Virus record (IMG/VR): IMGVR_UViG_3300042556_001053
Location: 1 to 64,000 of that record
Length of the DNA: 64,000 nt
Origin: a virus
Direction: 5' to 3' (one strand)
Part shown: positions 1 to 64,000 of the stretch, piece by piece
How the letters are laid out: every line of letters begins with the position of its first letter
How positions within the stretch are numbered: the stretch's first letter is position 1
Notes under the pieces: generated by a model
What the model was told of the DNA's origin: nothing
What the model saw: only the letters and a program-made list of their open reading frames with translations
Databases searched by the model: none
Translations under genes and position numbers: made by a program

Positions 1-2015
1 TCTGTTACTGCATCTGCTAATGTAAATGGCATTGGTGTATCCCCTGCTGATTCTGCTCTGTCAGTAAACTCAACAAATGCTTCGGCAAGTGCTGGGTTAG
101 ACTTCATCTGTTCAGCAATCTGTGCAACTTCTGACGGCTTAATACCAAGGTCTTCTGCAACTTCTACTTTTGCTTCTTGCGTCAATGCTTTGAGTGTTTG
201 ACTTACTGCTGTAATTTGTTCAGGGGAAAGAGTAACTAACTTATTATCCTTGCTTGTAAGGTTAGCAATAACTCCAGACAAGTCTTCTGCTGTCCCAGTA
301 CCCTTTTCAGGAATAAGTTCTGCTAAAACTTCATCTTTAATTTCTACATCTGGCTCAGTCCATGGGTTTTCTTCAGGCTCAGGATCTGGTCCTGGTTCTG
401 GTGAAGGTTCAGGCGTAGGCTCTTCTGTGGGTTCCTCAGTAGGCTCTGGAGTTGGTTCTGGAGTTTGTTCTGGATCTGGTGTAGGTTCTATTGTAGGTTC
501 AGGAGTTGGCTCCTCTGTAGGCTCTTCTGTAGGCTCTTCTGTAGGCTCTTCTGTAGGCTCTTCTGTAGGCTCAGGAGATGGCTTTGGCGTAGGACTAGGC
601 TTTGGTTCCTCTGTAGGCTCTTCTGTAGGCTCAGGGCTTGGTTCCTCTGTTGGCTCATCTGTAGGCTCTTCTGTAGGCTTTGGAGATGGATCATCTGTAG
701 GTTCAGGACTTGGTTCTGGGGTGGGTTCTGGGGTAGGCTCTGGAGTTGGTTCTGGAGTAGGCTGATTGGCTGCAGCGTTAGCTGCTGCCTGAGCAATAGC
801 AGACTGAATCTCTCTTTGTAATTGTTCTTCATAGTAACGCCATGCGTTATCAATCGCACTATTAAGATTATTTATTGACTGCTCGTATGCATCTTCAGCA
901 TTATTTTTATTTTGCAATGCAGTGGCAACATTTAAAACTGCGTTGTTATATTCGTTTGTTTTATTAATTAATGTTTGATTATAATTATTTAATGTTGAAA
1001 CTGCTTGATTATAAATATTTAGTTTGTCATTATATACATCTTGTGCTAAGTTCTTTGTAGCAAGTGCTTGGTTATAATCATTTATCTGCTCCTGTGTTGC
1101 ACCTGGTCCAGAAGAAAATGTATTAAGGTTACAGCTAAAATTTTGTCCCCAGACTCTTGGATTTCCAGCATAGTCACATCCTGCTCCAGTCCATCCTCCA
1201 GGAATTGCCCATCCAAGATGATATGAACCTGGGCCTCCGCCGTTATACCACCATATTTCTACATCTAAAGTCTTGTCTTCACTAACATCATATGCTGGAG
1301 AATAGTCGCTCCATGTAGCACCTTGCTCTACCCAGTTATCAACGGCAAGTTGCCCATCAACATACATTCTAAACCCATCATCTGTATATCCTGCAAAGTA
1401 GGTTGATGTGAACCAAGACGGTACTGTTATTTGACCAGTGAACTTAACTATAAAGTTTTCGTATCTGTTACCACAAACTGGTAGTTGCATGTGGCTTGAG
1501 TTCCAAGTACCAGAACAAATCACAGATCCTGGGGTAGCGACATTACCCTGTCTAACAAGAGTATAAACAGTGTATTCCAAACCTGTTCCTCCAGCAGACT
1601 GCATGTTAGATTGTGCTGTTTGTAGATTAATGTTAGCTACTTCAAGTGCATCTAGTGCATTATTCTTATTAGTTAGGGCAGTGGCTATTGTGGCTGTTTG
1701 TCCATCTACCGCTGATTGGGCTAAATCTTTTTCTTCAAGTGCCGTGGTTTCTGCGTCAAGGGAGTCATCATATAGGACAGAGGTTTGTGTCTTGGCTTCT
1801 TCTGCAGATACGGCAAGATCATATTTGTCTTCTGCTTCTTGGATTAAGGATATAAATTCATCCTTGTATCCAAGGTCGTCTATGCTGTTGTTTAGTTCCT
1901 CAATTTGCTGAGCAGCAACTGTTAGTGGATCGTCAGAGTGGGCCTCTGTAGGGGCTATAAGAAGCCAAGCAAAGGCAAGGGTAGAAACTGTAAATATACG
2001 CAAGAGCTTTTTCAA
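1..2015 (-). CDS. Secreted PA14-domain protein with coiled coils and Pro/Glu/Thr-rich linker (runs off the left edge; absent from ORF track)
   Basis: Manual translation from TTG at 2015 (AGGAG upstream): [27 protein letters not shown] signal peptide; PA14-like [38 protein letters not shown]; [14 protein letters not shown] repeats. Confidence 0.85.
380..765 (-). repeat. 12-bp-unit coding repeat encoding [12 protein letters not shown] linker
   Basis: tandem gtaggctcttct units at about 515-570 and variants. Confidence 0.9.
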
Positions 2016-2037
2016 GTGGTGTACTCTCCTCACACCT

Positions 2038-2046
2038 ATTATATCA
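2038..2046 (-). promoter_or_regulatory. Extended -10 promoter TGATATAAT
   Basis: Upstream of SD and TTG start of the PA14 gene; recurring motif in window. Confidence 0.7.
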
Positions 2047-2070
2047 AATTATTCAGTTAGACATATAGGC

Positions 2071-2101
2071 AAAAAGAAAGGGAGCCAGTTTCCTGACTCC
2101 C
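2071..2101 (-). terminator. Intrinsic terminator
   Basis: GGGAGTCAG-GAAA-CTGGCTCCC followed by TTTCTTTTT, just after the stop of 2119..3525. Confidence 0.9.
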
Positions 2102-2118
2102 AAACTTTTAAGTTATTG

Positions 2119-3525
2119 TTACTTAACTAAAGCAACCTTAGCCTTTGGATTCTTCTTGTTCCACTGAGTGGCCAACTTGTTAAATGCAGCCTTCATGGAC
2201 TTAATCGCTGCAGCATTATCTGCAGTCAACTTAGCAATCTGTGCATCCTTAGCAAGAAGAGCAGCATCTGATGCAGTCTTTGCATCAGCAAGTGCCTTTG
2301 CACCTGCTGCCTTCTCTGTTGCTACAGCATCTGCAACTGCCTTATCTGAAGCAGCCTTTGCATCTGCAATTGCCTTATCTGATGTAGCCTTTAGATCAGC
2401 AAGTGCCTTGGCATGTGAAGCCTTTAGTTCTGCAAGTTCTGCAGTAACTATTGCAAGTGAAGCATTAGCTGCTTCCAACTCCAACTTGAACTGTGCGATA
2501 ATCTTATCTGCAGCAACGCCTGCTTCTGCAAGTGCCTTTAGAGCGCTTGCTTCTGCCTTCTTTGCATCAGTTGCTTCTGCTGTTGCCTTTAGTAGGTCAG
2601 CATTAGCCTTTGCTAGGCTTGCTGCTAGGTCTGACTTAGCCTTAACTTCTGCTTCAAGCTGAGCCTTTGTAGATGCATGTGCAGCCTTCTCAGCAGCAAG
2701 TGCAGCCTTCTCAGCAGCAAGCTCTGAAACTAGATCACGAACTGCAATTTCTGCAAATGGTGAAAGTGTACGAGCAGGAAGTCCAACTACGTCTGCAGAT
2801 GTTGCATCAGAAGATGTTGTTGGAGCAAATGTAATAAGTGAGCGTGTTCCAGTTGCTGGTAGTGTTGCAGTAAACTTTGCAACTCCAAAATCTGAAAGTG
2901 TTGCACCAGTTGTTACTGTTGCTGTATCTAGTGTTGCTGATGCAGCAAAGACTGCTGCTGTAATTGACTTACCAGATACCTTGTTACCAAATGCATCTGT
3001 TGCTGTAACTAGAATATCATGCTTTGTACCAGCAGCTCCTGCTGATGGAGCAGATACTGTTAGGTTGTTGATCTTTCCAGCAGTTCCCTGTACATAGTAT
3101 GTAAGAGTTGTTCCACCGTTGTTGATTACAACTGTACCAATTGCTGTTGTCTTTGTGTAGACAAAAAATGTTGCAGTATTTCCAGTACCTGTTGCAATTG
3201 TCAAAGATGATGATCCTGACGATGCTCCTACTGGTGATGCTGATGTGTGTAGTGCAGACACGATTGTTGCGTTAGTTGCTGAAGCAGTAACTGATGTTCC
3301 TGTTGCAACTGTTGCTACAAAGCGCAATGCATCTGCTGCATCAATTGTGTTGTCCTCTGGGACTGGCAATGAAGCAGGTGTAGCAATTACACCATTAGTT
3401 GTATTTGCTACAGAGTTTAGCGTTACTGCAACAGTCATTACCGTTGCATTCGCAGGTGCTGCTGCGACAGTTCCCAAAGTCATGGCTGCAGCCACGGCAA
3501 GGGCGATCTTCTTAAATGAATTCAT
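2119..3525 (-). CDS. Secreted surface-type protein: signal peptide, Thr/Ala-rich beta (Ig-like) region, long Ala/Lys coiled coil
   Basis: MNSFKKIALAVAAAMTLGTVAAAPANA signal; TATDAFGNKVSG Ig-like motif; AGGAG SD; own terminator. Confidence 0.75.
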   Translation of the reverse strand: MNSFKKIALAVAAAMTLGTVAAAPANATVMTVAVTLNSVANTTNGVIATPASLPVPEDNTIDAADALRFVATVATGTSVTASATNATIVSALHTSASPVGASSGSSSLTIATGTGNTATFFVYTKTTAIGTVVINNGGTTLTYYVQGTAGKINNLTVSAPSAGAAGTKHDILVTATDAFGNKVSGKSITAAVFAASATLDTATVTTGATLSDFGVAKFTATLPATGTRSLITFAPTTSSDATSADVVGLPARTLSPFAEIAVRDLVSELAAEKAALAAEKAAHASTKAQLEAEVKAKSDLAASLAKANADLLKATAEATDAKKAEASALKALAEAGVAADKIIAQFKLELEAANASLAIVTAELAELKASHAKALADLKATSDKAIADAKAASDKAVADAVATEKAAGAKALADAKTASDAALLAKDAQIAKLTADNAAAIKSMKAAFNKLATQWNKKNPKAKVALVK

Positions 3526-3536
3526 TTTTCTCCTTG

Positions 3537-5309
3537 TTATATTAGTTTTAGGTTATCAAGAAAACTCTTGACATCTTCAGGCATTTGCCTGTCTTCCAAT
3601 TCTACCATAGCTCTCTGCTGTCTTGCAACTTTATCCGCAGATCCCCAGGTATGAATCTCTATCTCAATATTCATTTCCTTTGGGGTATGAGAAATGGCAC
3701 CAAATACTGCCCCACAAACAGCATCTGCCAAGTCCTTAGACTTCTTTCTAGGGTGATCTACACGATTACCCTTCATGATCTTAAGCTCTGACATTTCTTC
3801 CAGAAGCAAGGGAATCATGGGCATAGCAATACGCTCTTCATAGACCATCATTGCTAAATCTTCGTAGTGTTTTTTGGCAACAGAAACAGTATCAGTTCTT
3901 ATTCCTACCTGCTTTAGCTCTTGCTGAATATCATATGACTGCCAACGGTCAAATGAAACAATACCAATATTAAAACCTTGTCTGCGTAGATTAATAATCC
4001 ATTGTTTTACTTCAGATAGATTAACGGGTCCTTCTGCCTTTGGTTCCCACCATGCTACTGCATCTACTACAACTATTGGTGCTACCTGTTCATAATCTTT
4101 AATTACCTGGATATTTACCCATTTATCTACGTGAGCAATAGCAACTGCACACTTATCGTGCTTCTGTGCAAGGTCAGCGTGAATGTAATATTGCTTGTCT
4201 GGATCTGGCTTAAAGTTTTCTGCAAATCTTCTAAAGCTATCCACAGGGTTTGTTAAGGTCATACAGTTAATAAGTTTATCCTTTTGCTTAAAGAAAGCAT
4301 CTGATGCATAGGTTGGTGTACACAAGAAGCGCATCATTGCATCTCCTAAGTCTGTTAGGAATGCTATCTTAAAGTCATCAATCTGTCTGGTAGGGTTTAC
4401 TTCCCATGTTGGTCGCTTTAATGCCAATACCTTTGGAATCTTGTATGAAATAATATGATCTTCTTCCCATGCAATCTCAAAGAAGTTGTCTGGGTTATCT
4501 TCTGGTAGGTCTTCGTTAATAATAAACTTATGTGATCTATCTACAATTTCTTTCTCAGCAATTACTGCATCGTACCTTTGTGAAATAAAGTCACCTGGAT
4601 AGCGTGGGAATGAAAGCAAAACTACCTTACCAAGATCAGGAAAACGAGAGTCTACGGTACCACGGAAAGCTTTATATATATTGTCCGCAGTTTTTCCTTG
4701 TTCATTTCCTGTTGCTACTTCTGATGCAAAGCCAGAAATTTCATCAAGCACAGCCATAAACAAGTTCAAACCCTCATGTGATTCACGCTCTGAGTGACCA
4801 GAGTAAACAGTGATTGACTTATCAAACTCAATTGAATCTGCTTTAGGGTTATACTTTCCAGCAAACCAGGGTGATCTTTCAATCTTTGACTTAAACCCTT
4901 TAAAGAAAACATTTTTAGCCTGTTGAGCGTTAATAGCAACGTTAATGATATCAATAGCATCTCCTGCAGGCTTACCGTAGTAGACTGCTGGATCTTTTAA
5001 ACATAACATCTTATATACTACATATGCACATGCTACTGTAGATACGAAGTCTTTTCCAGATCCCTTGCCAAGTTGCAGAATGATCTCATTCTTTGTGTAC
5101 TTTTTAAAATATGCTTCACCATCATCACGAATATCCATTACATCTTCTTTACGATATATCTGACTCATTGCTTCAACTATGTCGTATTGTATATCAGAAA
5201 GCGGTGGTTGGCCAAGATAATCTGGAGACTCAACAAATGTTTTTGCATCTACTGGCTGTTCAACAAAATGGTTTTCCTTTAATACTTCTAAGAACTCTTT
5301 AAAACTCAT
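3537..5309 (-). CDS. terL: Terminase large subunit
   Basis: Walker A GKGSGKD, Walker B AVLDE, nuclease motifs HADLA..D and SKDLADA; likely start is the ATG at 5309 overlapping the upstream TGA (ATGA). Confidence 0.92.
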   Translation of the reverse strand: MSFKEFLEVLKENHFVEQPVDAKTFVESPDYLGQPPLSDIQYDIVEAMSQIYRKEDVMDIRDDGEAYFKKYTKNEIILQLGKGSGKDFVSTVACAYVVYKMLCLKDPAVYYGKPAGDAIDIINVAINAQQAKNVFFKGFKSKIERSPWFAGKYNPKADSIEFDKSITVYSGHSERESHEGLNLFMAVLDEISGFASEVATGNEQGKTADNIYKAFRGTVDSRFPDLGKVVLLSFPRYPGDFISQRYDAVIAEKEIVDRSHKFIINEDLPEDNPDNFFEIAWEEDHIISYKIPKVLALKRPTWEVNPTRQIDDFKIAFLTDLGDAMMRFLCTPTYASDAFFKQKDKLINCMTLTNPVDSFRRFAENFKPDPDKQYYIHADLAQKHDKCAVAIAHVDKWVNIQVIKDYEQVAPIVVVDAVAWWEPKAEGPVNLSEVKQWIINLRRQGFNIGIVSFDRWQSYDIQQELKQVGIRTDTVSVAKKHYEDLAMMVYEERIAMPMIPLLLEEMSELKIMKGNRVDHPRKKSKDLADAVCGAVFGAISHTPKEMNIEIEIHTWGSADKVARQQRAMVELEDRQMPEDVKSFLDNLKLI

Positions 5310-5836
5310 GACCAAAAACCAACTATACAATACTTAACGCCAGAAGTAACTGGGTCTGCTGAATGAATAAACTCTTCTGATGATGGAAATACAAATAGAG
5401 TGTTTGACTTTGCTTTAAATGACTTATTAAGATTGCTAAAGGTAATTGTTCCACCATCATAGTTATCGTTTAGGTACAGCACTGCAGATATTTTTCTAGG
5501 AAATTCTTCAGTAGAATCTATATGCTCTGCAAAAAATTGTCCTGGAACATACCTGACAACATGATATCCTTCTCCAGTAGTTATATTAATACTGTGTCTT
5601 ATTGCATACTCATTAACAATAAAATCAACTTCTTTTCTTAGCAGATCGTTTAATTCAACATCTATTCGTTTAACGTTTGCATCCCTTATATCTTTTGCTG
5701 AAAGCTTATTGTTTGTTTTGTATCTAGACTTCGCAACTCTTGCATCTGCCCATTCATGCTCTGAACAATGACCTAAAACATAGTCTAATTTTATGTTTGG
5801 TACATCATAGATAGAAATCATGTCTAAACTATTCAT
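5306..5836 (-). CDS. 2OG-Fe(II) oxygenase, prolyl 4-hydroxylase-like
   Basis: EHID..YLNDNYDGG..IHSADPVTSGVKY (HxD..H..K). Confidence 0.9.
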   Translation of the reverse strand: MNSLDMISIYDVPNIKLDYVLGHCSEHEWADARVAKSRYKTNNKLSAKDIRDANVKRIDVELNDLLRKEVDFIVNEYAIRHSINITTGEGYHVVRYVPGQFFAEHIDSTEEFPRKISAVLYLNDNYDGGTITFSNLNKSFKAKSNTLFVFPSSEEFIHSADPVTSGVKYCIVGFWS

Positions 5837-6371
5837 TGATATCCACAGAAACTATAGTTAAAACTTCTCCCTCTTTTGCTATTGCTGATAGCCTTTGAAG
5901 GATTATGTCTCTTACATCTGGGTGTGTTGATGCAATATCTCTAAGGATTCCTACCAACACTTCTTGTCTACGTTCAATTTCAACCATTTCTTCGGCAAGC
6001 TCTTTGTTTTCAAGTAGTCCAGCTTTTTGAAGCATATCAATGCGCTTAGACTCAATGTCCATTACAAGCTTAATTGCTGCTGTTTTTGCACTAAGGTTAT
6101 TAGTCATTGATGCTTCGTCAATAACTTCATAAGATTTTAATATAAGCTTACTATAGTGTGCATCAGCTCCAGCAAGTGCATCCTTAGCACGAGCACGAAT
6201 TGCTGTATTATTAGATGTTTTTTCTTTCCATTCATCAATGTATGCAACAACACGAGTTCTTGGAATAGCTAGCTCTTTTGATATGGTTGTTGGGTCGCTA
6301 CCTTTTAGATACTCGCTAACAACATCATTCATTATGTCAAGATGCTTTACTAGTTCTTCTTCAGTTGACAT
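5829..6371 (-). CDS. terS: Terminase small subunit (putative)
   Basis: N-terminal HTH (PTTISKELAIPRTRV), helical body, position upstream of terL. Confidence 0.65.
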   Translation of the reverse strand: MSTEEELVKHLDIMNDVVSEYLKGSDPTTISKELAIPRTRVVAYIDEWKEKTSNNTAIRARAKDALAGADAHYSKLILKSYEVIDEASMTNNLSAKTAAIKLVMDIESKRIDMLQKAGLLENKELAEEMVEIERRQEVLVGILRDIASTHPDVRDIILQRLSAIAKEGEVLTIVSVDINE

Positions 6372-6603
6372 ACTTTCCCTCTAGTCTATTGATTTCATCC
6401 TTAATGTAAAAGATTGCCTTCTCAAGATCTTGAATAGTTTTTGACTCATCTTTAAGTCCTGCTCTCCAAAGATACTTAAATGCATTACCAATATTAAAAT
6501 TACGATGACGAGTAATCTCTATACACTCAACACCAGATGGGTCTGTTGTATAATGACGTGGATGGTTTACCTGATCTACTGTAATATTTAAATTATCACT
6601 CAT
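6361..6603 (-). CDS. DUF3310 / SaV-like protein (T7 gp1.7-like nucleotide kinase family)
   Basis: VNHPRHYT..VECIEI..FNIGNAFKYLWRAGLK..DLEKAIFY signature. Confidence 0.85.
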   Translation of the reverse strand: MSDNLNITVDQVNHPRHYTTDPSGVECIEITRHRNFNIGNAFKYLWRAGLKDESKTIQDLEKAIFYIKDEINRLEGKYVN

Positions 6604-6730
6604 GAATTTGCTCTTCGTCATCTTCCCAATCAAATACTTCTGGCATGCCCTTTAGTGCTGTTATGACGTAAGTTAGTCCAACAGCTCCTGCAACACCAAG
6701 ACCAATAACAACTCTTTGTAATTTATTCAT
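6596..6730 (-). CDS. Small membrane protein, 44 aa (below ORF-track cutoff)
   Basis: MNKLQRVVIGLGVAGAVGLTYVITALKGMPEVFDWEDDEEQIHE*; fills the gap and overlaps both neighbours. Confidence 0.7.
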   Translation of the reverse strand: MNKLQRVVIGLGVAGAVGLTYVITALKGMPEVFDWEDDEEQIHE

Positions 6731-6882
6731 CGCCTACTCTTCCTTAGTCCAAATTTAGCAAGATAAACATAGATAGTTTCTACACTTGCCCCACACTCTT
6801 TTGCAATTTCTTCTGGTGACTTCTTATCAATAAGAAATCGTTTTTTTAGCCATATTTCTGATGTATATAGTTTAGCAGCCAT
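6727..6882 (-). CDS. Small HTH DNA-binding protein
   Basis: MAAKLY..KKSPEEIAKECGASVETIYVYLAKFGL; likely start at 6882. Confidence 0.75.
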   Translation of the reverse strand: MAAKLYTSEIWLKKRFLIDKKSPEEIAKECGASVETIYVYLAKFGLRKSRR

Positions 6883-6886
6883 AATG

Positions 6887-7489
6887 TTATTTGTCAACCC
6901 CAATTGCTTTATCCCAATTAGACAGAGCCCAATGACCAATACCGCAAGCATCTGCAACATCATTATCACTAATAGTTCTATCATAAATAGTATTAATAAA
7001 TCTTATTGTTCTTTCTTTTCTAAGGGTTCTCTCATAAGATTTGTACCAAGAAACAGACTTTCCAGGGTTGGTAGACCTAATGACAAGTTGCTCTTCTTTT
7101 GATATCTTTTTGTTACCAATAAAGTTTTGCCATGTAATTGGAGAAACCTTGCCTATAATCTGTGTTCCAGTTTGTCCTGCTGATCCAAGAATAGCTCCTT
7201 GAACCAAGGCAAGGTCTGCAGCAGTCTTAGGACTATTCATAAATACTGTGTGCTCAATAATAATTGCTTCAAACCCACCGTATATATCAAAAAAAGATTT
7301 TACTTTTTTGCCTGCATCCATAACCTTTTCGTATGTATCTTTTCCTTCAAAGTTAATCTTTCCAACCGTTACTATGTTTTTTGTAAATGTATCAAACACT
7401 GAAAATGCAAGACTATTAGTGCTAGCATCAATAGCACAAATTCTTTTAGGCATAATTGCAACACCCCACTTAGTCTTGTTCATACTCAA
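6887..7489 (-). CDS. ruvC: RuvC-like Holliday junction resolvase
   Basis: ICAIDAS, IIIEH and DNDVADACGIG acidic motifs; start uncertain. Confidence 0.8.
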   Translation of the reverse strand: MSMNKTKWGVAIMPKRICAIDASTNSLAFSVFDTFTKNIVTVGKINFEGKDTYEKVMDAGKKVKSFFDIYGGFEAIIIEHTVFMNSPKTAADLALVQGAILGSAGQTGTQIIGKVSPITWQNFIGNKKISKEEQLVIRSTNPGKSVSWYKSYERTLRKERTIRFINTIYDRTISDNDVADACGIGHWALSNWDKAIGVDK

Positions 7490-7760
7490 TAAATCCTTTA
7501 ATTTCTTTTAACATCTTGTCAACTGCTTTTTTGCTTACATTACAATTAGCACAAAAACCAGAGTCATTGTAGATAGAAAGGGAAGTATTGCATCCGCCTA
7601 AACATCTGCGATCCTTCCCCTTCCTTTTTTGTCTACGAGTTACTTGATATCTTTCTTTAATCTTATCTTTTGTAGCAAGGTCACGACATTCAAGGCTGCA
7701 GTAAATTTGATAACTGACCTTGGGATCAAACCTATTATCACATCTGCTACAAAGTTTCAC
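7470..7760 (-). CDS. Cys-rich putative zinc-binding protein
   Basis: CSRC..YCSLEC..CLGGC..FCANC. Confidence 0.7.
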   Translation of the reverse strand: MKLCSRCDNRFDPKVSYQIYCSLECRDLATKDKIKERYQVTRRQKRKGKDRRCLGGCNTSLSIYNDSGFCANCNVSKKAVDKMLKEIKGFIEYEQD

Positions 7761-8532
7761 TCAGTTCCTCCAGAGATGCTATTTTCACAACACCTACTCC
7801 AGCTTCATCACATGCCTTTTTGATTGGACAGTTTTTACAAACCTTAGAGTTTGATCTGTAGTTCTTTGTTGGAAGCTCTTTAACTTCCCAAGACTTACGA
7901 ACAACTCTCATCCATTCAAAAGCTTCATCAATCCATTTACGGTAATGATCATTTACCTCAACTGGAATTACAAGAAGTTCATGGTTATTTTTATTTTCAT
8001 AAATAAGAACACCCTTTGCCTTCTTAAGAATCTTCATATAAATAAGTATCTGTACAACGTGACCCATCTTAGGCTTTCCTGTACGCTTGCGATACTCAAA
8101 CACTTCATTGTTAGTTGTCTTAACTTCAACAACTACCTCTTCGCCCTTCCAATTAATAAAGTTGTCTACATAACCAAAAATTGGAGGATCATCATTAAAA
8201 ATCTTAAACTCTGAATCAATTGAAATACCAGAGTTCTTAAACGCTGTCTCAATTCTTCCATGAGCAAGAGTTCCATTAGTCATATTTGCTACTGCGTATG
8301 GATCAGAGTTGTCTTCAAATACCGCTCCCTCAAATGCAAGGTACCAATATCGTGGACATTCTCCATGCCCGTAGGCAATAGTAGATGGACCAAATGTTTT
8401 CTTTTGTGTATGCTTAGGCTCACGCCCAACTAGATATCCAGCCTCAATAGCCTTTACAAGCTCCTGTGCATCAATCTGTGCTGGTGTCTCAACCTCTTTA
8501 ATCATTATTTGCTTTAGTAAATTTTTTGTCAT
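7747..8532 (-). CDS. Cas4-like PD-(D/E)XK exonuclease with Fe-S cysteines
   Basis: CPRYWY, GTLAH, GYVD..VEVKT, QILIY, CKNCPIKKAC; start MTKN at 8532. Confidence 0.85.
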   Translation of the reverse strand: MTKNLLKQIMIKEVETPAQIDAQELVKAIEAGYLVGREPKHTQKKTFGPSTIAYGHGECPRYWYLAFEGAVFEDNSDPYAVANMTNGTLAHGRIETAFKNSGISIDSEFKIFNDDPPIFGYVDNFINWKGEEVVVEVKTTNNEVFEYRKRTGKPKMGHVVQILIYMKILKKAKGVLIYENKNNHELLVIPVEVNDHYRKWIDEAFEWMRVVRKSWEVKELPTKNYRSNSKVCKNCPIKKACDEAGVGVVKIASLEELSETL

Positions 8533-8552
8533 TATATTCCTTTGTTTATATA

Positions 8553-8561
8553 AGTATACCA
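8553..8561 (-). promoter_or_regulatory. Extended -10 promoter TGGTATACT
   Basis: In the gap upstream of the Cas4-like gene. Confidence 0.65.
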
Positions 8562-8563
8562 GG

Positions 8564-8866
8564 TTAGCGCATAATATATTTGAGTGCTGATACCAAGTTG
8601 TTAATTGATTCTGCTGCCGTATAATAAAGGTTCTTCTTGCCACGATCTGATTTATCAACATTGGCCATCCACGTAGCCTTAAATGCCATCTTTGCTGCAA
8701 TTGCCTGAAGTCTAACTATCTCTACCGTTGCTACATTTAGAGGAATGTCTGGTTTGATAATAATCTTAGCAATGAAGGTTAGGGCTTGGGTAAGCTCTTC
8801 GTCCTGCATATAATCAGCTATTTCAGATAGTCCATTAACCATTTCTATTGTTGTTTGTTCACTCAT
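8564..8866 (-). CDS. Hypothetical helical protein in recombination module
   Basis: ORF with SD, overlapping the upstream gene. Confidence 0.7.
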   Translation of the reverse strand: MSEQTTIEMVNGLSEIADYMQDEELTQALTFIAKIIIKPDIPLNVATVEIVRLQAIAAKMAFKATWMANVDKSDRGKKNLYYTAAESINNLVSALKYIMR

Positions 8867-9149
8867 TGTCTTCTCCTATTATTTGTTCTATTAGTTCAAA
8901 CTCTGTTATCATTAATCTTATTTTTGAGTTACCCTCACCAAGCACAACAAGTATGGCTGGATCATTACCATTTCTAATTGCATCAGTAACCGCCTTGGCC
9001 CAAACATCTTTATTTAATGTAAAAGACTTGGAGCATTCCTTAAAGTCAACAGTAAAATTTTTCCAGGTTGCATCACCCTTATGGGTATTACGACCAGAGT
9101 TCTTGTGCTGCTTAGCACCAATTCTTTTACTTTCCGCTCTTTCGCTCAA
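8859..9149 (-). CDS. Hjc-like PD-(D/E)XK endonuclease/resolvase
   Basis: NSG..KGDA..VDFKE..W.KA..DA pattern. Confidence 0.65.
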   Translation of the reverse strand: MSERAESKRIGAKQHKNSGRNTHKGDATWKNFTVDFKECSKSFTLNKDVWAKAVTDAIRNGNDPAILVVLGEGNSKIRLMITEFELIEQIIGEDNE

Positions 9150-9309
9150 AGTCTTTCCTTGTCATAATAATTGGCACCCTTGACAGGTGTTTGCTAGAAC
9201 ACATCCATGTCAGGTCTGCACTTTCTTTCCATAATCTTACAGATGTAACTTCTTCTCCACATGTCTTGCATGGAAACTTACCTGAAAATATTTTAAATTT
9301 TTCAGACAT
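9127..9309 (-). CDS. Small zinc-ribbon protein
   Basis: CKTC..WMCSSKH. Confidence 0.7.
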   Translation of the reverse strand: MSEKFKIFSGKFPCKTCGEEVTSVRLWKESADLTWMCSSKHLSRVPIIMTRKDFERKSGK

Positions 9310-10315
9310 CTAAAATCTTATTCTTAATAGAATCTTGTAGATCTAGATCCTCACGAACCCTATTGACAAATCCTTCTCTACCCTGCACCTTAGTTCCATC
9401 TGGCAATACATACCATGCTCCAGTGCGTTCTACAATCCCCATCATTTCAGCCGTATCAACAAGATCGCCAATGCTATCAATACCAACATTATCTCCCCTG
9501 AAATAAAAGTCATACTCGCCAGACTGAAAGCCAGGAGAAGTCTTAGAAAATTGTAGTTCCCAACGAATCTTGCGACCAATTTTTTCTTCAATGAGCTTAT
9601 CTCCAACATGAATCTTACCTTTAATCGCTTGATTGTCTGATTCTGATGAAAAAAGTTTAATGACTGTTGAAGAATAAAATTTAGTAGCCTGACCACCAGT
9701 AGGCTGCTGGCTAGTATACATAGCACTAATATTATTACGAGACTGGCTAATAAGTACCAGCATAGTTGGCTTAACTTTATTATTAGCGTAGTTAAGCATT
9801 TTCCAAGCGTTGCTAAAGTCTCTAGACTCTGCGCCAATCTGTTTCGTATTTTCAAGTTGCTTAAGTTCATCTGAGTCCTTTTCAAAATAAATTGCGGGTA
9901 ATAAAGAAGTAATAGAGTCAATAACTATTATATCAACTCCAGCATTCATCAAGTTGGTTCCAACATCAACCATCTCGTTGATTGTGCGACACTGTGAAAC
10001 AATAAGCTTTGATGAGTCAACACCAAGACTTTCTGCCCACTTCTTGTCGTATGACATCTCAGCATCAATCCATGCACAGATCTTTCCTTCTTTCTGTGCT
10101 AGACCTATCATCTGAAGGCACAAAGAAGACTTTGCAGAAGACTTTGAGCCCCATACCAGTACCTGACGACCATATGGAAGTCCACCATTAAGTGCACGGT
10201 TTAAGCCAAAGCTAGGTGTTTCTGCATACTGTGTTGCTGGAATTGTATCTCCAGCCATGACTGTCTTTCTTAGCTTTGGACTAAGCTGAGCTAATACTTC
10301 TTCTACTGTCATCAT
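9302..10315 (-). CDS. recA: RecA recombinase
   Basis: GGLPYGR, CAWIDAE, IIVIDS, TGGQATKFYSS, GAWY..QGRE motifs. Confidence 0.95.
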   Translation of the reverse strand: MMTVEEVLAQLSPKLRKTVMAGDTIPATQYAETPSFGLNRALNGGLPYGRQVLVWGSKSSAKSSLCLQMIGLAQKEGKICAWIDAEMSYDKKWAESLGVDSSKLIVSQCRTINEMVDVGTNLMNAGVDIIVIDSITSLLPAIYFEKDSDELKQLENTKQIGAESRDFSNAWKMLNYANNKVKPTMLVLISQSRNNISAMYTSQQPTGGQATKFYSSTVIKLFSSESDNQAIKGKIHVGDKLIEEKIGRKIRWELQFSKTSPGFQSGEYDFYFRGDNVGIDSIGDLVDTAEMMGIVERTGAWYVLPDGTKVQGREGFVNRVREDLDLQDSIKNKILDV

Positions 10316-10632
10316 CAGAATCTTACCCCGTGCTTCTTTGGTCTATCAGAGTTTTTATCCATCTTTTGTTTGATTGCAGAGTCTAAAGATTTTGTCATAT
10401 ACCCTGCCTTTACCATACCTGCATACAAGTCTAAGGTGCGAATGATAATGTCTGCAAACTCATCTGACATTTGGTCTGGGTCCATTTCTTTTCTCAATGC
10501 TTCCATTGCCTCAACAACCTCAGAGACTATCATCATCATTTGTTTTGTTACAAAGATCTCATCTGCTGGGCGATCCCAAAATCCTTTTGCTACTGCATTT
10601 GCGTGAATTTGTTCTGCTAGATTATCAAACAC
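10315..10632 (-). CDS. MazG-like NTP pyrophosphohydrolase
   Basis: SEVVEAMEA..DEFADIIIR..KMDKNSDR. Confidence 0.85.
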   Translation of the reverse strand: MFDNLAEQIHANAVAKGFWDRPADEIFVTKQMMMIVSEVVEAMEALRKEMDPDQMSDEFADIIIRTLDLYAGMVKAGYMTKSLDSAIKQKMDKNSDRPKKHGVRF

Positions 10633-13600
10633 TTTCTACCTCATTCATTGTAATTGTTCCATCCTTTGTTTTTCCAAAATCAAACTTATATACGCTTCCT
10701 TCTTCAATCTTCATGTAAGCCTTTGCAAACTGCATTGGGAATACAACGATTGAGTGCATCTCTCTTCCTGCATCAGCAACTACTAAAGATGCCATCTTCT
10801 TTCCAGCCTTTGTTACTCTTGGCTTAAATGAAACTACAAAGTGCTCACCTTCTTTATATGGCAACATCTTATAGTTTAAAAACTTTACCAAGGAACTCTT
10901 AGATCCTTTTATCTCGTCAGCAGGTACTGCAGATACAATCCTATTGTCACTTGCAAGAATAAGATAAGTGCGACCAGTCTCAATAGACGTAGACTCTTCA
11001 TCAAATATACCAACACTGCCAGTCTTGTCCAAAACTTCAACTCTTGACCATCCTGTTCCTCGTTTAATTGATTTTACCATACCTAATATTACAAATGATC
11101 CAGTCTCTTCGTACTCTTCAACATCATTGATGTAAGCATAATAATGTTGTGGAATAGATGTATTGAACTCAGGAAGGTTAAGATACTCGTAAAGATTCTC
11201 TTTTACTTCCTGTGGATTTGCTGGATTGTCTGGAAATGTAAGTGCTCCTACACATCTCATTGCCTGTAGTGCACGGCTATTTACTCCGTTACCTTTTGTA
11301 AATGTAAACTCTTCAACATCCTTATATGATGCAAATGGACGACCTGCAATATATCTTTCAGCTATCTTGTCAGATATATACTTAATGCCAGTCAATCCAA
11401 ACCTAATACCCTTGCCCTCAATTTTAAAATCAATATCTGAATCGTTAAGGTGAGGAAGCTTAATAGGGATACCCATACGCTTTGCCTCAATTAGGTATTC
11501 AGTTCTTCCGTCCTTGTCCTTTTCGTTCTTAAGCAACGCAAACATAAACTCAAGAGGATAATGATACTTTAACCATGCTGTCCAGTAAGATAGTGTTGAG
11601 TATGCTACTGCGTGAGACTTATTAAATGAGTACCCTGCGTGAGCCTCAAAGTCATGCCATAGATCTAACGCATCATTTGGCGAAAGGTATTGCGAAGCAC
11701 CCTTAACAAATTGATCTTTAAAAACATCAAACTCTTTAGCATCTTTTTTCTTTCCAATGATCTTTCTAACTTTATCTGCTTCCGACATGGACATACCGCC
11801 AAGCTGTACGCATGCTTGCATAACTTGTTCCTGGTAAAGAATACAGCCATAAGTTTCCTCCGTAAATGATTTCATAACTTGATGCTTATAATCAATGTTC
11901 TCACGACCATGTTTACGAGCAATATAAGACTTACCAATAGTATTCATAGCACCAGGACGAACTAAAGCATTTGATGCTGCAAGTTCAGCAAGGTTTTTTA
12001 CACGCATCTTAACTAGAAGGTTTGTGTATGGTGCTGCTTCACACTGGAATACACCCTTAGTGTATCCGTCAGATAGCATGTTATAAACGTTTGCATCATC
12101 CATATCAATCTTTAATAAATCAATCTTTGTTCCTTCACGCTCTTTGATAATATCAATACAGTCTTTAAGTACGCTTAAGGTCTTTAGACCAAGAGCATCA
12201 ATCTTAATCAAACCAATGTTTTCTGCTTCACCCATATCAACTGCCACCACTGGGATTCTTTCATCTTGCCCAGTTACTGATCTTGTCTCTAATGGTGCGT
12301 ACCTAAATATTGGATCTTTGCTTGTTACAACTCCTGCTGCGTGAATTCCAGTACCACGAATTCTGCCACGAAGCTGGTCTCCGTAACGCTCTACCTCTGG
12401 ATACTTTTCTCTAAACCAATATGTATTCTTTGATGTGCAGAAATCATCCCATGTGTCAACAACCTTGAGTACCTTATTAACATCTGGCAAAGGAATGTTT
12501 AAGCATCTTGCAACGTCTCTTACAACACCCTTGTCTTTAAACTGTAAGAATGTGGCAATAGATGCAACGTGTCTGTATTGTCTAACCAGGTAATCTTTTA
12601 CTTCATCACGACGAGTATCTTGAATATCTGAATCAATATCAGGAAAATCGTTGCGGTCTGGATTAATAAAACGGAAGAAAAGAAGTCCATGCTTTATTGG
12701 GTCAATGTCTGTGATACCAAGAGCATAACATAGTAGTGAACCTGCTGCAGATCCACGACCAGGACCAACCATAATCCCTTCACTCTTTGCCCAGTTAAGC
12801 ATGTTACGAACAACTAGAAAGTATGGACCAAAGTTTTTCTCACCAATAATTTCTAACTCTTCATCAAGACGTGTAAGGTATTCTTCATTCTTGTCTAACT
12901 TTCTTTCCTTAAGACCTTCAAGTGCAAGCTTCTTAAGCTCGTCCATAGGCTTCTTATACTGCACTGGAAGAAGATCTAAATGTTCTTTAATGTCGTATCC
13001 TTCAACCTTATCAGCAATCTCATTGGTTGACACAAACATGTCTTCACGATCAATGCCCTGCTTAAGCATTGCATCCTTCATCTCATCATATGAAAGAAGA
13101 TGGATATCAAATTTATTAAAACTCATCATGCGATCAGCACCATAAAGGTAGTCAAGACGATCCATGAATGAATCATGCTTCTTTGACTTATCGTAAGTTA
13201 CATCCTTCTGCAATTTAGCATGAGTATTAAGAAGAAGCATTAGCTCTTGAACTTCTTTTTGACTTGTGTCAGAGTGATGACAGTCTGGTGTTACAACAAT
13301 CTTTACCTTTGCTGCATCAGCAAGTTCAATAATTCCTTTATTAACTTCTGGTGGGTTGTGTGGCATTACCTCAATGTAGTAATCATCACCAAATTCTTTT
13401 TTAAACCACTGTATGTGTTTCTTTGCTGTTGCAAGCTCACCTAACTCAACAGCTTTTGCTATCCAACCACTAAGACATGCAGAGGTTACGATAATACCTT
13501 CTTTATACTTTGCCAATGTTTCAAAATCAAATCTTGGCTTACTAAAGAAACCATCTGTCCATGCAATTTCATTAATCTTGTTAAGGTTTTCCAAACCTTG

Positions 13601-13900
13601 TTGGTTCTTAGCGAGAAGGACTATATGATGATAGTTTTGGTCAAGAGGGTCAAGGCGGTCCGCCTTTGCTCTCTTATCTGCCATACTTGTCGTCATATAG
13701 CCTTCTACACCAAGTATTGGCTTAATTCCATTTGCTTTTGCAATACGGTGCAGTTCCCTATGCCCAGATAAAGTACCGTGGTCAGTGATAGCAATTGCTT
13801 GCATCCCTAACTCAACTGCACGGTTCACGTATTCTTCTGGAGTAGCAACACCATCCATTAAGGAGTAGTGTGTATGGACATGTAAGCCAACGTAGTTCAT
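10625..13900 (-). CDS. dnaE: DNA polymerase III alpha subunit
   Basis: PHP motifs HVHTHYS and TDHG; GPGRGSAAGS; PDIDSD; YSFNKSHA. Confidence 0.97.
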   Translation of the reverse strand: MNYVGLHVHTHYSLMDGVATPEEYVNRAVELGMQAIAITDHGTLSGHRELHRIAKANGIKPILGVEGYMTTSMADKRAKADRLDPLDQNYHHIVLLAKNQQGLENLNKINEIAWTDGFFSKPRFDFETLAKYKEGIIVTSACLSGWIAKAVELGELATAKKHIQWFKKEFGDDYYIEVMPHNPPEVNKGIIELADAAKVKIVVTPDCHHSDTSQKEVQELMLLLNTHAKLQKDVTYDKSKKHDSFMDRLDYLYGADRMMSFNKFDIHLLSYDEMKDAMLKQGIDREDMFVSTNEIADKVEGYDIKEHLDLLPVQYKKPMDELKKLALEGLKERKLDKNEEYLTRLDEELEIIGEKNFGPYFLVVRNMLNWAKSEGIMVGPGRGSAAGSLLCYALGITDIDPIKHGLLFFRFINPDRNDFPDIDSDIQDTRRDEVKDYLVRQYRHVASIATFLQFKDKGVVRDVARCLNIPLPDVNKVLKVVDTWDDFCTSKNTYWFREKYPEVERYGDQLRGRIRGTGIHAAGVVTSKDPIFRYAPLETRSVTGQDERIPVVAVDMGEAENIGLIKIDALGLKTLSVLKDCIDIIKEREGTKIDLLKIDMDDANVYNMLSDGYTKGVFQCEAAPYTNLLVKMRVKNLAELAASNALVRPGAMNTIGKSYIARKHGRENIDYKHQVMKSFTEETYGCILYQEQVMQACVQLGGMSMSEADKVRKIIGKKKDAKEFDVFKDQFVKGASQYLSPNDALDLWHDFEAHAGYSFNKSHAVAYSTLSYWTAWLKYHYPLEFMFALLKNEKDKDGRTEYLIEAKRMGIPIKLPHLNDSDIDFKIEGKGIRFGLTGIKYISDKIAERYIAGRPFASYKDVEEFTFTKGNGVNSRALQAMRCVGALTFPDNPANPQEVKENLYEYLNLPEFNTSIPQHYYAYINDVEEYEETGSFVILGMVKSIKRGTGWSRVEVLDKTGSVGIFDEESTSIETGRTYLILASDNRIVSAVPADEIKGSKSSLVKFLNYKMLPYKEGEHFVVSFKPRVTKAGKKMASLVVADAGREMHSIVVFPMQFAKAYMKIEEGSVYKFDFGKTKDGTITMNEVESV

Positions 13901-13903
13901 CTA

Positions 13904-14560
13904 TTACCAGTCAATGTTTGCTGATGATGAAGATGAAGGAGTATCAAAGCCTAGGTAAAAGGCTTCTTGTTCCGCATACGGAACCTTATTGAGAGCCTTC
14001 TCCAATGGATAAGGTTCAATTCCTGCCCAATCAAATGGTGCAGAATCTGGGCCACTTGGAATAAGTGTATAGCTTGTCTCAGTACCCTGACCGTTACGCT
14101 TTACCTTCCAAGTAAGATTTGAGATGCTACCTGTTTCAAGTGCATATTCACGAATAGTATTAAATGCTGATTGCTTGCTTACTCCCATGTTCCAGATAGC
14201 AACATATGGAGCCTCAATGCCATCATCTACAAGAACGTTGCAATAGAAACGAAGACGTGCACGCCATCCAGCCTTTGGATCCTTGCGATGCATCTCTTCT
14301 GCCCAGTCACGTCCTTCTGATTCCATTGTATCTACAGCCTTGCGCTTGTAGTCCTTTGGGTTTGTGTGCTCTGATACAACTAGAGCCAATCCACGATCTA
14401 CGTTATAGTTTGCTGAATCTTCATCAAGCTCTTCAATAAAGCGAATCTTTACTGCTTGACCGTCAGCGATCTTAAACCAACGAACCTTTGCACCTGTGCC
14501 TTCAAACTTTGGCTTATCTACTAATGCGTTAATGTTTTTTAGTCCTTTTACAATTGCCAT
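13904..14560 (-). CDS. Single-stranded DNA-binding protein (gp32-like)
   Basis: Position in replication module, KRNGQGTETSY motif, acidic/aromatic C-terminus (NIDW). Confidence 0.75.
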   Translation of the reverse strand: MAIVKGLKNINALVDKPKFEGTGAKVRWFKIADGQAVKIRFIEELDEDSANYNVDRGLALVVSEHTNPKDYKRKAVDTMESEGRDWAEEMHRKDPKAGWRARLRFYCNVLVDDGIEAPYVAIWNMGVSKQSAFNTIREYALETGSISNLTWKVKRNGQGTETSYTLIPSGPDSAPFDWAGIEPYPLEKALNKVPYAEQEAFYLGFDTPSSSSSANIDW

Positions 14561-14590
14561 TTTTTTATTTCTCCTTGTTTATTGTTTTTT

Positions 14591-15517
14591 CTATTTTAGC
14601 ATAGACATGATAGAGTTGTCAAACTGGAACTCCAGCTTTTTGATCTCATCATCATCCATGTCTCCTATGTCTTTATATTTTTTGTCTAGGTTAATAACAG
14701 TTACAAGATGACCTAGTTTTTCAACTAACTTATCTTTCATAATGCTACCAGCCTCGTCGTTGTCTGCAATAAGTACAACATTATTGAAGTACTTCTCTAA
14801 TAGTCTGATTTGAGATACAGACACATTAGCACCCAGCGTTGCAACTGCTGGAAAACCTACTTGGTCTAAGCGGATAGCATCAAATGATGATTCCACTACA
14901 TAAACTATACTAGAGCTTTTGACTCTATGCAAGTTAAACATTACCTTACTCTTTGGAAGTCCTGGTGTATTTTTAAATTCTTTGCCTTCAATAGTTCTAG
15001 CAACAAATCCAAGACACATTCCATCAGGTGAATGGATGGGTATTGTTACAGATCCTTGCTTTTCTGAATACCCTAAGTCAAACTTAATGACAGAATCTTT
15101 AGTTACTCTGCGACTATTAAAATAGTTCATTGCTCTTGGTGCATCAAGTGCTTGTTTGTTTAATCTCTTTATGAGTAGTTCATCATACTGTACAAAATCA
15201 GGTGGGGCATATAGTGCTTTATCTACTATGGTTTGTATATCAGACTGCTGCTCTTTGCCTTTAATATACCTTACCGTTTCAAAATACGATCTGTTAGAAG
15301 TAAACATAATCAGCTCAACAAGATTCTTTGTTACCTGACATCCAAAACAAAAGAATAGCCCACTGTCTTTTGCTACTTCTCCAGCAGGTGTTCTAGTGTT
15401 GTTGTGGTATGGGCAATAAATAATAAAGTCATTACCAAACTCAGCTTCAATATCTAGGCCTGCACCATTTAGAACACGACGAATCTGTTCTTCTGTATAA
15501 ATCTCTTTACTTACCAT
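14591..15517 (-). CDS. dnaG: DNA primase
   Basis: CPYH..CFGC zinc finger; TOPRIM VVESSFD and ADND; start MVSK at 15517. Confidence 0.92.
   Translation of the reverse strand: MVSKEIYTEEQIRRVLNGAGLDIEAEFGNDFIIYCPYHNNTRTPAGEVAKDSGLFFCFGCQVTKNLVELIMFTSNRSYFETVRYIKGKEQQSDIQTIVDKALYAPPDFVQYDELLIKRLNKQALDAPRAMNYFNSRRVTKDSVIKFDLGYSEKQGSVTIPIHSPDGMCLGFVARTIEGKEFKNTPGLPKSKVMFNLHRVKSSSIVYVVESSFDAIRLDQVGFPAVATLGANVSVSQIRLLEKYFNNVVLIADNDEAGSIMKDKLVEKLGHLVTVINLDKKYKDIGDMDDDEIKKLEFQFDNSIMSMLK
14593..14601 (-). promoter_or_regulatory. Extended -10 promoter TGCTAAAAT
   Basis: Overlaps the primase 3' end, upstream of the SSB SD. Confidence 0.55.
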
Positions 15518-16730
15518 CTTCAAAGTCCTTGTAACGATAGTAGCCCTTATCAAAGTCACACTGTACTAGGAAGTCTCCCATAAAACCATTACGGTTCTTT
15601 CTAAAGGCACACTCAATAATATCGCTATTGCTAGCACGACCTAGAGCCATAACCCAGTCAGCATCATAAGCAATCTGTCTTGACCAAGCTGTCTGTGCAA
15701 GAGTAGGAACAGTAGACATGTCCTTTACATCATCAGGTGTAGCAGATGAGATAGCGATGATAGGAACTTCTTCACTTATAGCCATAAGCTTTAATTCACG
15801 AGATAGATTCTTCATCTTTACCGTTTCGTTATCAGCTTTTTGGTTTGGGCTCATCAACTGAAGATAATCAACCACAACAAAGTCTGGCTTATACTGATCT
15901 AGCTTTCCACGAATAACAGATGGAGTTACTTCTCCGCCAGAGTCGTTAGAAATAATATGGAAAGGTGGGCGACCATCAATCTTGTCTGTATGCCATTTCT
16001 TTAGCATGTCAAGCTCTATTTCACCATTGGACATCTTACGGTGAGACCAAAGTCCTTCACCCATAATTGTAAATACACGATTACGAACTTCTGTTTCACT
16101 CATCTCAAGGGAGATAATAAGTGGTGTCTTACCCTGTTTCCAGGCCTGTACAGCGAAGTACAGAGCCATCCATGACTTTCCTATACCAGGGTAAGCTAAA
16201 AAGACTCCTAGCTGTCCAGGCATAATTCCAGAAGGTAGGTAGTTATCAAATCCTGGAAGCCCAGTCTTAATACCACGAACTCCAAGTGCTTGCTGCTCTT
16301 TAACATTTTCAAAATATGCAATAGCAGAATCAATATCTGTTGCATCAATGTCACGAATAGAAGATGTGTTTTTCTTTAGTGTTGATGTCTTAGTAATTAG
16401 ATCTTCAAGTGCTTGTACACCTTGTCCACCTTGGACTTCTGTTGCAGCAGATCGTAAAATATCTTTTAGGCTATCATTTAAGTACTCAGACTGTAACTCT
16501 TCTAGATGATGCTTTGTTGCACCAACATCTTTAAGAATCTCAAAATCTCTAAACTTTTCTACAACTAAGGATGATGGTGGAACTGTTCCATTATTTTCAG
16601 CATATAGGCGAATAAAGTTCCATACATCGTTATGTGTTCTAAGTAATGTCTCTACGTTAGCTTGCAGCAGTACATGAAGTTGCTTATCTTGTAATACCGC
16701 TGAAATTACTTTAGCTTCCGTATTATTCAC
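15507..16730 (-). CDS. dnaB: DnaB-like replicative helicase
   Basis: AYPGIGKS, SLEMS, VVDYLQL, KNRNG. Confidence 0.93.
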   Translation of the reverse strand: MNNTEAKVISAVLQDKQLHVLLQANVETLLRTHNDVWNFIRLYAENNGTVPPSSLVVEKFRDFEILKDVGATKHHLEELQSEYLNDSLKDILRSAATEVQGGQGVQALEDLITKTSTLKKNTSSIRDIDATDIDSAIAYFENVKEQQALGVRGIKTGLPGFDNYLPSGIMPGQLGVFLAYPGIGKSWMALYFAVQAWKQGKTPLIISLEMSETEVRNRVFTIMGEGLWSHRKMSNGEIELDMLKKWHTDKIDGRPPFHIISNDSGGEVTPSVIRGKLDQYKPDFVVVDYLQLMSPNQKADNETVKMKNLSRELKLMAISEEVPIIAISSATPDDVKDMSTVPTLAQTAWSRQIAYDADWVMALGRASNSDIIECAFRKNRNGFMGDFLVQCDFDKGYYRYKDFEDGK

Positions 16731-17031
16731 TTAGCCACTCCTTTGCTTTAGCCCTGCGCTCTTGTCTTTCTTTTAGATCTTGCTCTACATCTAGTTTACC
16801 ATTAAGAATCTTTTCTGCGTTATATGCAAAATAGTTCCAGCTTGCTTCCTGTGCAACAGAAAAGTAATAGTCTAATAAGTCATAGCATTGTGACATTCCA
16901 TATGACTCAATGAGTCCGTCTGCTGCCCACTGCTCAACATTTAAATTTAAAGATGGCTTTTGCTCGTACTTTGCTGTATGCAATTTTGAGTATCTACTAA
17001 GCAAAGCCATACGGTCTTTGCGTTCAGCCAT
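16723..17031 (-). CDS. Hypothetical protein
   Basis: Tightly packed ORF. Confidence 0.7.
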   Translation of the reverse strand: MAERKDRMALLSRYSKLHTAKYEQKPSLNLNVEQWAADGLIESYGMSQCYDLLDYYFSVAQEASWNYFAYNAEKILNGKLDVEQDLKERQERRAKAKEWLSE

Positions 17032-17258
17032 TACTCGTTGATTTCAGACTTTGCTTCGTTAATCTTTTCAGTTAGCTTGTCTTCTACAAACTTGTACACA
17101 CGCTCAAAAGCTTCGTTTGTAGTTTCTCCATCACGCTTGCTATCTACAACTCCTAGATCAAGTCTTAGTGACTGAAAGTTACCAAGATTAAGCGTATACC
17201 CTAATGTTACATTTACCTTTGTTGGTTCATTTGTTACTACGTAATTGCTATTTTCCAT
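17031..17258 (-). CDS. Hypothetical protein
   Basis: TLGYTLNLGNFQSLRLD; likely start MENS at 17258. Confidence 0.7.
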   Translation of the reverse strand: MENSNYVVTNEPTKVNVTLGYTLNLGNFQSLRLDLGVVDSKRDGETTNEAFERVYKFVEDKLTEKINEAKSEINE

Positions 17259-17277
17259 TACCCCACCCATTTCTAAA

Positions 17278-17820
17278 TTATATAGACTCATTCCACACTG
17301 GAATAAATCGTCCATCTTCTGTTCTCGTATATGTAAGTATACCGTCTCCCATTCGCCGTGTCAACTCTTGGCTTGTAGGAGTCATGTTGTTCGTTATTAA
17401 TTTGTCTTTTCTTGGTTGTCCAATATGTATACTTGCAAGTATAGCACGGATCTCCCTAACATGCGATTCTGAATAATAAGCCCTGACCTTAAAAGATCTT
17501 TCTCCATTAAGTGATGCTCCTATTGGTGGAGGAATCACTCCTCGTTTAATTAAACTTGGAATATATTTTCTATGTCTGTTGACAAGTTTAGCAGTCTCTG
17601 CTACACTATATGCTCTTTCACGATTCTTTTTAAAATCAGAAAGCAGACAAGTTTCTAAACGATCTTTAGTTATATTATAAAACGTGACCATTCCAGTAGA
17701 ACGTGAGCTATGGTAAACCTTTACAAGATCACCATTAATAAACCATACTTTAACTTTGCCTTTTATTACAGGTTCGTTATTGTATGCTTGGCTCTGGATT
17801 TTTCCTTTTGAAGTATCCAT
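17278..17820 (-). CDS. MerR/excisionase-like HTH DNA-binding protein
   Basis: YSVAETAKLVNRH..LIKRGVIP..RAYYSE winged-HTH pattern. Confidence 0.65.
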   Translation of the reverse strand: MDTSKGKIQSQAYNNEPVIKGKVKVWFINGDLVKVYHSSRSTGMVTFYNITKDRLETCLLSDFKKNRERAYSVAETAKLVNRHRKYIPSLIKRGVIPPPIGASLNGERSFKVRAYYSESHVREIRAILASIHIGQPRKDKLITNNMTPTSQELTRRMGDGILTYTRTEDGRFIPVWNESI

Positions 17821-17960
17821 TGTCCCTCTTTTGTTGCAGAAGGTGGATGATAGAATTTTCTATTTCCACATGTTATGCAGGCTGTCTCTATATGTTCAGC
17901 AGTAGTATACTGCCTATCTACAAAGACACGCCCATCGCATCTATTACATTTTAACATCAA
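17766..17960 (-). CDS. Small zinc-ribbon protein
   Basis: CNRC..CITCG. Confidence 0.7.
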   Translation of the reverse strand: MMLKCNRCDGRVFVDRQYTTAEHIETACITCGNRKFYHPPSATKEGQWILQKEKSRAKHTITNL

Positions 17961-17965
17961 GTACT

Positions 17966-18151
17966 CTACTTAGAAATTTTTTCTTTAAGGGTTTTAGAAT
18001 ATTCTTCTTGAGCCTTTTCTTTTTCTTCTTTTTCTTGTATTGACTGAGTAATGTCAGCTCTCAGTATTGCAATTTGTGTTTCATAATTTGATACAAGCTC
18101 ACCAATTCGTTGTTGTAATGCCATGATTACAAGTTCTGCTTTGTTTTCCAT
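17966..18151 (-). CDS. Small coiled-coil protein
   Basis: ORF with SD; heptad pattern. Confidence 0.7.
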   Translation of the reverse strand: MENKAELVIMALQQRIGELVSNYETQIAILRADITQSIQEKEEKEKAQEEYSKTLKEKISK

Positions 18152-18170
18152 TGTTCCACCCTTTTCTTAT

Positions 18171-18386
18171 TTATGATAAAGAATCTAGTTCAGACTGTAA
18201 TACTTGTTTTTGTGCAAGGATATCCGCTATCTGATTTGTTAATGTTGTTATGTTATTTTGATTAGGGGCTGAAATTGCCTGCTCTTCAGCCAATGACAAT
18301 TGTGCATTATATTCTGAATAAGCAATAGTTTTCATGTGTTGCTCTACAATTGTAATCTTTTCCTCTGCTGTTAATTCTATAGTCAT
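18171..18386 (-). CDS. Small helical protein, paralog of 18391..18606
   Basis: LTAEEKITIVEQHMK..YNAQLSLAEE. Confidence 0.7.
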   Translation of the reverse strand: MTIELTAEEKITIVEQHMKTIAYSEYNAQLSLAEEQAISAPNQNNITTLTNQIADILAQKQVLQSELDSLS

Positions 18387-18390
18387 AATA

Positions 18391-18606
18391 TTACTCTACC
18401 TTTGCTAATTCTGCTAAAAGAGCATCAATTTTTATATTGATTTGATCTAACTGCAACTGAAGATCATCAACTGTTTCTGCTTTTGGTTCTGGTACCGCTA
18501 GTTCTTCAACAAGATTAATTTCATAATGAAACTTAGAAGATTCTAGGTTTTTTAGTCGCTGATTTATAATATCAGCTTTTTCTTGATTTGTTAAAGTGTA
18601 TACCAT
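18391..18606 (-). CDS. Small helical protein, paralog of 18171..18386
   Basis: LTNQEKADIINQRLK..FHYEINLVEE; AGGAG SD. Confidence 0.7.
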   Translation of the reverse strand: MVYTLTNQEKADIINQRLKNLESSKFHYEINLVEELAVPEPKAETVDDLQLQLDQINIKIDALLAELAKVE

Positions 18607-18634
18607 TATTGCTCCTTATGCATAGTATATATTA

Positions 18635-18643
18635 AGTATATCA
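18635..18643 (-). promoter_or_regulatory. Extended -10 promoter TGATATACT
   Basis: In the gap after the fibre gene. Confidence 0.65.
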
Positions 18644-18679
18644 TACTGATTCACCGTATAGCTATCTATATGGTAATCA

Positions 18680-21600
18680 TCAAGTTGTTGTAAAGGTTAC
18701 TGAGCCAGAGGCTGAGGATCCAGTCTGGTTTGCCCCTGAGTAAACAGTTACCGTAACAGTATATTGTGTTGCACGGGTTCCTCCAGTAATGGTTCTGCTT
18801 CTAGCGGCAGTGCTGTTGGCAGTGACTCCATTAAGATTTGTGGAAGGAGAAGTTGTAATAGAGTATGAAGCCTGATTGGTAGCACTCCAACTTAAAGCTC
18901 CTCCAAAATTGCTTGGAACAACTGCAACATTAGAAATTGTTGCTATTACAGATCCAAAGAACGGTGGGAAGAACGGTGGGAAGAACGGTGGGAAGAACGG
19001 TGGGAAGAATGGGAAGAATGGAGGGAAGAAAGGAGGGAAGAAAGGTGGGAAGAAAGGAGGGAAGAACGGAGTTGCTCCAAAGAATGGAGGGAAGAAAGGA
19101 GGGAAGAAAGGTGGGAAGAAAGGAGGAAAGAATGGGCTTGCACTAAAGAACGGCGGGAAGAACGGCGGGAAGAACGGCGGGAAGAATGGACTAGCAGTAG
19201 TCACTCCAGTAATAAGCGTTGTTTCTCCAACATCAGTACTTGATGGCTGTGGAGCAAGAAGCATGTTTGAAGTAGCTCTTGGTGAGTACCCTCCAGGTAG
19301 GCTTGTTGGGGTAGTTGAATTAAAATAAACACGGTATCTACTGCTTTGTGTTGGTGTAGTTGGATAACTAGTTACAGCAGATCCATTATTTACAAATGCA
19401 AAAGCATTATCTTGAACAACATATCTGTTTATAACAAACATATCAGCATATTGTTGTCCTGGATAAAACTTTGCTTCATACTCCATTATATTTGCGGGAG
19501 TTCCATACTGATATCCTAACCATCTTACTATATATGAAGATGAATCTCCAAAATAATAAAGTGAGGTTTGTTGCATATCTCTTGGCATTACAGAAAATAC
19601 TAATCCAGATGTGCTGGTTACTGAGTCTGACGTATTAGCAGTTACTGCACTGGAGTTTCCTAAACTTATATAGCCATTGGTGGATACGCTTATTCTGTTA
19701 CCCATTGCAAAGGTATATTCTGCTGGAGCTGTATAAGTTACAGAGCCAGAACCTTGGGTGTCTGTAATAGCATTTGCAGTTGTTATGCTTGATCCAGAAG
19801 ACAGTGATGCTGATGTACCAGTCTGATTTAGTCCAGAATAAACTGTAATACTATTTACTGTAACTGTTCTAGATAATGAATCATTAGATATAACAGGAAT
19901 ACTTGGACTAGTTGCACTTGAGTTTCCAGTAACATTGAAGGTAGAAAGCCCTGATGCGGTTATATTAATTGAATAGCTTTGTGCTCCAGATTGTGTCCAT
20001 GAAACATTTGCACCTTTATTTGTATTAATTGCACGTATGCCAACTGATGCTGTTCCAGTTGATGTTACCGTAAATGTTCCATCTGTTAGCAATGATGATG
20101 GGTTTGTTGGAGATGAGCCACCAGAACCTGCTCCAGATACCGTAAATAAGCCTGCTGCTGATGTATTGGATCCGTTTGCCCATGATACAGATCCAGTATT
20201 TGATGGTGGTGTATTAGAAACAGATATGCTAGTAGAAGAACCTGGAGCAATAGAATTATTACTAATAGATATTCCACTAATTGATGGAGGGGCTGCAGGT
20301 GTAGTAAATTGAGTACCAGTAGATGAAACAGTGTCTCCAGTTCCTGATGTTATTATAAGTACTGGAGTGTAACTTGTTTGTTCAGAAAGAGAAACCGACT
20401 TGGATACTTCTGTTGTTCCGCTATGTGAGCCTACACCAGTTAATGACCACGAAGACTGATTTGTTTTTGTCCAAGATATTAATGCGCTATTATATGTAAT
20501 AGAGCTTGCTGTTGGTCCAGAGTTTATTGCTGGAATATCCATAGATATAGATGATGGAGATCCTGAACCTGTTGAGTTCTTTGCTCTAACATAAAAAGTA
20601 TTGCTTCCAGATAATCCACTTACGCTATATGTTAAAACATTACCAATGTCTGTATATCCTAGGTTGTTAATTTGATACTCATAAGATGTAACTGTTCCAG
20701 CGGGTTTTTCCCACGTAAATGTTTTTGATCCACCATTTCCAGGAGACTTTGCTAAATTTGGCGGTGCTGGTGGAATTGCTACTGATGTAGTAAATGATGC
20801 ACCAGTAGTAGTTGCTGTATCACCATTAGGTCCAGTGATAGTTAGAGTTGGTGTATAAGTTGTGCTTGGGCTTAATGCATTATTAACAGCATAGGTTGTT
20901 TGTGTAGTTCCAGTAAACGGATTTCCTGTAGCCCCTGGTATTGATAAAGAAAAAGAAGATTGATTTGTGGTTTGATTTGTCCAGTTAAAGGCTGCACTAA
21001 CCGATGTTACTGGATTTGCTGCTGGGAAAGAAGAAATAACTGGTGGGGTAAATTGTCCAGTGTTTACCGAAGACCCTGAACCAGAACCATTGTATGCTCT
21101 TACTTGAAACGTGTTTATACCATTTATAACATTTAAAGAAACTGAAGTGGTTAAACCAACATCAATAAATCCTAAATTGTTTATTTGATACTCATATCCT
21201 GTTGGAGTTGAACCACCTGACGGTGCACTCCAAGTAAATGTTTTAGCTAAACCATTTCCTGTACTCCTTTGAAGGTTTGTTGGAGGGCCTGGTACTGGGG
21301 CTGATGTGGTAAATGTTCTTGATGCTGATACTGTGTCTCCGCTTGAAGATGTAACTGTAAGTGTTGCTGTATAGGTTGTGCTTCCAACAAAAGCATTGTT
21401 TACTGCATAAAATGTTCCAGAATCATTTCCAGTAAAAGGTGTGCCAGTGGCACCTGGTATAGATAGAGAATAGCTTGATTGATAGGTTGATGTCCAATTA
21501 AATAAAGCTGACGTTGATGTTACTGGATCTGGTGCTGGGAAAGTAAGAGTTGGTATAGTAAATTGTCCAGTGCTTACAGACGTTCCTGGTCCTGCTGCAG

Positions 21601-23269
21601 ATCTTGCTCTTACTGAAAATGTTAAATTTTGCCCAGCTATGCTTGTAAAAGATACAGAACGTGTTAGTCCTGTGCTTACCCAGCCTGCACCACTTAGGTT
21701 GTATTCATAGGATGTAGGAGCTGTTCCAGATGATGGTGCGTCCCATGTAAATGTTTTATTTGGTCCATTACCCAAAGTTCTTTGAAGGTTTGTTGGAGGG
21801 CCTGGTACTGGAGCAAGAGTGGTAAATGCGGTTCCTGAAACAGTATGGGTATCTCCAGTTGATGATGTAACAGTAATTGTGGGTGTATATGTTGTACTTC
21901 CTTGCAAGTCAAACGGTGGAGTTGCAATAGGGGTAGACTCAGTGGTTGTTGCTGAATACGGAGATGTTGCTCCTGCTGGAGATAAAGAAATAGAATAGCT
22001 TGCTTGGTCATTAGATGCCCAATCTATTTCTGCTGCTGTTGAATTAAATGTAACAGCAAATGGTGGCGTTGTAACTCTTGGTACAATAAATGATGGAGTT
22101 GATACAGCTGAGCTTTCAGATGTTGGACCAACAGACCTTACTGAAAAAACATTTTGTGACCCATAGACTGTTGTTATTGAAACACTAGTTAATAGATTAT
22201 TACTGATCCAGCCAGAATCACCAAATGGGCTTGTATATCTATATTCATACTTTGTTAGTGTTCCTCCTCCAACAGGTGCTGTCCAACTGAAGGTTTTTGA
22301 TGTTCCGTTGCCCAAAGTTCTTTGAAGGTTTGTTGGAGGATTTGGTGGGGTTTGAAGTGGTCCAAATACAGCAAATTGTTTAATTCCATAATCCTCCCCT
22401 ATATTATAATCAGTTCCACTATTTTTTTGTGTATCAACAGCATAGTAATATGTACCTTCTGGAATGGTTGCTGGTGTAACTAAAGATGATGTAACATTGT
22501 AAACATTAGATGTAACAGATGGAGTATTTGTAGTTATTCCTGATGTAACCTCAGTTCCATATGTTGCTATATTTGATGTATTATATGTTCCACTTGTTGC
22601 TGTATACCATTTAACTGAGCTTCTTGTTGAGTCTGGCAGATATTCTGCGGTACCGTTCCAAGATGAAGAGTATTGCAATGTAGCTGGTAAAGATGTAACA
22701 ACTCCAATAATTCTCGGATCTACTCCTGATTGTTTTAATGGGTTATTTCTAATTAATGGAATTCTATATCCAAGACCAGTCTCTGTATTATCTGTATTAT
22801 CTATACCTTCTGCACCTGTTGATGTTATTGCTTTTACTGTAAATAATAGCCATTTACCATCCCATAAGTTTGAATCAAAAGTAATTGACACATATGGTCC
22901 ACCCATAGGTGTTTCAGATATAAGGCTTGTGTATGGGCCAGTGTCTAACGTTGCTGATGTTGAACCTTCAAGCTTGTATTTATATGAAGATATTGTTTCT
23001 CCATTTCCATCCCAAATTCCTCTTTGTGCATATTTTGTTGAACCAAAAATAATTGGCTCAATTACATAATTATTTCCTGCTGTATCTGAAGAAAAGTACG
23101 GTGCTTTTGTTGTAAATGGTCCAGATTTCGGCCAAAATAGTTTCCATAATGTTGATGTAGATTTTATCCATGCCCTTGTAACTGGAACCCACTCTGTTGG
23201 GCTTTTCTTAACCCATATTTTAGTAGCAGAAGCCCAGGTAGTTGGGTTTTTTTTAATCCACAATGGCAT
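18680..23269 (-). CDS. Tail fibre/receptor-binding protein with multiple FN3 domains and a Pro-Phe-Phe repeat tract
   Basis: Repeated PGPPTNLQR..KTFTW.AP..YEY..F.VRA units; last gene of the tail module; start MPLW at 23269. Confidence 0.85.
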   Translation of the reverse strand: MPLWIKKNPTTWASATKIWVKKSPTEWVPVTRAWIKSTSTLWKLFWPKSGPFTTKAPYFSSDTAGNNYVIEPIIFGSTKYAQRGIWDGNGETISSYKYKLEGSTSATLDTGPYTSLISETPMGGPYVSITFDSNLWDGKWLLFTVKAITSTGAEGIDNTDNTETGLGYRIPLIRNNPLKQSGVDPRIIGVVTSLPATLQYSSSWNGTAEYLPDSTRSSVKWYTATSGTYNTSNIATYGTEVTSGITTNTPSVTSNVYNVTSSLVTPATIPEGTYYYAVDTQKNSGTDYNIGEDYGIKQFAVFGPLQTPPNPPTNLQRTLGNGTSKTFSWTAPVGGGTLTKYEYRYTSPFGDSGWISNNLLTSVSITTVYGSQNVFSVRSVGPTSESSAVSTPSFIVPRVTTPPFAVTFNSTAAEIDWASNDQASYSISLSPAGATSPYSATTTESTPIATPPFDLQGSTTYTPTITVTSSTGDTHTVSGTAFTTLAPVPGPPTNLQRTLGNGPNKTFTWDAPSSGTAPTSYEYNLSGAGWVSTGLTRSVSFTSIAGQNLTFSVRARSAAGPGTSVSTGQFTIPTLTFPAPDPVTSTSALFNWTSTYQSSYSLSIPGATGTPFTGNDSGTFYAVNNAFVGSTTYTATLTVTSSSGDTVSASRTFTTSAPVPGPPTNLQRSTGNGLAKTFTWSAPSGGSTPTGYEYQINNLGFIDVGLTTSVSLNVINGINTFQVRAYNGSGSGSSVNTGQFTPPVISSFPAANPVTSVSAAFNWTNQTTNQSSFSLSIPGATGNPFTGTTQTTYAVNNALSPSTTYTPTLTITGPNGDTATTTGASFTTSVAIPPAPPNLAKSPGNGGSKTFTWEKPAGTVTSYEYQINNLGYTDIGNVLTYSVSGLSGSNTFYVRAKNSTGSGSPSSISMDIPAINSGPTASSITYNSALISWTKTNQSSWSLTGVGSHSGTTEVSKSVSLSEQTSYTPVLIITSGTGDTVSSTGTQFTTPAAPPSISGISISNNSIAPGSSTSISVSNTPPSNTGSVSWANGSNTSAAGLFTVSGAGSGGSSPTNPSSLLTDGTFTVTSTGTASVGIRAINTNKGANVSWTQSGAQSYSINITASGLSTFNVTGNSSATSPSIPVISNDSLSRTVTVNSITVYSGLNQTGTSASLSSGSSITTANAITDTQGSGSVTYTAPAEYTFAMGNRISVSTNGYISLGNSSAVTANTSDSVTSTSGLVFSVMPRDMQQTSLYYFGDSSSYIVRWLGYQYGTPANIMEYEAKFYPGQQYADMFVINRYVVQDNAFAFVNNGSAVTSYPTTPTQSSRYRVYFNSTTPTSLPGGYSPRATSNMLLAPQPSSTDVGETTLITGVTTASPFFPPFFPPFFPPFFSASPFFPPFFPPFFPPFFPPFFGATPFFPPFFPPFFPPFFPPFFPFFPPFFPPFFPPFFPPFFGSVIATISNVAVVPSNFGGALSWSATNQASYSITTSPSTNLNGVTANSTAARSRTITGGTRATQYTVTVTVYSGANQTGSSASGSVTFTTT
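18956..19189 (-). repeat. 12-bp coding repeat encoding (PPFF)n: 19 FF pairs in three blocks
   Basis: plus-strand units gaagaacggtgg, gaagaaaggagg, gaagaacggcgg. Confidence 0.95.
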
Positions 23270-23270
23270 A

Positions 23271-26200
23271 TTAATATTGTACCAGTAAGTCTCCAGCATA
23301 TCCAGTATCGTCGGTTGGAGCCTGAGTTCCATAAGACGTTGGCTTATAGTATACTGCCATTCCAAGCATAACCTCTCCAGTTACTGGATCTTCAATTAAC
23401 ATTCTTGATCTTGGGTATCTTCCAAGTGGATTGACACCACGATATGATCCACTTCCGTCTGGAACTACTGTTGCGTTGGTAGCTATAGTCATATCTAAAT
23501 CTCTTTGAACCTGTATACCAGTTATTACAACACCGTAAGTTGGATCTAGAGTAATCTTTGATGGACCTGAATATGCTGAAACACCACCTACTGGAAATGC
23601 ACCACCACGTCCAACTCCAGAACCTACAACAACCTGATTACTTCCTTGTATAGTAATCTTGGATTCGGTTCCAACACTAATAAAAGTATTTGTTGCTGCA
23701 TTTATTTTTATTCCAGTGCTGTCAAACTGTTGCCATACATTTGTTGCTGCATTTATTTTTATTCCAGAAGAAGTAAACTTTTGCCAAATATTTGCTGTTG
23801 ATGAGATTTCAATTTTTTGTCCATCTGGCAAACTTGCAGAATCACCATCAATATTAATAAATACGTTTTCTGTTGCAACTAGCTTAATTTTTTTACTAGT
23901 AAATGCTGCCCATGCACCATACTTTGTGCTTGGAGAGTATGCTGCAGCTCCAGTTTCTGGATCAACTACAGTAGTTTGTGCAGTATAAAATAACATTGAT
24001 GGTGTGTTTGTTGCAATAGCTGGATTTAGCTTATCTCCAGTTGCAGCTGAGCCTTTATCCAAAAGAAGTCCTAGGTTTGGAGCTACTGATAACTGTATAC
24101 CAGTTGTGCTTGCAGTAATAAATGGATCGCTTCTTTGAAGAGTGAAGTAGTCCCAATCACCAGTATATAGACCTACTCCCTTTACTGTAGTAACTCCATC
24201 TGCTAATACAGAATTGTTCCAGTAATCCTTAAAGCTTGATCCAGCTGCAATGTATGGTCCGTTTACAGGTCCTGATGATGCTATTTGTTTACCAGTTGAC
24301 CATGGCTCAGTCGGGTTTGGACTAGTTAAATATATGTTATTATTTCTTGGAACTAAAAATGCTGCTGGACCTAGAGTACCACCAGGGGTTCCAGCTGATT
24401 GCAATGACATATAACCATGTTCACCATCCATGGTCATCTTGCCTAATGCTCCTACGCTTGATACAGTTCCAGTAATCTTAGCATTTGACGCATACAGGTT
24501 TCCAGCTAGCGTTACTCTAAATGCATGAGTTGTTCCTATAGCACCAAAACTATCTGAACCAGCCCAAAACACGTTTTCTGTTCCAACAGGCGTACCGTTA
24601 ATGTTGTCTGATGGCGTACTACCAGTGGATATGTATGGTCCATTTATTCCAGCTGTGTACCCCGCAATATTTTGTGAACTTACTGATATATTTCCATCGG
24701 ATGAGTTTAATGATATATTTGCAGCACCAGACCTTGATATAGATGAAGCATTTACATTCCAGCCACCAATAACAGCGCTTCTTGTAGTAAATAAACCATC
24801 TTCTGATCTTATTGTTGTTATATCTCTTGTTGTTGATGAGTTAAAAGTTAGGCCATCTTTGTTTAATATAAAACCAGTTCCTGTAATCAATATAACTGAT
24901 CCAACTGAATCAGTAACTAAAGCATTAGTTGTATTAGCAACAGTAAACGTGTTTGATGTCCTTGCTGTTATTTTAAACTTGCCGTTGTACCCTTCTGGCA
25001 AAAGTCCAGAAATAAGGATATCATCTCCAACTACATACCCATGGTTAATTGAACCAGTTGTATAAGTTGCTGTTGTTGCTGTATAAGTAACGCTGGAGAT
25101 TGCAAATACTGTTGGTGGCGTAATAAATGATTGAAGAGATCCTCCACCAGCTATTGAAACGTTTCCACTAAAATTTCCTTTTCTTGCAGAGATGTTTCCA
25201 TCAATTACAAAATCAGAACCGCTCCAGTCAATATAGTTTGAATTTTCTCCACCAACCCTTATTGAAGCTGATTGATCTGAATCAATGCGCCAGTAGTTAT
25301 ATGAATTAAACCTTAATCCACGTAGTGATGGACCATCATCTTGAATTCCATATCCAAACCTAAATGCTGTGCTATCAGCATCAGATGCATTTGCTTTTGC
25401 TTGAAAATATCCAGAGACATTTACTTTTTCACTTGCAATATACGGAGTTCCACCTATCTCAACATTATTACCCGCAAAGTAATTTGAAGAAAGATTATTG
25501 TACTGATCATATGTTGCAACCGCAATCTCATATTCTGCCCCAAGGCTTAGTCCAGTTAACCTATAAGATGTTGCGTCTCCAATTGAGTCTGCAGTTGAAT
25601 ATTTTGAAACTGGATCTGTAACTGGTCTATACCTTATTCTGTATCCACGTATATCTCCAGCTGTTATTGGGCTCCATGAAAGGTCAATATATCCATTAAA
25701 TCCAACTACTCCTGTAGAATCTATTCCACCTGATGTCTCAAGTGATGTAACATCTGGTGGCCCCTCATTGTCTGCACCTACAGAACTTGTTGGTGTTACT
25801 TTTTTAGCAGCAGAAAAAGCTGTGTATATTCCAGCATCTGAAGAAAATCTTGCCTTTACCCATCTTTGGTTTGTTCCATCAGTAATTATATTTGCTGGAT
25901 TTATTGATCCAAAATAAGTTCTGATATATGTAACACCTGTTGGCTCTGTTAAATCTGTAGACTCATATTCAACCACATCAATAGCATCATAAACATCTTC
26001 AACTGGAGTTGTGTATGAAACACTATAGCCACCTTGAATTGGTTTAACATCAATAACTGGTATTGGCAAACTTAAAACATATTCTGGAACTGTTGGAGCA
26101 CAAATTGTATTGCTTATGTTATTGAGTGGATCTGCAGTCAAAACACATACTGCAGAAAAACTTGTTCTAAACACATTAAACATTGATGTAATTATAGATT

Positions 26201-26705
26201 TTGTTACTGTGACTGTTTGTCTAGTTTGTGTCGTGTTTGGTATAAAGATATTAGACTGCGATCTTTTTGTTACTCCACCTGAAGTTAGTTGCACAATAAA
26301 CTGTGACACAGAATCATTAACATCATTAGCATAATCCCAGTCAAAGCTTATAACTAAATCATTTCCAACCCAAGCTACAGAAACATTTGTTGGGTCAGTT
26401 GGAACAACAATTACTGGTCCAGAACCACCAGGATATGTCTTGGGGGGTTTATTTCCTCCACGTGGAATAGTTATGCCACCGAAATCTGGAGGCAATGGCG
26501 CTGGTGGAGTTCTTCCAGCAGGGTTGTTTAGATTTCTACCGCCACCTATTAATGCTTTTCCATCAAGACCAACAATATCAATTTCAGCACCTTGTCGTGC
26601 TTTTGTCTGTCCTATTTTACCTGGTTTTAATCTTGGGTCATCAACGCCAATTGGTACCGTTTGGTTTTTACCAACGGATTTACCACTTGTATATTTTGAC
26701 TTCAC
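23271..26705 (-). CDS. Minor tail/tail-tip protein with FN3 domain
   Basis: FN3 LSWSP..GYRIRY..YRLTGL..YEIAVATYD; GTG start; position in tail module. Confidence 0.8.
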   Translation of the reverse strand: MKSKYTSGKSVGKNQTVPIGVDDPRLKPGKIGQTKARQGAEIDIVGLDGKALIGGGRNLNNPAGRTPPAPLPPDFGGITIPRGGNKPPKTYPGGSGPVIVVPTDPTNVSVAWVGNDLVISFDWDYANDVNDSVSQFIVQLTSGGVTKRSQSNIFIPNTTQTRQTVTVTKSIITSMFNVFRTSFSAVCVLTADPLNNISNTICAPTVPEYVLSLPIPVIDVKPIQGGYSVSYTTPVEDVYDAIDVVEYESTDLTEPTGVTYIRTYFGSINPANIITDGTNQRWVKARFSSDAGIYTAFSAAKKVTPTSSVGADNEGPPDVTSLETSGGIDSTGVVGFNGYIDLSWSPITAGDIRGYRIRYRPVTDPVSKYSTADSIGDATSYRLTGLSLGAEYEIAVATYDQYNNLSSNYFAGNNVEIGGTPYIASEKVNVSGYFQAKANASDADSTAFRFGYGIQDDGPSLRGLRFNSYNYWRIDSDQSASIRVGGENSNYIDWSGSDFVIDGNISARKGNFSGNVSIAGGGSLQSFITPPTVFAISSVTYTATTATYTTGSINHGYVVGDDILISGLLPEGYNGKFKITARTSNTFTVANTTNALVTDSVGSVILITGTGFILNKDGLTFNSSTTRDITTIRSEDGLFTTRSAVIGGWNVNASSISRSGAANISLNSSDGNISVSSQNIAGYTAGINGPYISTGSTPSDNINGTPVGTENVFWAGSDSFGAIGTTHAFRVTLAGNLYASNAKITGTVSSVGALGKMTMDGEHGYMSLQSAGTPGGTLGPAAFLVPRNNNIYLTSPNPTEPWSTGKQIASSGPVNGPYIAAGSSFKDYWNNSVLADGVTTVKGVGLYTGDWDYFTLQRSDPFITASTTGIQLSVAPNLGLLLDKGSAATGDKLNPAIATNTPSMLFYTAQTTVVDPETGAAAYSPSTKYGAWAAFTSKKIKLVATENVFINIDGDSASLPDGQKIEISSTANIWQKFTSSGIKINAATNVWQQFDSTGIKINAATNTFISVGTESKITIQGSNQVVVGSGVGRGGAFPVGGVSAYSGPSKITLDPTYGVVITGIQVQRDLDMTIATNATVVPDGSGSYRGVNPLGRYPRSRMLIEDPVTGEVMLGMAVYYKPTSYGTQAPTDDTGYAGDLLVQY

Positions 26706-26718
26706 GTTGGCCTCTTAA

Positions 26719-27246
26719 TTACTTTGGCCCTATTGCCATCCAGTTTACAAAAAAAGTTCCAGTTATTGCGATTCCATCACTGTTAGTACTATTTGGATTA
26801 GTTACTCTGTATGTAAAGCCCTCTTGTGTTACAGCTACAACAGTTACTACAATATGAGAATTCCACTTTACTTTAGTAGATTGTGTATTTTGTATTGTTG
26901 CAGTCACTATTGGAGGTGCATCAAATGATGATGCTCCAGATACGTCGTCTGCAAAAACAACATCGCCATAGTATACCTGTGGCACATTGTTACTAGCTGA
27001 ATCAAAGGTAATTCCTGGTAACTCTGGATTAAACTTGTTCTTACCAAAAACAATCTTTTGTGATCCTGGGTCATACTCATGAGATAAGTCAGACTCACCT
27101 TGCCAGTTTGTCTCGCCTGTACCCTGAATTCCAAAATTATTAGTAATTGCGGTAATGCTATCGCTATGCTGATTAACAACATTAATAACTTGCTGCCATG
27201 CAGCAACGTCTATTACGTTTGGATCTGATATTTTAATGTATGACAT
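26719..27246 (-). CDS. Minor tail protein with H-type-lectin-like/gp53-like C-terminus
   Basis: FDAPPIVTAT..VTQEGFTY..VNWMAIG. Confidence 0.7.
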   Translation of the reverse strand: MSYIKISDPNVIDVAAWQQVINVVNQHSDSITAITNNFGIQGTGETNWQGESDLSHEYDPGSQKIVFGKNKFNPELPGITFDSASNNVPQVYYGDVVFADDVSGASSFDAPPIVTATIQNTQSTKVKWNSHIVVTVVAVTQEGFTYRVTNPNSTNSDGIAITGTFFVNWMAIGPK

Positions 27247-27265
27247 TATGATCTCCTAGATTTCA

Positions 27266-27274
27266 ATTATACCA
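27266..27274 (-). promoter_or_regulatory. Extended -10 promoter TGGTATAAT
   Basis: Gap upstream of AGGAG SD. Confidence 0.7.
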
Positions 27275-27285
27275 CAGCCATCCTG

Positions 27286-30200
27286 CTAATCTAATCTATT
27301 CATCTTGATAGATGTTGAAAGCCCAGAATCAAATGAGTGGGATACTGACTGAACCATATATCGTTGGCTGCTAATACCATTTAGTGAGTAGGTTAGTCCC
27401 ACTATGTCTCCTACTTGGATTAGTGGGTTGCCGAAGATATTTAAAGTTACCGTTTTTGAAAATCCATCCAGACCCATCTCAACAATCTTGAGCATCTTAT
27501 ATGCTGCCTCTTTTGATTGAATCCACTCAGAGTCTAACTGAAGAACTTCTGACATGTTGGATTGGTCAACAACCTTTTCAATAATCTCTGGATCTGATGG
27601 AGCCACAACTTCATGTGTCCATAAGTTAAAGTTAATAGTAAACTGATTAAGTTCGTCAGATTCTTTACGTAAGAAAACCATATGAGGAGAATTGTTTGCT
27701 ACTGCTATCTTTGCTCTAAACCCAGTATTGATAGGAGTTGAGTATGCCAAAGAGTATTCATCAATAATCTTCTTTTGATAATTTTTTTGATCTTCTGGTT
27801 CATTTCCTGGGAAGTAGTACCACATATATTCAATTGGCAAAACATCAACAGACACTGCAGCTGGAGTTGTATATTGAACATCATACACATTAATGCCTGA
27901 AATTTCTGGTGTTGTCTGCATAATATAACTTGGAGACAAGTTGGCTAGGCTTTGGTTTTGTATTAAACCATTTAAAAATTCTCTGTCTTGGTAAAAATAA
28001 CTTACACTTCTTTCCTTTAATGGTTTTTTAGTTGCATGTATTTCTCTTAAAGATGATGCATGGTTTGAATCAGGGGATGGGAACTGTAGTGGTGGCTCTA
28101 AACCATCTATTGCATTAGGAGCTGAAGATGATACAAATCCAAACTTTGTGTCAAGAACCATGTCATTTGCTACAGATGGTTTTCTTCTCATTCCAGTTAA
28201 TGGATTAATGCTTGTTGGCTTATATCCTGTTGCACCTGTATCAGGGTCTGATGGGTCTCCAGGAACTTGCCAGCTACTAATCTCAACATTATTTAAAAAG
28301 ACAGAAAGAATATTCTTGCTTATTTCTTCTGTTCCGTCTTCACCGTCTGATCCGTCAGAAATATATCTAACAACCTTTAGGTTAAATGCGTTATCAGTTA
28401 CATAGTCGTACTGATATTTATTATCAACCTTGGTTTTATTAATTATTTTAGCAAAATTATTTGTTATGCTCTGACATTCTCCAGTTACATCAGACCAAGC
28501 AACTATATATCCATCAGTACGAATTGTAAGGGCATACCTATATCTTGGTGGATCATATAAGGTAACGGTTCCTGGTACTAAAACATTGTACTTAATCAGT
28601 TCAACAAAGTATGCCCAGTCAGTTGATTCTTCATCTTTCATATTAAAAAATAAACCTGCTGTTGTTACAGCTTGATCTGGCATGTCAAACTTAACAGAAT
28701 ATGTTTGATATCCTATATCAAGCGCATCTGTTGGATATATTAAGGTCTTATTAGTTCCAAATGTTTCAACTCTAATTTTATCAATGCTTGGCAAGCTATC
28801 AGTTATTTCACCATTACTTGTTTTACTGTTAATTATAGAAGCATCATTAGATGCTGACACATCAGTATAATAATAATTTATAGATTTTTCGGAAAGGCCT
28901 TTGCTTGCTAACGAATCTATTCTAGCATGTTCTGCTGGGGCAGTACCAAACATTCCACGTTTTACGTTTGTTATTTTTCCAGTTGGTGTTATTAAAATGT
29001 CTGATGTAGAGGCAGTAAATGCAGAACCTGACTTAGTTACTGGGTCAAGAGAGTGAGATGTAGTAAGTATTAAAAAGCTAGTTGCATCTGCATCAAGCAC
29101 TGTTCCAGATAAATTAAACTGAGTTGGAACCATACCGCTAATGTTAACCCTATCACCAACAGCAAAATCATTTTCTGCATAGTATGTGTTTATTACTCCA
29201 TCTCCTTCTGCATCAGTAACTATTGCAGACTTTTGATTTAGACCAACACCGTACTGCTTAACAAACCTATTGATTTCTGAAGATAGCTCAAGATTATTTT
29301 TTACTGAAACCTTTTCTGAAAGATTGGAGCTCATGTTTGTAAGTTCGTACTCTTTATAAACAAAAGAAACAATCTCATTTTCAATAGCTGCGTAGCCCTC
29401 ATTATTCATATTGAATGTGTGAAAAATATCCAATAAGTCGTTATTGTTGATCTGAAACACGTTTGTATCTTCTGACATGTCCGCATTAAGATAGTTAAAT
29501 CCAACAGAATCCAAGGTCTGCTGCTGCCACACCACATCATTTGAAGTTGTATAAATAAATGATGGAGAGTTTTTAATTTCTAGGTTTGTAACATTTTGTA
29601 GCGATGGCGATTGTTTAATTTTAGGTGTCTGATATCTTAGGGATATTTTTCCTGGCTTAGCGTTATTGGATATTGAAAATCCACCTTCTAAAATATTTGA
29701 GTCTGAGATACTGAGTGATGTTGTTGTTGAAGACAGGATATCCTGCAAACTTAAAAACTTCATAATTCCATACTCATCAATATATGCGCCTATTTGATAT
29801 GCAACAAAGATTTGGCTTAAAGCATCTAAAACTGTTGTATCCTTTGAGTTACAGTAGTAATAGGATAGGTCTAATGGTGCTGACTTATTATTACATATTC
29901 TATATAAAGAGTCATAGTCATAGTCTGTAAAACCAGCAAGATCTAATATGTTTGTTATTACTTCAAATACAGTCTTTAGACTTGCTACATAGTCTGGTAC
30001 TGGTGTTGACTGCAAATACCGTGAAATATCAAAGCACTGAACGCTTATGTCGCTAATATCATTTTCTTCCCAAGTATCTGAATAGAATATACCCCCTGGA
30101 ATGTATGTGCCTGATGTTGTTACGCTGCCAGGTGATGCATAATCAATAAGGTTAAAGTTAACGTAAAACTTAATATTTTTTCTTAAAATATTTGCTAATA

Positions 30201-31635
30201 TACTAGATGCTTGATTGCTTTGACTAGAAAAAATGGGAACCAGTGTTGATCCACTCATTGCTGGTATACCTGACAGGCTAATTCTTGCATCATTTGTATT
30301 AATTGAAGAAATTGGAAGAGCAGTTCCTCCAGCATCTAAAGACTTATCTATGCTTATATTTTGTACAAAATCTGAAAGGTCTATTTCAAGTCTTGGAGAA
30401 ACTTCTATTAAGTGCATTCTTTTTAGATCTAAAGATATATTAGAGTTGGCATTTGATACTCCAGTTATTCCAGAAAGTGCAGAATTTGCTTGGCTTGATG
30501 TTTGAGTTACCGTAATCTTTTTTAAATTTGTTGAAATAGACAATGCCCCAGCTGAATCAAACTTTGGCATAACTGACCATTTACTTGTACTCCAAGCAGA
30601 TCCTGTCCAATATAAAACTACAACTCCGCTACTACCAACAACTACTGACTGAGAACTTGTTGACTCAGTTCCATTGACAACAGCAGTTATAGAGATACTC
30701 ACCGTTGGAACAGTCATTAATGTATTAAACTTTAAAACAATTTTATTTGTAGGAATTATTTTTTCATATACAGCAGTGATGCTTCTTGAGTTTGAGTCCG
30801 AAACAAAGTATTTATATGGTGCGATGTCAGACGGTAGCGCTGTCTTTATGTTTGGTATTGTTGATGCTGCAAGAAAAAACTTTGGGTTTTGTAGTATACA
30901 ACTTACTGGAGAATACTTGTTTCCAAAAAATCCTCCAGTTGAAGACTCAGTGCTTAAAAGTTTAGAAGCTATTCTTCTATAGTTAGATGGAAAAGAATAC
31001 TTTGAGTCTCCAGACGAAACATATGATTCTCCTGGTCTGAAGTATGAAAATGCACTTTCGGTTGGAAATAAAGAATGATTGTAAAAATCAAATGCTGTTG
31101 TCTCATATACTTCTGGCAACGTATAGCGAACTGTTGCAGTGAGATCATCTGCATCAGCACCGCTAATTGTGTTGGCTGTTATTTTATAAACAAAAGAAGA
31201 TATTGTATCTAGGCTTCCAGAAGATCCTATGTATGTAACAGCCTTTGTCCAGCCAAGTGAATCAACATCTATATTTTCTGTACCGTACTGAGTATCTGAT
31301 CCTTTTGCAGATGCTGTAACCATAACTGGAGTTGCTCTGTTTGTTTTTACATAAGTTACTATTTTATATGCTTTTCCAGACAATCCAGAGAATGTATACG
31401 AAACTGATCCAGTACCGCCTGACATTGTAAATTTTTTGGTTGTAAAGTTTTCTTTTGATTCTGCTGTTGTGGCATTTGTATCAGTTCCAGATGTCGGAGA
31501 TATCTTTGTGCCTGTTCCAGCAGTGGTAATATATGGCTGATTAAATAAGTTATGATTCCATTCAGCAGAAACTACTGGTACTAATGTTATTGAGTTTGAT
31601 CCTGTAAATACTGATGAGAGTTCGCTACTGAGCAT
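27286..31635 (-). CDS. Baseplate hub/tail-tip (Tal-like) protein
   Basis: Follows Dit; YIDEYGIMKF and C-terminal GNPLIQVGDIV..Y.V.SVSH hub motifs. Confidence 0.8.
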   Translation of the reverse strand: MLSSELSSVFTGSNSITLVPVVSAEWNHNLFNQPYITTAGTGTKISPTSGTDTNATTAESKENFTTKKFTMSGGTGSVSYTFSGLSGKAYKIVTYVKTNRATPVMVTASAKGSDTQYGTENIDVDSLGWTKAVTYIGSSGSLDTISSFVYKITANTISGADADDLTATVRYTLPEVYETTAFDFYNHSLFPTESAFSYFRPGESYVSSGDSKYSFPSNYRRIASKLLSTESSTGGFFGNKYSPVSCILQNPKFFLAASTIPNIKTALPSDIAPYKYFVSDSNSRSITAVYEKIIPTNKIVLKFNTLMTVPTVSISITAVVNGTESTSSQSVVVGSSGVVVLYWTGSAWSTSKWSVMPKFDSAGALSISTNLKKITVTQTSSQANSALSGITGVSNANSNISLDLKRMHLIEVSPRLEIDLSDFVQNISIDKSLDAGGTALPISSINTNDARISLSGIPAMSGSTLVPIFSSQSNQASSILANILRKNIKFYVNFNLIDYASPGSVTTSGTYIPGGIFYSDTWEENDISDISVQCFDISRYLQSTPVPDYVASLKTVFEVITNILDLAGFTDYDYDSLYRICNNKSAPLDLSYYYCNSKDTTVLDALSQIFVAYQIGAYIDEYGIMKFLSLQDILSSTTTSLSISDSNILEGGFSISNNAKPGKISLRYQTPKIKQSPSLQNVTNLEIKNSPSFIYTTSNDVVWQQQTLDSVGFNYLNADMSEDTNVFQINNNDLLDIFHTFNMNNEGYAAIENEIVSFVYKEYELTNMSSNLSEKVSVKNNLELSSEINRFVKQYGVGLNQKSAIVTDAEGDGVINTYYAENDFAVGDRVNISGMVPTQFNLSGTVLDADATSFLILTTSHSLDPVTKSGSAFTASTSDILITPTGKITNVKRGMFGTAPAEHARIDSLASKGLSEKSINYYYTDVSASNDASIINSKTSNGEITDSLPSIDKIRVETFGTNKTLIYPTDALDIGYQTYSVKFDMPDQAVTTAGLFFNMKDEESTDWAYFVELIKYNVLVPGTVTLYDPPRYRYALTIRTDGYIVAWSDVTGECQSITNNFAKIINKTKVDNKYQYDYVTDNAFNLKVVRYISDGSDGEDGTEEISKNILSVFLNNVEISSWQVPGDPSDPDTGATGYKPTSINPLTGMRRKPSVANDMVLDTKFGFVSSSAPNAIDGLEPPLQFPSPDSNHASSLREIHATKKPLKERSVSYFYQDREFLNGLIQNQSLANLSPSYIMQTTPEISGINVYDVQYTTPAAVSVDVLPIEYMWYYFPGNEPEDQKNYQKKIIDEYSLAYSTPINTGFRAKIAVANNSPHMVFLRKESDELNQFTINFNLWTHEVVAPSDPEIIEKVVDQSNMSEVLQLDSEWIQSKEAAYKMLKIVEMGLDGFSKTVTLNIFGNPLIQVGDIVGLTYSLNGISSQRYMVQSVSHSFDSGLSTSIKMNRLD

Positions 31636-32141
31636 TATATCTCCGTAAACTCAATACTCATATCAACATAGTCTGAAAGTTTTGTTCTGTTAATTATTGT
31701 TTTAGAAAAATCAGTCATAAAAACAGTGTATCTTTTTGCTCCAGTTTCAGTTGAGCCACTATTAAGCGCTGTTTGTGCAGTAGTAAATGTTCCAGATGGT
31801 AGCGATCCTGCAGAAGAATCTGTAGCAAGTTCTGACGCTACAACCTTTATGTATATTGGTACTCCTGCATTTGATTGATAAAAAGATTCAAGCCAAGCAG
31901 CTGCATTAAAACCGTCAGCAGATTCAGAAGTTTTTGATGGTACATATTTCCATGATACTGATATTTTTCTTTTCTTGGCAACAACATATTTTCTCATTGT
32001 TCCATTAGCCATGCGTGACTGAGACTCAATTAGTTCTGTTGAAATCTGAATAGGCTCTCTATTATGGTCTGTAATGCTTTGCCAGCTATTATCTGCACCA
32101 GTTAAAGAAACCTGTATACCTGCACCAATTGTATATGCCAT
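31635..32141 (-). CDS. Distal tail protein (Dit-like)
   Basis: RMANGTMRKYVVAKKRKISVSW; immediately downstream of tape measure. Confidence 0.7.
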   Translation of the reverse strand: MAYTIGAGIQVSLTGADNSWQSITDHNREPIQISTELIESQSRMANGTMRKYVVAKKRKISVSWKYVPSKTSESADGFNAAAWLESFYQSNAGVPIYIKVVASELATDSSAGSLPSGTFTTAQTALNSGSTETGAKRYTVFMTDFSKTIINRTKLSDYVDMSIEFTEI

Positions 32142-35100
32142 TAGATGCTAACCTTGTTAGACTTATTATTCTTATTAATTTCAACCTTTAATCGTCTCAT
32201 AACTTCGTTTGCAACACCCTCTGGGCTTGCATTGTTACTTGTAATAGGCATATTTATATTATACACGGTACCGCCAGAATTTGTGCTAATGTCTGCAGTT
32301 CCATTATTTACCGCATTCATTGCAGCAACTCCATAGTCCTTAACAGATGATGCCTTTACAACAAACTCTCCATTTGAAACACGAATTGATCCTCCACCTG
32401 CATAACCAAGTGTTGCTTTAATTGAATCAGAGCGTCCTGTTCCAGGACCCTTGATAAGGCCCCCATTGGCCTTCTTAGGCAGTTTTGCCTTCTCAACGCT
32501 AGTTAGCTTAGACCCATCTTTAATCTCAGTTACTCTTGCTCTTAGAGCATCAATTTCGGCATCCTTTTTTCTTAACTCTGTCTCTTTATTAAATTCCATT
32601 TGTACATTTCTTGACTGTTGACCAAGCATTGCTGCCTCTATGTAGTTTCCAGAAATTTTAGCTTGTACTGCCTGACTAGCCAGATCTTGAAGCTTCATCT
32701 GTAAATCAATCTGTCTTTGAACTTCTTCGTTTGCTGCTTTTTGTGCATCACGCTTAGCTTCTAGTTTATTAATCTCTTTTTCTAACAACTTAATATACTG
32801 TTCTTCCGCAGTTAGCTTATCTTTACCCTTGCCTGTTCCATCATCTGGTGACTGATAATCTTTTACATTTGGTGATGTAGAACCTTTTGTAAGCGCTGCA
32901 GCTGCTTTTCTTGCTGCATCTCTTGCAGCATTAAAGCTCTTTATAACCTTTTCAGCATTATAAACTCTTATAGCATCATCTGGACCTGCAACTGTTGTAT
33001 TTTGAAGTATAAGCATTGCTTCAATTGCTCCAGAAAGTGCACCAGTTAATCCTAGAGCTTGGGCCTCCATGATAGCTAACTTATTGCCTGTTCCAGTTAT
33101 TCCTTGTGCAGCTTTTTGTAAGTTAGCTGGAAGCGACTTCATCATTTCATTTAGCAAAATAGTTTGTTCTGGCTTTGGCATTGTTGCAATAGATGATCCA
33201 AGCCTTCCCATTCCTTGAGCGAATTGGTCTGCAGATATAGTTCCATTTTTTAGTTGTCCAGTTAAACCATTAATAAAGCCAGTTGCTGCATCTGCTGCAA
33301 GTTTTACATTTTCTTTAGCTCCCTCAGAAAATTGATTAACAACTTTGTTAACTTGACCTACTCTTTGTGCATAAACCATTGTTTGAGTAATTCCTTGATC
33401 AACCTGATCTAATATAGCGTTAAAGTTTTTGTCAAAGTTTAAAATTCCCATATCAGTTGAAAGATCAACATTAGCAAAGTTAAACTTAAAATCAGTCTTT
33501 CCAGATTCTTCTTGCAAAGCTTTTATAATTAAATCAATTTGTTCTTTGGCAAATCCAGAACCACGAAGCTGAATAGCAATAGAGTCAAAAACTAACTTGG
33601 CTTGCTGATTACTTCCTTTTCTTAAGGACTCAATGTCTTTCTTAAAGTCTTTTTGAAAGTTTTCATTTTCTTGTAATGAATCAATCTGAGATTGTTCTTG
33701 TGAATTTGCACCAGTGTTATCTGTAGCATTATCTCTAGATAAAAAGTCAAGCTTGGTTGGAACCACCCCGAAGAAATCTCCAAGTGTCTTAAGCTTCTTT
33801 TCAGATACTAATGCAGCATCTCCAAGACCTTCAACAGCAAGACGCTCACGCTCTTTTGCTGCATTAAGAAGTTTAACTATGCCGACTGTTGCTGCTAAGC
33901 CTAAAGCTACTAACTTAAATGGTCCTGGTAGAAGAGCTAATACCATCTTTAGTGCTTGGAATCCAAATACCGCTGGCATAATCTTTTGTGCAAGCTCTCC
34001 CATTTTGCCAGGTAGGAATGCTGCTGCTATCATTGCAGAGTTTCCTGCCATACCAACTGCTGCTCCACGTCCTGCAAACTTTGATCCAACCTTACCTGCT
34101 GCACCCTTAGCCTTTGACATTCTAGATTGTTTTTCAGGAGTTGTCATTGGAAGGAATACTGTTCCAGCTGGTGCCACTGGTCCAATACCTGCAGGTCCTT
34201 GTTTTCTTGATGCTTTTCCAGACCTTGTTCCAGAAACAACAGCGTCTCCAAGGGCTTTTCCTGCTTTGTTAGCATCTTTCTTTTTAGACTTTACACCATC
34301 TGCTAAACTTTTTCCTGCATTTGCTCCTGCGTCGCTCATCTCTTTGGATGGAGATGAAATACGAAGAGCTGATCTTGCACCACTAATAAGTGCAGATGTA
34401 GCTGCTTCAACTAAGCTTTTTCCTTTAAGCGCAAAGTCTTTTGCTACCAAAGCTGATATTTGAACTGCGCCTCGTCCACCGTAAGCTGCTTGTCTTTCTC
34501 CTGCTTTTTGATTTAAGAAGCTAACTTTGTTTGAGCTTCTTGGTCTTCCAGTAGCAGTATCTCTAGCAACTCCTCCGCCTGTTCCTGCAGGTGCAACAAC
34601 AAACTCACCAGTTCCTGACTTTATCATAGCTGCTAAATATTTACGCTTTGCTTCTAATATTTGCTTTTCTGTTGTTAGTCCAGACTGCTTAAGTTTTGCT
34701 AGTTCAGTGTCTACTTTTGAAAGTCTTTCATCAGCAATCATTCCTGCTTGCTCTACAGTAATTCTCTTACCGTCAATTTTAATTCTAGCATCTGCCAGCA
34801 ATCCTTCAGTAATTGCTTGCTTAGCGTTTGCTCTCATGTAATCAATTCTTGATTTAGTTGCACCGTTTGAGTCTTGTAGTAAAGCTCTTGCAGTTGCACC
34901 TTCTCTAGATAGCTGCTCAAGCTCTACGGTGTGCTTTTGTGTTGAAACCTTGTTTTCTCTCAGAGCTACAGCTGCTTGATCTCCTGCTTCGGCCAAAGCA
35001 TCTAGTGTAAAAGGCTCTCCCTTAACACCAATTGCATTAAACATTGTATTTCTTGAACCTGTGCCAAGAGTTGTTGTACCACCGAAAGATCTTCCACCAG

Positions 35101-37483
35101 CTAGTACAGCATTGTCATCCTTGACTGAACCAACCAACTCTTCTTGACTCTTTACTAAATCATATCCTTCGCCATCTACTTTGTTTGTAAGCTTAAGGAC
35201 TGTTGTTGAAAATCCTTTAAGCTCATCTCCAACTAGTCTAATTGTTCTTGCAAGTTCACTTGGTGCCGTAACATCAAAGTGAGATGCAACTGCAGATGTA
35301 GAGGTATTTGTAACAAACCTAGATCCCAAACCTTCTGCATATCCAGGTATATTGTCAGCAATCATTCCATTAATAAGGCCAGCGTACTTCTTGCTCATCT
35401 TGGTTGGAATTACTGTTTCTCCTGGCATTAGTAATGCTAGTTCTGAGTCTTGATTTCCTGTACCGCCAACTACCGCAGGCTTACCCTTTGCTCTCTTCTT
35501 AATTGGGCCACGGCCTATAGGCATGGCTGTTGGCATAAAGTTTTTTTGCGCTGCAATTGCTCTAGTGTATGCTCCAGTTAGCTTGTCTACTGATGCTGCT
35601 TCCGCCGTGAATGTTTGTGCAAGATTTCTATGAATTTGATCAAGAGATGCTGCTACTGCTGCTGCATTTCTTTGTTCAAGAGTCATGTACTTAACTTCAG
35701 TGCCAAGAGTTGCAGATGACTGACCAGTTTTATTAAAGAGGGTCTTCATTGCTGTAAAGCCCTTAATTATATTTGCAACACCGTTTGCAAGCAAACCGAA
35801 TGTCATTAATAAGATTGGTCCTAGCCCAGCAATAGCTGTTGTTGCAATAACTATTGCTTTCTTTGTTCCATCTCCAAGATTATTAAATCTATCTAATATG
35901 TTTGAAACAAATTCAGCAATTGGTGTTACTGCCTTCAAAAACTCTTCACCTACTGGAACCAATGAAAGCTTTAGATTTTCAACAGCACCCTTAAATTTAT
36001 TCATAGCCGATTCTGAAGTCATGCCTAATTCTTTTTCAGACAGCGATGCTAGTTCTTGAACAGATGCACCAGCTAGGTCAAGAACACGTGCTGCCTGTGT
36101 ACCATCTTTGGTAACGTTGGCAAAAAGTGTAGATAAACGAGCAAACTGGAACTTACCAAACATTTGCTCAATAACCTGAGCTCTATTTAGTGGATCAAGT
36201 TGATTTAAAGCTGTAGCAAACTCAACAACAGTTGCCTTAAGGTTTCCTCTATTATCTTCTACAATCTTTTTTGCATTGATTCCAAAAGCTAAAAGCATAT
36301 CGTTTGCTTTTCCAGTTGGATTAATTAAAGATCCAAGACCAGACTTTAATGCGTTAGCCCCTTCTGATGCATTAATTCCACCTTCTTTCATTGCAGTCAT
36401 AAAGAATGCTAAATCTTTAAGATCTCCACCAAGTTGTTCAACTACTGGTGCAGCTTTTGGAATTGCAGTTGACATATCATCAAGAGATAGAACAGTCTGG
36501 TTTTCTACTGCGTTAAGAAAATCAATTGATTCTGCAAGCTTTTCAGAAGACATTGAGAAAGCATTTTGTAAAGCAATTGTTGTTTCAAGTGCTTTCTGGC
36601 TATCTACTTGTCCCAGAATAGAAAGTTTGGTTGCTGCAGTTGTCTGTCTTTGAAGATCTAGTCCTTGAAAACCTGCTGCTGCAGCTTCTGCTGCAAGTCC
36701 AACTGTTTGAGAAACGGCAACACCATACTTAGTAAACTGCTTTCCAAGTTCTGTTATTCCTTCTAGTGCTGCTTGGGTTTCTGATGCTGGTGTAAATAAA
36801 TCTCCGTATACCTTCTTAAAACGAATAGCCTGAGTTTCCATATCCATAAATGTTTTTGATGCTGCTGCACCAACACTTATTAATGGAAGTGTAAAACCAA
36901 CCATAAGCTGACGACCAGCCCATTGTGTATTTTTACCAAAGTTAAGTAGGTTTGTAGATCCTTGCTTTAAAAGCTGATTAAGTAATGCTTGCTTTTCAGA
37001 AGCAATCATTGTCTTTGTTGCAAGATCATTCATGTCAAGAGACAGAGGTCTTACAGCAATTGCCTTCATAGCACCGTTTGCATCACGGCCCATCTTAATG
37101 TATTGTGTCTGAAGGTCTTTTACGTTTTCTCTAGCAACCTTGTTTATTGTCTCAAATTCAGACTTAAACAATCTACCAAAAGTTTTTGATGCTCCACCAG
37201 CATACCTAAAGTATTCTCCAAGTGAGAACTTATTCTTCTCTAAAGAATTTGTGAACGACTCAGTGGTTGTTCTGATTGTTTTCATCTGGGCAGAGAACTT
37301 GCCCGTAGCATTAATTGAGTTAATTAAGCCTTGCTGCATTTGAGCAGTAACTGCATTAGCTGCAGCTCCGCCCTTTGCCATTGATGTATGAAAGGCTGAT
37401 ATCTGTCTCTGTAAGTTTTTGATATTCGCCAGTGCTTCAGCAGTATCAATACTTACCTTAATATTGGACTGAGCATCAGCCAT
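32141..37483 (-). CDS. Tape measure protein
   Basis: 1780 aa, helical and Ala-rich; TP901-type core (ASEGANALKS); ANGG..GPGTGRSDSI..SNGEFVV motif. Confidence 0.93.
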   Translation of the reverse strand: MADAQSNIKVSIDTAEALANIKNLQRQISAFHTSMAKGGAAANAVTAQMQQGLINSINATGKFSAQMKTIRTTTESFTNSLEKNKFSLGEYFRYAGGASKTFGRLFKSEFETINKVARENVKDLQTQYIKMGRDANGAMKAIAVRPLSLDMNDLATKTMIASEKQALLNQLLKQGSTNLLNFGKNTQWAGRQLMVGFTLPLISVGAAASKTFMDMETQAIRFKKVYGDLFTPASETQAALEGITELGKQFTKYGVAVSQTVGLAAEAAAAGFQGLDLQRQTTAATKLSILGQVDSQKALETTIALQNAFSMSSEKLAESIDFLNAVENQTVLSLDDMSTAIPKAAPVVEQLGGDLKDLAFFMTAMKEGGINASEGANALKSGLGSLINPTGKANDMLLAFGINAKKIVEDNRGNLKATVVEFATALNQLDPLNRAQVIEQMFGKFQFARLSTLFANVTKDGTQAARVLDLAGASVQELASLSEKELGMTSESAMNKFKGAVENLKLSLVPVGEEFLKAVTPIAEFVSNILDRFNNLGDGTKKAIVIATTAIAGLGPILLMTFGLLANGVANIIKGFTAMKTLFNKTGQSSATLGTEVKYMTLEQRNAAAVAASLDQIHRNLAQTFTAEAASVDKLTGAYTRAIAAQKNFMPTAMPIGRGPIKKRAKGKPAVVGGTGNQDSELALLMPGETVIPTKMSKKYAGLINGMIADNIPGYAEGLGSRFVTNTSTSAVASHFDVTAPSELARTIRLVGDELKGFSTTVLKLTNKVDGEGYDLVKSQEELVGSVKDDNAVLAGGRSFGGTTTLGTGSRNTMFNAIGVKGEPFTLDALAEAGDQAAVALRENKVSTQKHTVELEQLSREGATARALLQDSNGATKSRIDYMRANAKQAITEGLLADARIKIDGKRITVEQAGMIADERLSKVDTELAKLKQSGLTTEKQILEAKRKYLAAMIKSGTGEFVVAPAGTGGGVARDTATGRPRSSNKVSFLNQKAGERQAAYGGRGAVQISALVAKDFALKGKSLVEAATSALISGARSALRISSPSKEMSDAGANAGKSLADGVKSKKKDANKAGKALGDAVVSGTRSGKASRKQGPAGIGPVAPAGTVFLPMTTPEKQSRMSKAKGAAGKVGSKFAGRGAAVGMAGNSAMIAAAFLPGKMGELAQKIMPAVFGFQALKMVLALLPGPFKLVALGLAATVGIVKLLNAAKERERLAVEGLGDAALVSEKKLKTLGDFFGVVPTKLDFLSRDNATDNTGANSQEQSQIDSLQENENFQKDFKKDIESLRKGSNQQAKLVFDSIAIQLRGSGFAKEQIDLIIKALQEESGKTDFKFNFANVDLSTDMGILNFDKNFNAILDQVDQGITQTMVYAQRVGQVNKVVNQFSEGAKENVKLAADAATGFINGLTGQLKNGTISADQFAQGMGRLGSSIATMPKPEQTILLNEMMKSLPANLQKAAQGITGTGNKLAIMEAQALGLTGALSGAIEAMLILQNTTVAGPDDAIRVYNAEKVIKSFNAARDAARKAAAALTKGSTSPNVKDYQSPDDGTGKGKDKLTAEEQYIKLLEKEINKLEAKRDAQKAANEEVQRQIDLQMKLQDLASQAVQAKISGNYIEAAMLGQQSRNVQMEFNKETELRKKDAEIDALRARVTEIKDGSKLTSVEKAKLPKKANGGLIKGPGTGRSDSIKATLGYAGGGSIRVSNGEFVVKASSVKDYGVAAMNAVNNGTADISTNSGGTVYNINMPITSNNASPEGVANEVMRRLKVEINKNNKSNKVSI

Positions 37484-37507
37484 TCATTACACCTCTTTAT
37501 TTAATTA

Positions 37508-37837
37508 TTACTCATCTGCATTGCTGGCAAAGAGTGTTGCTGCTTCAGAAATTGGAACTCCTGATGCTACTTCAACAATCTTATACACAGTAGGCAAATC
37601 AATATTTTCTTCCAGAGCAGCAATATCTGATGCTAGTTCTGGCTTGTATTGCTCCATTGCGATTAGTACACATTCCATTAGTAGATTAATTGACTTCTCA
37701 TTATCATCTACTACCTCTGCAATACCCTCAAACTTTTTCATAAACTTTCGTAAAAGTGAAATCTTAAGCGGTCTTAGAGTAATTTCTGTACCATCAATTA
37801 GCTTAATCTGTTGTGATTCATAAACAGTTGTTGCCAT
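37508..37837 (-). CDS. Tail assembly chaperone, short (G-like)
   Basis: Between tube and tape measure; homologous to the N-terminal half of 37887..38585. Confidence 0.8.
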   Translation of the reverse strand: MATTVYESQQIKLIDGTEITLRPLKISLLRKFMKKFEGIAEVVDDNEKSINLLMECVLIAMEQYKPELASDIAALEENIDLPTVYKIVEVASGVPISEAATLFASNADE

Positions 37838-37863
37838 GTTGATCCCTCCCTAGGTTTGTATCA

Positions 37864-37872
37864 ATTATAGCA
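37864..37872 (-). promoter_or_regulatory. Extended -10 promoter TGCTATAAT
   Basis: Upstream of GGAGG SD of the short chaperone. Confidence 0.7.
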
Positions 37873-37886
37873 TAATAAGGCTTATT

Positions 37887-38585
37887 TTATCTAAGATCTT
37901 CGTATTCAAGACCCATGCCAATACCAAACCCTGCCTTCTTAGCATTTTGTCCTTGTAGTGATAAAACGTCACTACTATCATTTGTTGCACCACGACTAAA
38001 GACTCTAGCCTTCATGTTTTCCCATTCTTTTTGGCCACGGTCTGAGTCGGTATTATCCTCTAAGTCAACACCCTGTATTGCTGCAAAGAATTTCTTTTCT
38101 TGATAATCTAAATCTCTTTTGCTAGATATGATTGCTATAATTTCTGATAAAGATAACGACTCTTCTAGTTCAGAATAGTCCTTCCATATACCCAGCAAGA
38201 ATACTTCAGACTCTAACTTAGCTAGATCAAAGTCTTCCCAGGATGGTCCTGGATCTCCCTTTTGTGCTTGTGTCTTTACATCTTCTTCTTGGCTTTCGCC
38301 AATCTTAATGTTTCCAGCTATATCTAATATTTCGTGCACCGTTGGCAAATCAATGTTATCTTCTAACTCTTCTATGCTTTTAGATACTGGTGGATAGTAT
38401 TGCTTCATGGCAATTCTTGTGCATTCAAGTAATACCATCATAGCTTCATCATCATCTTTGGTATACCTAATATCATTAAAGGCATCCATAAACTCTCTAA
38501 GATACTTAATCTTAAGAGGCATTATCTCTATTTCTGTACCGTCAAACAAATAAATATTTTTTGTCTTATATATTGATGTAGCCAT
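37887..38585 (-). CDS. Tail assembly chaperone, long (GT-like)
   Basis: G-like N-terminal domain plus about 125-aa extension (LGIWKDYSELEESLS). Confidence 0.78.
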   Translation of the reverse strand: MATSIYKTKNIYLFDGTEIEIMPLKIKYLREFMDAFNDIRYTKDDDEAMMVLLECTRIAMKQYYPPVSKSIEELEDNIDLPTVHEILDIAGNIKIGESQEEDVKTQAQKGDPGPSWEDFDLAKLESEVFLLGIWKDYSELEESLSLSEIIAIISSKRDLDYQEKKFFAAIQGVDLEDNTDSDRGQKEWENMKARVFSRGATNDSSDVLSLQGQNAKKAGFGIGMGLEYEDLR

Positions 38586-38594
38586 AGTCTATTA

Positions 38595-38603
38595 AGTTTA
38601 CCA
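38595..38603 (-). promoter_or_regulatory. Extended -10 promoter TGGTAAACT (near-leaderless)
   Basis: 9 nt from ATG; no SD. Confidence 0.6.
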
Positions 38604-38604
38604 T

Positions 38605-38640
38605 AAAAACAACAAAGCCCACCTCGTTATGAGATGGGCT
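38605..38640 (-). terminator. Intrinsic terminator after tail tube gene
   Basis: AGCCCATCTC-ATAAC-GAGGTGGGCT followed by TTGTTGTTTTT. Confidence 0.85.
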
Positions 38641-38662
38641 AAGTCGTATTATTAAGTTGTTA

Positions 38663-39304
38663 TTATGAAGCGTCGCCGAAGGTGCGATCAACGATCTTAC
38701 CGTATGATCCACTATCGTCTGGTAGAAGACGGAATGAAACTTCAAACATTGATGCTTCATCACGCTTTGCAGATACTGTTACATTCTCAATTGATAGTGC
38801 ACGGTATGCTGTATAAACACGCTCTACGGATGCAGAGTCTTCACAGTCGCCAGTTCCTGGACCAATTGCAACGATTCCTCGCTCAACTGGGCATTCACCG
38901 ATATCTCCTGCTGACAAGTCTAATGTCTTGTCTCCATTAAGTGCTGTAGTAAGCTTTGAATCACCATATGCTAGTGCCAAAAGAAGATTTTCTAGTGTGG
39001 CCTCAGCAAAGGCTGTTGCAAGATTGACTTGCATTCCCTGCTTATAAAGCTTAGCAACGTCAAGAATTTGATCAACCTGTACTTCGCCGAAGTCTGGCTG
39101 AAACTGTAGTTCAAGACCGTTCATTGTGTAACCTACGTTAGTGTATGAATTATCGTTTGTTAGAGTATCTCTATATGAGTTTGCATTAACGAAAGCTGCT
39201 TGTGGGTTAGTGCCACCAGCTGGAGTCAATACAGAGTCTGAAACAAAAAGTGCTGCAGCTCCAACGATGATGTTGTTCTTAGTTCCACGTGTGTAGTTTG
39301 CCAT
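38663..39304 (-). CDS. Major tail tube protein
   Basis: NIIVGAA..VGYTMNGLEL..VDQ..FAEATLENL pattern; position. Confidence 0.88.
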   Translation of the reverse strand: MANYTRGTKNNIIVGAAALFVSDSVLTPAGGTNPQAAFVNANSYRDTLTNDNSYTNVGYTMNGLELQFQPDFGEVQVDQILDVAKLYKQGMQVNLATAFAEATLENLLLALAYGDSKLTTALNGDKTLDLSAGDIGECPVERGIVAIGPGTGDCEDSASVERVYTAYRALSIENVTVSAKRDEASMFEVSFRLLPDDSGSYGKIVDRTFGDAS

Positions 39305-39366
39305 TTATTCACCTCTTTCTGTAAAAATAGATATTAAATTGTACGGCGTTCTGTTTCCTCAAGTCA

Positions 39367-39375
39367 ATTATAACA
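39367..39375 (-). promoter_or_regulatory. Extended -10 promoter TGTTATAAT
   Basis: Upstream of tube gene, with about 55-nt leader and GAGGTG SD. Confidence 0.7.
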
Positions 39376-39380
39376 GTCTT

Positions 39381-39986
39381 TTATAGGATAATTTTTGTGG
39401 CTAGTTTCTCAGGCTGCCAGTCAGAGTAGCCTACTGAGTCTTTCCCGTCAGAGCCTATGACTGGATTTTGATGATATTCAAAGTCAATTATTATCTTGTT
39501 GCCCCCATAGGTGCGGGCTGTACCAAAGTCAATGATATCCCTTGTTTCTTCAAGCTGATATACCTTGAAGTTGTGGAAGTAGAAAATATTGTCTATTAGG
39601 TCTGGGCTCTGATCTGTGCCTAGATTTATCTGTCTATTAGAGCACCAGTTGTTTACTTCTTCTGCTGTTTCATCAAAACGATCCATAAGTCTAAGCACTG
39701 CTTCTTGGACCTTAACCATGTTTTCTATATTATTATCAGCAGTGGCATAGAAATAGTAAAGGATCTGCTCAGACTTTATGTGTGGAAAACCCTTACGATT
39801 CATCTTAATAAGCCTGTCCCATGTACCCATTACTCCTCCTGCTGGAAAAGATCCTGTAAGATCATCCAATATTGAAGGAGTTGATGGAAAAAATGGAAAT
39901 TCAATATCTGTAATACCAGACACTCTGTCTTGTAAATACTTGTTAATCCAAAGAACTGGTGTATTTAAAAGTGAGTCATTTGCCAT
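39381..39986 (-). CDS. Tail terminator/completion protein (putative)
   Basis: Synteny, immediately upstream of tube. Confidence 0.55.
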   Translation of the reverse strand: MANDSLLNTPVLWINKYLQDRVSGITDIEFPFFPSTPSILDDLTGSFPAGGVMGTWDRLIKMNRKGFPHIKSEQILYYFYATADNNIENMVKVQEAVLRLMDRFDETAEEVNNWCSNRQINLGTDQSPDLIDNIFYFHNFKVYQLEETRDIIDFGTARTYGGNKIIIDFEYHQNPVIGSDGKDSVGYSDWQPEKLATKIIL

Positions 39987-40657
39987 TATTTAATCCCCGC
40001 ATTCGCTATCCATCTATAGCCTACTTGGTATCCCTTGATCTTGCCAGAGGATTTGCCTGCTGATAGATTCTTTCTGTATACATCTGCATTATTAAAGTAT
40101 TGATAAATACCACTTGACTTTAGAAATGCCTGAGTAAAATATCTAGTAAAAAATGTATCTACTACTTTTTGGAAAGAGCCAGTTGTTGCTCTTCCTCCAG
40201 GTGACTGTACTACAACCTCGCCTTTAGTAAAGACTGTTTCTCCACCATCTTCAAAAACCAAAACGTCTGATCTTTTTGGTCTTATGGTTACTGGAGTGCC
40301 TTCTTCCATTATTTTTGCCTTGTTATAAAAAGGTACTGATGAGCCATCCTTAATTGATGTTGATTGCTTAAATGTTGACACAAACGAAAGGCCAAGGTTG
40401 CTTATTGTATAGTTTATATCGTATAGACGTGCATCAGGACTTCCCACTTTAGACCATTCATATATATGATGTAGTGCTTCTGGATTTACCCTGGCATTTG
40501 AGTCTATGTATTGTTCCAATAGTTCTTTTGTCATTACTCCAACATTATTTAAAAACTTTATTTTTCCTGCTTGTACGCCTTCTAAGAATCCAATTGAGTA
40601 GTTCATGATATTCTTCATGTCTTTTTTAAAAGCAACGTCATTCATTATAACTTTCAT
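39986..40657 (-). CDS. Neck/tail completion protein (putative)
   Basis: Synteny; MEEGTP..IRPK..L.F motif. Confidence 0.55.
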   Translation of the reverse strand: MKVIMNDVAFKKDMKNIMNYSIGFLEGVQAGKIKFLNNVGVMTKELLEQYIDSNARVNPEALHHIYEWSKVGSPDARLYDINYTISNLGLSFVSTFKQSTSIKDGSSVPFYNKAKIMEEGTPVTIRPKRSDVLVFEDGGETVFTKGEVVVQSPGGRATTGSFQKVVDTFFTRYFTQAFLKSSGIYQYFNNADVYRKNLSAGKSSGKIKGYQVGYRWIANAGIK

Positions 40658-41103
40658 TATAGGTCACTTGCCTGATTCTCTGATCTTCTCAAGACTACCT
40701 TGTAGTACTCTACACTGCCAAACGGACCAACTATAGCTTCAGTTGATGCTATTTCATATATAGTTGAGCGTCCGTTTCTTGGACCAGAGGTTTCTAGGTA
40801 TACGTCTTCTTGCTGTGGTGTTCTTATATTTGTTACGACTACGTTAGTTACTGAGTTTCTGTTGTTTGATGAGGATACTCTAAGGTCTGTCTTGGTTCTT
40901 CCTAATAATATATTTTCTTTAGTTATGTTAACATTTGGCTTAACATCTTCAGATGCTGATTGACCAGTAGGTGCAAAGTTGCAGGCAATAGATCTGTCAA
41001 GAATCCATTGCTTCTTTACGTTACCGTATGCTCCCTGATCTACTATTGGATAGTAGACATCTGCAAGCATTGGGTATAAAAAGTCTGTTGGCTCGCATTG
41101 CAT
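40657..41103 (-). CDS. Head closure/stopper protein (putative)
   Basis: Synteny; beta-rich 148 aa. Confidence 0.6.
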   Translation of the reverse strand: MQCEPTDFLYPMLADVYYPIVDQGAYGNVKKQWILDRSIACNFAPTGQSASEDVKPNVNITKENILLGRTKTDLRVSSSNNRNSVTNVVVTNIRTPQQEDVYLETSGPRNGRSTIYEIASTEAIVGPFGSVEYYKVVLRRSENQASDL

Positions 41104-42065
41104 TAAAGAATACCTATTCTTGTTATACTCTTCTTATACTTATCAAGGATCTTATCAACAAGCATATTTCCAGTACCGTCAAGAACTGTTTTGTCAAACT
41201 GAACTCTAAACTGCTCTGTATTGTATGATGTCACATATCTCTTGTAATAGTCTATTTTTCCACACTTGATGTCTTCAATAAGCATTGATGCTGCTTCATA
41301 TATGTCATGTGGAACAACCTTGTATCCCGTTTCAAGTAAGAACAGGTAATCCCATCCTTCTGGGAAATGTGATCCAGTTGAGAATGTATATGCGTTTTCA
41401 CTGTAATCTGTATCATAAACATTAAATGAATCTGATGAAGCAGTACTAATAGTTGAGCTCTTTTGCTCAGATCTATTTCCAATCATTCCTGCTTCTTCTG
41501 TGTTTTTTATTATGGCAGTTTTATCTTTTGTTAATTCGTATACCCATTCACCAAGAACAGGAGATTCTAAACTTGCATCATAAACTAGTAATGAGTTTTC
41601 ATATGCCTTTAAGATCTTGTAAGTTCTGTCCCAAATAGGAAGGTAATCCGTTGCTTGTCCAGTCTTATCAAGCCACTCAATCTTGTAGTAGAATCCACCA
41701 GTAATTGAGTCAATTATGGCTCTTGCAATTCTTTCATACTGTGCATACTCTGCAATCTCAGATGCTGTTGTTGCTAGTCTGGCAGGGTTTACATATGGTC
41801 TTTTTATTTCTAGGTTATCTTCAACAACAATTAAATCTTGATCTACAGATTCCTGGTAAACAACCAGATAGTAGCTATCGTCATACTTAGTAAAATCCCC
41901 AGAAACTTCTATAGCAATCTTTGCGTCTGCAGAAGACTCTACTTCATACTCTGCAAGTATGTCGTTTCTGTCTTTGTCCTTGATATGAACTATATGATCC
42001 GTCTCTGGCTCTGCAACGGTATATGTAACAAGAATAGGATATGGTGGTAGTCTTAAGGCTTCCAT
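41103..42065 (-). CDS. Head-tail adaptor protein
   Basis: ARAIIDSITG..GYKVVPHDIYEAA..TGNMLVDKILDKY connector pattern. Confidence 0.7.
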   Translation of the reverse strand: MEALRLPPYPILVTYTVAEPETDHIVHIKDKDRNDILAEYEVESSADAKIAIEVSGDFTKYDDSYYLVVYQESVDQDLIVVEDNLEIKRPYVNPARLATTASEIAEYAQYERIARAIIDSITGGFYYKIEWLDKTGQATDYLPIWDRTYKILKAYENSLLVYDASLESPVLGEWVYELTKDKTAIIKNTEEAGMIGNRSEQKSSTISTASSDSFNVYDTDYSENAYTFSTGSHFPEGWDYLFLLETGYKVVPHDIYEAASMLIEDIKCGKIDYYKRYVTSYNTEQFRVQFDKTVLDGTGNMLVDKILDKYKKSITRIGIL

Positions 42066-42068
42066 TGT

Positions 42069-42407
42069 TTACTTACCGTATGCTCTCTTCACTTCTTCTG
42101 GAGAAGCTGTGCGTACAGACTTGTTTGTTATCCATTTATCAGCATCCTCCTTAGTGACTATGTTGTACCCCTTGGTTAACTCACCAACGCCATTCCAGTG
42201 AAGATTGCGAACTGAATAAACTGCTACCTTCTCTTTTGGCTCTTGCTTTTTAACCACTAGCTCTGATGACTCTTTAGGCACAAAGCTAAAAATTACCTCT
42301 AAAATATCATTTTTTGTACTTACCCCAAATAGGTCAATGTTATTTTTCTTTGCGTATGACTTTAGTTCAAAGACAGTCTTACTTTTTAATTCATCTATTA
42401 ATGACAT
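42069..42407 (-). CDS. Hypothetical protein with Rho-N/HeH-like N-terminal motif
   Basis: LKSKTVFELKSYAKKNNI..KNDILEVI; start at 42407 after GGAGG. Confidence 0.6.
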   Translation of the reverse strand: MSLIDELKSKTVFELKSYAKKNNIDLFGVSTKNDILEVIFSFVPKESSELVVKKQEPKEKVAVYSVRNLHWNGVGELTKGYNIVTKEDADKWITNKSVRTASPEEVKRAYGK

Positions 42408-42423
42408 TGTATCCTCCACTGCT

Positions 42424-42432
42424 ATTATATCA
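42424..42432 (-). promoter_or_regulatory. Extended -10 promoter TGATATAAT
   Basis: Between capsid hairpin and next SD. Confidence 0.7.
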
Positions 42433-42443
42433 GAATATGACTA

Positions 42444-42471
42444 AGGGAGACAGTTTTTACGCTGTCTCCCT
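42444..42471 (-). terminator. Stem-loop after major capsid gene (terminator or 3' stabiliser)
   Basis: AGGGAGACAG-N8-CTGTCTCCCT; weak U tail. Confidence 0.7.
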
Positions 42472-42489
42472 CGTCAAGTTAATTTGAGA

Positions 42490-43617
42490 TTATGACTCTA
42501 CTGCAGCATCTGCGTAAGCAACTGCATCAAGCTCTTCCCATTGTAGACCAAAGCGGACGAATACTGTGTATTCAATTGTGTCCTTCTTTGGCTGGTATGT
42601 GCGGTTTACAGTGATATCTCGCTGGAATCCCCATACACGGTTTGAAGGGAATGTAAGATCTACATAGCCTGCTGGGTAGTATGGAACTTCCTGAACGTCA
42701 ACACCAAGAACACGTGTTGTACGTGCTCCACCAAATGTCTGTGCTCCACCATCTAGGTAAGCCTGACGATTAGCCTGTGTTGATCCTGCGATCTGTCCTG
42801 CAAATGCTTCTGCAACTGCATCAGCAAGTGTACCGTTATTCTTAACGATTCCCTGGAATGCATCTGTACCTGCGTAGAACTTTAGATTGTTCTTGATAGC
42901 ACGGTACTTGCGTGGCATTGCTAGGATGATATCCTGCATAACTTCTGGTGTCCATGCGTTATCTGTTACAGTAACGATTGACTCATGTGCGCCACCATCT
43001 GTCTTAACACGGTTTACGAAACCTTCCATGATTGAAAGGAAGTCACCTGTTGAACCATCACCATTAATGGCAAGGTCTTCAATATCGTTTGCAAATGCAT
43101 TGGTCATCAAGCGAACTAGATGATCCTCAAGTGCTGCGCCTTCAATATTGTCTTCTAGTGCTTCTGTTGAAACTTCCCAGTCAAGACGAATCTTCTTGGT
43201 TGTAAGTTCTACCTTAGAGAATGTTGCACCTGCATTTGTAAATGTAGGCTGTGCCTGTGCTGCTGCACGAATGACACGCTCTCCAACGTTGACCTTCTCA
43301 AGTTCCATTGTGTTAGCACGCATTGTAACTCTACGACCATCCTTGGCTAGTACAGTTGCATCCCATACATAATCAATGAAGCGACGAGCCTGCTCTGGTG
43401 CAAGGATACCACCTGGTGTACCAGTTGGGTTTACTGCATTTGGTCCAGATGTTAATCCGTAATTTGCTGTCGCAATATTACCAAGTGAAGCTGCTGGACT
43501 TAGATTTCCATCGGGTCCTTGTGCTACTGCACCACCAATTCCACCTGATACGGCAACGCCATCACCTGTGGGATGATTAAAAGACTTTTGAAGATCTGTG
43601 TTTGTTGTTTCTGACAT
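42490..43617 (-). CDS. Major capsid protein (HK97 fold)
   Basis: GGILAPEQARRFID..STEALEDNIEG..FANDIEDLAINGD; GGAGG SD. Confidence 0.93.
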   Translation of the reverse strand: MSETTNTDLQKSFNHPTGDGVAVSGGIGGAVAQGPDGNLSPAASLGNIATANYGLTSGPNAVNPTGTPGGILAPEQARRFIDYVWDATVLAKDGRRVTMRANTMELEKVNVGERVIRAAAQAQPTFTNAGATFSKVELTTKKIRLDWEVSTEALEDNIEGAALEDHLVRLMTNAFANDIEDLAINGDGSTGDFLSIMEGFVNRVKTDGGAHESIVTVTDNAWTPEVMQDIILAMPRKYRAIKNNLKFYAGTDAFQGIVKNNGTLADAVAEAFAGQIAGSTQANRQAYLDGGAQTFGGARTTRVLGVDVQEVPYYPAGYVDLTFPSNRVWGFQRDITVNRTYQPKKDTIEYTVFVRFGLQWEELDAVAYADAAVES

Positions 43618-43643
43618 ATTGTTCACCTCCTAGTGATTTTGTT

Positions 43644-44951
43644 TTAGTTAAATAGGTCGGAATTTGTGAGGAAACGTCCGCCCCATAGGGATTTCTGAAT
43701 CACTTTAGGTGATTCCTGTACAATCTCGCCGAGATCGCCAGACTTGCGGAAAGCGGTATCTGCAACTACGGCATCTACGGTCTTTCCAAACTCATTAAAG
43801 CTTCCCTTAACTTCCTTAACTTCCTCTGTTACGGATTCAAGAGACTTTGTAATTGCATCAACGTTGGCTTGCATAGCCTTTACTGTTGCTGCAAGATCGC
43901 TCAAGGCATTAGTTACAGAGTTCTGAATTTCAGAAACTGCCTTGGCAACTTCTGCTGTTGCTGTTGCAACCTCAACGATTGCTTCGTCAGCCTTCTCTGT
44001 TACTTCTTCAATAGAAGGAGCACTAACCTCTTCAACAACTGCATCTGACTTTTCTGCTACAACTTCTTCTGTAACTTCTAGTGACTTTGCAACTGCCTCT
44101 GCAGGAGCCTCTGGAGCAACCTCAACTTCATTAACTACCTCTGCTGCTGGTGCTTCTGGAGCATCAACAACTGCTGTTGTTTCTTCTGTCATAGGATTAT
44201 CCTCCTTTGCTATCTTAATTGTTCTAATGCCTTTTGCACTATCAACTAAGAACTTTATCATTTCTGTTTTTTCTGAATCATTTTTTTCAACAAAACCAAT
44301 GTTTTTCATTTCTTCGCCAGTGACTGGACTTACTTCTGATTCATTTGCTGACAAAGTTACTAGGCCAGACTCTGAATCGTAAAATACATTTTCAACAACT
44401 ACATTAGCTGATGATCCTGTTAGTGTGTCTACTCCGTCAACCTTTTCAACGGATACAATATTTGCAAACTGATTTGCTGGGGAATCTACAAGACTCAACT
44501 CAATCAAATCGTATTCCTTAATAACTCTAATTGTCTTATCTGCTTTTTCATCATATGCATCGTCCCACTTGTTCATTCGTCCCCCAATAGAAAAACCAGT
44601 GTATGTACCATCAAGAACCTTTTCCCAGGCATCCTGTGCGCCCTTTGAAATATAGGCTGAAACAAAAACACCCTTGTAGAACTTCTTTGACTCTGTATCA
44701 AAATACTTTTCTTCTTTAAATGAAACCATCTTGCCTACTGCTGATGGCTGATGCATTTCTCTAATGTTGCCACGGAACTTTGCAAATGCTTCCATTGATG
44801 CTTCTGTTGTAACAATATCATCTTGCTTATCAAGGTTGTCCAAAGATGCAAATCCAGAAACGATGCGCTTCTCTTTGTCTACTTTTGTAAGAGGCATTGA
44901 CAGACGTACATTATCGCCGTCTGTTGACCAATGTGCTTTATTTATATTCAT
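43644..44951 (-). CDS. Prohead protease with C-terminal scaffold
   Basis: VSGFAS..REMH..GFSIGG..ELSLVDSPAN; acidic/coiled-coil tail. Confidence 0.92.
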   Translation of the reverse strand: MNINKAHWSTDGDNVRLSMPLTKVDKEKRIVSGFASLDNLDKQDDIVTTEASMEAFAKFRGNIREMHQPSAVGKMVSFKEEKYFDTESKKFYKGVFVSAYISKGAQDAWEKVLDGTYTGFSIGGRMNKWDDAYDEKADKTIRVIKEYDLIELSLVDSPANQFANIVSVEKVDGVDTLTGSSANVVVENVFYDSESGLVTLSANESEVSPVTGEEMKNIGFVEKNDSEKTEMIKFLVDSAKGIRTIKIAKEDNPMTEETTAVVDAPEAPAAEVVNEVEVAPEAPAEAVAKSLEVTEEVVAEKSDAVVEEVSAPSIEEVTEKADEAIVEVATATAEVAKAVSEIQNSVTNALSDLAATVKAMQANVDAITKSLESVTEEVKEVKGSFNEFGKTVDAVVADTAFRKSGDLGEIVQESPKVIQKSLWGGRFLTNSDLFN

Positions 44952-44960
44952 GACGATTCT

Positions 44961-44969
44961 ATTATACCA
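44961..44969 (-). promoter_or_regulatory. Extended -10 promoter TGGTATAAT (near-leaderless)
   Basis: 9 nt from ATG; no SD. Confidence 0.7.
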
Positions 44970-44991
44970 AACCTTTTAAACATTTTCTCAA

Positions 44992-46596
44992 CTATTGAGA
45001 CGCTCTGCCTTCACCCTGTGGATTGCGTCCAGTTGTGGTTGCAGGTCCATCAGATTGACTATTGTTTCGTTCAGTATCTCTTGCTCTGTTTCCAGATGCA
45101 TTTGCTCTAGCATCTGTTGCTTGTCTTGGAGACATTTCAAATGGAGTATCTCCGTCTGGATGCTGTGGAAGACCAATTGCTTCACGAGCTTCATTTGGCA
45201 TCATGACCTGAGTCTTGACATATCTTTCCAGAATCTGTGATTGAGTGATTTCATCTGTAAGTGTAAGTTCATTAAACTTTAACTCAAGAACGTCTGTTTT
45301 TTCTTTGATGATTTTGTTGATGACTTTATTAAGGTGCCCTTGAGCAGGACGTGAAACTTGCTCTTTAAATGTTCTGTCTTGTGCAATTGATGCTGCGATT
45401 GCTGCTGAGTCAGTACCGCCAAGTTTTGAAATTGGCACCTGATGAGCAACAAGAATATCGTCACGATTTTGCTTGCGGTACTCCTTAAATGAACCATCCT
45501 GAATACCGTTTTCAATTGGCTCCATTTTAAACTCAACCTTATTCTGATCAGTATCTCCAGGAAGAGGAATATAGAGGGTTCTATGAGACTGTGCTTTAAG
45601 ACCTGTCTGTAAGAAGCGAAACATCTTGTCCTCTGCTTCACCAGAAAGCTTTGCGCCCTTTAGGGTTACGACATATCTTGGAACAGCTTTATTCTCAAAG
45701 TAGTCAATGTTATATTGTGATGCAAGTTGATCACCAATAAGTGAAGGAAGTGCTGCAATAATGTCAGGAATTCCATAGAAAGTGTTTAGTGGAGAATACT
45801 CCTTGATATGAATAATCTCATTTGGTCGTGGATCTTCTGTCACTGGATTAGGATTGGTTGCACCAAAGTTTCTAAAGTAAACAATCTTTTGTGCAATGAT
45901 CTGCATGTATCCATCACGCAAACGGCGTACACGAATTGTTGTTGATGGTATATGACCAACATAGCCAATATCTCCATTTACTGTACGACCTATTTCAAGG
46001 TACCCATTTCCAGTAGACTCAACATCTGTGTAAACCTTTTCCATTGTTTTGGTAAATGAATCATCATCATTAAGGTTTTCTAGCCAGTCACGCATTTCAA
46101 GCTTCATTCTTTCCATACGCTTGCGTGCTTTATCTGTAGCACTTTGCTCTTTACCCTCAAAGGAAAGCATAGTACGATCTGTTGGTTCAAATGAATATCC
46201 AAGGCCAACAATGTTTGCAACCTTTGCATCAATAGCAGCGTGGTTAGCAAAAGATGTATCATAAAAATTTGCAAGTTCATATAGATTGTATGGAGGAGTA
46301 ATTACGTCAAATAGTCCGTAACCATTTCTATATACCGTTCCAGGATTAATCTGCTTTGATGAAGCATCTACTCCTGATGGTGTAACATTTGCAGAATCTA
46401 GATATGCTGCATTATTTACATCTGCAAACTTATTAAGGTTTCTTGCTGTTCTACGACGAAAGTTTTGCTCTAGTCCAGAAAAGTCTTTAAGCATTTCCCA
46501 TGACTTGTTAAATGGGTCCTGGTCTCTAAAAACATTTTCTTTTTCATCTTGCGTGTTTAAACTTGCAGAGATATACTGATACTCGTTATTATCCAT
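44992..46596 (-). CDS. Portal protein
   Basis: TGNGYLEI, EIIHIK..YGIP, YFENKAVP, PNEAREAIGLP; start MDNN at 46596. Confidence 0.93.
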   Translation of the reverse strand: MDNNEYQYISASLNTQDEKENVFRDQDPFNKSWEMLKDFSGLEQNFRRRTARNLNKFADVNNAAYLDSANVTPSGVDASSKQINPGTVYRNGYGLFDVITPPYNLYELANFYDTSFANHAAIDAKVANIVGLGYSFEPTDRTMLSFEGKEQSATDKARKRMERMKLEMRDWLENLNDDDSFTKTMEKVYTDVESTGNGYLEIGRTVNGDIGYVGHIPSTTIRVRRLRDGYMQIIAQKIVYFRNFGATNPNPVTEDPRPNEIIHIKEYSPLNTFYGIPDIIAALPSLIGDQLASQYNIDYFENKAVPRYVVTLKGAKLSGEAEDKMFRFLQTGLKAQSHRTLYIPLPGDTDQNKVEFKMEPIENGIQDGSFKEYRKQNRDDILVAHQVPISKLGGTDSAAIAASIAQDRTFKEQVSRPAQGHLNKVINKIIKEKTDVLELKFNELTLTDEITQSQILERYVKTQVMMPNEAREAIGLPQHPDGDTPFEMSPRQATDARANASGNRARDTERNNSQSDGPATTTGRNPQGEGRASQ

Positions 46597-46999
46597 TTTC
46601 GTACGCTTCTCTTCCATGTGTATTGAGTGTATCCTTTGCAGCTTTCCAAGCACCTAGGTCATTTTTAGATGGGATTAAACCATTAACCATACGATCAAGC
46701 TGTTCTGAGTGCTCTTCTTCTGAAATACGTGTAAGTCCAGGAACAAAGATTGCTTCTCCATCTCCTGGATCACCATAGTACTTAGCTGCATTCTTTAGCT
46801 CAGCTATCTTTGAAATATCACTACGCATAGACTCAATATTGAGAACGTTTCCGTTACCGTCAGTGAACCAACGACCATTTGCCTTTTTATAGACATATAG
46901 TCCCCAATCATAGTTTTTCTCAATGACCTTTTTACGAACATTTCCAACAATTGGTAAACCAGTGTTTGGATTGATTAATGGATTATTTGTATTACTCAT
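46589..46999 (-). CDS. Hypothetical protein upstream of portal
   Basis: ORF with leaderless-type start. Confidence 0.7.
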   Translation of the reverse strand: MSNTNNPLINPNTGLPIVGNVRKKVIEKNYDWGLYVYKKANGRWFTDGNGNVLNIESMRSDISKIAELKNAAKYYGDPGDGEAIFVPGLTRISEEEHSEQLDRMVNGLIPSKNDLGAWKAAKDTLNTHGREAYENG

Positions 47000-47006
47000 A
47001 ACCATA

Positions 47007-47015
47007 AGTATACCA
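47007..47015 (-). promoter_or_regulatory. Extended -10 promoter TGGTATACT (leaderless)
   Basis: 7 nt from ATG at 46999. Confidence 0.7.
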
Positions 47016-47046
47016 TAATGATACTAAAGTGAACCAACTGGAACCA

Positions 47047-49080
47047 TTAGTACAGCTTGATTTCACATGCATCAGTTGAGCAATATGCTTCACCTTCTGC
47101 TTCAAGATTTTCTACTCCATCATAAATAGCAGACCAATCAATCTTGCCAATTGTTCCAACGTATGCGTTGTACTCTTCTCTTGATATTTCTGTGTATGGT
47201 TGCTGTGGATAAGTTTTATTTCCCATTGGAAGGAATGACACTGCCTTTAGCTGACCTTCATACATATTAAGTGCTGGAGCCACAAACTGCTTTTCTGTTT
47301 CCTTATCAAATGATAGTGTTACAGAAACACCATTGTCTGACCAGTACTTCTGAGCAGTTGCTGCCAAACCAATCTTCTCAAATAGGCTTACTTGCTTCTC
47401 AGCACGCTTATGCCCTGATGCAACTGGGAAGTATACTACTGAGGTATTTGCTGATACTAGATCTGCTTCAATCTTATACCCTGCAGCTTTGAAAAGGTGA
47501 AGCATTGGATCAGTGTTTCCAAAACGAATTGCACGTAGGTAAAATTCTCCACCAGGTCCCCAGTGAACTCCAGGAGTTGCACCAGAAAGAAGTGAAACAG
47601 ATCCTGATGGCTTAACTGTTGTTACACGAACTGATTCACGAACACAAAGCCATTCTGAGTACTTGTGGTCGTAGTGACGAATCTTGTTGTAGCCTTCGTC
47701 CATCCATTCACGTGTTGTTGGAAGACCATATGTGTCTGCAAATGATGCAATACCTGTCAATGATGTACCAATACGACGATTTCTTTGCATGATACCGTTT
47801 GTTTGCTGCCAATGTGTAGGCATAAGGGTTACAGTCTTTCCATAAAGATATGCAAACTTCAATGTCTTGAGGAAGTCCTCCTTAGATTCATGACGATTTA
47901 GGTGCACTTCTACAAGTGTACAAAGTTCGTATGACTCCAATGGCTGCTCCGCACAAGGATTGAAGCCCATGATGCGAGCATCTTTATAATCAGGTGCGTC
48001 CGCAAGACGGCCATAATCACGAGCAACATCAAGCCAAATAAAACCTGGCTCTCCGTTGTCCGCAATTAAATCTACATAATCTTCGTACTTTGTTCCAATT
48101 GATGCTGAGATAGAGTTGTTTGACATCCATGCCCAGCCTGGTTTTTCTGGATCATATGAGTTACGCTCTGGAAATATTTCTGGATTCTTAAGATTAATAA
48201 AACCATCGTCCTCTGGTGTGCCAAGAGCAAGAGTAGCAGAACGACGAACATTTCCAGAAACAACACATGTGCCAATTAAATTAACAATGTCAACAATTGC
48301 ACGGCTATCCAAGAACTCTCCTGCTCTAGAACCAATTACATTGCGAATGCGTGTATGTAGATCAATGAGTGGTGCTGGACCGCTTGCAACGCCTCCAAAG
48401 CCCTTAATAGGGGCACCTAGTGGACGGATAAGGTCATAGTTGAATAGCTGAATTGATTGATTCTGTCGTAGGAACGAATTAATTAAAAGACGAACTGATT
48501 CAACCCATCCTTCACGAGTGTCAGGGATTTCATAGGTTGATTCTGGCTCTGTAGGTGCATAGATTGCCATCTTCTTGTCTTGTCCAAGAGTATCAAATCC
48601 AACTCCAATGCCAAGCATTAATGCATCCATTACCCAAGCAAATAATGCACCAGGATCATTGCGATCAAGGTCTCTTGTAGAAACCATTGCACAGTTTTGA
48701 AGGGAAGCAGAGTTACGCTTCTCCATAGTCATAGGTGTACCAAATGCCCAAAGACCACGACCTGGAGGTGTCCACTTTAATTCAAACATTCTTTGAAAAG
48801 CTTCTTGTGCAGACTTCTGTGCCTTATTGTCGTTCCATGGTAGACGATTATCCTTGGCATGGTTCTTTTGTACTGAATACATACCCTCAATTACACGACG
48901 ACAAACTTCATGCCAGCGTTCTTTTGTACCATCTTCCTTGACACGAGAGTATGTACGAATAAATGTTATCTCTCCCAACGAATTAGATCCTGCATCTGAG
49001 AATCCAAATGGTGCTGGAATTAGTTGATATTTATTTACAAACTCATCTGACAAACGAAATGAAAATACACTTTCTGACAT
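47047..49080 (-). CDS. nrdJ: Class II (adenosylcobalamin-dependent) ribonucleotide reductase, monomeric RTPR type
   Basis: PPGRGLW, LQNC, GFNPCAEQ, TVKPSG, C-terminal CSTDACEI. Confidence 0.95.
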   Translation of the reverse strand: MSESVFSFRLSDEFVNKYQLIPAPFGFSDAGSNSLGEITFIRTYSRVKEDGTKERWHEVCRRVIEGMYSVQKNHAKDNRLPWNDNKAQKSAQEAFQRMFELKWTPPGRGLWAFGTPMTMEKRNSASLQNCAMVSTRDLDRNDPGALFAWVMDALMLGIGVGFDTLGQDKKMAIYAPTEPESTYEIPDTREGWVESVRLLINSFLRQNQSIQLFNYDLIRPLGAPIKGFGGVASGPAPLIDLHTRIRNVIGSRAGEFLDSRAIVDIVNLIGTCVVSGNVRRSATLALGTPEDDGFINLKNPEIFPERNSYDPEKPGWAWMSNNSISASIGTKYEDYVDLIADNGEPGFIWLDVARDYGRLADAPDYKDARIMGFNPCAEQPLESYELCTLVEVHLNRHESKEDFLKTLKFAYLYGKTVTLMPTHWQQTNGIMQRNRRIGTSLTGIASFADTYGLPTTREWMDEGYNKIRHYDHKYSEWLCVRESVRVTTVKPSGSVSLLSGATPGVHWGPGGEFYLRAIRFGNTDPMLHLFKAAGYKIEADLVSANTSVVYFPVASGHKRAEKQVSLFEKIGLAATAQKYWSDNGVSVTLSFDKETEKQFVAPALNMYEGQLKAVSFLPMGNKTYPQQPYTEISREEYNAYVGTIGKIDWSAIYDGVENLEAEGEAYCSTDACEIKLY

Positions 49081-49140
49081 TTTATATACCTTTCAAAGTA
49101 AAATTATATGAGTACTTCATGTTTTCTGAAGTAGTACTCA

Positions 49141-49149
49141 AGTATAACA
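49141..49149 (-). promoter_or_regulatory. Extended -10 promoter TGTTATACT for nrdJ
   Basis: Follows terminator; inverted repeat directly downstream. Confidence 0.7.
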
Positions 49150-49155
49150 CACTTT

Positions 49156-49187
49156 AAAAAGAAAAACACGCTCACTAGGAGCGTGTT
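49156..49187 (-). terminator. Intrinsic terminator
   Basis: AACACGCTC-CTAGT-GAGCGTGTT followed by TTTCTTTT. Confidence 0.88.
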
Positions 49188-49228
49188 AATCTATAGTATA
49201 GAGTTAGCACTCTATTTTTTTATAAGTG

Positions 49229-52200
49229 CTATGCTGAAAGATCTCCAACAACAACCCAAGTGTCTGGATTTGCACGCTTAATAAGCGTTGCACTAGACCA
49301 TTGTGCTCTTAGCTTTAGTCCTGGAGTTCCGTTAATTGTAACTCCTGCGCCTGCAGTAACTGTTGTTTGTCCAGCACCTACTTGTAGGATATCAATCTGA
49401 GTTCCTACTGGGAAAGAAACTGTTGAGTTTGGCTGAACCGTAATGGTGTTTGCACCAGCAACGTTCATTTCAACCATCTTTCCTCTATCAGCAGCAACTA
49501 TTAAATAAGATGCATTTTGTGGACTTGTTGCAAGTTCAGAGAGAACGATGTTTCCTGTTCCAATTTCATCTGTAAGCATTGAAGCAAGGTTAGCAGATGA
49601 TGGAGTTGCAAGGAATGTTGCCACTCCTGATCCAAGTCCTGAGATACCAGTTGCTACTGGAAGACCAGTTGCATTTGTAAGTGTTGCAGATGCTGGTGTT
49701 CCAAGTGCTGCACCGTTAGGAATTGTTACTGTTCCAGTAAATGTAGGTGAAGCAAGAGGAGCACGTGTTGTATCGCTAGCATGTACGTGGTCTGCACGAG
49801 CATACTTTAATGATGTTCCAACTGCAGCTGTTCCATTCATTGCTGGTGTAGCTGCTGATGCCTGACCAACAACGTATGCTGTAGTTGCTACCTGAGTTGT
49901 GTTAGTGTCTGCAGCAGCTGTTGGTGAAGTAGGTGTTCCAGTTAATGCTGGAGAAGCTAAAGGAGCTTTGTTTCCAAGAGCTGTTGTTATTGTAGCTGCA
50001 TAGTTTGCGTCATCTCCAAGTGCTGCAGCAAGTTCATCAAGAGTGTTTAGCGCTGCTGGTGCTCCAGTTGTTAGAACAGCAAGTTCTTGTTGTACGAAGC
50101 TTGTTGTTGCAACTTGTGTTGTATTAGTACCAGTTGCTGCTAGTGGAGCAGTTGGAGTGCCAGTAAGTGCTGGAGAAGCAAGAGGTGCCTTATTATTTAA
50201 CTGTGTCTGAATTGCTGAAGTAACTCCATCAAGGTATCCTGCTTCTGTTTCAGATATTGTTGAAGATATTGCAAGCTTTGTCCAGTCAATTGCTGCTGAT
50301 GCGTTAATGTCAGCATTTACAATTGTACCGTCAAGAATCTTAGCTGATGTAACTGCACCATCTGCCAAGTCACCAGCAACGATAGTTCCATCAAGAATCA
50401 TTCCAGATGTGACAGTTCCTGTTGGAAGAGTAACTGTTCCTGTAAATGTTGGTGAAGCAAGTGAAGCCTTAAGATCAAGAGCTGTTTGGGTTGCTGTTGA
50501 TACTGGCTTATTAGCATCTGATGTATTATCTACAGATCCCAATCCTACCATTGACTTAGTGATACCTGAAACAGTACCTGTGAATGTTGGGTTTGCTAGT
50601 GGAGCCTTAAGATCCAAAGCTACCTGTGTATCATCAGAGATTGGCTTGTCAGCGTCTGATGTATTATCAACGTTACCCAAGCCTACCATTGACTTTGTTA
50701 CACCAGCTACTGTACCTGTAAAGGTTGGTGAATCAATTGGTGCATATGTATCTTCTGCATCTAAAATATCAAGCTTTAGGTTTAGCTCTTCTTGAGTAGC
50801 ACTTGAAACTGGCTTATTAATATCTGATGTATTATCAACATTTGCAAGTCCAACCATGCTCTTTGTTATACCTGCCACTGTTCCAGTAAATGTAGGAGAA
50901 GCAATTGGTGCATAAGTTGTAGCAGCAGTTGATGAGTTAAGCTTAGCATCTAAAGCAGTTTGAGTTAGTGTAGATATTGGCTTGTTAGCATCTGAAGTAT
51001 TGTCAACCTGTGATAATCCAACCATTCCCTTTGTAATACCAGAAACTGTTCCAGTAAATGTAGGTGAAGCTAGAGGAGCCTTAAGATCAAGAGCATTTTG
51101 AGTAGCTGTAGATATTGCCTTATCAGCATCGCTTGTATTTGCAACGTTTCCAAGTCCTACCATTGCCTTTGTTATACCAGCAACTGTTCCTGTGAAAGTT
51201 GGAGAATCAAGTGGTGCCTTAAGATCTAAAGCAGTTTGTGCAGCAGTTGAAATTATCTTATCTAAATCTGATGTATTATCTACAGATCCTAGACCAACCA
51301 TGGCTTTTGTTACACCAGAGACTGTCCCTGTGAAGGTTGGGTTTGCTAGTGGTGCCTTTAAGTCTAATGCAGCTTGTGTTGCAGTTGATGTTGGCTTGTT
51401 AGCATCTGTTGTGTTGTCAACATTGCCTAGTCCAACCATAGCTTTGGTTATACCAGACACTGTGCCTGTAAAGGTTGGTGCTGATAGTGGGGCATAGGTA
51501 TTGCTTGCTAATGTTGCTCCAAGCTTTGAATCAAGCTGACTCTGAACTGGTGCTGTTACACCATTAAGATACTGAAGCTCTGTGTTTGAAACGTCTCCAA
51601 TTGTTGCAGAAGATGCTGTAAATCCAGCTACCGCTAAATCGTCTAGTGAGCCTTGTGTAAAGTCTACTGTTGTTGTTGGCTCTGTTGTAACACCCTTGAA
51701 CAACTTCCACTTAGCATCAGATACGTCTCTTACAAGACCTGAGTGCTTTGCTGAACCATCGTTGTATCCAACTACAAGACCAAGGTCAACTGTATTTGCT
51801 GCATTTTGATGAGCAAGCTGAACCATGTTATCTTCAATTGTTATAGATGTTGCTGATGCTGCAAAATTGGTTCCGTTAACTGTAAGGTCTCCCTCTACAG
51901 TAACATTTCCAGTTGCTATGAGGTCAGGTACTGTTACTTCTCCTGTAAATGTAGGTGAAGCCAAAGGAGACTTTAGGTCAAGTGCTGACTGAGTAGCTGT
52001 TGAAATTGGCTTATCAGCATCTGAAGTATTTTGTGCATTACCAAGTCCTACCATTGCCTTCGTTACACCTGAGACTGTGCCTGTAAATGTAGGTGAAGCA
52101 ATAGGTGCCTTAAGGTCTAAAGCAGCTTGTGTTGCAGTTGAAATCATCTTATCAGAATCTGATGTGTTATCTACAGAACCTAGACCAACCATAGACTTGG

Positions 52201-53230
52201 TTATACCAGAAACTGTTCCTGTAAAGGTTGGGTCTGCTAAAGGAGCTTTTAGATCAAGCTCTGTTTGTGTAGCATCTGAAATTGGCTTGTTAGCGTCTGA
52301 TGTATTATCTACGTTTTCTAGCCCTACCATTGACTTAGTAATACCTGATACAGTACCTGTGAATGTTGGTGCATCTAGTCTTGCAATAGTTGAGTTAACA
52401 GCAAACTGCTCATTATCTATGTCCCACTCTAATCCATCTCCCGCAAGGAGTGGATAATCTCCTGTTGAGTTTGCAATTTGATCATTAACATAGTCTTGTG
52501 TAGCAAGATCTTGTGTATCTGCAATACCGTGTACGTTTGTTGTTTCATCATTGTGTGTTGATACCGCAGAATCTGCGTAAGATTTTGTTGCTACTGTTGA
52601 ATCAATATCAAGGGTAATTGTGTTGGCTATATCGTCATAAGCTTTATCAAGTCCTACTCCAGCTACAATTGCTGTATTTACGGCATCCTGTGCTAGTTCT
52701 GTAATTGCAGATGCATCTGCCTTAAGATTAAGAGCTGTCTGTGTAGCGGTTGAGATAGGCTTGTTAGCGTCTGAAGTATTGTCTACGTTTCCAAGACCAA
52801 CATCTCCCTTTACTATTCCTGATGGAGAAGTAATAGTTTTGTTAGTTAAAGTTTGTGTACCAGTTGTTGTAACAAGAATGCTTGTATCTGCAATACCGTG
52901 AATATTTGTTGTATCTGATTGGTGGTTTGAAAGGTTTGTGGCAATTGTAGTAAAAAATTCGGGATCATCATTAATAGCAGCTGCTAACTCATTAAGGGTA
53001 TTAAGTGCACCAGGGGCACCGTCAATAAGCGCTGTAATTTCTGCAAGAGCACCTTCTCCATCTATGAAGTAGTTGAGGTTAACCCAATGATTAACTCCAT
53101 CACCAATCTTAAACTTATTAGTGTCTAGTTCATATCCAATTTCTCCAGCATTTAGGACTGGTCCTTGGCCTGAGTTAGTAGAAATCCATTGTGCAGCGGT
53201 TCCTTTACGCTGTTGCATTCTTGTTGCCAT
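49229..53230 (-). CDS. Long fibre protein: Mtd-like N-terminal domain plus 11 phage-tail repeats
   Basis: RMQQRKGTAAQW..GEIGYELDTNKFKIGDG; about 46-aa repeats APLASPTFTGTVSGITKSMVGLGNVDNTSDANKPISTATQ; APAALNTLDELAAAL. Confidence 0.88.
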   Translation of the reverse strand: MATRMQQRKGTAAQWISTNSGQGPVLNAGEIGYELDTNKFKIGDGVNHWVNLNYFIDGEGALAEITALIDGAPGALNTLNELAAAINDDPEFFTTIATNLSNHQSDTTNIHGIADTSILVTTTGTQTLTNKTITSPSGIVKGDVGLGNVDNTSDANKPISTATQTALNLKADASAITELAQDAVNTAIVAGVGLDKAYDDIANTITLDIDSTVATKSYADSAVSTHNDETTNVHGIADTQDLATQDYVNDQIANSTGDYPLLAGDGLEWDIDNEQFAVNSTIARLDAPTFTGTVSGITKSMVGLENVDNTSDANKPISDATQTELDLKAPLADPTFTGTVSGITKSMVGLGSVDNTSDSDKMISTATQAALDLKAPIASPTFTGTVSGVTKAMVGLGNAQNTSDADKPISTATQSALDLKSPLASPTFTGEVTVPDLIATGNVTVEGDLTVNGTNFAASATSITIEDNMVQLAHQNAANTVDLGLVVGYNDGSAKHSGLVRDVSDAKWKLFKGVTTEPTTTVDFTQGSLDDLAVAGFTASSATIGDVSNTELQYLNGVTAPVQSQLDSKLGATLASNTYAPLSAPTFTGTVSGITKAMVGLGNVDNTTDANKPTSTATQAALDLKAPLANPTFTGTVSGVTKAMVGLGSVDNTSDLDKIISTAAQTALDLKAPLDSPTFTGTVAGITKAMVGLGNVANTSDADKAISTATQNALDLKAPLASPTFTGTVSGITKGMVGLSQVDNTSDANKPISTLTQTALDAKLNSSTAATTYAPIASPTFTGTVAGITKSMVGLANVDNTSDINKPVSSATQEELNLKLDILDAEDTYAPIDSPTFTGTVAGVTKSMVGLGNVDNTSDADKPISDDTQVALDLKAPLANPTFTGTVSGITKSMVGLGSVDNTSDANKPVSTATQTALDLKASLASPTFTGTVTLPTGTVTSGMILDGTIVAGDLADGAVTSAKILDGTIVNADINASAAIDWTKLAISSTISETEAGYLDGVTSAIQTQLNNKAPLASPALTGTPTAPLAATGTNTTQVATTSFVQQELAVLTTGAPAALNTLDELAAALGDDANYAATITTALGNKAPLASPALTGTPTSPTAAADTNTTQVATTAYVVGQASAATPAMNGTAAVGTSLKYARADHVHASDTTRAPLASPTFTGTVTIPNGAALGTPASATLTNATGLPVATGISGLGSGVATFLATPSSANLASMLTDEIGTGNIVLSELATSPQNASYLIVAADRGKMVEMNVAGANTITVQPNSTVSFPVGTQIDILQVGAGQTTVTAGAGVTINGTPGLKLRAQWSSATLIKRANPDTWVVVGDLSA

Positions 53231-53261
53231 TTATTGCTCTCCCTTGGTGGTATGTAATAGT

Positions 53262-53270
53262 ATTATAACA
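53262..53270 (-). promoter_or_regulatory. Extended -10 promoter TGTTATAAT
   Basis: Gap upstream of fibre gene. Confidence 0.7.
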
Positions 53271-53275
53271 GATAA

Positions 53276-53734
53276 TTAGTTAAAGTTATCTGTTGCCGTT
53301 CCTCCATCCCAGGTGTATTCCCAGGATGTTGTGTTATAGCTTCCTGCACTTACTAAAACTCCTGGCTCATCATAAGATCCGCCAGAAATAAAAGTACTAA
53401 CAATTAATCCATTTCCATCAATTGAAGTGTCATGGATGTGATCTTGAAGAACTTCTGCATCTTCAAGAGTTGCAATTGCTAACCATTGACCGTCATAATA
53501 GACATGAACTCTTTGTGTTACATTGTCAAACCACAAATTACCATTTAAAGGAGATTGTGGAGGAGTATCTGAAACTGGAATAGATGGTGCTCCAGCTAGG
53601 TTATCAACATATTGCTTTGTTACCGCATGGCTTGGGCTTGTTGGTGTTCCTACAGTTACTGTTCCACCAAAGGATCCACCAAGGCCAACGATTAGCCCAT
53701 TTTTGACTTTAAAATCTTTGCTATTCGTTGACAC
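53276..53734 (-). CDS. Virion fibre-associated protein
   Basis: KDFKVKNGL, HAVTKQYVD, PP..P..G.LWFD..VYYDGQW fibre motifs. Confidence 0.7.
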   Translation of the reverse strand: MSTNSKDFKVKNGLIVGLGGSFGGTVTVGTPTSPSHAVTKQYVDNLAGAPSIPVSDTPPQSPLNGNLWFDNVTQRVHVYYDGQWLAIATLEDAEVLQDHIHDTSIDGNGLIVSTFISGGSYDEPGVLVSAGSYNTTSWEYTWDGGTATDNFN

Positions 53735-53754
53735 TTGGTTTCTCCTCTGTTAGA

Positions 53755-55434
53755 TTAAGCTACTAGTGTTCCTACAACAGTAACTGTTGAATCATTGTAC
53801 TCTGTGTCTACTAACAGCTGTACATTGCTTCCTGATACTGTTGCAGAGATTGCTGATAGTGAACCGTTAGTTCCTACAATGCCGTACTCTGTGACTGAAA
53901 TATTATCTGAAGAATCAAGTGTTAGAAGAACCTTTGAAATTTCAGTGTGTGTTGAGTAAGCAACCTTTACAAGGTATTCTGCTGAACGATATTCAGCCTT
54001 TGCAAAAGCGTGTGCTATCTGAACTCCTGCTGTTGGTGCTGATAGAGTTGCTGCAACCTGCTTAGCAACTGAGTTTAACTCAACTGCTGTAAAGTTTGGA
54101 ACAACTGCTTCAAGAGCATCTACTGCACGAGTGTTTGTGAAGTAAAGGTTTGTTGTACCTTCATCAAGATCATCAGTATCAGAATCTGCTACACCGTTTT
54201 CTGCGGTGATAGTAAGTCCTTCACCTGTTCCTGTAATTGTAATATTTGTAAGTGAAGCACCAGTCAAAAGTGATGCTGCTGAAGACTTAGCACGAGCATC
54301 TGTGAAGTACTGTGCTGAACCTTCTGCAATATCATCTGTGTCAAGTGCGTCTGCGTGATCAATTGCTGCTTGCTGTGCAAGACCAATTTCTGTGCCTGTC
54401 TTATATGCTGACCAAACCTCTGTTGAAGAAGATGATGCATCATTGATCAAGTCATCTGCGTAGTCCTTAGCGTCTTGCTCTGCTGTGTCAGCATATGACT
54501 GGTAAGCAGTTGTAATTGCTGTCTCACGGCCATCTGTGTAAGAGTTTGCTGATGTTACTGCATCTGATTCTGCTGCATCTACATACTGCTTAGTTGCTGC
54601 TCCAAGGTTTGCTGATGGATCTGCTGAAAGGACAAGAAGTCCAGTCATTGTATCGCCAGACTTAGCTACCTTTTCACCAATTGATGTTCCAATTGTTGAA
54701 GCAAACGAAGCATCATCATTTATTGCTGCTGCAAGTTCGTTAAGTGTATCAAGAAGTTCTGGAGCACCATTTACAAGGTCTGACACCTTTTGATCAGCAT
54801 AAGCTTTAGCATCTACCTCTGCTTGATCTGCGTATGCCTCGTAAGCAGTTGTGATTGCTGTCTCACGAGTATCTGTGTAAGCCTTAGCGTCTACTTCTGC
54901 CTGATCAGCGTATGCTTCGTAAGCAGTTGTAATTGCACCTTCACGGGTGTCTGTGTATGCCTTGGCATCTACTTCTGCTTGATCTGCATATGCTTCGTAA
55001 GCATTTGTGATTGCTGTTTCTCTGCCATCAGTGTAATCATTTGCTGCTTCTTCAGCTGCTGCTGCTGCACCAATTGTATCCCAAAGACCAGTGTTAGCAG
55101 TTACTGCACGTTGATTTGTAAAGTAAAGGTTTGTACCTTCTGCAAGATCGCCTGTGTCGTGGTTTGAAATGTCTGATACTGTACCAGTTACGTTACCTGT
55201 TACGTTACCGCTTAGATTTGCTGTAATTGTTCCTGCAGCAAAGTTTCCTGAACCGTCACGCTTTACAACTGTGTCCGCTGTATTAGCAGATGTGGCTGTT
55301 CCGCCAATAAGACTAACAATGTAGTCTTGGTCTGCTTGCTTCTTTGTAAGAACATCAAATCCGCCAACGGTAGCTGTTGCACCATCAACGACAAGACCAT
55401 TCTTTACTTTAAAGTTTTTATTTACTGTTGCCAT
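53755..55434 (-). CDS. Virion fibre protein with 26-aa repeats
   Basis: YTDTREGAITTAYEAYADQAEVDAKA-type repeats, TDDLDEGTTNLYFT, APELLDTLNELAAA. Confidence 0.78.
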   Translation of the reverse strand: MATVNKNFKVKNGLVVDGATATVGGFDVLTKKQADQDYIVSLIGGTATSANTADTVVKRDGSGNFAAGTITANLSGNVTGNVTGTVSDISNHDTGDLAEGTNLYFTNQRAVTANTGLWDTIGAAAAAEEAANDYTDGRETAITNAYEAYADQAEVDAKAYTDTREGAITTAYEAYADQAEVDAKAYTDTRETAITTAYEAYADQAEVDAKAYADQKVSDLVNGAPELLDTLNELAAAINDDASFASTIGTSIGEKVAKSGDTMTGLLVLSADPSANLGAATKQYVDAAESDAVTSANSYTDGRETAITTAYQSYADTAEQDAKDYADDLINDASSSSTEVWSAYKTGTEIGLAQQAAIDHADALDTDDIAEGSAQYFTDARAKSSAASLLTGASLTNITITGTGEGLTITAENGVADSDTDDLDEGTTNLYFTNTRAVDALEAVVPNFTAVELNSVAKQVAATLSAPTAGVQIAHAFAKAEYRSAEYLVKVAYSTHTEISKVLLTLDSSDNISVTEYGIVGTNGSLSAISATVSGSNVQLLVDTEYNDSTVTVVGTLVA

Positions 55435-55452
55435 TTTTTATCTCCTTGTTGG

Positions 55453-55899
55453 TTATGCCTTTAAACCCATACGAGCAAATCGTACGGTTATAGGCGTAAT
55501 ACCCACTGCTGGCGTTACAGAAAGATTTACTGTATTCGCCACCCTAGAGACGCTAATGGTGCCAATATTCCCATCATTGTCTATTGTTCCATATTCGCTG
55601 ACTGATACATCTGTACCGTCAACCAAAATTGTCATTTCTGTTGCGTAGAACTTATTATCTCCAGCAGTTGTCTTTTTGATGGAGATTATGTATTTGACCA
55701 TGCGCCATGCAGTAGCATCAAAATTATCAATTACCGTTGCTGATTCAATACCGTTAACAGTATTTTCATTATTACCTGCAGAACCTAAGTCTGTTGATTG
55801 AGCAGCCGTAGTATCAATTAGGTTTTCATAATCTGTCTGTGTAGGACGATCACCTGTTTGAAATGTTGACTTTATTGTGCTTATTGGGAGCTTAGCCAT
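55453..55899 (-). CDS. Virion structural protein
   Basis: FQTGDRPTQTDYENLID; C-terminal domain resembles the C-terminus of 53755..55434. Confidence 0.7.
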   Translation of the reverse strand: MAKLPISTIKSTFQTGDRPTQTDYENLIDTTAAQSTDLGSAGNNENTVNGIESATVIDNFDATAWRMVKYIISIKKTTAGDNKFYATEMTILVDGTDVSVSEYGTIDNDGNIGTISVSRVANTVNLSVTPAVGITPITVRFARMGLKA

Positions 55900-55905
55900 G
55901 TCCTA

Positions 55906-55914
55906 ATTATAGCA
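55906..55914 (-). promoter_or_regulatory. Extended -10 promoter TGCTATAAT (leaderless)
   Basis: 6 nt from ATG. Confidence 0.72.
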
Positions 55915-55922
55915 TATTTATA

Positions 55923-56147
55923 TTAAAGTATATAATTACTGTAGCCAATGATTTGAAGCGGAATTGGAGGAACAGCGCTTGCTCCGCCTGCTTCAATGCG
56001 AATTGCTGTTAGTCTAATTCTAAACGGTAGTGTAGAGTTTATAACTACATTTTTGCTTGGAGCGCTAATGCTTGTTCTAATTGCAAAATCTTGTTCAATT
56101 CTTTTTGTAAATACTGGCCTGTCTTCATAAATCTTAACAGTAGCCAT
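55923..56147 (-). CDS. Small putative structural protein
   Basis: ORF coupled to upstream gene by TAATG. Confidence 0.65.
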   Translation of the reverse strand: MATVKIYEDRPVFTKRIEQDFAIRTSISAPSKNVVINSTLPFRIRLTAIRIEAGGASAVPPIPLQIIGYSNYIL

Positions 56148-56560
56148 TATGCAGTTACATCCTCAAGGACAATGAGTCTGCCTTGAGCTACCGTCCAAAC
56201 TATTGCATCTCCTCCAAGTGAAACTTCAATATCAAAAATATCATTGGTTTGAAGAGTTGCAGTTTGACTTGCTGACAGAGAAACTGTAAATTCTCCAACA
56301 AGATCGTCTGCATCTTGAATTGGTGTTAAAGTTAAAAGCAAAGTTGCTGTATCTGTTATTTCTCCAGGAACTACTGGGCTTGTAGTAGGACGCTTTATCT
56401 GCATAGAAATATTCCAGTCAGGGATAACTAAAGGTACTTTAGCGTCATCAGTTAAATAAACCTTAAATGCTGCTGTATCGCCCTTGACAAAAGTCCAATT
56501 TACGAATGGTGGTCTTTCACCAATATCATATGTAGATGCTTGTCCTCTGAATGTAGCCAT
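56147..56560 (-). CDS. Putative virion protein (BppU/Ig-like)
   Basis: VKGDTAAF..GEFTVSLSASQT..FDIEV..TVAQGRL; start at 56560. Confidence 0.65.
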   Translation of the reverse strand: MATFRGQASTYDIGERPPFVNWTFVKGDTAAFKVYLTDDAKVPLVIPDWNISMQIKRPTTSPVVPGEITDTATLLLTLTPIQDADDLVGEFTVSLSASQTATLQTNDIFDIEVSLGGDAIVWTVAQGRLIVLEDVTA

Positions 56561-56566
56561 TTTTAT

Positions 56567-56575
56567 ATTATACCA
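56567..56575 (-). promoter_or_regulatory. Extended -10 promoter TGGTATAAT (leaderless)
   Basis: 6 nt from ATG at 56560. Confidence 0.72.
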
Positions 56576-56621
56576 CGATGAAAACAACAAATAAAATAAT
56601 TTAAAAAAATATTACAAAAGG

Positions 56622-56651
56622 TTGCCTTTTGGGTCAATTTCATGTTATACT
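56622..56651 (+). promoter_or_regulatory. Promoter TTGCCT-18-TATACT with TG extension
   Basis: Divergent promoter for the transglycosylase; A-rich tract upstream. Confidence 0.7.
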
Positions 56652-56702
56652 TAGATAGTGCTACCAACAGGTAGCATCTTTAGTCTCTAGGAGGTTATTA
56701 TT

Positions 56703-57275
56703 ATGAGAAGAGATAAAAAGATTTGGATTGGAATCCTTGCTGCACTTGGGCTTATTGCACCACTAAGTAATGCAGCTAATGCTTTAAGTACTGAAAATAA
56801 CTTGAGTAAACCAGCCATTGCTGAACCTTCAACCGCCAAGGCGGTTTTTTTGGTTTCTAAGCCTAAAAGTCTGGTAGCAGTAAAAAAGAACCTAAATGTT
56901 CTACATAAGTATCAGGATGCTGTTAGTCTTACAGACCGTCAGTTAAAGGAGCTTTTGCATGCCGTTGGTTTTCGTGGCCAAGGCCTAGTAAAGGCTTGGG
57001 CGGTAGCTAAGAAAGAGTCTAATGGCCGTCCACTAGCTTTTAATGGCAATGTTAAGACTGGTGACAACTCTTACGGTATATTTCAAATCAATATGCTTGG
57101 AATGCTAAAAGAAGGTCGTCAAGATAAGTTTGGCCTAAACTTTAATAGTGAGCTCTTAAACCCTGTTATCAATGCACAGGTTGCATATCACATGAGTAAT
57201 GGTGGAAAGAACTGGTCTGCTTGGAAAGGCATGACTCCAAGAACCAAGTCCTGGATGGCTAAGTTCCCTTACTAA
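56703..57275 (+). CDS. Secreted lysozyme-like lytic transglycosylase (SLT/Rpf-like)
   Basis: Signal peptide (..APLSNAANA); AKKES catalytic Glu, SYGIFQIN, WSAW; GGAGG SD. Confidence 0.85.
   Translation: MRRDKKIWIGILAALGLIAPLSNAANALSTENNLSKPAIAEPSTAKAVFLVSKPKSLVAVKKNLNVLHKYQDAVSLTDRQLKELLHAVGFRGQGLVKAWAVAKKESNGRPLAFNGNVKTGDNSYGIFQINMLGMLKEGRQDKFGLNFNSELLNPVINAQVAYHMSNGGKNWSAWKGMTPRTKSWMAKFPY
56831..56851 (+). terminator. Intrinsic-terminator-like hairpin inside the transglycosylase ORF
   Basis: AACCGC-CAAG-GCGG followed by TTTTTTT. Confidence 0.6.
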
Positions 57276-57850
57276 AAAGGCAAATTTTTATTAAGAACTG
57301 TTGGGTGCTCATCATTACCTCTCATAAATATTGTTGAGAAGTATCTAGGCGAATCATCTAAAACTGGAAGAGATCCATGCATAACTTCTCCTCCATGAAG
57401 TAGGGCTGAGCCAGCTTTTGGTTTAATAGTTATTCCTAATTCTGGGTAGTCAAGCTCTCCACCAAGATAGTTATCATTATAATATATTACAAGGCCATAG
57501 CCTAAATAATATCCTTCAGGGGTTGTATCATTATCACGATGTTGCTTTATTTGATCGCCTTTTTTAAACCTAGAAATCTTTAATTCTTGTTCACAAAAAA
57601 AATATGATGGGAATATGTAGTCAACCTTATCAAAAACCAAGCTTCTACACAAATCTTTATGATCATAAAGGAACAAACTTTTATCGTGCCATAAACTATA
57701 TTCATCTGAAATTTCATTAAGATCAGTCCAGCCATCTTGTTTTTTATCAGAAAGTATATTTAAAATTAAAGACAGTTCTTCTTGATTTAAAAAGTTTTCA
57801 ATTTCATAAACATCCTCTGCAAGTTTGTTAATTTTAAAATTGTATTTCAT
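57272..57850 (-). CDS. 2OG-Fe(II) oxygenase (P4H-like) 1
   Basis: HRD..YYNDNYLGGEL..HGSLPV..RY. Confidence 0.9.
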   Translation of the reverse strand: MKYNFKINKLAEDVYEIENFLNQEELSLILNILSDKKQDGWTDLNEISDEYSLWHDKSLFLYDHKDLCRSLVFDKVDYIFPSYFFCEQELKISRFKKGDQIKQHRDNDTTPEGYYLGYGLVIYYNDNYLGGELDYPELGITIKPKAGSALLHGGEVMHGSLPVLDDSPRYFSTIFMRGNDEHPTVLNKNLPF

Positions 57851-58519
57851 TTAACCAAACTTACTACTACCTATATGGTTCATTTCAATATGATTAATAT
57901 TAAAATGACTTGGAAGATCTGATACCCACCTAATAGACTCTGCAAGATCTTCAGCAGTCAAGGCTATTTCACGTCTTTCTGTTTGTGTATCAATAGTTCC
58001 TGGGCATATTTCAGTAACCTTAATGCCGTAAGCAGGAAACTCTAAACGCATAGTATCAACTAGTGCCATCATTCCTCTTTTAGCGTTTATATAGTTACCA
58101 CCACTACGGTATGGAACCTTTCCACCCAAGGAACTTATAAATATAATAGTTGGAGACTTAGACCTTTGCATGCATGGAACAAAAAGCTGTGAAAGGTACA
58201 TAGGTCCAGAGACATTTATTTCGTAGGCAATTCTAAAATTATCCATTGTTTCATTTATAAGCATTGTTGGACCTGATCCACCACCAGCATTATTAACTAG
58301 AAGGTCAAGTGTGATATCTTTGTATTTTTCAAAAAAAGACTTAATCTCTTCAGGATTAGTTATGTCCATCTTGTATGTTTCAACATTGTCAGATACAAGC
58401 TCATTGACCTTAGAAAGGTTTCTAGAGACAGCTATAACCTTGTAGCCACTCTCAGACAGAAGTTTTACTGTAGCATAGCCAACGCCCTTGCTAGCCCCTG
58501 TAACTATGGCTGTTTTCAT
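57851..58519 (-). CDS. Short-chain dehydrogenase/reductase (YdfG-like, probably NADP-dependent)
   Basis: TGASKGVG, NNAG, catalytic S and YINAK, PGTIDT. Confidence 0.93.
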   Translation of the reverse strand: MKTAIVTGASKGVGYATVKLLSESGYKVIAVSRNLSKVNELVSDNVETYKMDITNPEEIKSFFEKYKDITLDLLVNNAGGGSGPTMLINETMDNFRIAYEINVSGPMYLSQLFVPCMQRSKSPTIIFISSLGGKVPYRSGGNYINAKRGMMALVDTMRLEFPAYGIKVTEICPGTIDTQTERREIALTAEDLAESIRWVSDLPSHFNINHIEMNHIGSSKFG

Positions 58520-59220
58520 CTGTTGTCCGTAGGCTGTGTACCGCCAGATAAGTCGTTATACCAGTGCATAGGTATCATATATTTAAAACCACTTTTTACA
58601 AGGTGAGCTGTATGATGATAAGGAGGAGAAGATGGGAATATAATTACGCTTCCAGCTTCTGGTTTAATTCCTATTGTTATTCTGTCAGAATCCTTGGACA
58701 AAGAGTAGTCTTCTGATGGCTTTCCATTAATAATAGGGGCATCTGGGGACTCTATGGTAAAAGATAATTCGCCACCTTCGTAGTCATCATTTAAATAAAA
58801 CACTAAAGAGTATCTTAACCTAGTGTCCCCTTCTTGTTGATCAAAGTGTGCACCCATAAAGGTTCCAGCGCTATATTTTTTAATATCAAAGGCTGGTAGA
58901 ATCATTGGCTCTTCCATGTCTCCTTTTGATACTGCATAGTCTTTGCAGACATTATAGAATAAATCAGTTATTGTGTTATATATGTAACTAACAGGGCTAG
59001 CATCTTTATCTGCTATTTTTTCAGAATCAGATGGCTGAACAGTTTTTTGAGATCCATACAAATACATCTCTCCACTGCAGGCTGTCCACTCATTCCATTT
59101 AGTCAAGGATGTGCCATAGTCTTTGCTCTCAGTGGCTTCAATCATTTCTATAAACTTTTTTGGATCTGCTATTGCATTTTTATAGTAATATATGTTTTCT
59201 TCAAGTATTTCTCTTTGCAT
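58516..59220 (-). CDS. 2OG-Fe(II) oxygenase 2
   Basis: HFD..YLNDDYEGGEL..HTAHLVKSGFKY. Confidence 0.92.
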   Translation of the reverse strand: MQREILEENIYYYKNAIADPKKFIEMIEATESKDYGTSLTKWNEWTACSGEMYLYGSQKTVQPSDSEKIADKDASPVSYIYNTITDLFYNVCKDYAVSKGDMEEPMILPAFDIKKYSAGTFMGAHFDQQEGDTRLRYSLVFYLNDDYEGGELSFTIESPDAPIINGKPSEDYSLSKDSDRITIGIKPEAGSVIIFPSSPPYHHTAHLVKSGFKYMIPMHWYNDLSGGTQPTDNR

Positions 59221-59963
59221 TACATTATCCCCTTATTTGATTGTTGAGGATACATGCTCATGTTGTTGTGTATCCAATGACCTGGAACCATATACTTAAA
59301 TCCAGACTTTACTGTATGTGCTATATGAAAATATGGTGCTTTTGCAGGAAAAATTATTACGCTATTTGCTTTTGGCTTTATTCCAAAGTCTATTGATTTG
59401 CTTGCCTTGGCTATTTCATAATCTAGGTCTACACCTGGTGCTCCATGAACCCAGCCTTCGGAGCTATTCCATCCACCATCATAGTCTTTAAGCTGAAATG
59501 AAATTTCTCCGCCTTCACAGTCATCATTTAAATACATGACTAAAGAATATCTTAGTGTTTCATCTCCATCTAGTTGATCAAAGTGTGCTCCCATAGATCT
59601 TCCAGTATTATACTTTTTAATATTAAATGTTGGAAACAGATTTGGCTCATCGTAGTCTCCAAGAGATAAAGCATAATCTTTACATACATTATGAAACGTT
59701 TTCATAACAGCATCATAAATATACTTGGTTTTTTCTCCAACCTCGTCTTTTAATTTATTAATTGAATCTAAATTAAAGGTTTTGGTTTCACCATAGATAA
59801 AAGACTTATCGTTAGAAGATGTCCAAGGCTCCCAAACATTTACGTTATGTTCACTTGATGCGTCCAATGCGTCCAGCTCTTTTAAAATTTTCTGAAAAGT
59901 ATCAAAATTTTCTATTGCATCAGTATAATAATAAACCTTTGGATCTAAAATTTCTTTATTCAT
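59220..59963 (-). CDS. 2OG-Fe(II) oxygenase 3 (paralog of 2)
   Basis: HFD..YLNDDCEGGEI..HIAHTVKSGFKY. Confidence 0.92.
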   Translation of the reverse strand: MNKEILDPKVYYYTDAIENFDTFQKILKELDALDASSEHNVNVWEPWTSSNDKSFIYGETKTFNLDSINKLKDEVGEKTKYIYDAVMKTFHNVCKDYALSLGDYDEPNLFPTFNIKKYNTGRSMGAHFDQLDGDETLRYSLVMYLNDDCEGGEISFQLKDYDGGWNSSEGWVHGAPGVDLDYEIAKASKSIDFGIKPKANSVIIFPAKAPYFHIAHTVKSGFKYMVPGHWIHNNMSMYPQQSNKGIM

Positions 59964-59972
59964 TCTGTCTCC

Positions 59973-60632
59973 TTAATATTTATTATTTTCATAGAAGTTT
60001 TTTTCTTTTATAAAACCAACTAGAACATATCTAATTGGTCCCTCACCAACTGGAATTACTCCGTGATGAAAATCGCTAGTTCCTGGGAAAATAAGAAGTG
60101 ATCCCTTTTTAGGTTTTATTTTTAAATCTAAGTTTTTAAAAAACAATTCTCCATCAGCATACTCATCATTAAGATATAAAATGGTTGCATAACGAATTGA
60201 GGGATCTGTGTCTTGATCTGTATGAGCCTTTAGTTCAACTCCAGGCTGCATCCTTTGCAATGTAGCTAGTCCACTTAGCTCTAAATTACTTCCTTCATTA
60301 ACTACGGCTTTATTTAGTCTTTGATATACAGTGTGATAGATTGGATATGCCCTTATTACCAGATTCTTGTCTTCCCAGTTTCTGGTGATCTCAAACTTTC
60401 CTTCAGCAACAAGATTGTCAACGTCATCTCTACCAAATTTTTCCATACAGAATCTTTTAAGGTTGGAAGTATATTCTATAAACCAATCCTCGTCTGGTGT
60501 ATTGTTGATAATCTCTAAATAGTCGTCTATTTCTTCTTGAGAAATAAAATCTTCTAATAAAAGTAGATCTTTTGATATTTCTTCAAATTTTATTCCTAGA
60601 TCAGTTAGCTCTTTTGTAAGATATGCAGACAT
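59973..60632 (-). CDS. 2OG-Fe(II) oxygenase 4
   Basis: HTD..YLNDEYADGEL..HGVIPV..RY. Confidence 0.92.
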   Translation of the reverse strand: MSAYLTKELTDLGIKFEEISKDLLLLEDFISQEEIDDYLEIINNTPDEDWFIEYTSNLKRFCMEKFGRDDVDNLVAEGKFEITRNWEDKNLVIRAYPIYHTVYQRLNKAVVNEGSNLELSGLATLQRMQPGVELKAHTDQDTDPSIRYATILYLNDEYADGELFFKNLDLKIKPKKGSLLIFPGTSDFHHGVIPVGEGPIRYVLVGFIKEKNFYENNKY

Positions 60633-60633
60633 A

Positions 60634-61383
60634 CTAGATTACCTCCTCTGGCTTATATTTATTTCCATCTTTATCTAGCTTCCACCCTTGCTTAAGTAGC
60701 TCTTGCCACTCTGCTCTTTCAATCTCTTGCTTTGCTCTTGTTTCTTTCATTTCTTCGGCCCATGCATCTCTTACCTCTTGTGGGTAGGCATCTTCTTCAC
60801 GGTCATCCCAGAAAGATCCTATGGTATATCTTACACCTTTAGTAATTAACGATACTTCGTGCATATTATTAAATCCACCGTCAAATACGGCAAGCATTCC
60901 AACCTTTGGCTGAATTTCTATGTTTTGATCTGGAAATCTTAAAAGACCACCTTCAAAATCATCGTTTAAGTACAGGAATCCTGCATATCTACTTCTTGTA
61001 AATGCTCCAGAATTGCCCTTCTCATCTGTATTATCAGAGTGTACTCTTGCATAAGCACCTGGCTCCCACTTTTGAGTATGATATCCAATTTTAGAAATTA
61101 TTTTTGGGTCTAAGTCATGTACTGATGCAATTGCTTCTGGCATCTTACTTTCAATATCTGAAAAAATAGTTGGAGATAGCCCAGCGTCAATTACCTCTTG
61201 ATCATTGTCTTGTGGTAGCACTGAAGAATATGACTCATAAAATGATATAGGCATCCAAGTTAGTCCGCCGTTATTTGCTTGTGCATCAAGTGCATTAATC
61301 ATCTTTTTGCACTCATCTTCACTAACAAAGTTTTCAAAAATAACAATATCCTTTGTAAGTCTTATCTTATTGTTTAGGTTCAT
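60634..61383 (-). CDS. 2OG-Fe(II) oxygenase 5
   Basis: HSD..YLNDDFEGG..HEVSLITKGVRY. Confidence 0.92.
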   Translation of the reverse strand: MNLNNKIRLTKDIVIFENFVSEDECKKMINALDAQANNGGLTWMPISFYESYSSVLPQDNDQEVIDAGLSPTIFSDIESKMPEAIASVHDLDPKIISKIGYHTQKWEPGAYARVHSDNTDEKGNSGAFTRSRYAGFLYLNDDFEGGLLRFPDQNIEIQPKVGMLAVFDGGFNNMHEVSLITKGVRYTIGSFWDDREEDAYPQEVRDAWAEEMKETRAKQEIERAEWQELLKQGWKLDKDGNKYKPEEVI

Positions 61384-62261
61384 TTTATTCTCACAGCTCC
61401 TTCTATTTCGTTTCTTTGTGGATGATCTTTTCTAAACTGTTCATGTATTTCTGGTTGCATGCTTGCCCATACATGCTTACCAAACTCTTTTTCTTTTTCA
61501 TACCATTCATCAGACCCTTTTTCATACTTTTGCCAATACATTCTTGACAAAAACTTATTTTTATTGTAAGAAGGCATTACTCCATGTAAGTATGGATCAC
61601 CATTTTCTGTTAAATAATCGGGATGCCCTGATGGAAAAACAAGTAGGTCTCCTGCTTGTGGCTTATATTTAACAAGCTTATCTCCCATTGCAAAGTCAAC
61701 CTCTCCGCCTTCATAGTCGTCATTAAAATAAATAGTGCATGTTATTACAAACTTGTATCCTGGAGCATCTGCCATCTCTCTCTGATAGTCTGAATGATAT
61801 CTCATCCCTACCTTTTCTTCATCAGTGCTTACATGATACTTTCCAACTGTTCCACCAGCCCACTTCCAGGTTGGAACAGTCTGACCACTTTCATCTACAG
61901 ACAAGTCATCTAAATCTACTTCTACCCCATACTTTTTAATATAGTGCTCTGTAGCCAAATAAAAGTTTTCCAACATCTCTATTGCAAAGAGTCGCTGGTC
62001 TTCCTGAGACTGTGTTGTTGTTTTGATATCTTTTAAACCGCCGTACTTATCGTACATAATCAGATTAGGTATTATTGGGCTTAAGTATTCTCCAAAAATA
62101 GACCATTGTGTCCAAGGGCTAAAAAGTCTATCTTCTGAGTTATCCAAAGAATCATTTAAAACTTTGTAAGATTTTGAAATATCTTTAAACATATTTTTAT
62201 AAACTACAATATTTGGGTATATTTCTTCAAACACAATACCATTTTCTTGGGTGTTGTTCAT
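61380..62261 (-). CDS. 2OG-Fe(II) oxygenase 6
   Basis: HSD..YFNDDYEGGEV..LHGV..KF. Confidence 0.9.
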   Translation of the reverse strand: MNNTQENGIVFEEIYPNIVVYKNMFKDISKSYKVLNDSLDNSEDRLFSPWTQWSIFGEYLSPIIPNLIMYDKYGGLKDIKTTTQSQEDQRLFAIEMLENFYLATEHYIKKYGVEVDLDDLSVDESGQTVPTWKWAGGTVGKYHVSTDEEKVGMRYHSDYQREMADAPGYKFVITCTIYFNDDYEGGEVDFAMGDKLVKYKPQAGDLLVFPSGHPDYLTENGDPYLHGVMPSYNKNKFLSRMYWQKYEKGSDEWYEKEKEFGKHVWASMQPEIHEQFRKDHPQRNEIEGAVRIK

Positions 62262-63145
62262 CTTAATCTAACCCCATTATCTATTGTAATTCTTTGTAGG
62301 TTTTCTTTTTCATATTGACCCTGAATCTTATTCATCTCTGACTGCCAAGAGTCACCAAAAATTAGACTTTTTTCTTTCCACTCATCAGATGAGTCTTCAT
62401 ATACTGTCCAAAACATCCTTATAAAATATTTTTCATTTTCTTTACAAATTTCTGCAGCATGTAGATATACCTCACCATCTTCTGTGGAATATTCTGGATG
62501 TCCTGAAGGAAAAACAACAAAATCTCCAGCTTTTGGTTTATAGTTTATTAGCTTATTGCCAACTGCAAAGTCAATTCCGCCTCCTGAATAATTATCATTT
62601 AGGTATATGGTTGTAGTCAAAACAAACTTATATCCTGGGCCCTTTATAGCTTCTCTAACATAGTCGCTGTGATATCTCATTGCTAATCTTTCAGAGTCTG
62701 GCCCAGCAGCGGTAGAACCAACATAATATTTACACAAAGATGGTCCAGTCCAGTTCCACTTTTGATATTTTTTTCCATCTGATTGAACAGTATCTTTTTC
62801 TTCTTTGTGTATTGGGAAGTTGTGTTTTTCAATATAGTGGTTATTAGCCAAATGAAATGCTTTAATTAATTCAATCATAAAATATCTTTGATCTTCTTGA
62901 ACCTTGCTAGTAGGTTCTATGTCAAAGTTAATTTTAAGATCTGAGACATTTTTATCAAAAGATATTCCAAAGTTTTCTATTTTTTCACCTATAGAGTACC
63001 AGTCATTCCACTTGTCCCATATAGCATCTTCATAATTATTTATTGAATCTTTTGCAATCTGATACATTCTTTCTGGGTCTTCAAATATGTTATTGTAAAC
63101 AACAATATTTGGATAAATTTCTTCAAATGTAAGTTCTGTAGTCAT
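62258..63145 (-). CDS. 2OG-Fe(II) oxygenase 7 (paralog of 6)
   Basis: HSD..YLNDNYSGGGI..LHAA..KY; start MTTE at 63145. Confidence 0.9.
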   Translation of the reverse strand: MTTELTFEEIYPNIVVYNNIFEDPERMYQIAKDSINNYEDAIWDKWNDWYSIGEKIENFGISFDKNVSDLKINFDIEPTSKVQEDQRYFMIELIKAFHLANNHYIEKHNFPIHKEEKDTVQSDGKKYQKWNWTGPSLCKYYVGSTAAGPDSERLAMRYHSDYVREAIKGPGYKFVLTTTIYLNDNYSGGGIDFAVGNKLINYKPKAGDFVVFPSGHPEYSTEDGEVYLHAAEICKENEKYFIRMFWTVYEDSSDEWKEKSLIFGDSWQSEMNKIQGQYEKENLQRITIDNGVRLR

Positions 63146-63146
63146 A

Positions 63147-63821
63147 TTACGGCTTTCTGTCTCCAGTATGTTCCGTAATTTCCCAAAAAAATGGACATGT
63201 AAATCTAAGCCCACTTTTTATTTCTGTGACCCCATGTATATAGTTCATATCTCCAGGGAAAAAATATGCTGCTCCTTTTTTAGGTTTAAATTGAACTCCT
63301 TGATTTGGAAAGTATAGCTCTCCGCCTTCGTAGTCTTCATTTAAATAAAACAAACTGGAAAGATCATAGTTTGGAAAATCATTTGGCAGTCCTGCGTCTG
63401 GCCCGTCGTGCAGTTCTTTATCAGCGTGTGGTTTTTGGAATTGTCCTGGAAGCCACTTGACAATTGTTGTTCCTGTAGGAATTACTTTTACTTTATAAAA
63501 TTCTTCTACTATTGGTTGCAATCTTTGAAATAGGCCAGCAATGACTGGAGATATCTTTGGATCGTTTTTGTCTAAACTTGGCTGTGTTGCAACTCTATCT
63601 TTCCAATAATCTGAATCGTATACTACTGTACCGTTTTCATTTACATGGCTTTCTGTTACATCCCAAATTGTTAAAGATTTTGCAGCCTTTTCTAAAAACT
63701 CTATTTCTTCTTGTGTCATAAAGTTTTCTAGCTCAACAATCATTTCTTTGCCACTACCAAACCAGCCAGAAGGTGTTATTGATGGCTTTCTAACCACAAC
63801 AGAAGCTTTTATATTATCCAT
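63147..63821 (-). CDS. 2OG-Fe(II) oxygenase 8
   Basis: HAD..YLNEDYEGGEL..HGVTEIKSGLRF. Confidence 0.92.
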   Translation of the reverse strand: MDNIKASVVVRKPSITPSGWFGSGKEMIVELENFMTQEEIEFLEKAAKSLTIWDVTESHVNENGTVVYDSDYWKDRVATQPSLDKNDPKISPVIAGLFQRLQPIVEEFYKVKVIPTGTTIVKWLPGQFQKPHADKELHDGPDAGLPNDFPNYDLSSLFYLNEDYEGGELYFPNQGVQFKPKKGAAYFFPGDMNYIHGVTEIKSGLRFTCPFFWEITEHTGDRKP

Positions 63822-63823
63822 AA

Positions 63824-64000
63824 TTAGATTATACCATTTCCTTTGCTTGCTGTATTGTCCGTAACAGAAAGACGGATAACCTTTGTTTCGTGAGAGCCTT
63901 TACTTTCACCCTTTTCATTAATTGCATCTCTATACCAATCGGTCCATTCACCAGATTGATTAATTTTTTGTGCAGCTTCTCCATATGACTGATGAGCTTT
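63824..64000 (-). CDS. C-terminal fragment of upstream gene (possibly DUF6065-like)
   Basis: Manual translation KAHQSYGEAAQKINQSGEWTDWYRDAINEKGESKGSHETKVIRLSVTDNTASKGNGII*. Confidence 0.6.
   Translation of the reverse strand, partial: KAHQSYGEAAQKINQSGEWTDWYRDAINEKGESKGSHETKVIRLSVTDNTASKGNGII
63828..63836 (-). promoter_or_regulatory. Extended -10 promoter TGGTATAAT (leaderless) heading the oxygenase operon
   Basis: 6 nt from ATG at 63821. Confidence 0.7.

Follow-up and report, generated by a model that had tools for sequence, protein, structure and literature searches.

A two-residue Pro/Phe polymer in phage tail fibers is genomically coupled to P4H-type oxygenases and is a strong candidate for their substrate

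We found that a 114-kb uncultured phage carries, within a tail-fiber protein, a 78-residue tract that is nearly pure Pro and Phe and that tracts of this kind are genomically coupled to 2OG-Fe(II) oxygenases of the prolyl 4-hydroxylase (P4H) type. Judged from sequence, the tract is a strong candidate substrate of these oxygenases. We consider a prolyl-hydroxylated rigid spacer to be its best reading, with a probability of about 0.5. The Pro/Phe (PF) tract is one case of a widespread, undescribed phage module, an FPPx polymer; literature searches on Pro-Phe-Phe or PPFF repeats in phages and on P4H in bacteriophage yielded no account of such tracts. Below, "the window" is the whole stretch of DNA that was analyzed, 64,000 nucleotides of this genome.

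The tract lies at positions 18956..19189 on the minus strand and corresponds to residues 1393 to 1470 of a 1561-aa ORF (18680..23365, minus strand). Translation gave 38 Phe, 34 Pro, and 6 other residues, arranged in three blocks with the separators SAS and GAT as PFF(PPFF)3-SAS-PFF(PPFF)4-GAT-PFF(PPFF)4-PFF(PPFF)4. The 19 FF pairs fall in blocks of 4, 5, and 10, and Tandem Repeats Finder detected a 12-nt period across 18957 to 19186. Retranslation reproduced exactly the coordinates, FF count, and block sizes given in the initial annotation, and the three synonymous 12-mers that it listed are each present in the tract. Among the 72 P/F codons, every difference is at the third position and all are synonymous, which supports the earlier proposal that the peptide, not the DNA repeat, is maintained. 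Pro is encoded by CCA (11), CCG (11), and CCT (12), and the TTC:TTT ratio for Phe is 34:4 within the tract versus 4:47 elsewhere in the fiber ORF. When aligned, orthologous tracts differ solely by in-frame length changes. The tract is not a collagen (G-X-Y)n repeat; it has a single Gly, which is located in a separator.

The antisense frame, (GKNG)n, is also open throughout the tract, and because it uses the same third positions, third-position variation alone cannot assign the strand. We chose the P/F strand because the P/F frame continues into FN3-type domains on both sides, while the antisense ORF is just 150 aa; ORF continuity and gene orientation led us to reject the antisense ORF as a true gene. 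A contingency (phase-variable) locus was likewise rejected, as 12- or 9-nt units keep the frame, the repeat is synonymously diversified, and the use of TTC over TTT avoids T-runs.

Among the large tail-module genes, the ORF that carries the tract comes last. The genes are arranged as tape measure (32141-37483), minor tail protein (27286-31635), FN3 protein (23271-26705), the 1561-aa fiber ORF, and helicase; the rest of the tail-tip module (23271..37483) is, like the fiber ORF, on the minus strand and was assigned with PHROGs and Pfam. The listed TTG start of the fiber ORF overlaps the ORF upstream, and the true start may be internal. Orthologs occupy the equivalent position in five other loci (L220-L224). 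Directly before the tract is a conserved domain of ~210 aa (19190..19828, minus strand) with the motifs GNRISVSTNGYISLG and MEYEAKFYPGQQYAD, which is 52 to 73% identical among orthologous fibers whose tracts range from ~24 to 78 aa. Directly after it is a terminal FN3-type domain (residues 1471 to 1561; 18683..18955, minus strand), with a Pfam fn3 match at residues 1491 to 1552 (whole-protein E = 8.2e-07) and an AlphaFold beta-sandwich at a pLDDT of 65 to 83. The AlphaFold model of the pre-tract domain was poor. For the last 382 fiber residues, modeled with five orthologs, the mean pLDDT was 42, and the tract was unstructured (pLDDT 21 to 48); the model carries no information on the shape that the tract takes. 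The fiber ORF fell into no PHROGs family and had no match by megablast or tblastn among 50,697 deposited phages, a search limited by the low-complexity filter and by fiber variability.

IMG/VR has at least 119 contigs with (PPFF)3. Cellular genomes almost lack it, with 22 matches in 185,579 genomes (596 Gb); 16 of these are short junk ORFs, and the other 6, on MAG contigs, are small PF proteins, with an oxygenase within the retrieved stretch at 4 of these loci. The cellular matches gave no clue to the host. By BLAST, at least 15 pre-tract regions are mutually unrelated. Across 124 PF ORFs, TTC makes up 86% of Phe codons inside tracts and 39% outside, and its fraction is greater in the tract than outside for 83 of 85 ORFs, a preference that avoids T-runs. 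Most genomes hold two or three PF-tract genes. In some relatives a self-cleaving BIL/Hint domain follows the tract; this domain is absent from the fiber gene here. The PF contigs belong to one broad siphovirus group (capsid identity, 40 to 89%). The capsid of the lineage studied here is common to >599 IMG/VR contigs, and the lineage is abundant.

The window part of the putative tailoring array (57272..63821, minus strand) consists of eight PF13640 (P4H-type) 2OG-Fe(II) oxygenases and one SDR (57851-58519, minus strand), and a solitary P4H-type oxygenase lies at 5306..5836 on the minus strand (PF13640, E = 2.4e-14). The nine oxygenases counted in the initial annotation are thus correct for the window; across all 114 kb of the genome, there are 13 oxygenase-like ORFs. 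The remainder of the array begins at 63824..64000 (minus strand) and extends beyond the window. In genome coordinates, it comprises DUF6065 (63824-64552), an oxygenase (64552-65229), a DUF6065-like gene (65239-66015), and a further oxygenase (66015-66728), which brings the array to 10 oxygenases and 2 DUF6065-type genes. At its head is a second P/F copy of 132 residues on a small 358-aa FN3-FN3 protein (66884-67960), followed in genome coordinates by a collagen-like gene (PF01391, 68001-68720). This 132-residue P/F protein lies just past the window edge and was missed by the initial annotation. A terminator-like hairpin and a near-consensus promoter are found between the second PF gene and the array, and the two may be separate transcription units.

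The HxD...H triad (H158, D160, H212) is invariant in 11 of 11 aligned oxygenase paralogs. The best solved matches of the array oxygenase profile were the Bacillus anthracis P4H (8.6e-13), PBCV-1 P4H (3.5e-11), P3H1, and PHD2, and by this comparison the solved enzymes nearest to those of the array are prolyl 4-hydroxylases. Against deposited phages, the first oxygenase of the array gave only partial matches of 24 to 35% identity, all in cyanophages. Pfam recognized DUF6065 in 18 of 32 family members; the DUF6065-type protein was modeled by AlphaFold (pLDDT 89) with a dUTPase fold (Z 8.9) and has an invariant C78. Pfam scanning of the array ORFs inside the window found no halogenase. The genome also has a GT60-type gene (PF11397, the hydroxyproline GlcNAc-transferase family). 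PF11397 is absent from 20 other PF contigs, and we dropped a Pro-to-Hyp-to-GlcNAc pathway as a conserved part of the system for this reason.

We examined the coupling of tracts to oxygenases in three sets of loci. The forward set was 119 IMG/VR loci chosen solely by the (PPFF)3 DNA pattern. An HMM of the genome's oxygenases matched 84 of the 119 (317 ORFs), and a P4H-type 2OG oxygenase was present somewhere in 73 of 83 assessable loci, mostly directly downstream of the tract gene. Downstream sequence of 1.5 kb or more was available for 87 PF ORFs, of which 63 had an oxygenase within 1.5 kb downstream, and PF13640 was found in 15 of 15 PF-selected contigs of at least 53 kb. The reverse set was 80 loci chosen solely by similarity to the first oxygenase of the array (49 to 88% identity). 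We found a PF tract in 71 of these. Upstream sequence reached 1.2 kb or more at 61 loci, and at 52 of them a PF ORF ended within 2.5 kb upstream. Four PF-less loci that we checked have degenerate PPHF or PPSF/PPGF tracts. Collagen-like ORFs were present in only 12 of the 80 loci.

The third set consisted of 14 contigs chosen solely by capsid (77 to 90% identity). PF tracts were found in exactly 2 of the 14, and these are the two with six-oxygenase arrays. Each of the two has an additional, distant PF tract; in one of them (G030) it is in a fiber gene ~2 kb from the helicase, as in the genome here, and the fiber and the small protein share the terminal cap PYFPYFT[LI]PG. Six contigs that cover the fiber region and at least 25 kb of the array side have neither PF tract nor array. 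The two-site layout recurs in a complete relative of 112 kb (G025). The orthologous fiber domain was not found in the oxygenase-free relatives because the fibers are too variable, and the helicase and capsid were used as flanking markers in its place. A search for PPxYY tracts gave only 5 loci, all without an oxygenase, and these were dropped as a negative control because they are too few. The counts of co-occurrence are not counts of independent events, because most of the contigs are partial, they are related to one another, and the PF gene adjoins the array. The fiber gene is 34 kb from the array, and its tract is therefore linked to the enzymes by co-occurrence and not by proximity. The co-occurrence that the initial annotation had proposed as a check is seen in the forward set, in the reverse set, and inside a single phage lineage. 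Its expectation that such arrays would come with PF tracts holds for the orthologous oxygenase clade and fails at the level of the broad family, where the Synechococcus phage Syn9 has an array without them.

We propose the following model. Selection keeps the translated Pro/Phe polymer, which this phage group has attached to several unrelated fiber-region proteins and which would act here as a variable-length spacer between the distal tail-fiber body and the terminal FN3 head. Inside the infected cell, the array enzymes would hydroxylate tract prolines, perhaps at more than one position; this would explain why there are so many diverged paralogs and an SDR. Once hydroxylated, this very hydrophobic polymer, otherwise prone to aggregate, would form a soluble and stiff rod on the virion, polyproline-II-like in shape and comparable to the shafts, rich in hydroxyproline, of wall proteins in plants and algae. 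Against this model stand the lack of predicted structure for the tract, the 34 kb between the fiber gene and the array, the possibly separate transcription units, the absence of the GT60-type gene from 20 other PF contigs, a number of diverged paralogs (ten) that exceeds the need of simple prolyl 4-hydroxylation, and the related dioxygenase arrays that have no PF tract. In a bolder and rather doubtful version, about 10 position-specific hydroxylases, dUTPase-fold helpers, and the SDR might together rewrite the two-letter polymer into a multiply hydroxylated, possibly decorated fiber rod or adhesive. This multienzyme tailoring of the virion would be a counterpart of hydroxyproline-rich wall proteins and mussel adhesives, and the tract would give the tandem dioxygenase arrays of phages, those of cyanophages included, their first protein substrate. 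Other parts of the initial annotation fared less well. "RiPP-like" is a poor fit for a tract that is internal to a 1561-aa structural protein and has neither leader nor release site, the parallel with antamanide and cyclolinopeptide is merely a common four-letter word, and the suggested roles in adhesion, membrane insertion, or camouflage found no support.

The tract might instead stay unmodified and serve as a self-associating aromatic element that zips fiber chains together or docks the FN3-FN3-(P/F)132 protein through PF-PF contacts, with the oxygenases acting elsewhere. Few tripeptides aggregate as readily as Pro-Phe-Phe, a genome usually has two or three PF-tract genes, and the cap common to the G030 fiber and small protein hints at a shared partner. 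We nevertheless regard self-association as unlikely, because it leaves the joint gain and loss of PF tracts and P4H-type enzymes unexplained, an exposed pure P/F stretch of 78 to 250 residues would not easily remain soluble inside the cell, and AlphaFold gives it no structural support. It is also quite improbable that the tract is a low-complexity linker of variable length made by slippage, tied to the oxygenases through shared descent and cassette hitchhiking, while the array makes a secondary metabolite or modifies host targets. The two-residue composition is held with strongly synonymous-only variation and a tract-specific codon bias, the pairing persists across unrelated N-terminal domains and differing gene orientations, and the presence of the array is tracked by the distant fiber tract too, not merely by the adjacent gene. 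Collagen-like genes are much less regular partners (12 of 80 loci). Such a linker would nonetheless fit the varied tract length in orthologs, the orthologous fibers that have no tract, the TP, TTEEP, or APPxYY linkers at similar places, the Syn9 array, and the membership of the contigs in one broad siphovirus group.

We think it very unlikely that the enzymes mainly target the Phe residues of the tract, through beta- or ring-hydroxylation or cross-linking, to give a Tyr/DOPA-like adhesive or a cross-linked fiber. The homologous fiber of an oxygenase-free close relative does have (APPxYY)11, with Tyr in place of Phe, none of the five Tyr-tract loci has an oxygenase, and the many diverged paralogs suggest more than one chemistry. 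However, five loci are a small sample, every one of the nearest solved enzymes is a prolyl or lysyl hydroxylase, and we know of no aromatic-ring hydroxylation by this oxygenase fold.

Phage genomes, above all those of cyanophages, encode many 2OG-Fe(II) oxygenases. Here, such enzymes are tied, whichever partner is used to select the loci and also inside a single lineage, to an easily recognizable, synthesizable candidate substrate, (PPFF)n. If the prolyl-hydroxylated spacer is correct, then phage receptor-binding fibers would undergo enzymatic posttranslational tailoring, a new axis of variation in host range and stability, and the product would be a natural poly(Pro-Phe-Phe) or poly(Hyp-Phe-Phe) material. 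Pro-Phe-Phe and Hyp-Phe-Phe tripeptides are already under study as self-assembling biomaterials.

A parallel case is the chlorovirus PBCV-1, which infects eukaryotes and has a single enzyme and charged repeats, PAPK for example. It likewise encodes a P4H-type 2OG oxygenase (PDB 5c5t), which is among the best solved matches of the array profile (E = 3.5e-11), together with its own Pro-rich repeat proteins, the presumed substrates. The phage here also co-encodes a P4H-family 2OG-Fe(II) oxygenase with an intact triad and a Pro-rich tandem repeat (34 Pro in 78 residues, 12-nt repeat). Unlike PBCV-1, it has 10 array paralogs (13 genome-wide), along with an SDR and two partners of the dUTPase fold, and the candidate substrate is a two-letter Pro/Phe polymer in virion fiber proteins.

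In Syn9, gp41-gp54 likewise include many diverged 2OG dioxygenases and a dUTPase-fold protein with a conserved Cys (PMC2938197). Iyer, Abhiman, de Souza, and Aravind (2010) proposed secondary-metabolite synthesis for Syn9-type arrays and named no protein substrate (PMC2938197). The array here has the same combination of tandem diverged 2OG dioxygenases and a dUTPase-fold, conserved-Cys protein, and Syn9 gp43 matched the genome's DUF6065 HMM at 4e-10, while the Syn9 enzymes are only remotely similar to those of the array (E about 1e-6). The Syn9 array directly follows tail-fiber genes. It includes tryptophan halogenases and a JmjC member, and we found no PF tract in the Syn9 genome even with 2 mismatches allowed.

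Extensins and proline-rich proteins of plants and algae, and mussel foot protein 1, have repeats of Pro and aromatic residues, need P4H-type hydroxylation, and form polyproline-II rods. The tract resembles extensins and mussel foot protein 1 in its repetitive Pro-plus-aromatic motifs and in its place in extracellular fibrous or adhesive proteins, a likeness that does not imply homology. These proteins are built of Ser/Hyp/Tyr/Lys-rich motifs and pass through the ER on secretion, whereas the tract has no polar residues and is made in the bacterial cytoplasm. The Pro/Thr linkers of glycoside hydrolases and phage fibers are likewise variable-length, low-complexity, Pro-rich spacers that join beta-sandwich domains, and relatives of the phage here have TP or TTEEP linkers at comparable places. 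Unlike these linkers, the tract consists strictly of Pro and Phe, shows a codon bias of its own, and is accompanied by a dedicated set of enzymes.

The virus record is complete, at 114,443 bp with 37.5% G+C. On the minus strand, the window encodes a portal, a protease, a capsid, a 1780-aa tape measure, a 1449-aa minor tail protein, and a 1144-aa FN3 protein. A 1561-aa ORF (window 18680-23365, minus strand; ORF list and translation) stands after the 1144-aa protein and is followed by helicase, primase, SSB, and DnaE-type polymerase genes. No large gene of the tail-tip module comes after it, and by this position we identify its product as a receptor-binding or fibre protein. Its TTG start, as listed, falls within the upstream ORF (95-nt overlap), and thus the true start may lie further in. 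At its N terminus (window 23100-23365, minus strand) is a repeated W-x-K-K...P-T-x-W motif, a module that probably anchors the fibre to the tail tip. By capsid, the closest cultured relatives are Streptomyces siphoviruses of 120 to 133 kb (43 to 45% identity), a kinship that fits an actinobacterial host but is not proof of one.

We found that residues 1393 to 1470 of this ORF (window 18956-19189, minus strand) read PFF(PPFF)3-SAS-PFF(PPFF)4-GAT-PFF(PPFF)4-PFF(PPFF)4 in translation. In this PF tract, 38 residues are Phe, 34 are Pro, and 6 are neither; its 19 FF pairs form blocks of 4, 5, and 10. The initial annotation had placed it exactly, and the three synonymous 12-mers that it quoted are all found there. 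Tandem Repeats Finder detected a 12-nt period across 18957-19186. An FN3 domain follows (residues 1491-1552), matched by Pfam fn3 and modeled by AlphaFold as a beta-sandwich with pLDDT of 65 to 83; AlphaFold was uninformative on the tract itself.

Differences among the 72 P/F codons are confined to third positions. An antisense (GKNG)n frame is also open over the tract and shares these third positions, so third-position variation alone cannot choose the strand. ORF continuity settles it: the P/F frame continues into folded domains on either side, and the antisense ORF is 150 aa. We regard the antisense (GKNG)n ORFs across the genome's two PF tracts (window 18876-19328, plus strand, and genome 66804-67499, plus strand) as repeat by-products. 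A second sign of selection is reversed Phe codon use, with TTC:TTT at 34:4 within the tract versus 4:47 in the remainder of the gene. In 124 PF-tract ORFs of other phages, TTC made up 86% of Phe codons inside tracts versus 39% outside, and its share was higher inside in 83 of 85 ORFs. This preference keeps the tract free of long T-runs, on which polymerases and ribosomes slip, as expected if accurate reading of the P/F frame is important.

Just past the window end, the genome encodes a second P/F protein (genome 66884-67960, minus strand), in which two FN3-type domains precede 132 residues of pure P/F. Behind its gene are 13 genes: ten PF13640 oxygenases, two DUF6065-type genes, and an SDR. 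Three more oxygenase-like ORFs lie elsewhere in the genome. By consensus match only, we found a terminator-like hairpin with a T-tail just beyond the stop codon of the PF gene, whose product is 358 aa (L120:2843-2860, minus strand), and a near-consensus promoter, TTTACA-17-TATAAT, before the first oxygenase (L120:2749-2777, minus strand). Since both lie between them, the structural PF gene and the array may be separate transcription units. The HxD...H triad is invariant across 11 aligned oxygenase paralogues, whose pairwise identity is 15 to 44%. Among solved structures, those nearest to their profile are peptidyl-prolyl hydroxylases, with matches to the Bacillus anthracis prolyl 4-hydroxylase (P4H) (8.6e-13), the chlorovirus PBCV-1 P4H (3.5e-11), and prolyl 3-hydroxylase 1 (1.4e-10), and weaker matches to PHD2 and lysyl hydroxylase LH3. 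The DUF6065 partner (window 63824-64000 onward; L120:1239-2015, minus strand) has a fold predicted at pLDDT 89. The model is a dUTPase-like barrel (Z 8.9), its top 22 matches are all of the dUTPase/dCTP deaminase family, and DUF6065-type proteins have one invariant cysteine. A separate block of modification-type genes (genome 83-101 kb, L196) encodes a TauD-type dioxygenase, GT2, a PF11397 "GlcNAc" transferase, a carbamoyltransferase, GT25, and a Gb3-synthase-like transferase. The PF11397 gene belongs to the Skp1 hydroxyproline GlcNAc-transferase family (E = 1.3e-19); PF11397 was absent from 20 other PF contigs.

The initial annotation had proposed the tract as a possible substrate of the oxygenases, and co-occurrence as a test. 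We found that tracts and oxygenases are associated in the forward direction, in reverse, and within a lineage. The forward set was 119 loci selected by P/F pattern alone. The focal-genome oxygenase HMM matched in 84 of these (317 ORFs) and the DUF6065 HMM in 61. For 87 PF ORFs the sequence continues 1.5 kb or more downstream; 63 of them have an oxygenase within 1.5 kb on that side, 54 on the same strand. Among assessable loci, 73 of 83 have an oxygenase somewhere. One 65-kb contig whose fetched stretch lacked an oxygenase has six elsewhere. PF13640 occurred in all 15 PF-selected contigs of at least 53 kb, usually in 6 to 11 copies.

The reverse set was 80 loci selected by similarity to the array's first oxygenase alone (49 to 88% identity). 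PF tracts were present in 71. Upstream sequence of 1.2 kb or more was available for 61, and in 52 of these a PF ORF ended within 2.5 kb upstream. Inspection of four of the rest revealed degenerate PPHF or PPSF/PPGF tracts. Collagen-like proteins are the textbook P4H substrate; collagen-like ORFs occurred in just 12 of the 80.

The lineage set was 14 contigs of 40 to 91 kb selected by capsid alone (77 to 90% identity). Thirteen span both capsid and helicase and so include the fibre region. PF13640 was found in three of the 14, two of them with arrays of six, and PF tracts occurred in exactly these two, each having a tract that adjoins the array and another far from it. Six of the 13 (G032, G034, G036, G038, G039, and G040) extend 25 kb or more on the array side and lack oxygenases and PF tracts alike. 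In G030 the fibre gene adjoining the helicase carries the distant tract as its C-terminal tail, as in our window, and a complete, terminally redundant 112-kb relative, G025, has the same two-site layout. For contigs of at least 40 kb, pooled, an oxygenase was present in 17 of 17 PF-positive versus 1 of 12 PF-negative contigs (Fisher p = 3.5e-07, which overstates the association because these are related, incomplete contigs in which one PF gene physically adjoins the array). Most contigs compared are fragments. More telling is the fibre tract, which also follows the array's presence although it lies far from it; the focal tract's tie to the array is co-occurrence, not adjacency.

PF tracts are modular. 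DNA encoding (PPFF)3 was found in at least 119 IMG/VR contigs by pattern scan. The same scan gave 22 matches among 185,579 cellular genomes: 16 junk ORFs and 6 small PF proteins in MAG contigs, with an oxygenase in the fetched stretch of 4 of these 6 loci. At least 15 regions mutually unrelated by BLAST precede tracts, in FN3-FN3 proteins of 250 to 450 aa, small proteins of 120 to 180 aa, and large fibre-type proteins. In general form the motif is FPPx, with F most often at x and Y, H, S, G, T, or R as alternatives. What follows the tract is an FN3 domain (as in the focal fibre), a short cap, or, in many relatives, a self-cleaving-type domain, about 160 aa long, with C[IV]xxDT at its start and often HN at its end (alignment A3; L034:6893-7390, L067:3043-3531, L087:5990-6478, L044:517-990, and others). 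Its profile matches several inteins and 2lwy, a bacterial intein-like domain of solved structure (6.5e-09), and such a domain would excise itself, making the tract the C terminus. The focal genome lacks it. In G030 the fibre (L314:1985-5440, minus strand) and the small FN3-FN3 PF protein (L322:955-1938, minus strand) share a terminal cap, PYFPYFT[LI]PG, nearly identical to the PFFPYFTLPG that ends the focal genome's small PF protein; this hints at one shared partner at the tail's end. In G025, a 303-aa protein adjoining the oxygenase array (L323:504-1412, minus strand) has about 250 residues of P/F/Y polymer and a Cys-rich cap, without an FN3 domain. The small P/F protein, used as a query, returned 887 relatives named no better than "hypothetical" or "Fibronectin type III," and we found no account of such tracts in the literature searched.

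We favor, at a probability of about 0.5, a model in which the tract serves as a spacer and the array hydroxylates its prolines. Hydroxylation would turn an otherwise insoluble polymer into a stiff, extended rod that holds the FN3 head away from the fibre body. A polyproline-II helix rises 3.1 Å per residue, which would give 78 residues a length of about 24 nm. Orthologous fibres have tracts of about 24 to 78 residues, or in some cases none, and this fits a tunable spacer. The number and divergence of the paralogues, with the SDR, suggest several modified positions or several chemistries.

An unmodified tract serving as an aromatic zipper or dock is unlikely, and we consider a plain linker with a hitch-hiking array somewhat less probable again. 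Chemistry directed at Phe is the least likely of these readings, though Phe may be a further target in view of the oxygenase-free close relative G038, whose fibre (L311:4107-6074, minus strand) carries (APPxYY)11, with Tyr at the place of Phe. Just five Tyr-tract loci of this type were found in IMG/VR, and none of the five has an oxygenase. The G038 fibre and the focal ORF share the W/K-rich anchor motif at their N termini, but G038 has (APPxYY)11 and a Cys-rich C-terminal knot in place of the PF tract and FN3 domain. A gene adjoining it (L311:2380-3447) resembles, by eye, the focal PF11397 (GT60-type) glycosyltransferase. The tract does not qualify as a RiPP, which the initial annotation had likened it to, nor as a collagen or a contingency locus.

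An array of ten dioxygenases was described in the Synechococcus phage Syn9 in 2010 (PMC2938197). Like the focal array, it combines diverged dioxygenases with a dUTPase-fold protein that has a conserved cysteine; Syn9 gp43 matches the DUF6065 HMM (4e-10). The Syn9 array, too, lies directly after tail-fibre genes. The Syn9 genome has no PF tract, even allowing two mismatches. Thus, arrays without PF tracts exist within the broad array type but almost never within the orthologous oxygenase clade. The kind of system has precedents: PBCV-1 encodes a P4H as well as Pro-rich repeats of its own, and phage Syn9 has tandem dioxygenases. What is new is the candidate substrate, a two-letter Pro/Phe polymer on virion fibre proteins, together with its two-way coupling to one specific oxygenase clade and its modular spread over unrelated fibre-region proteins.
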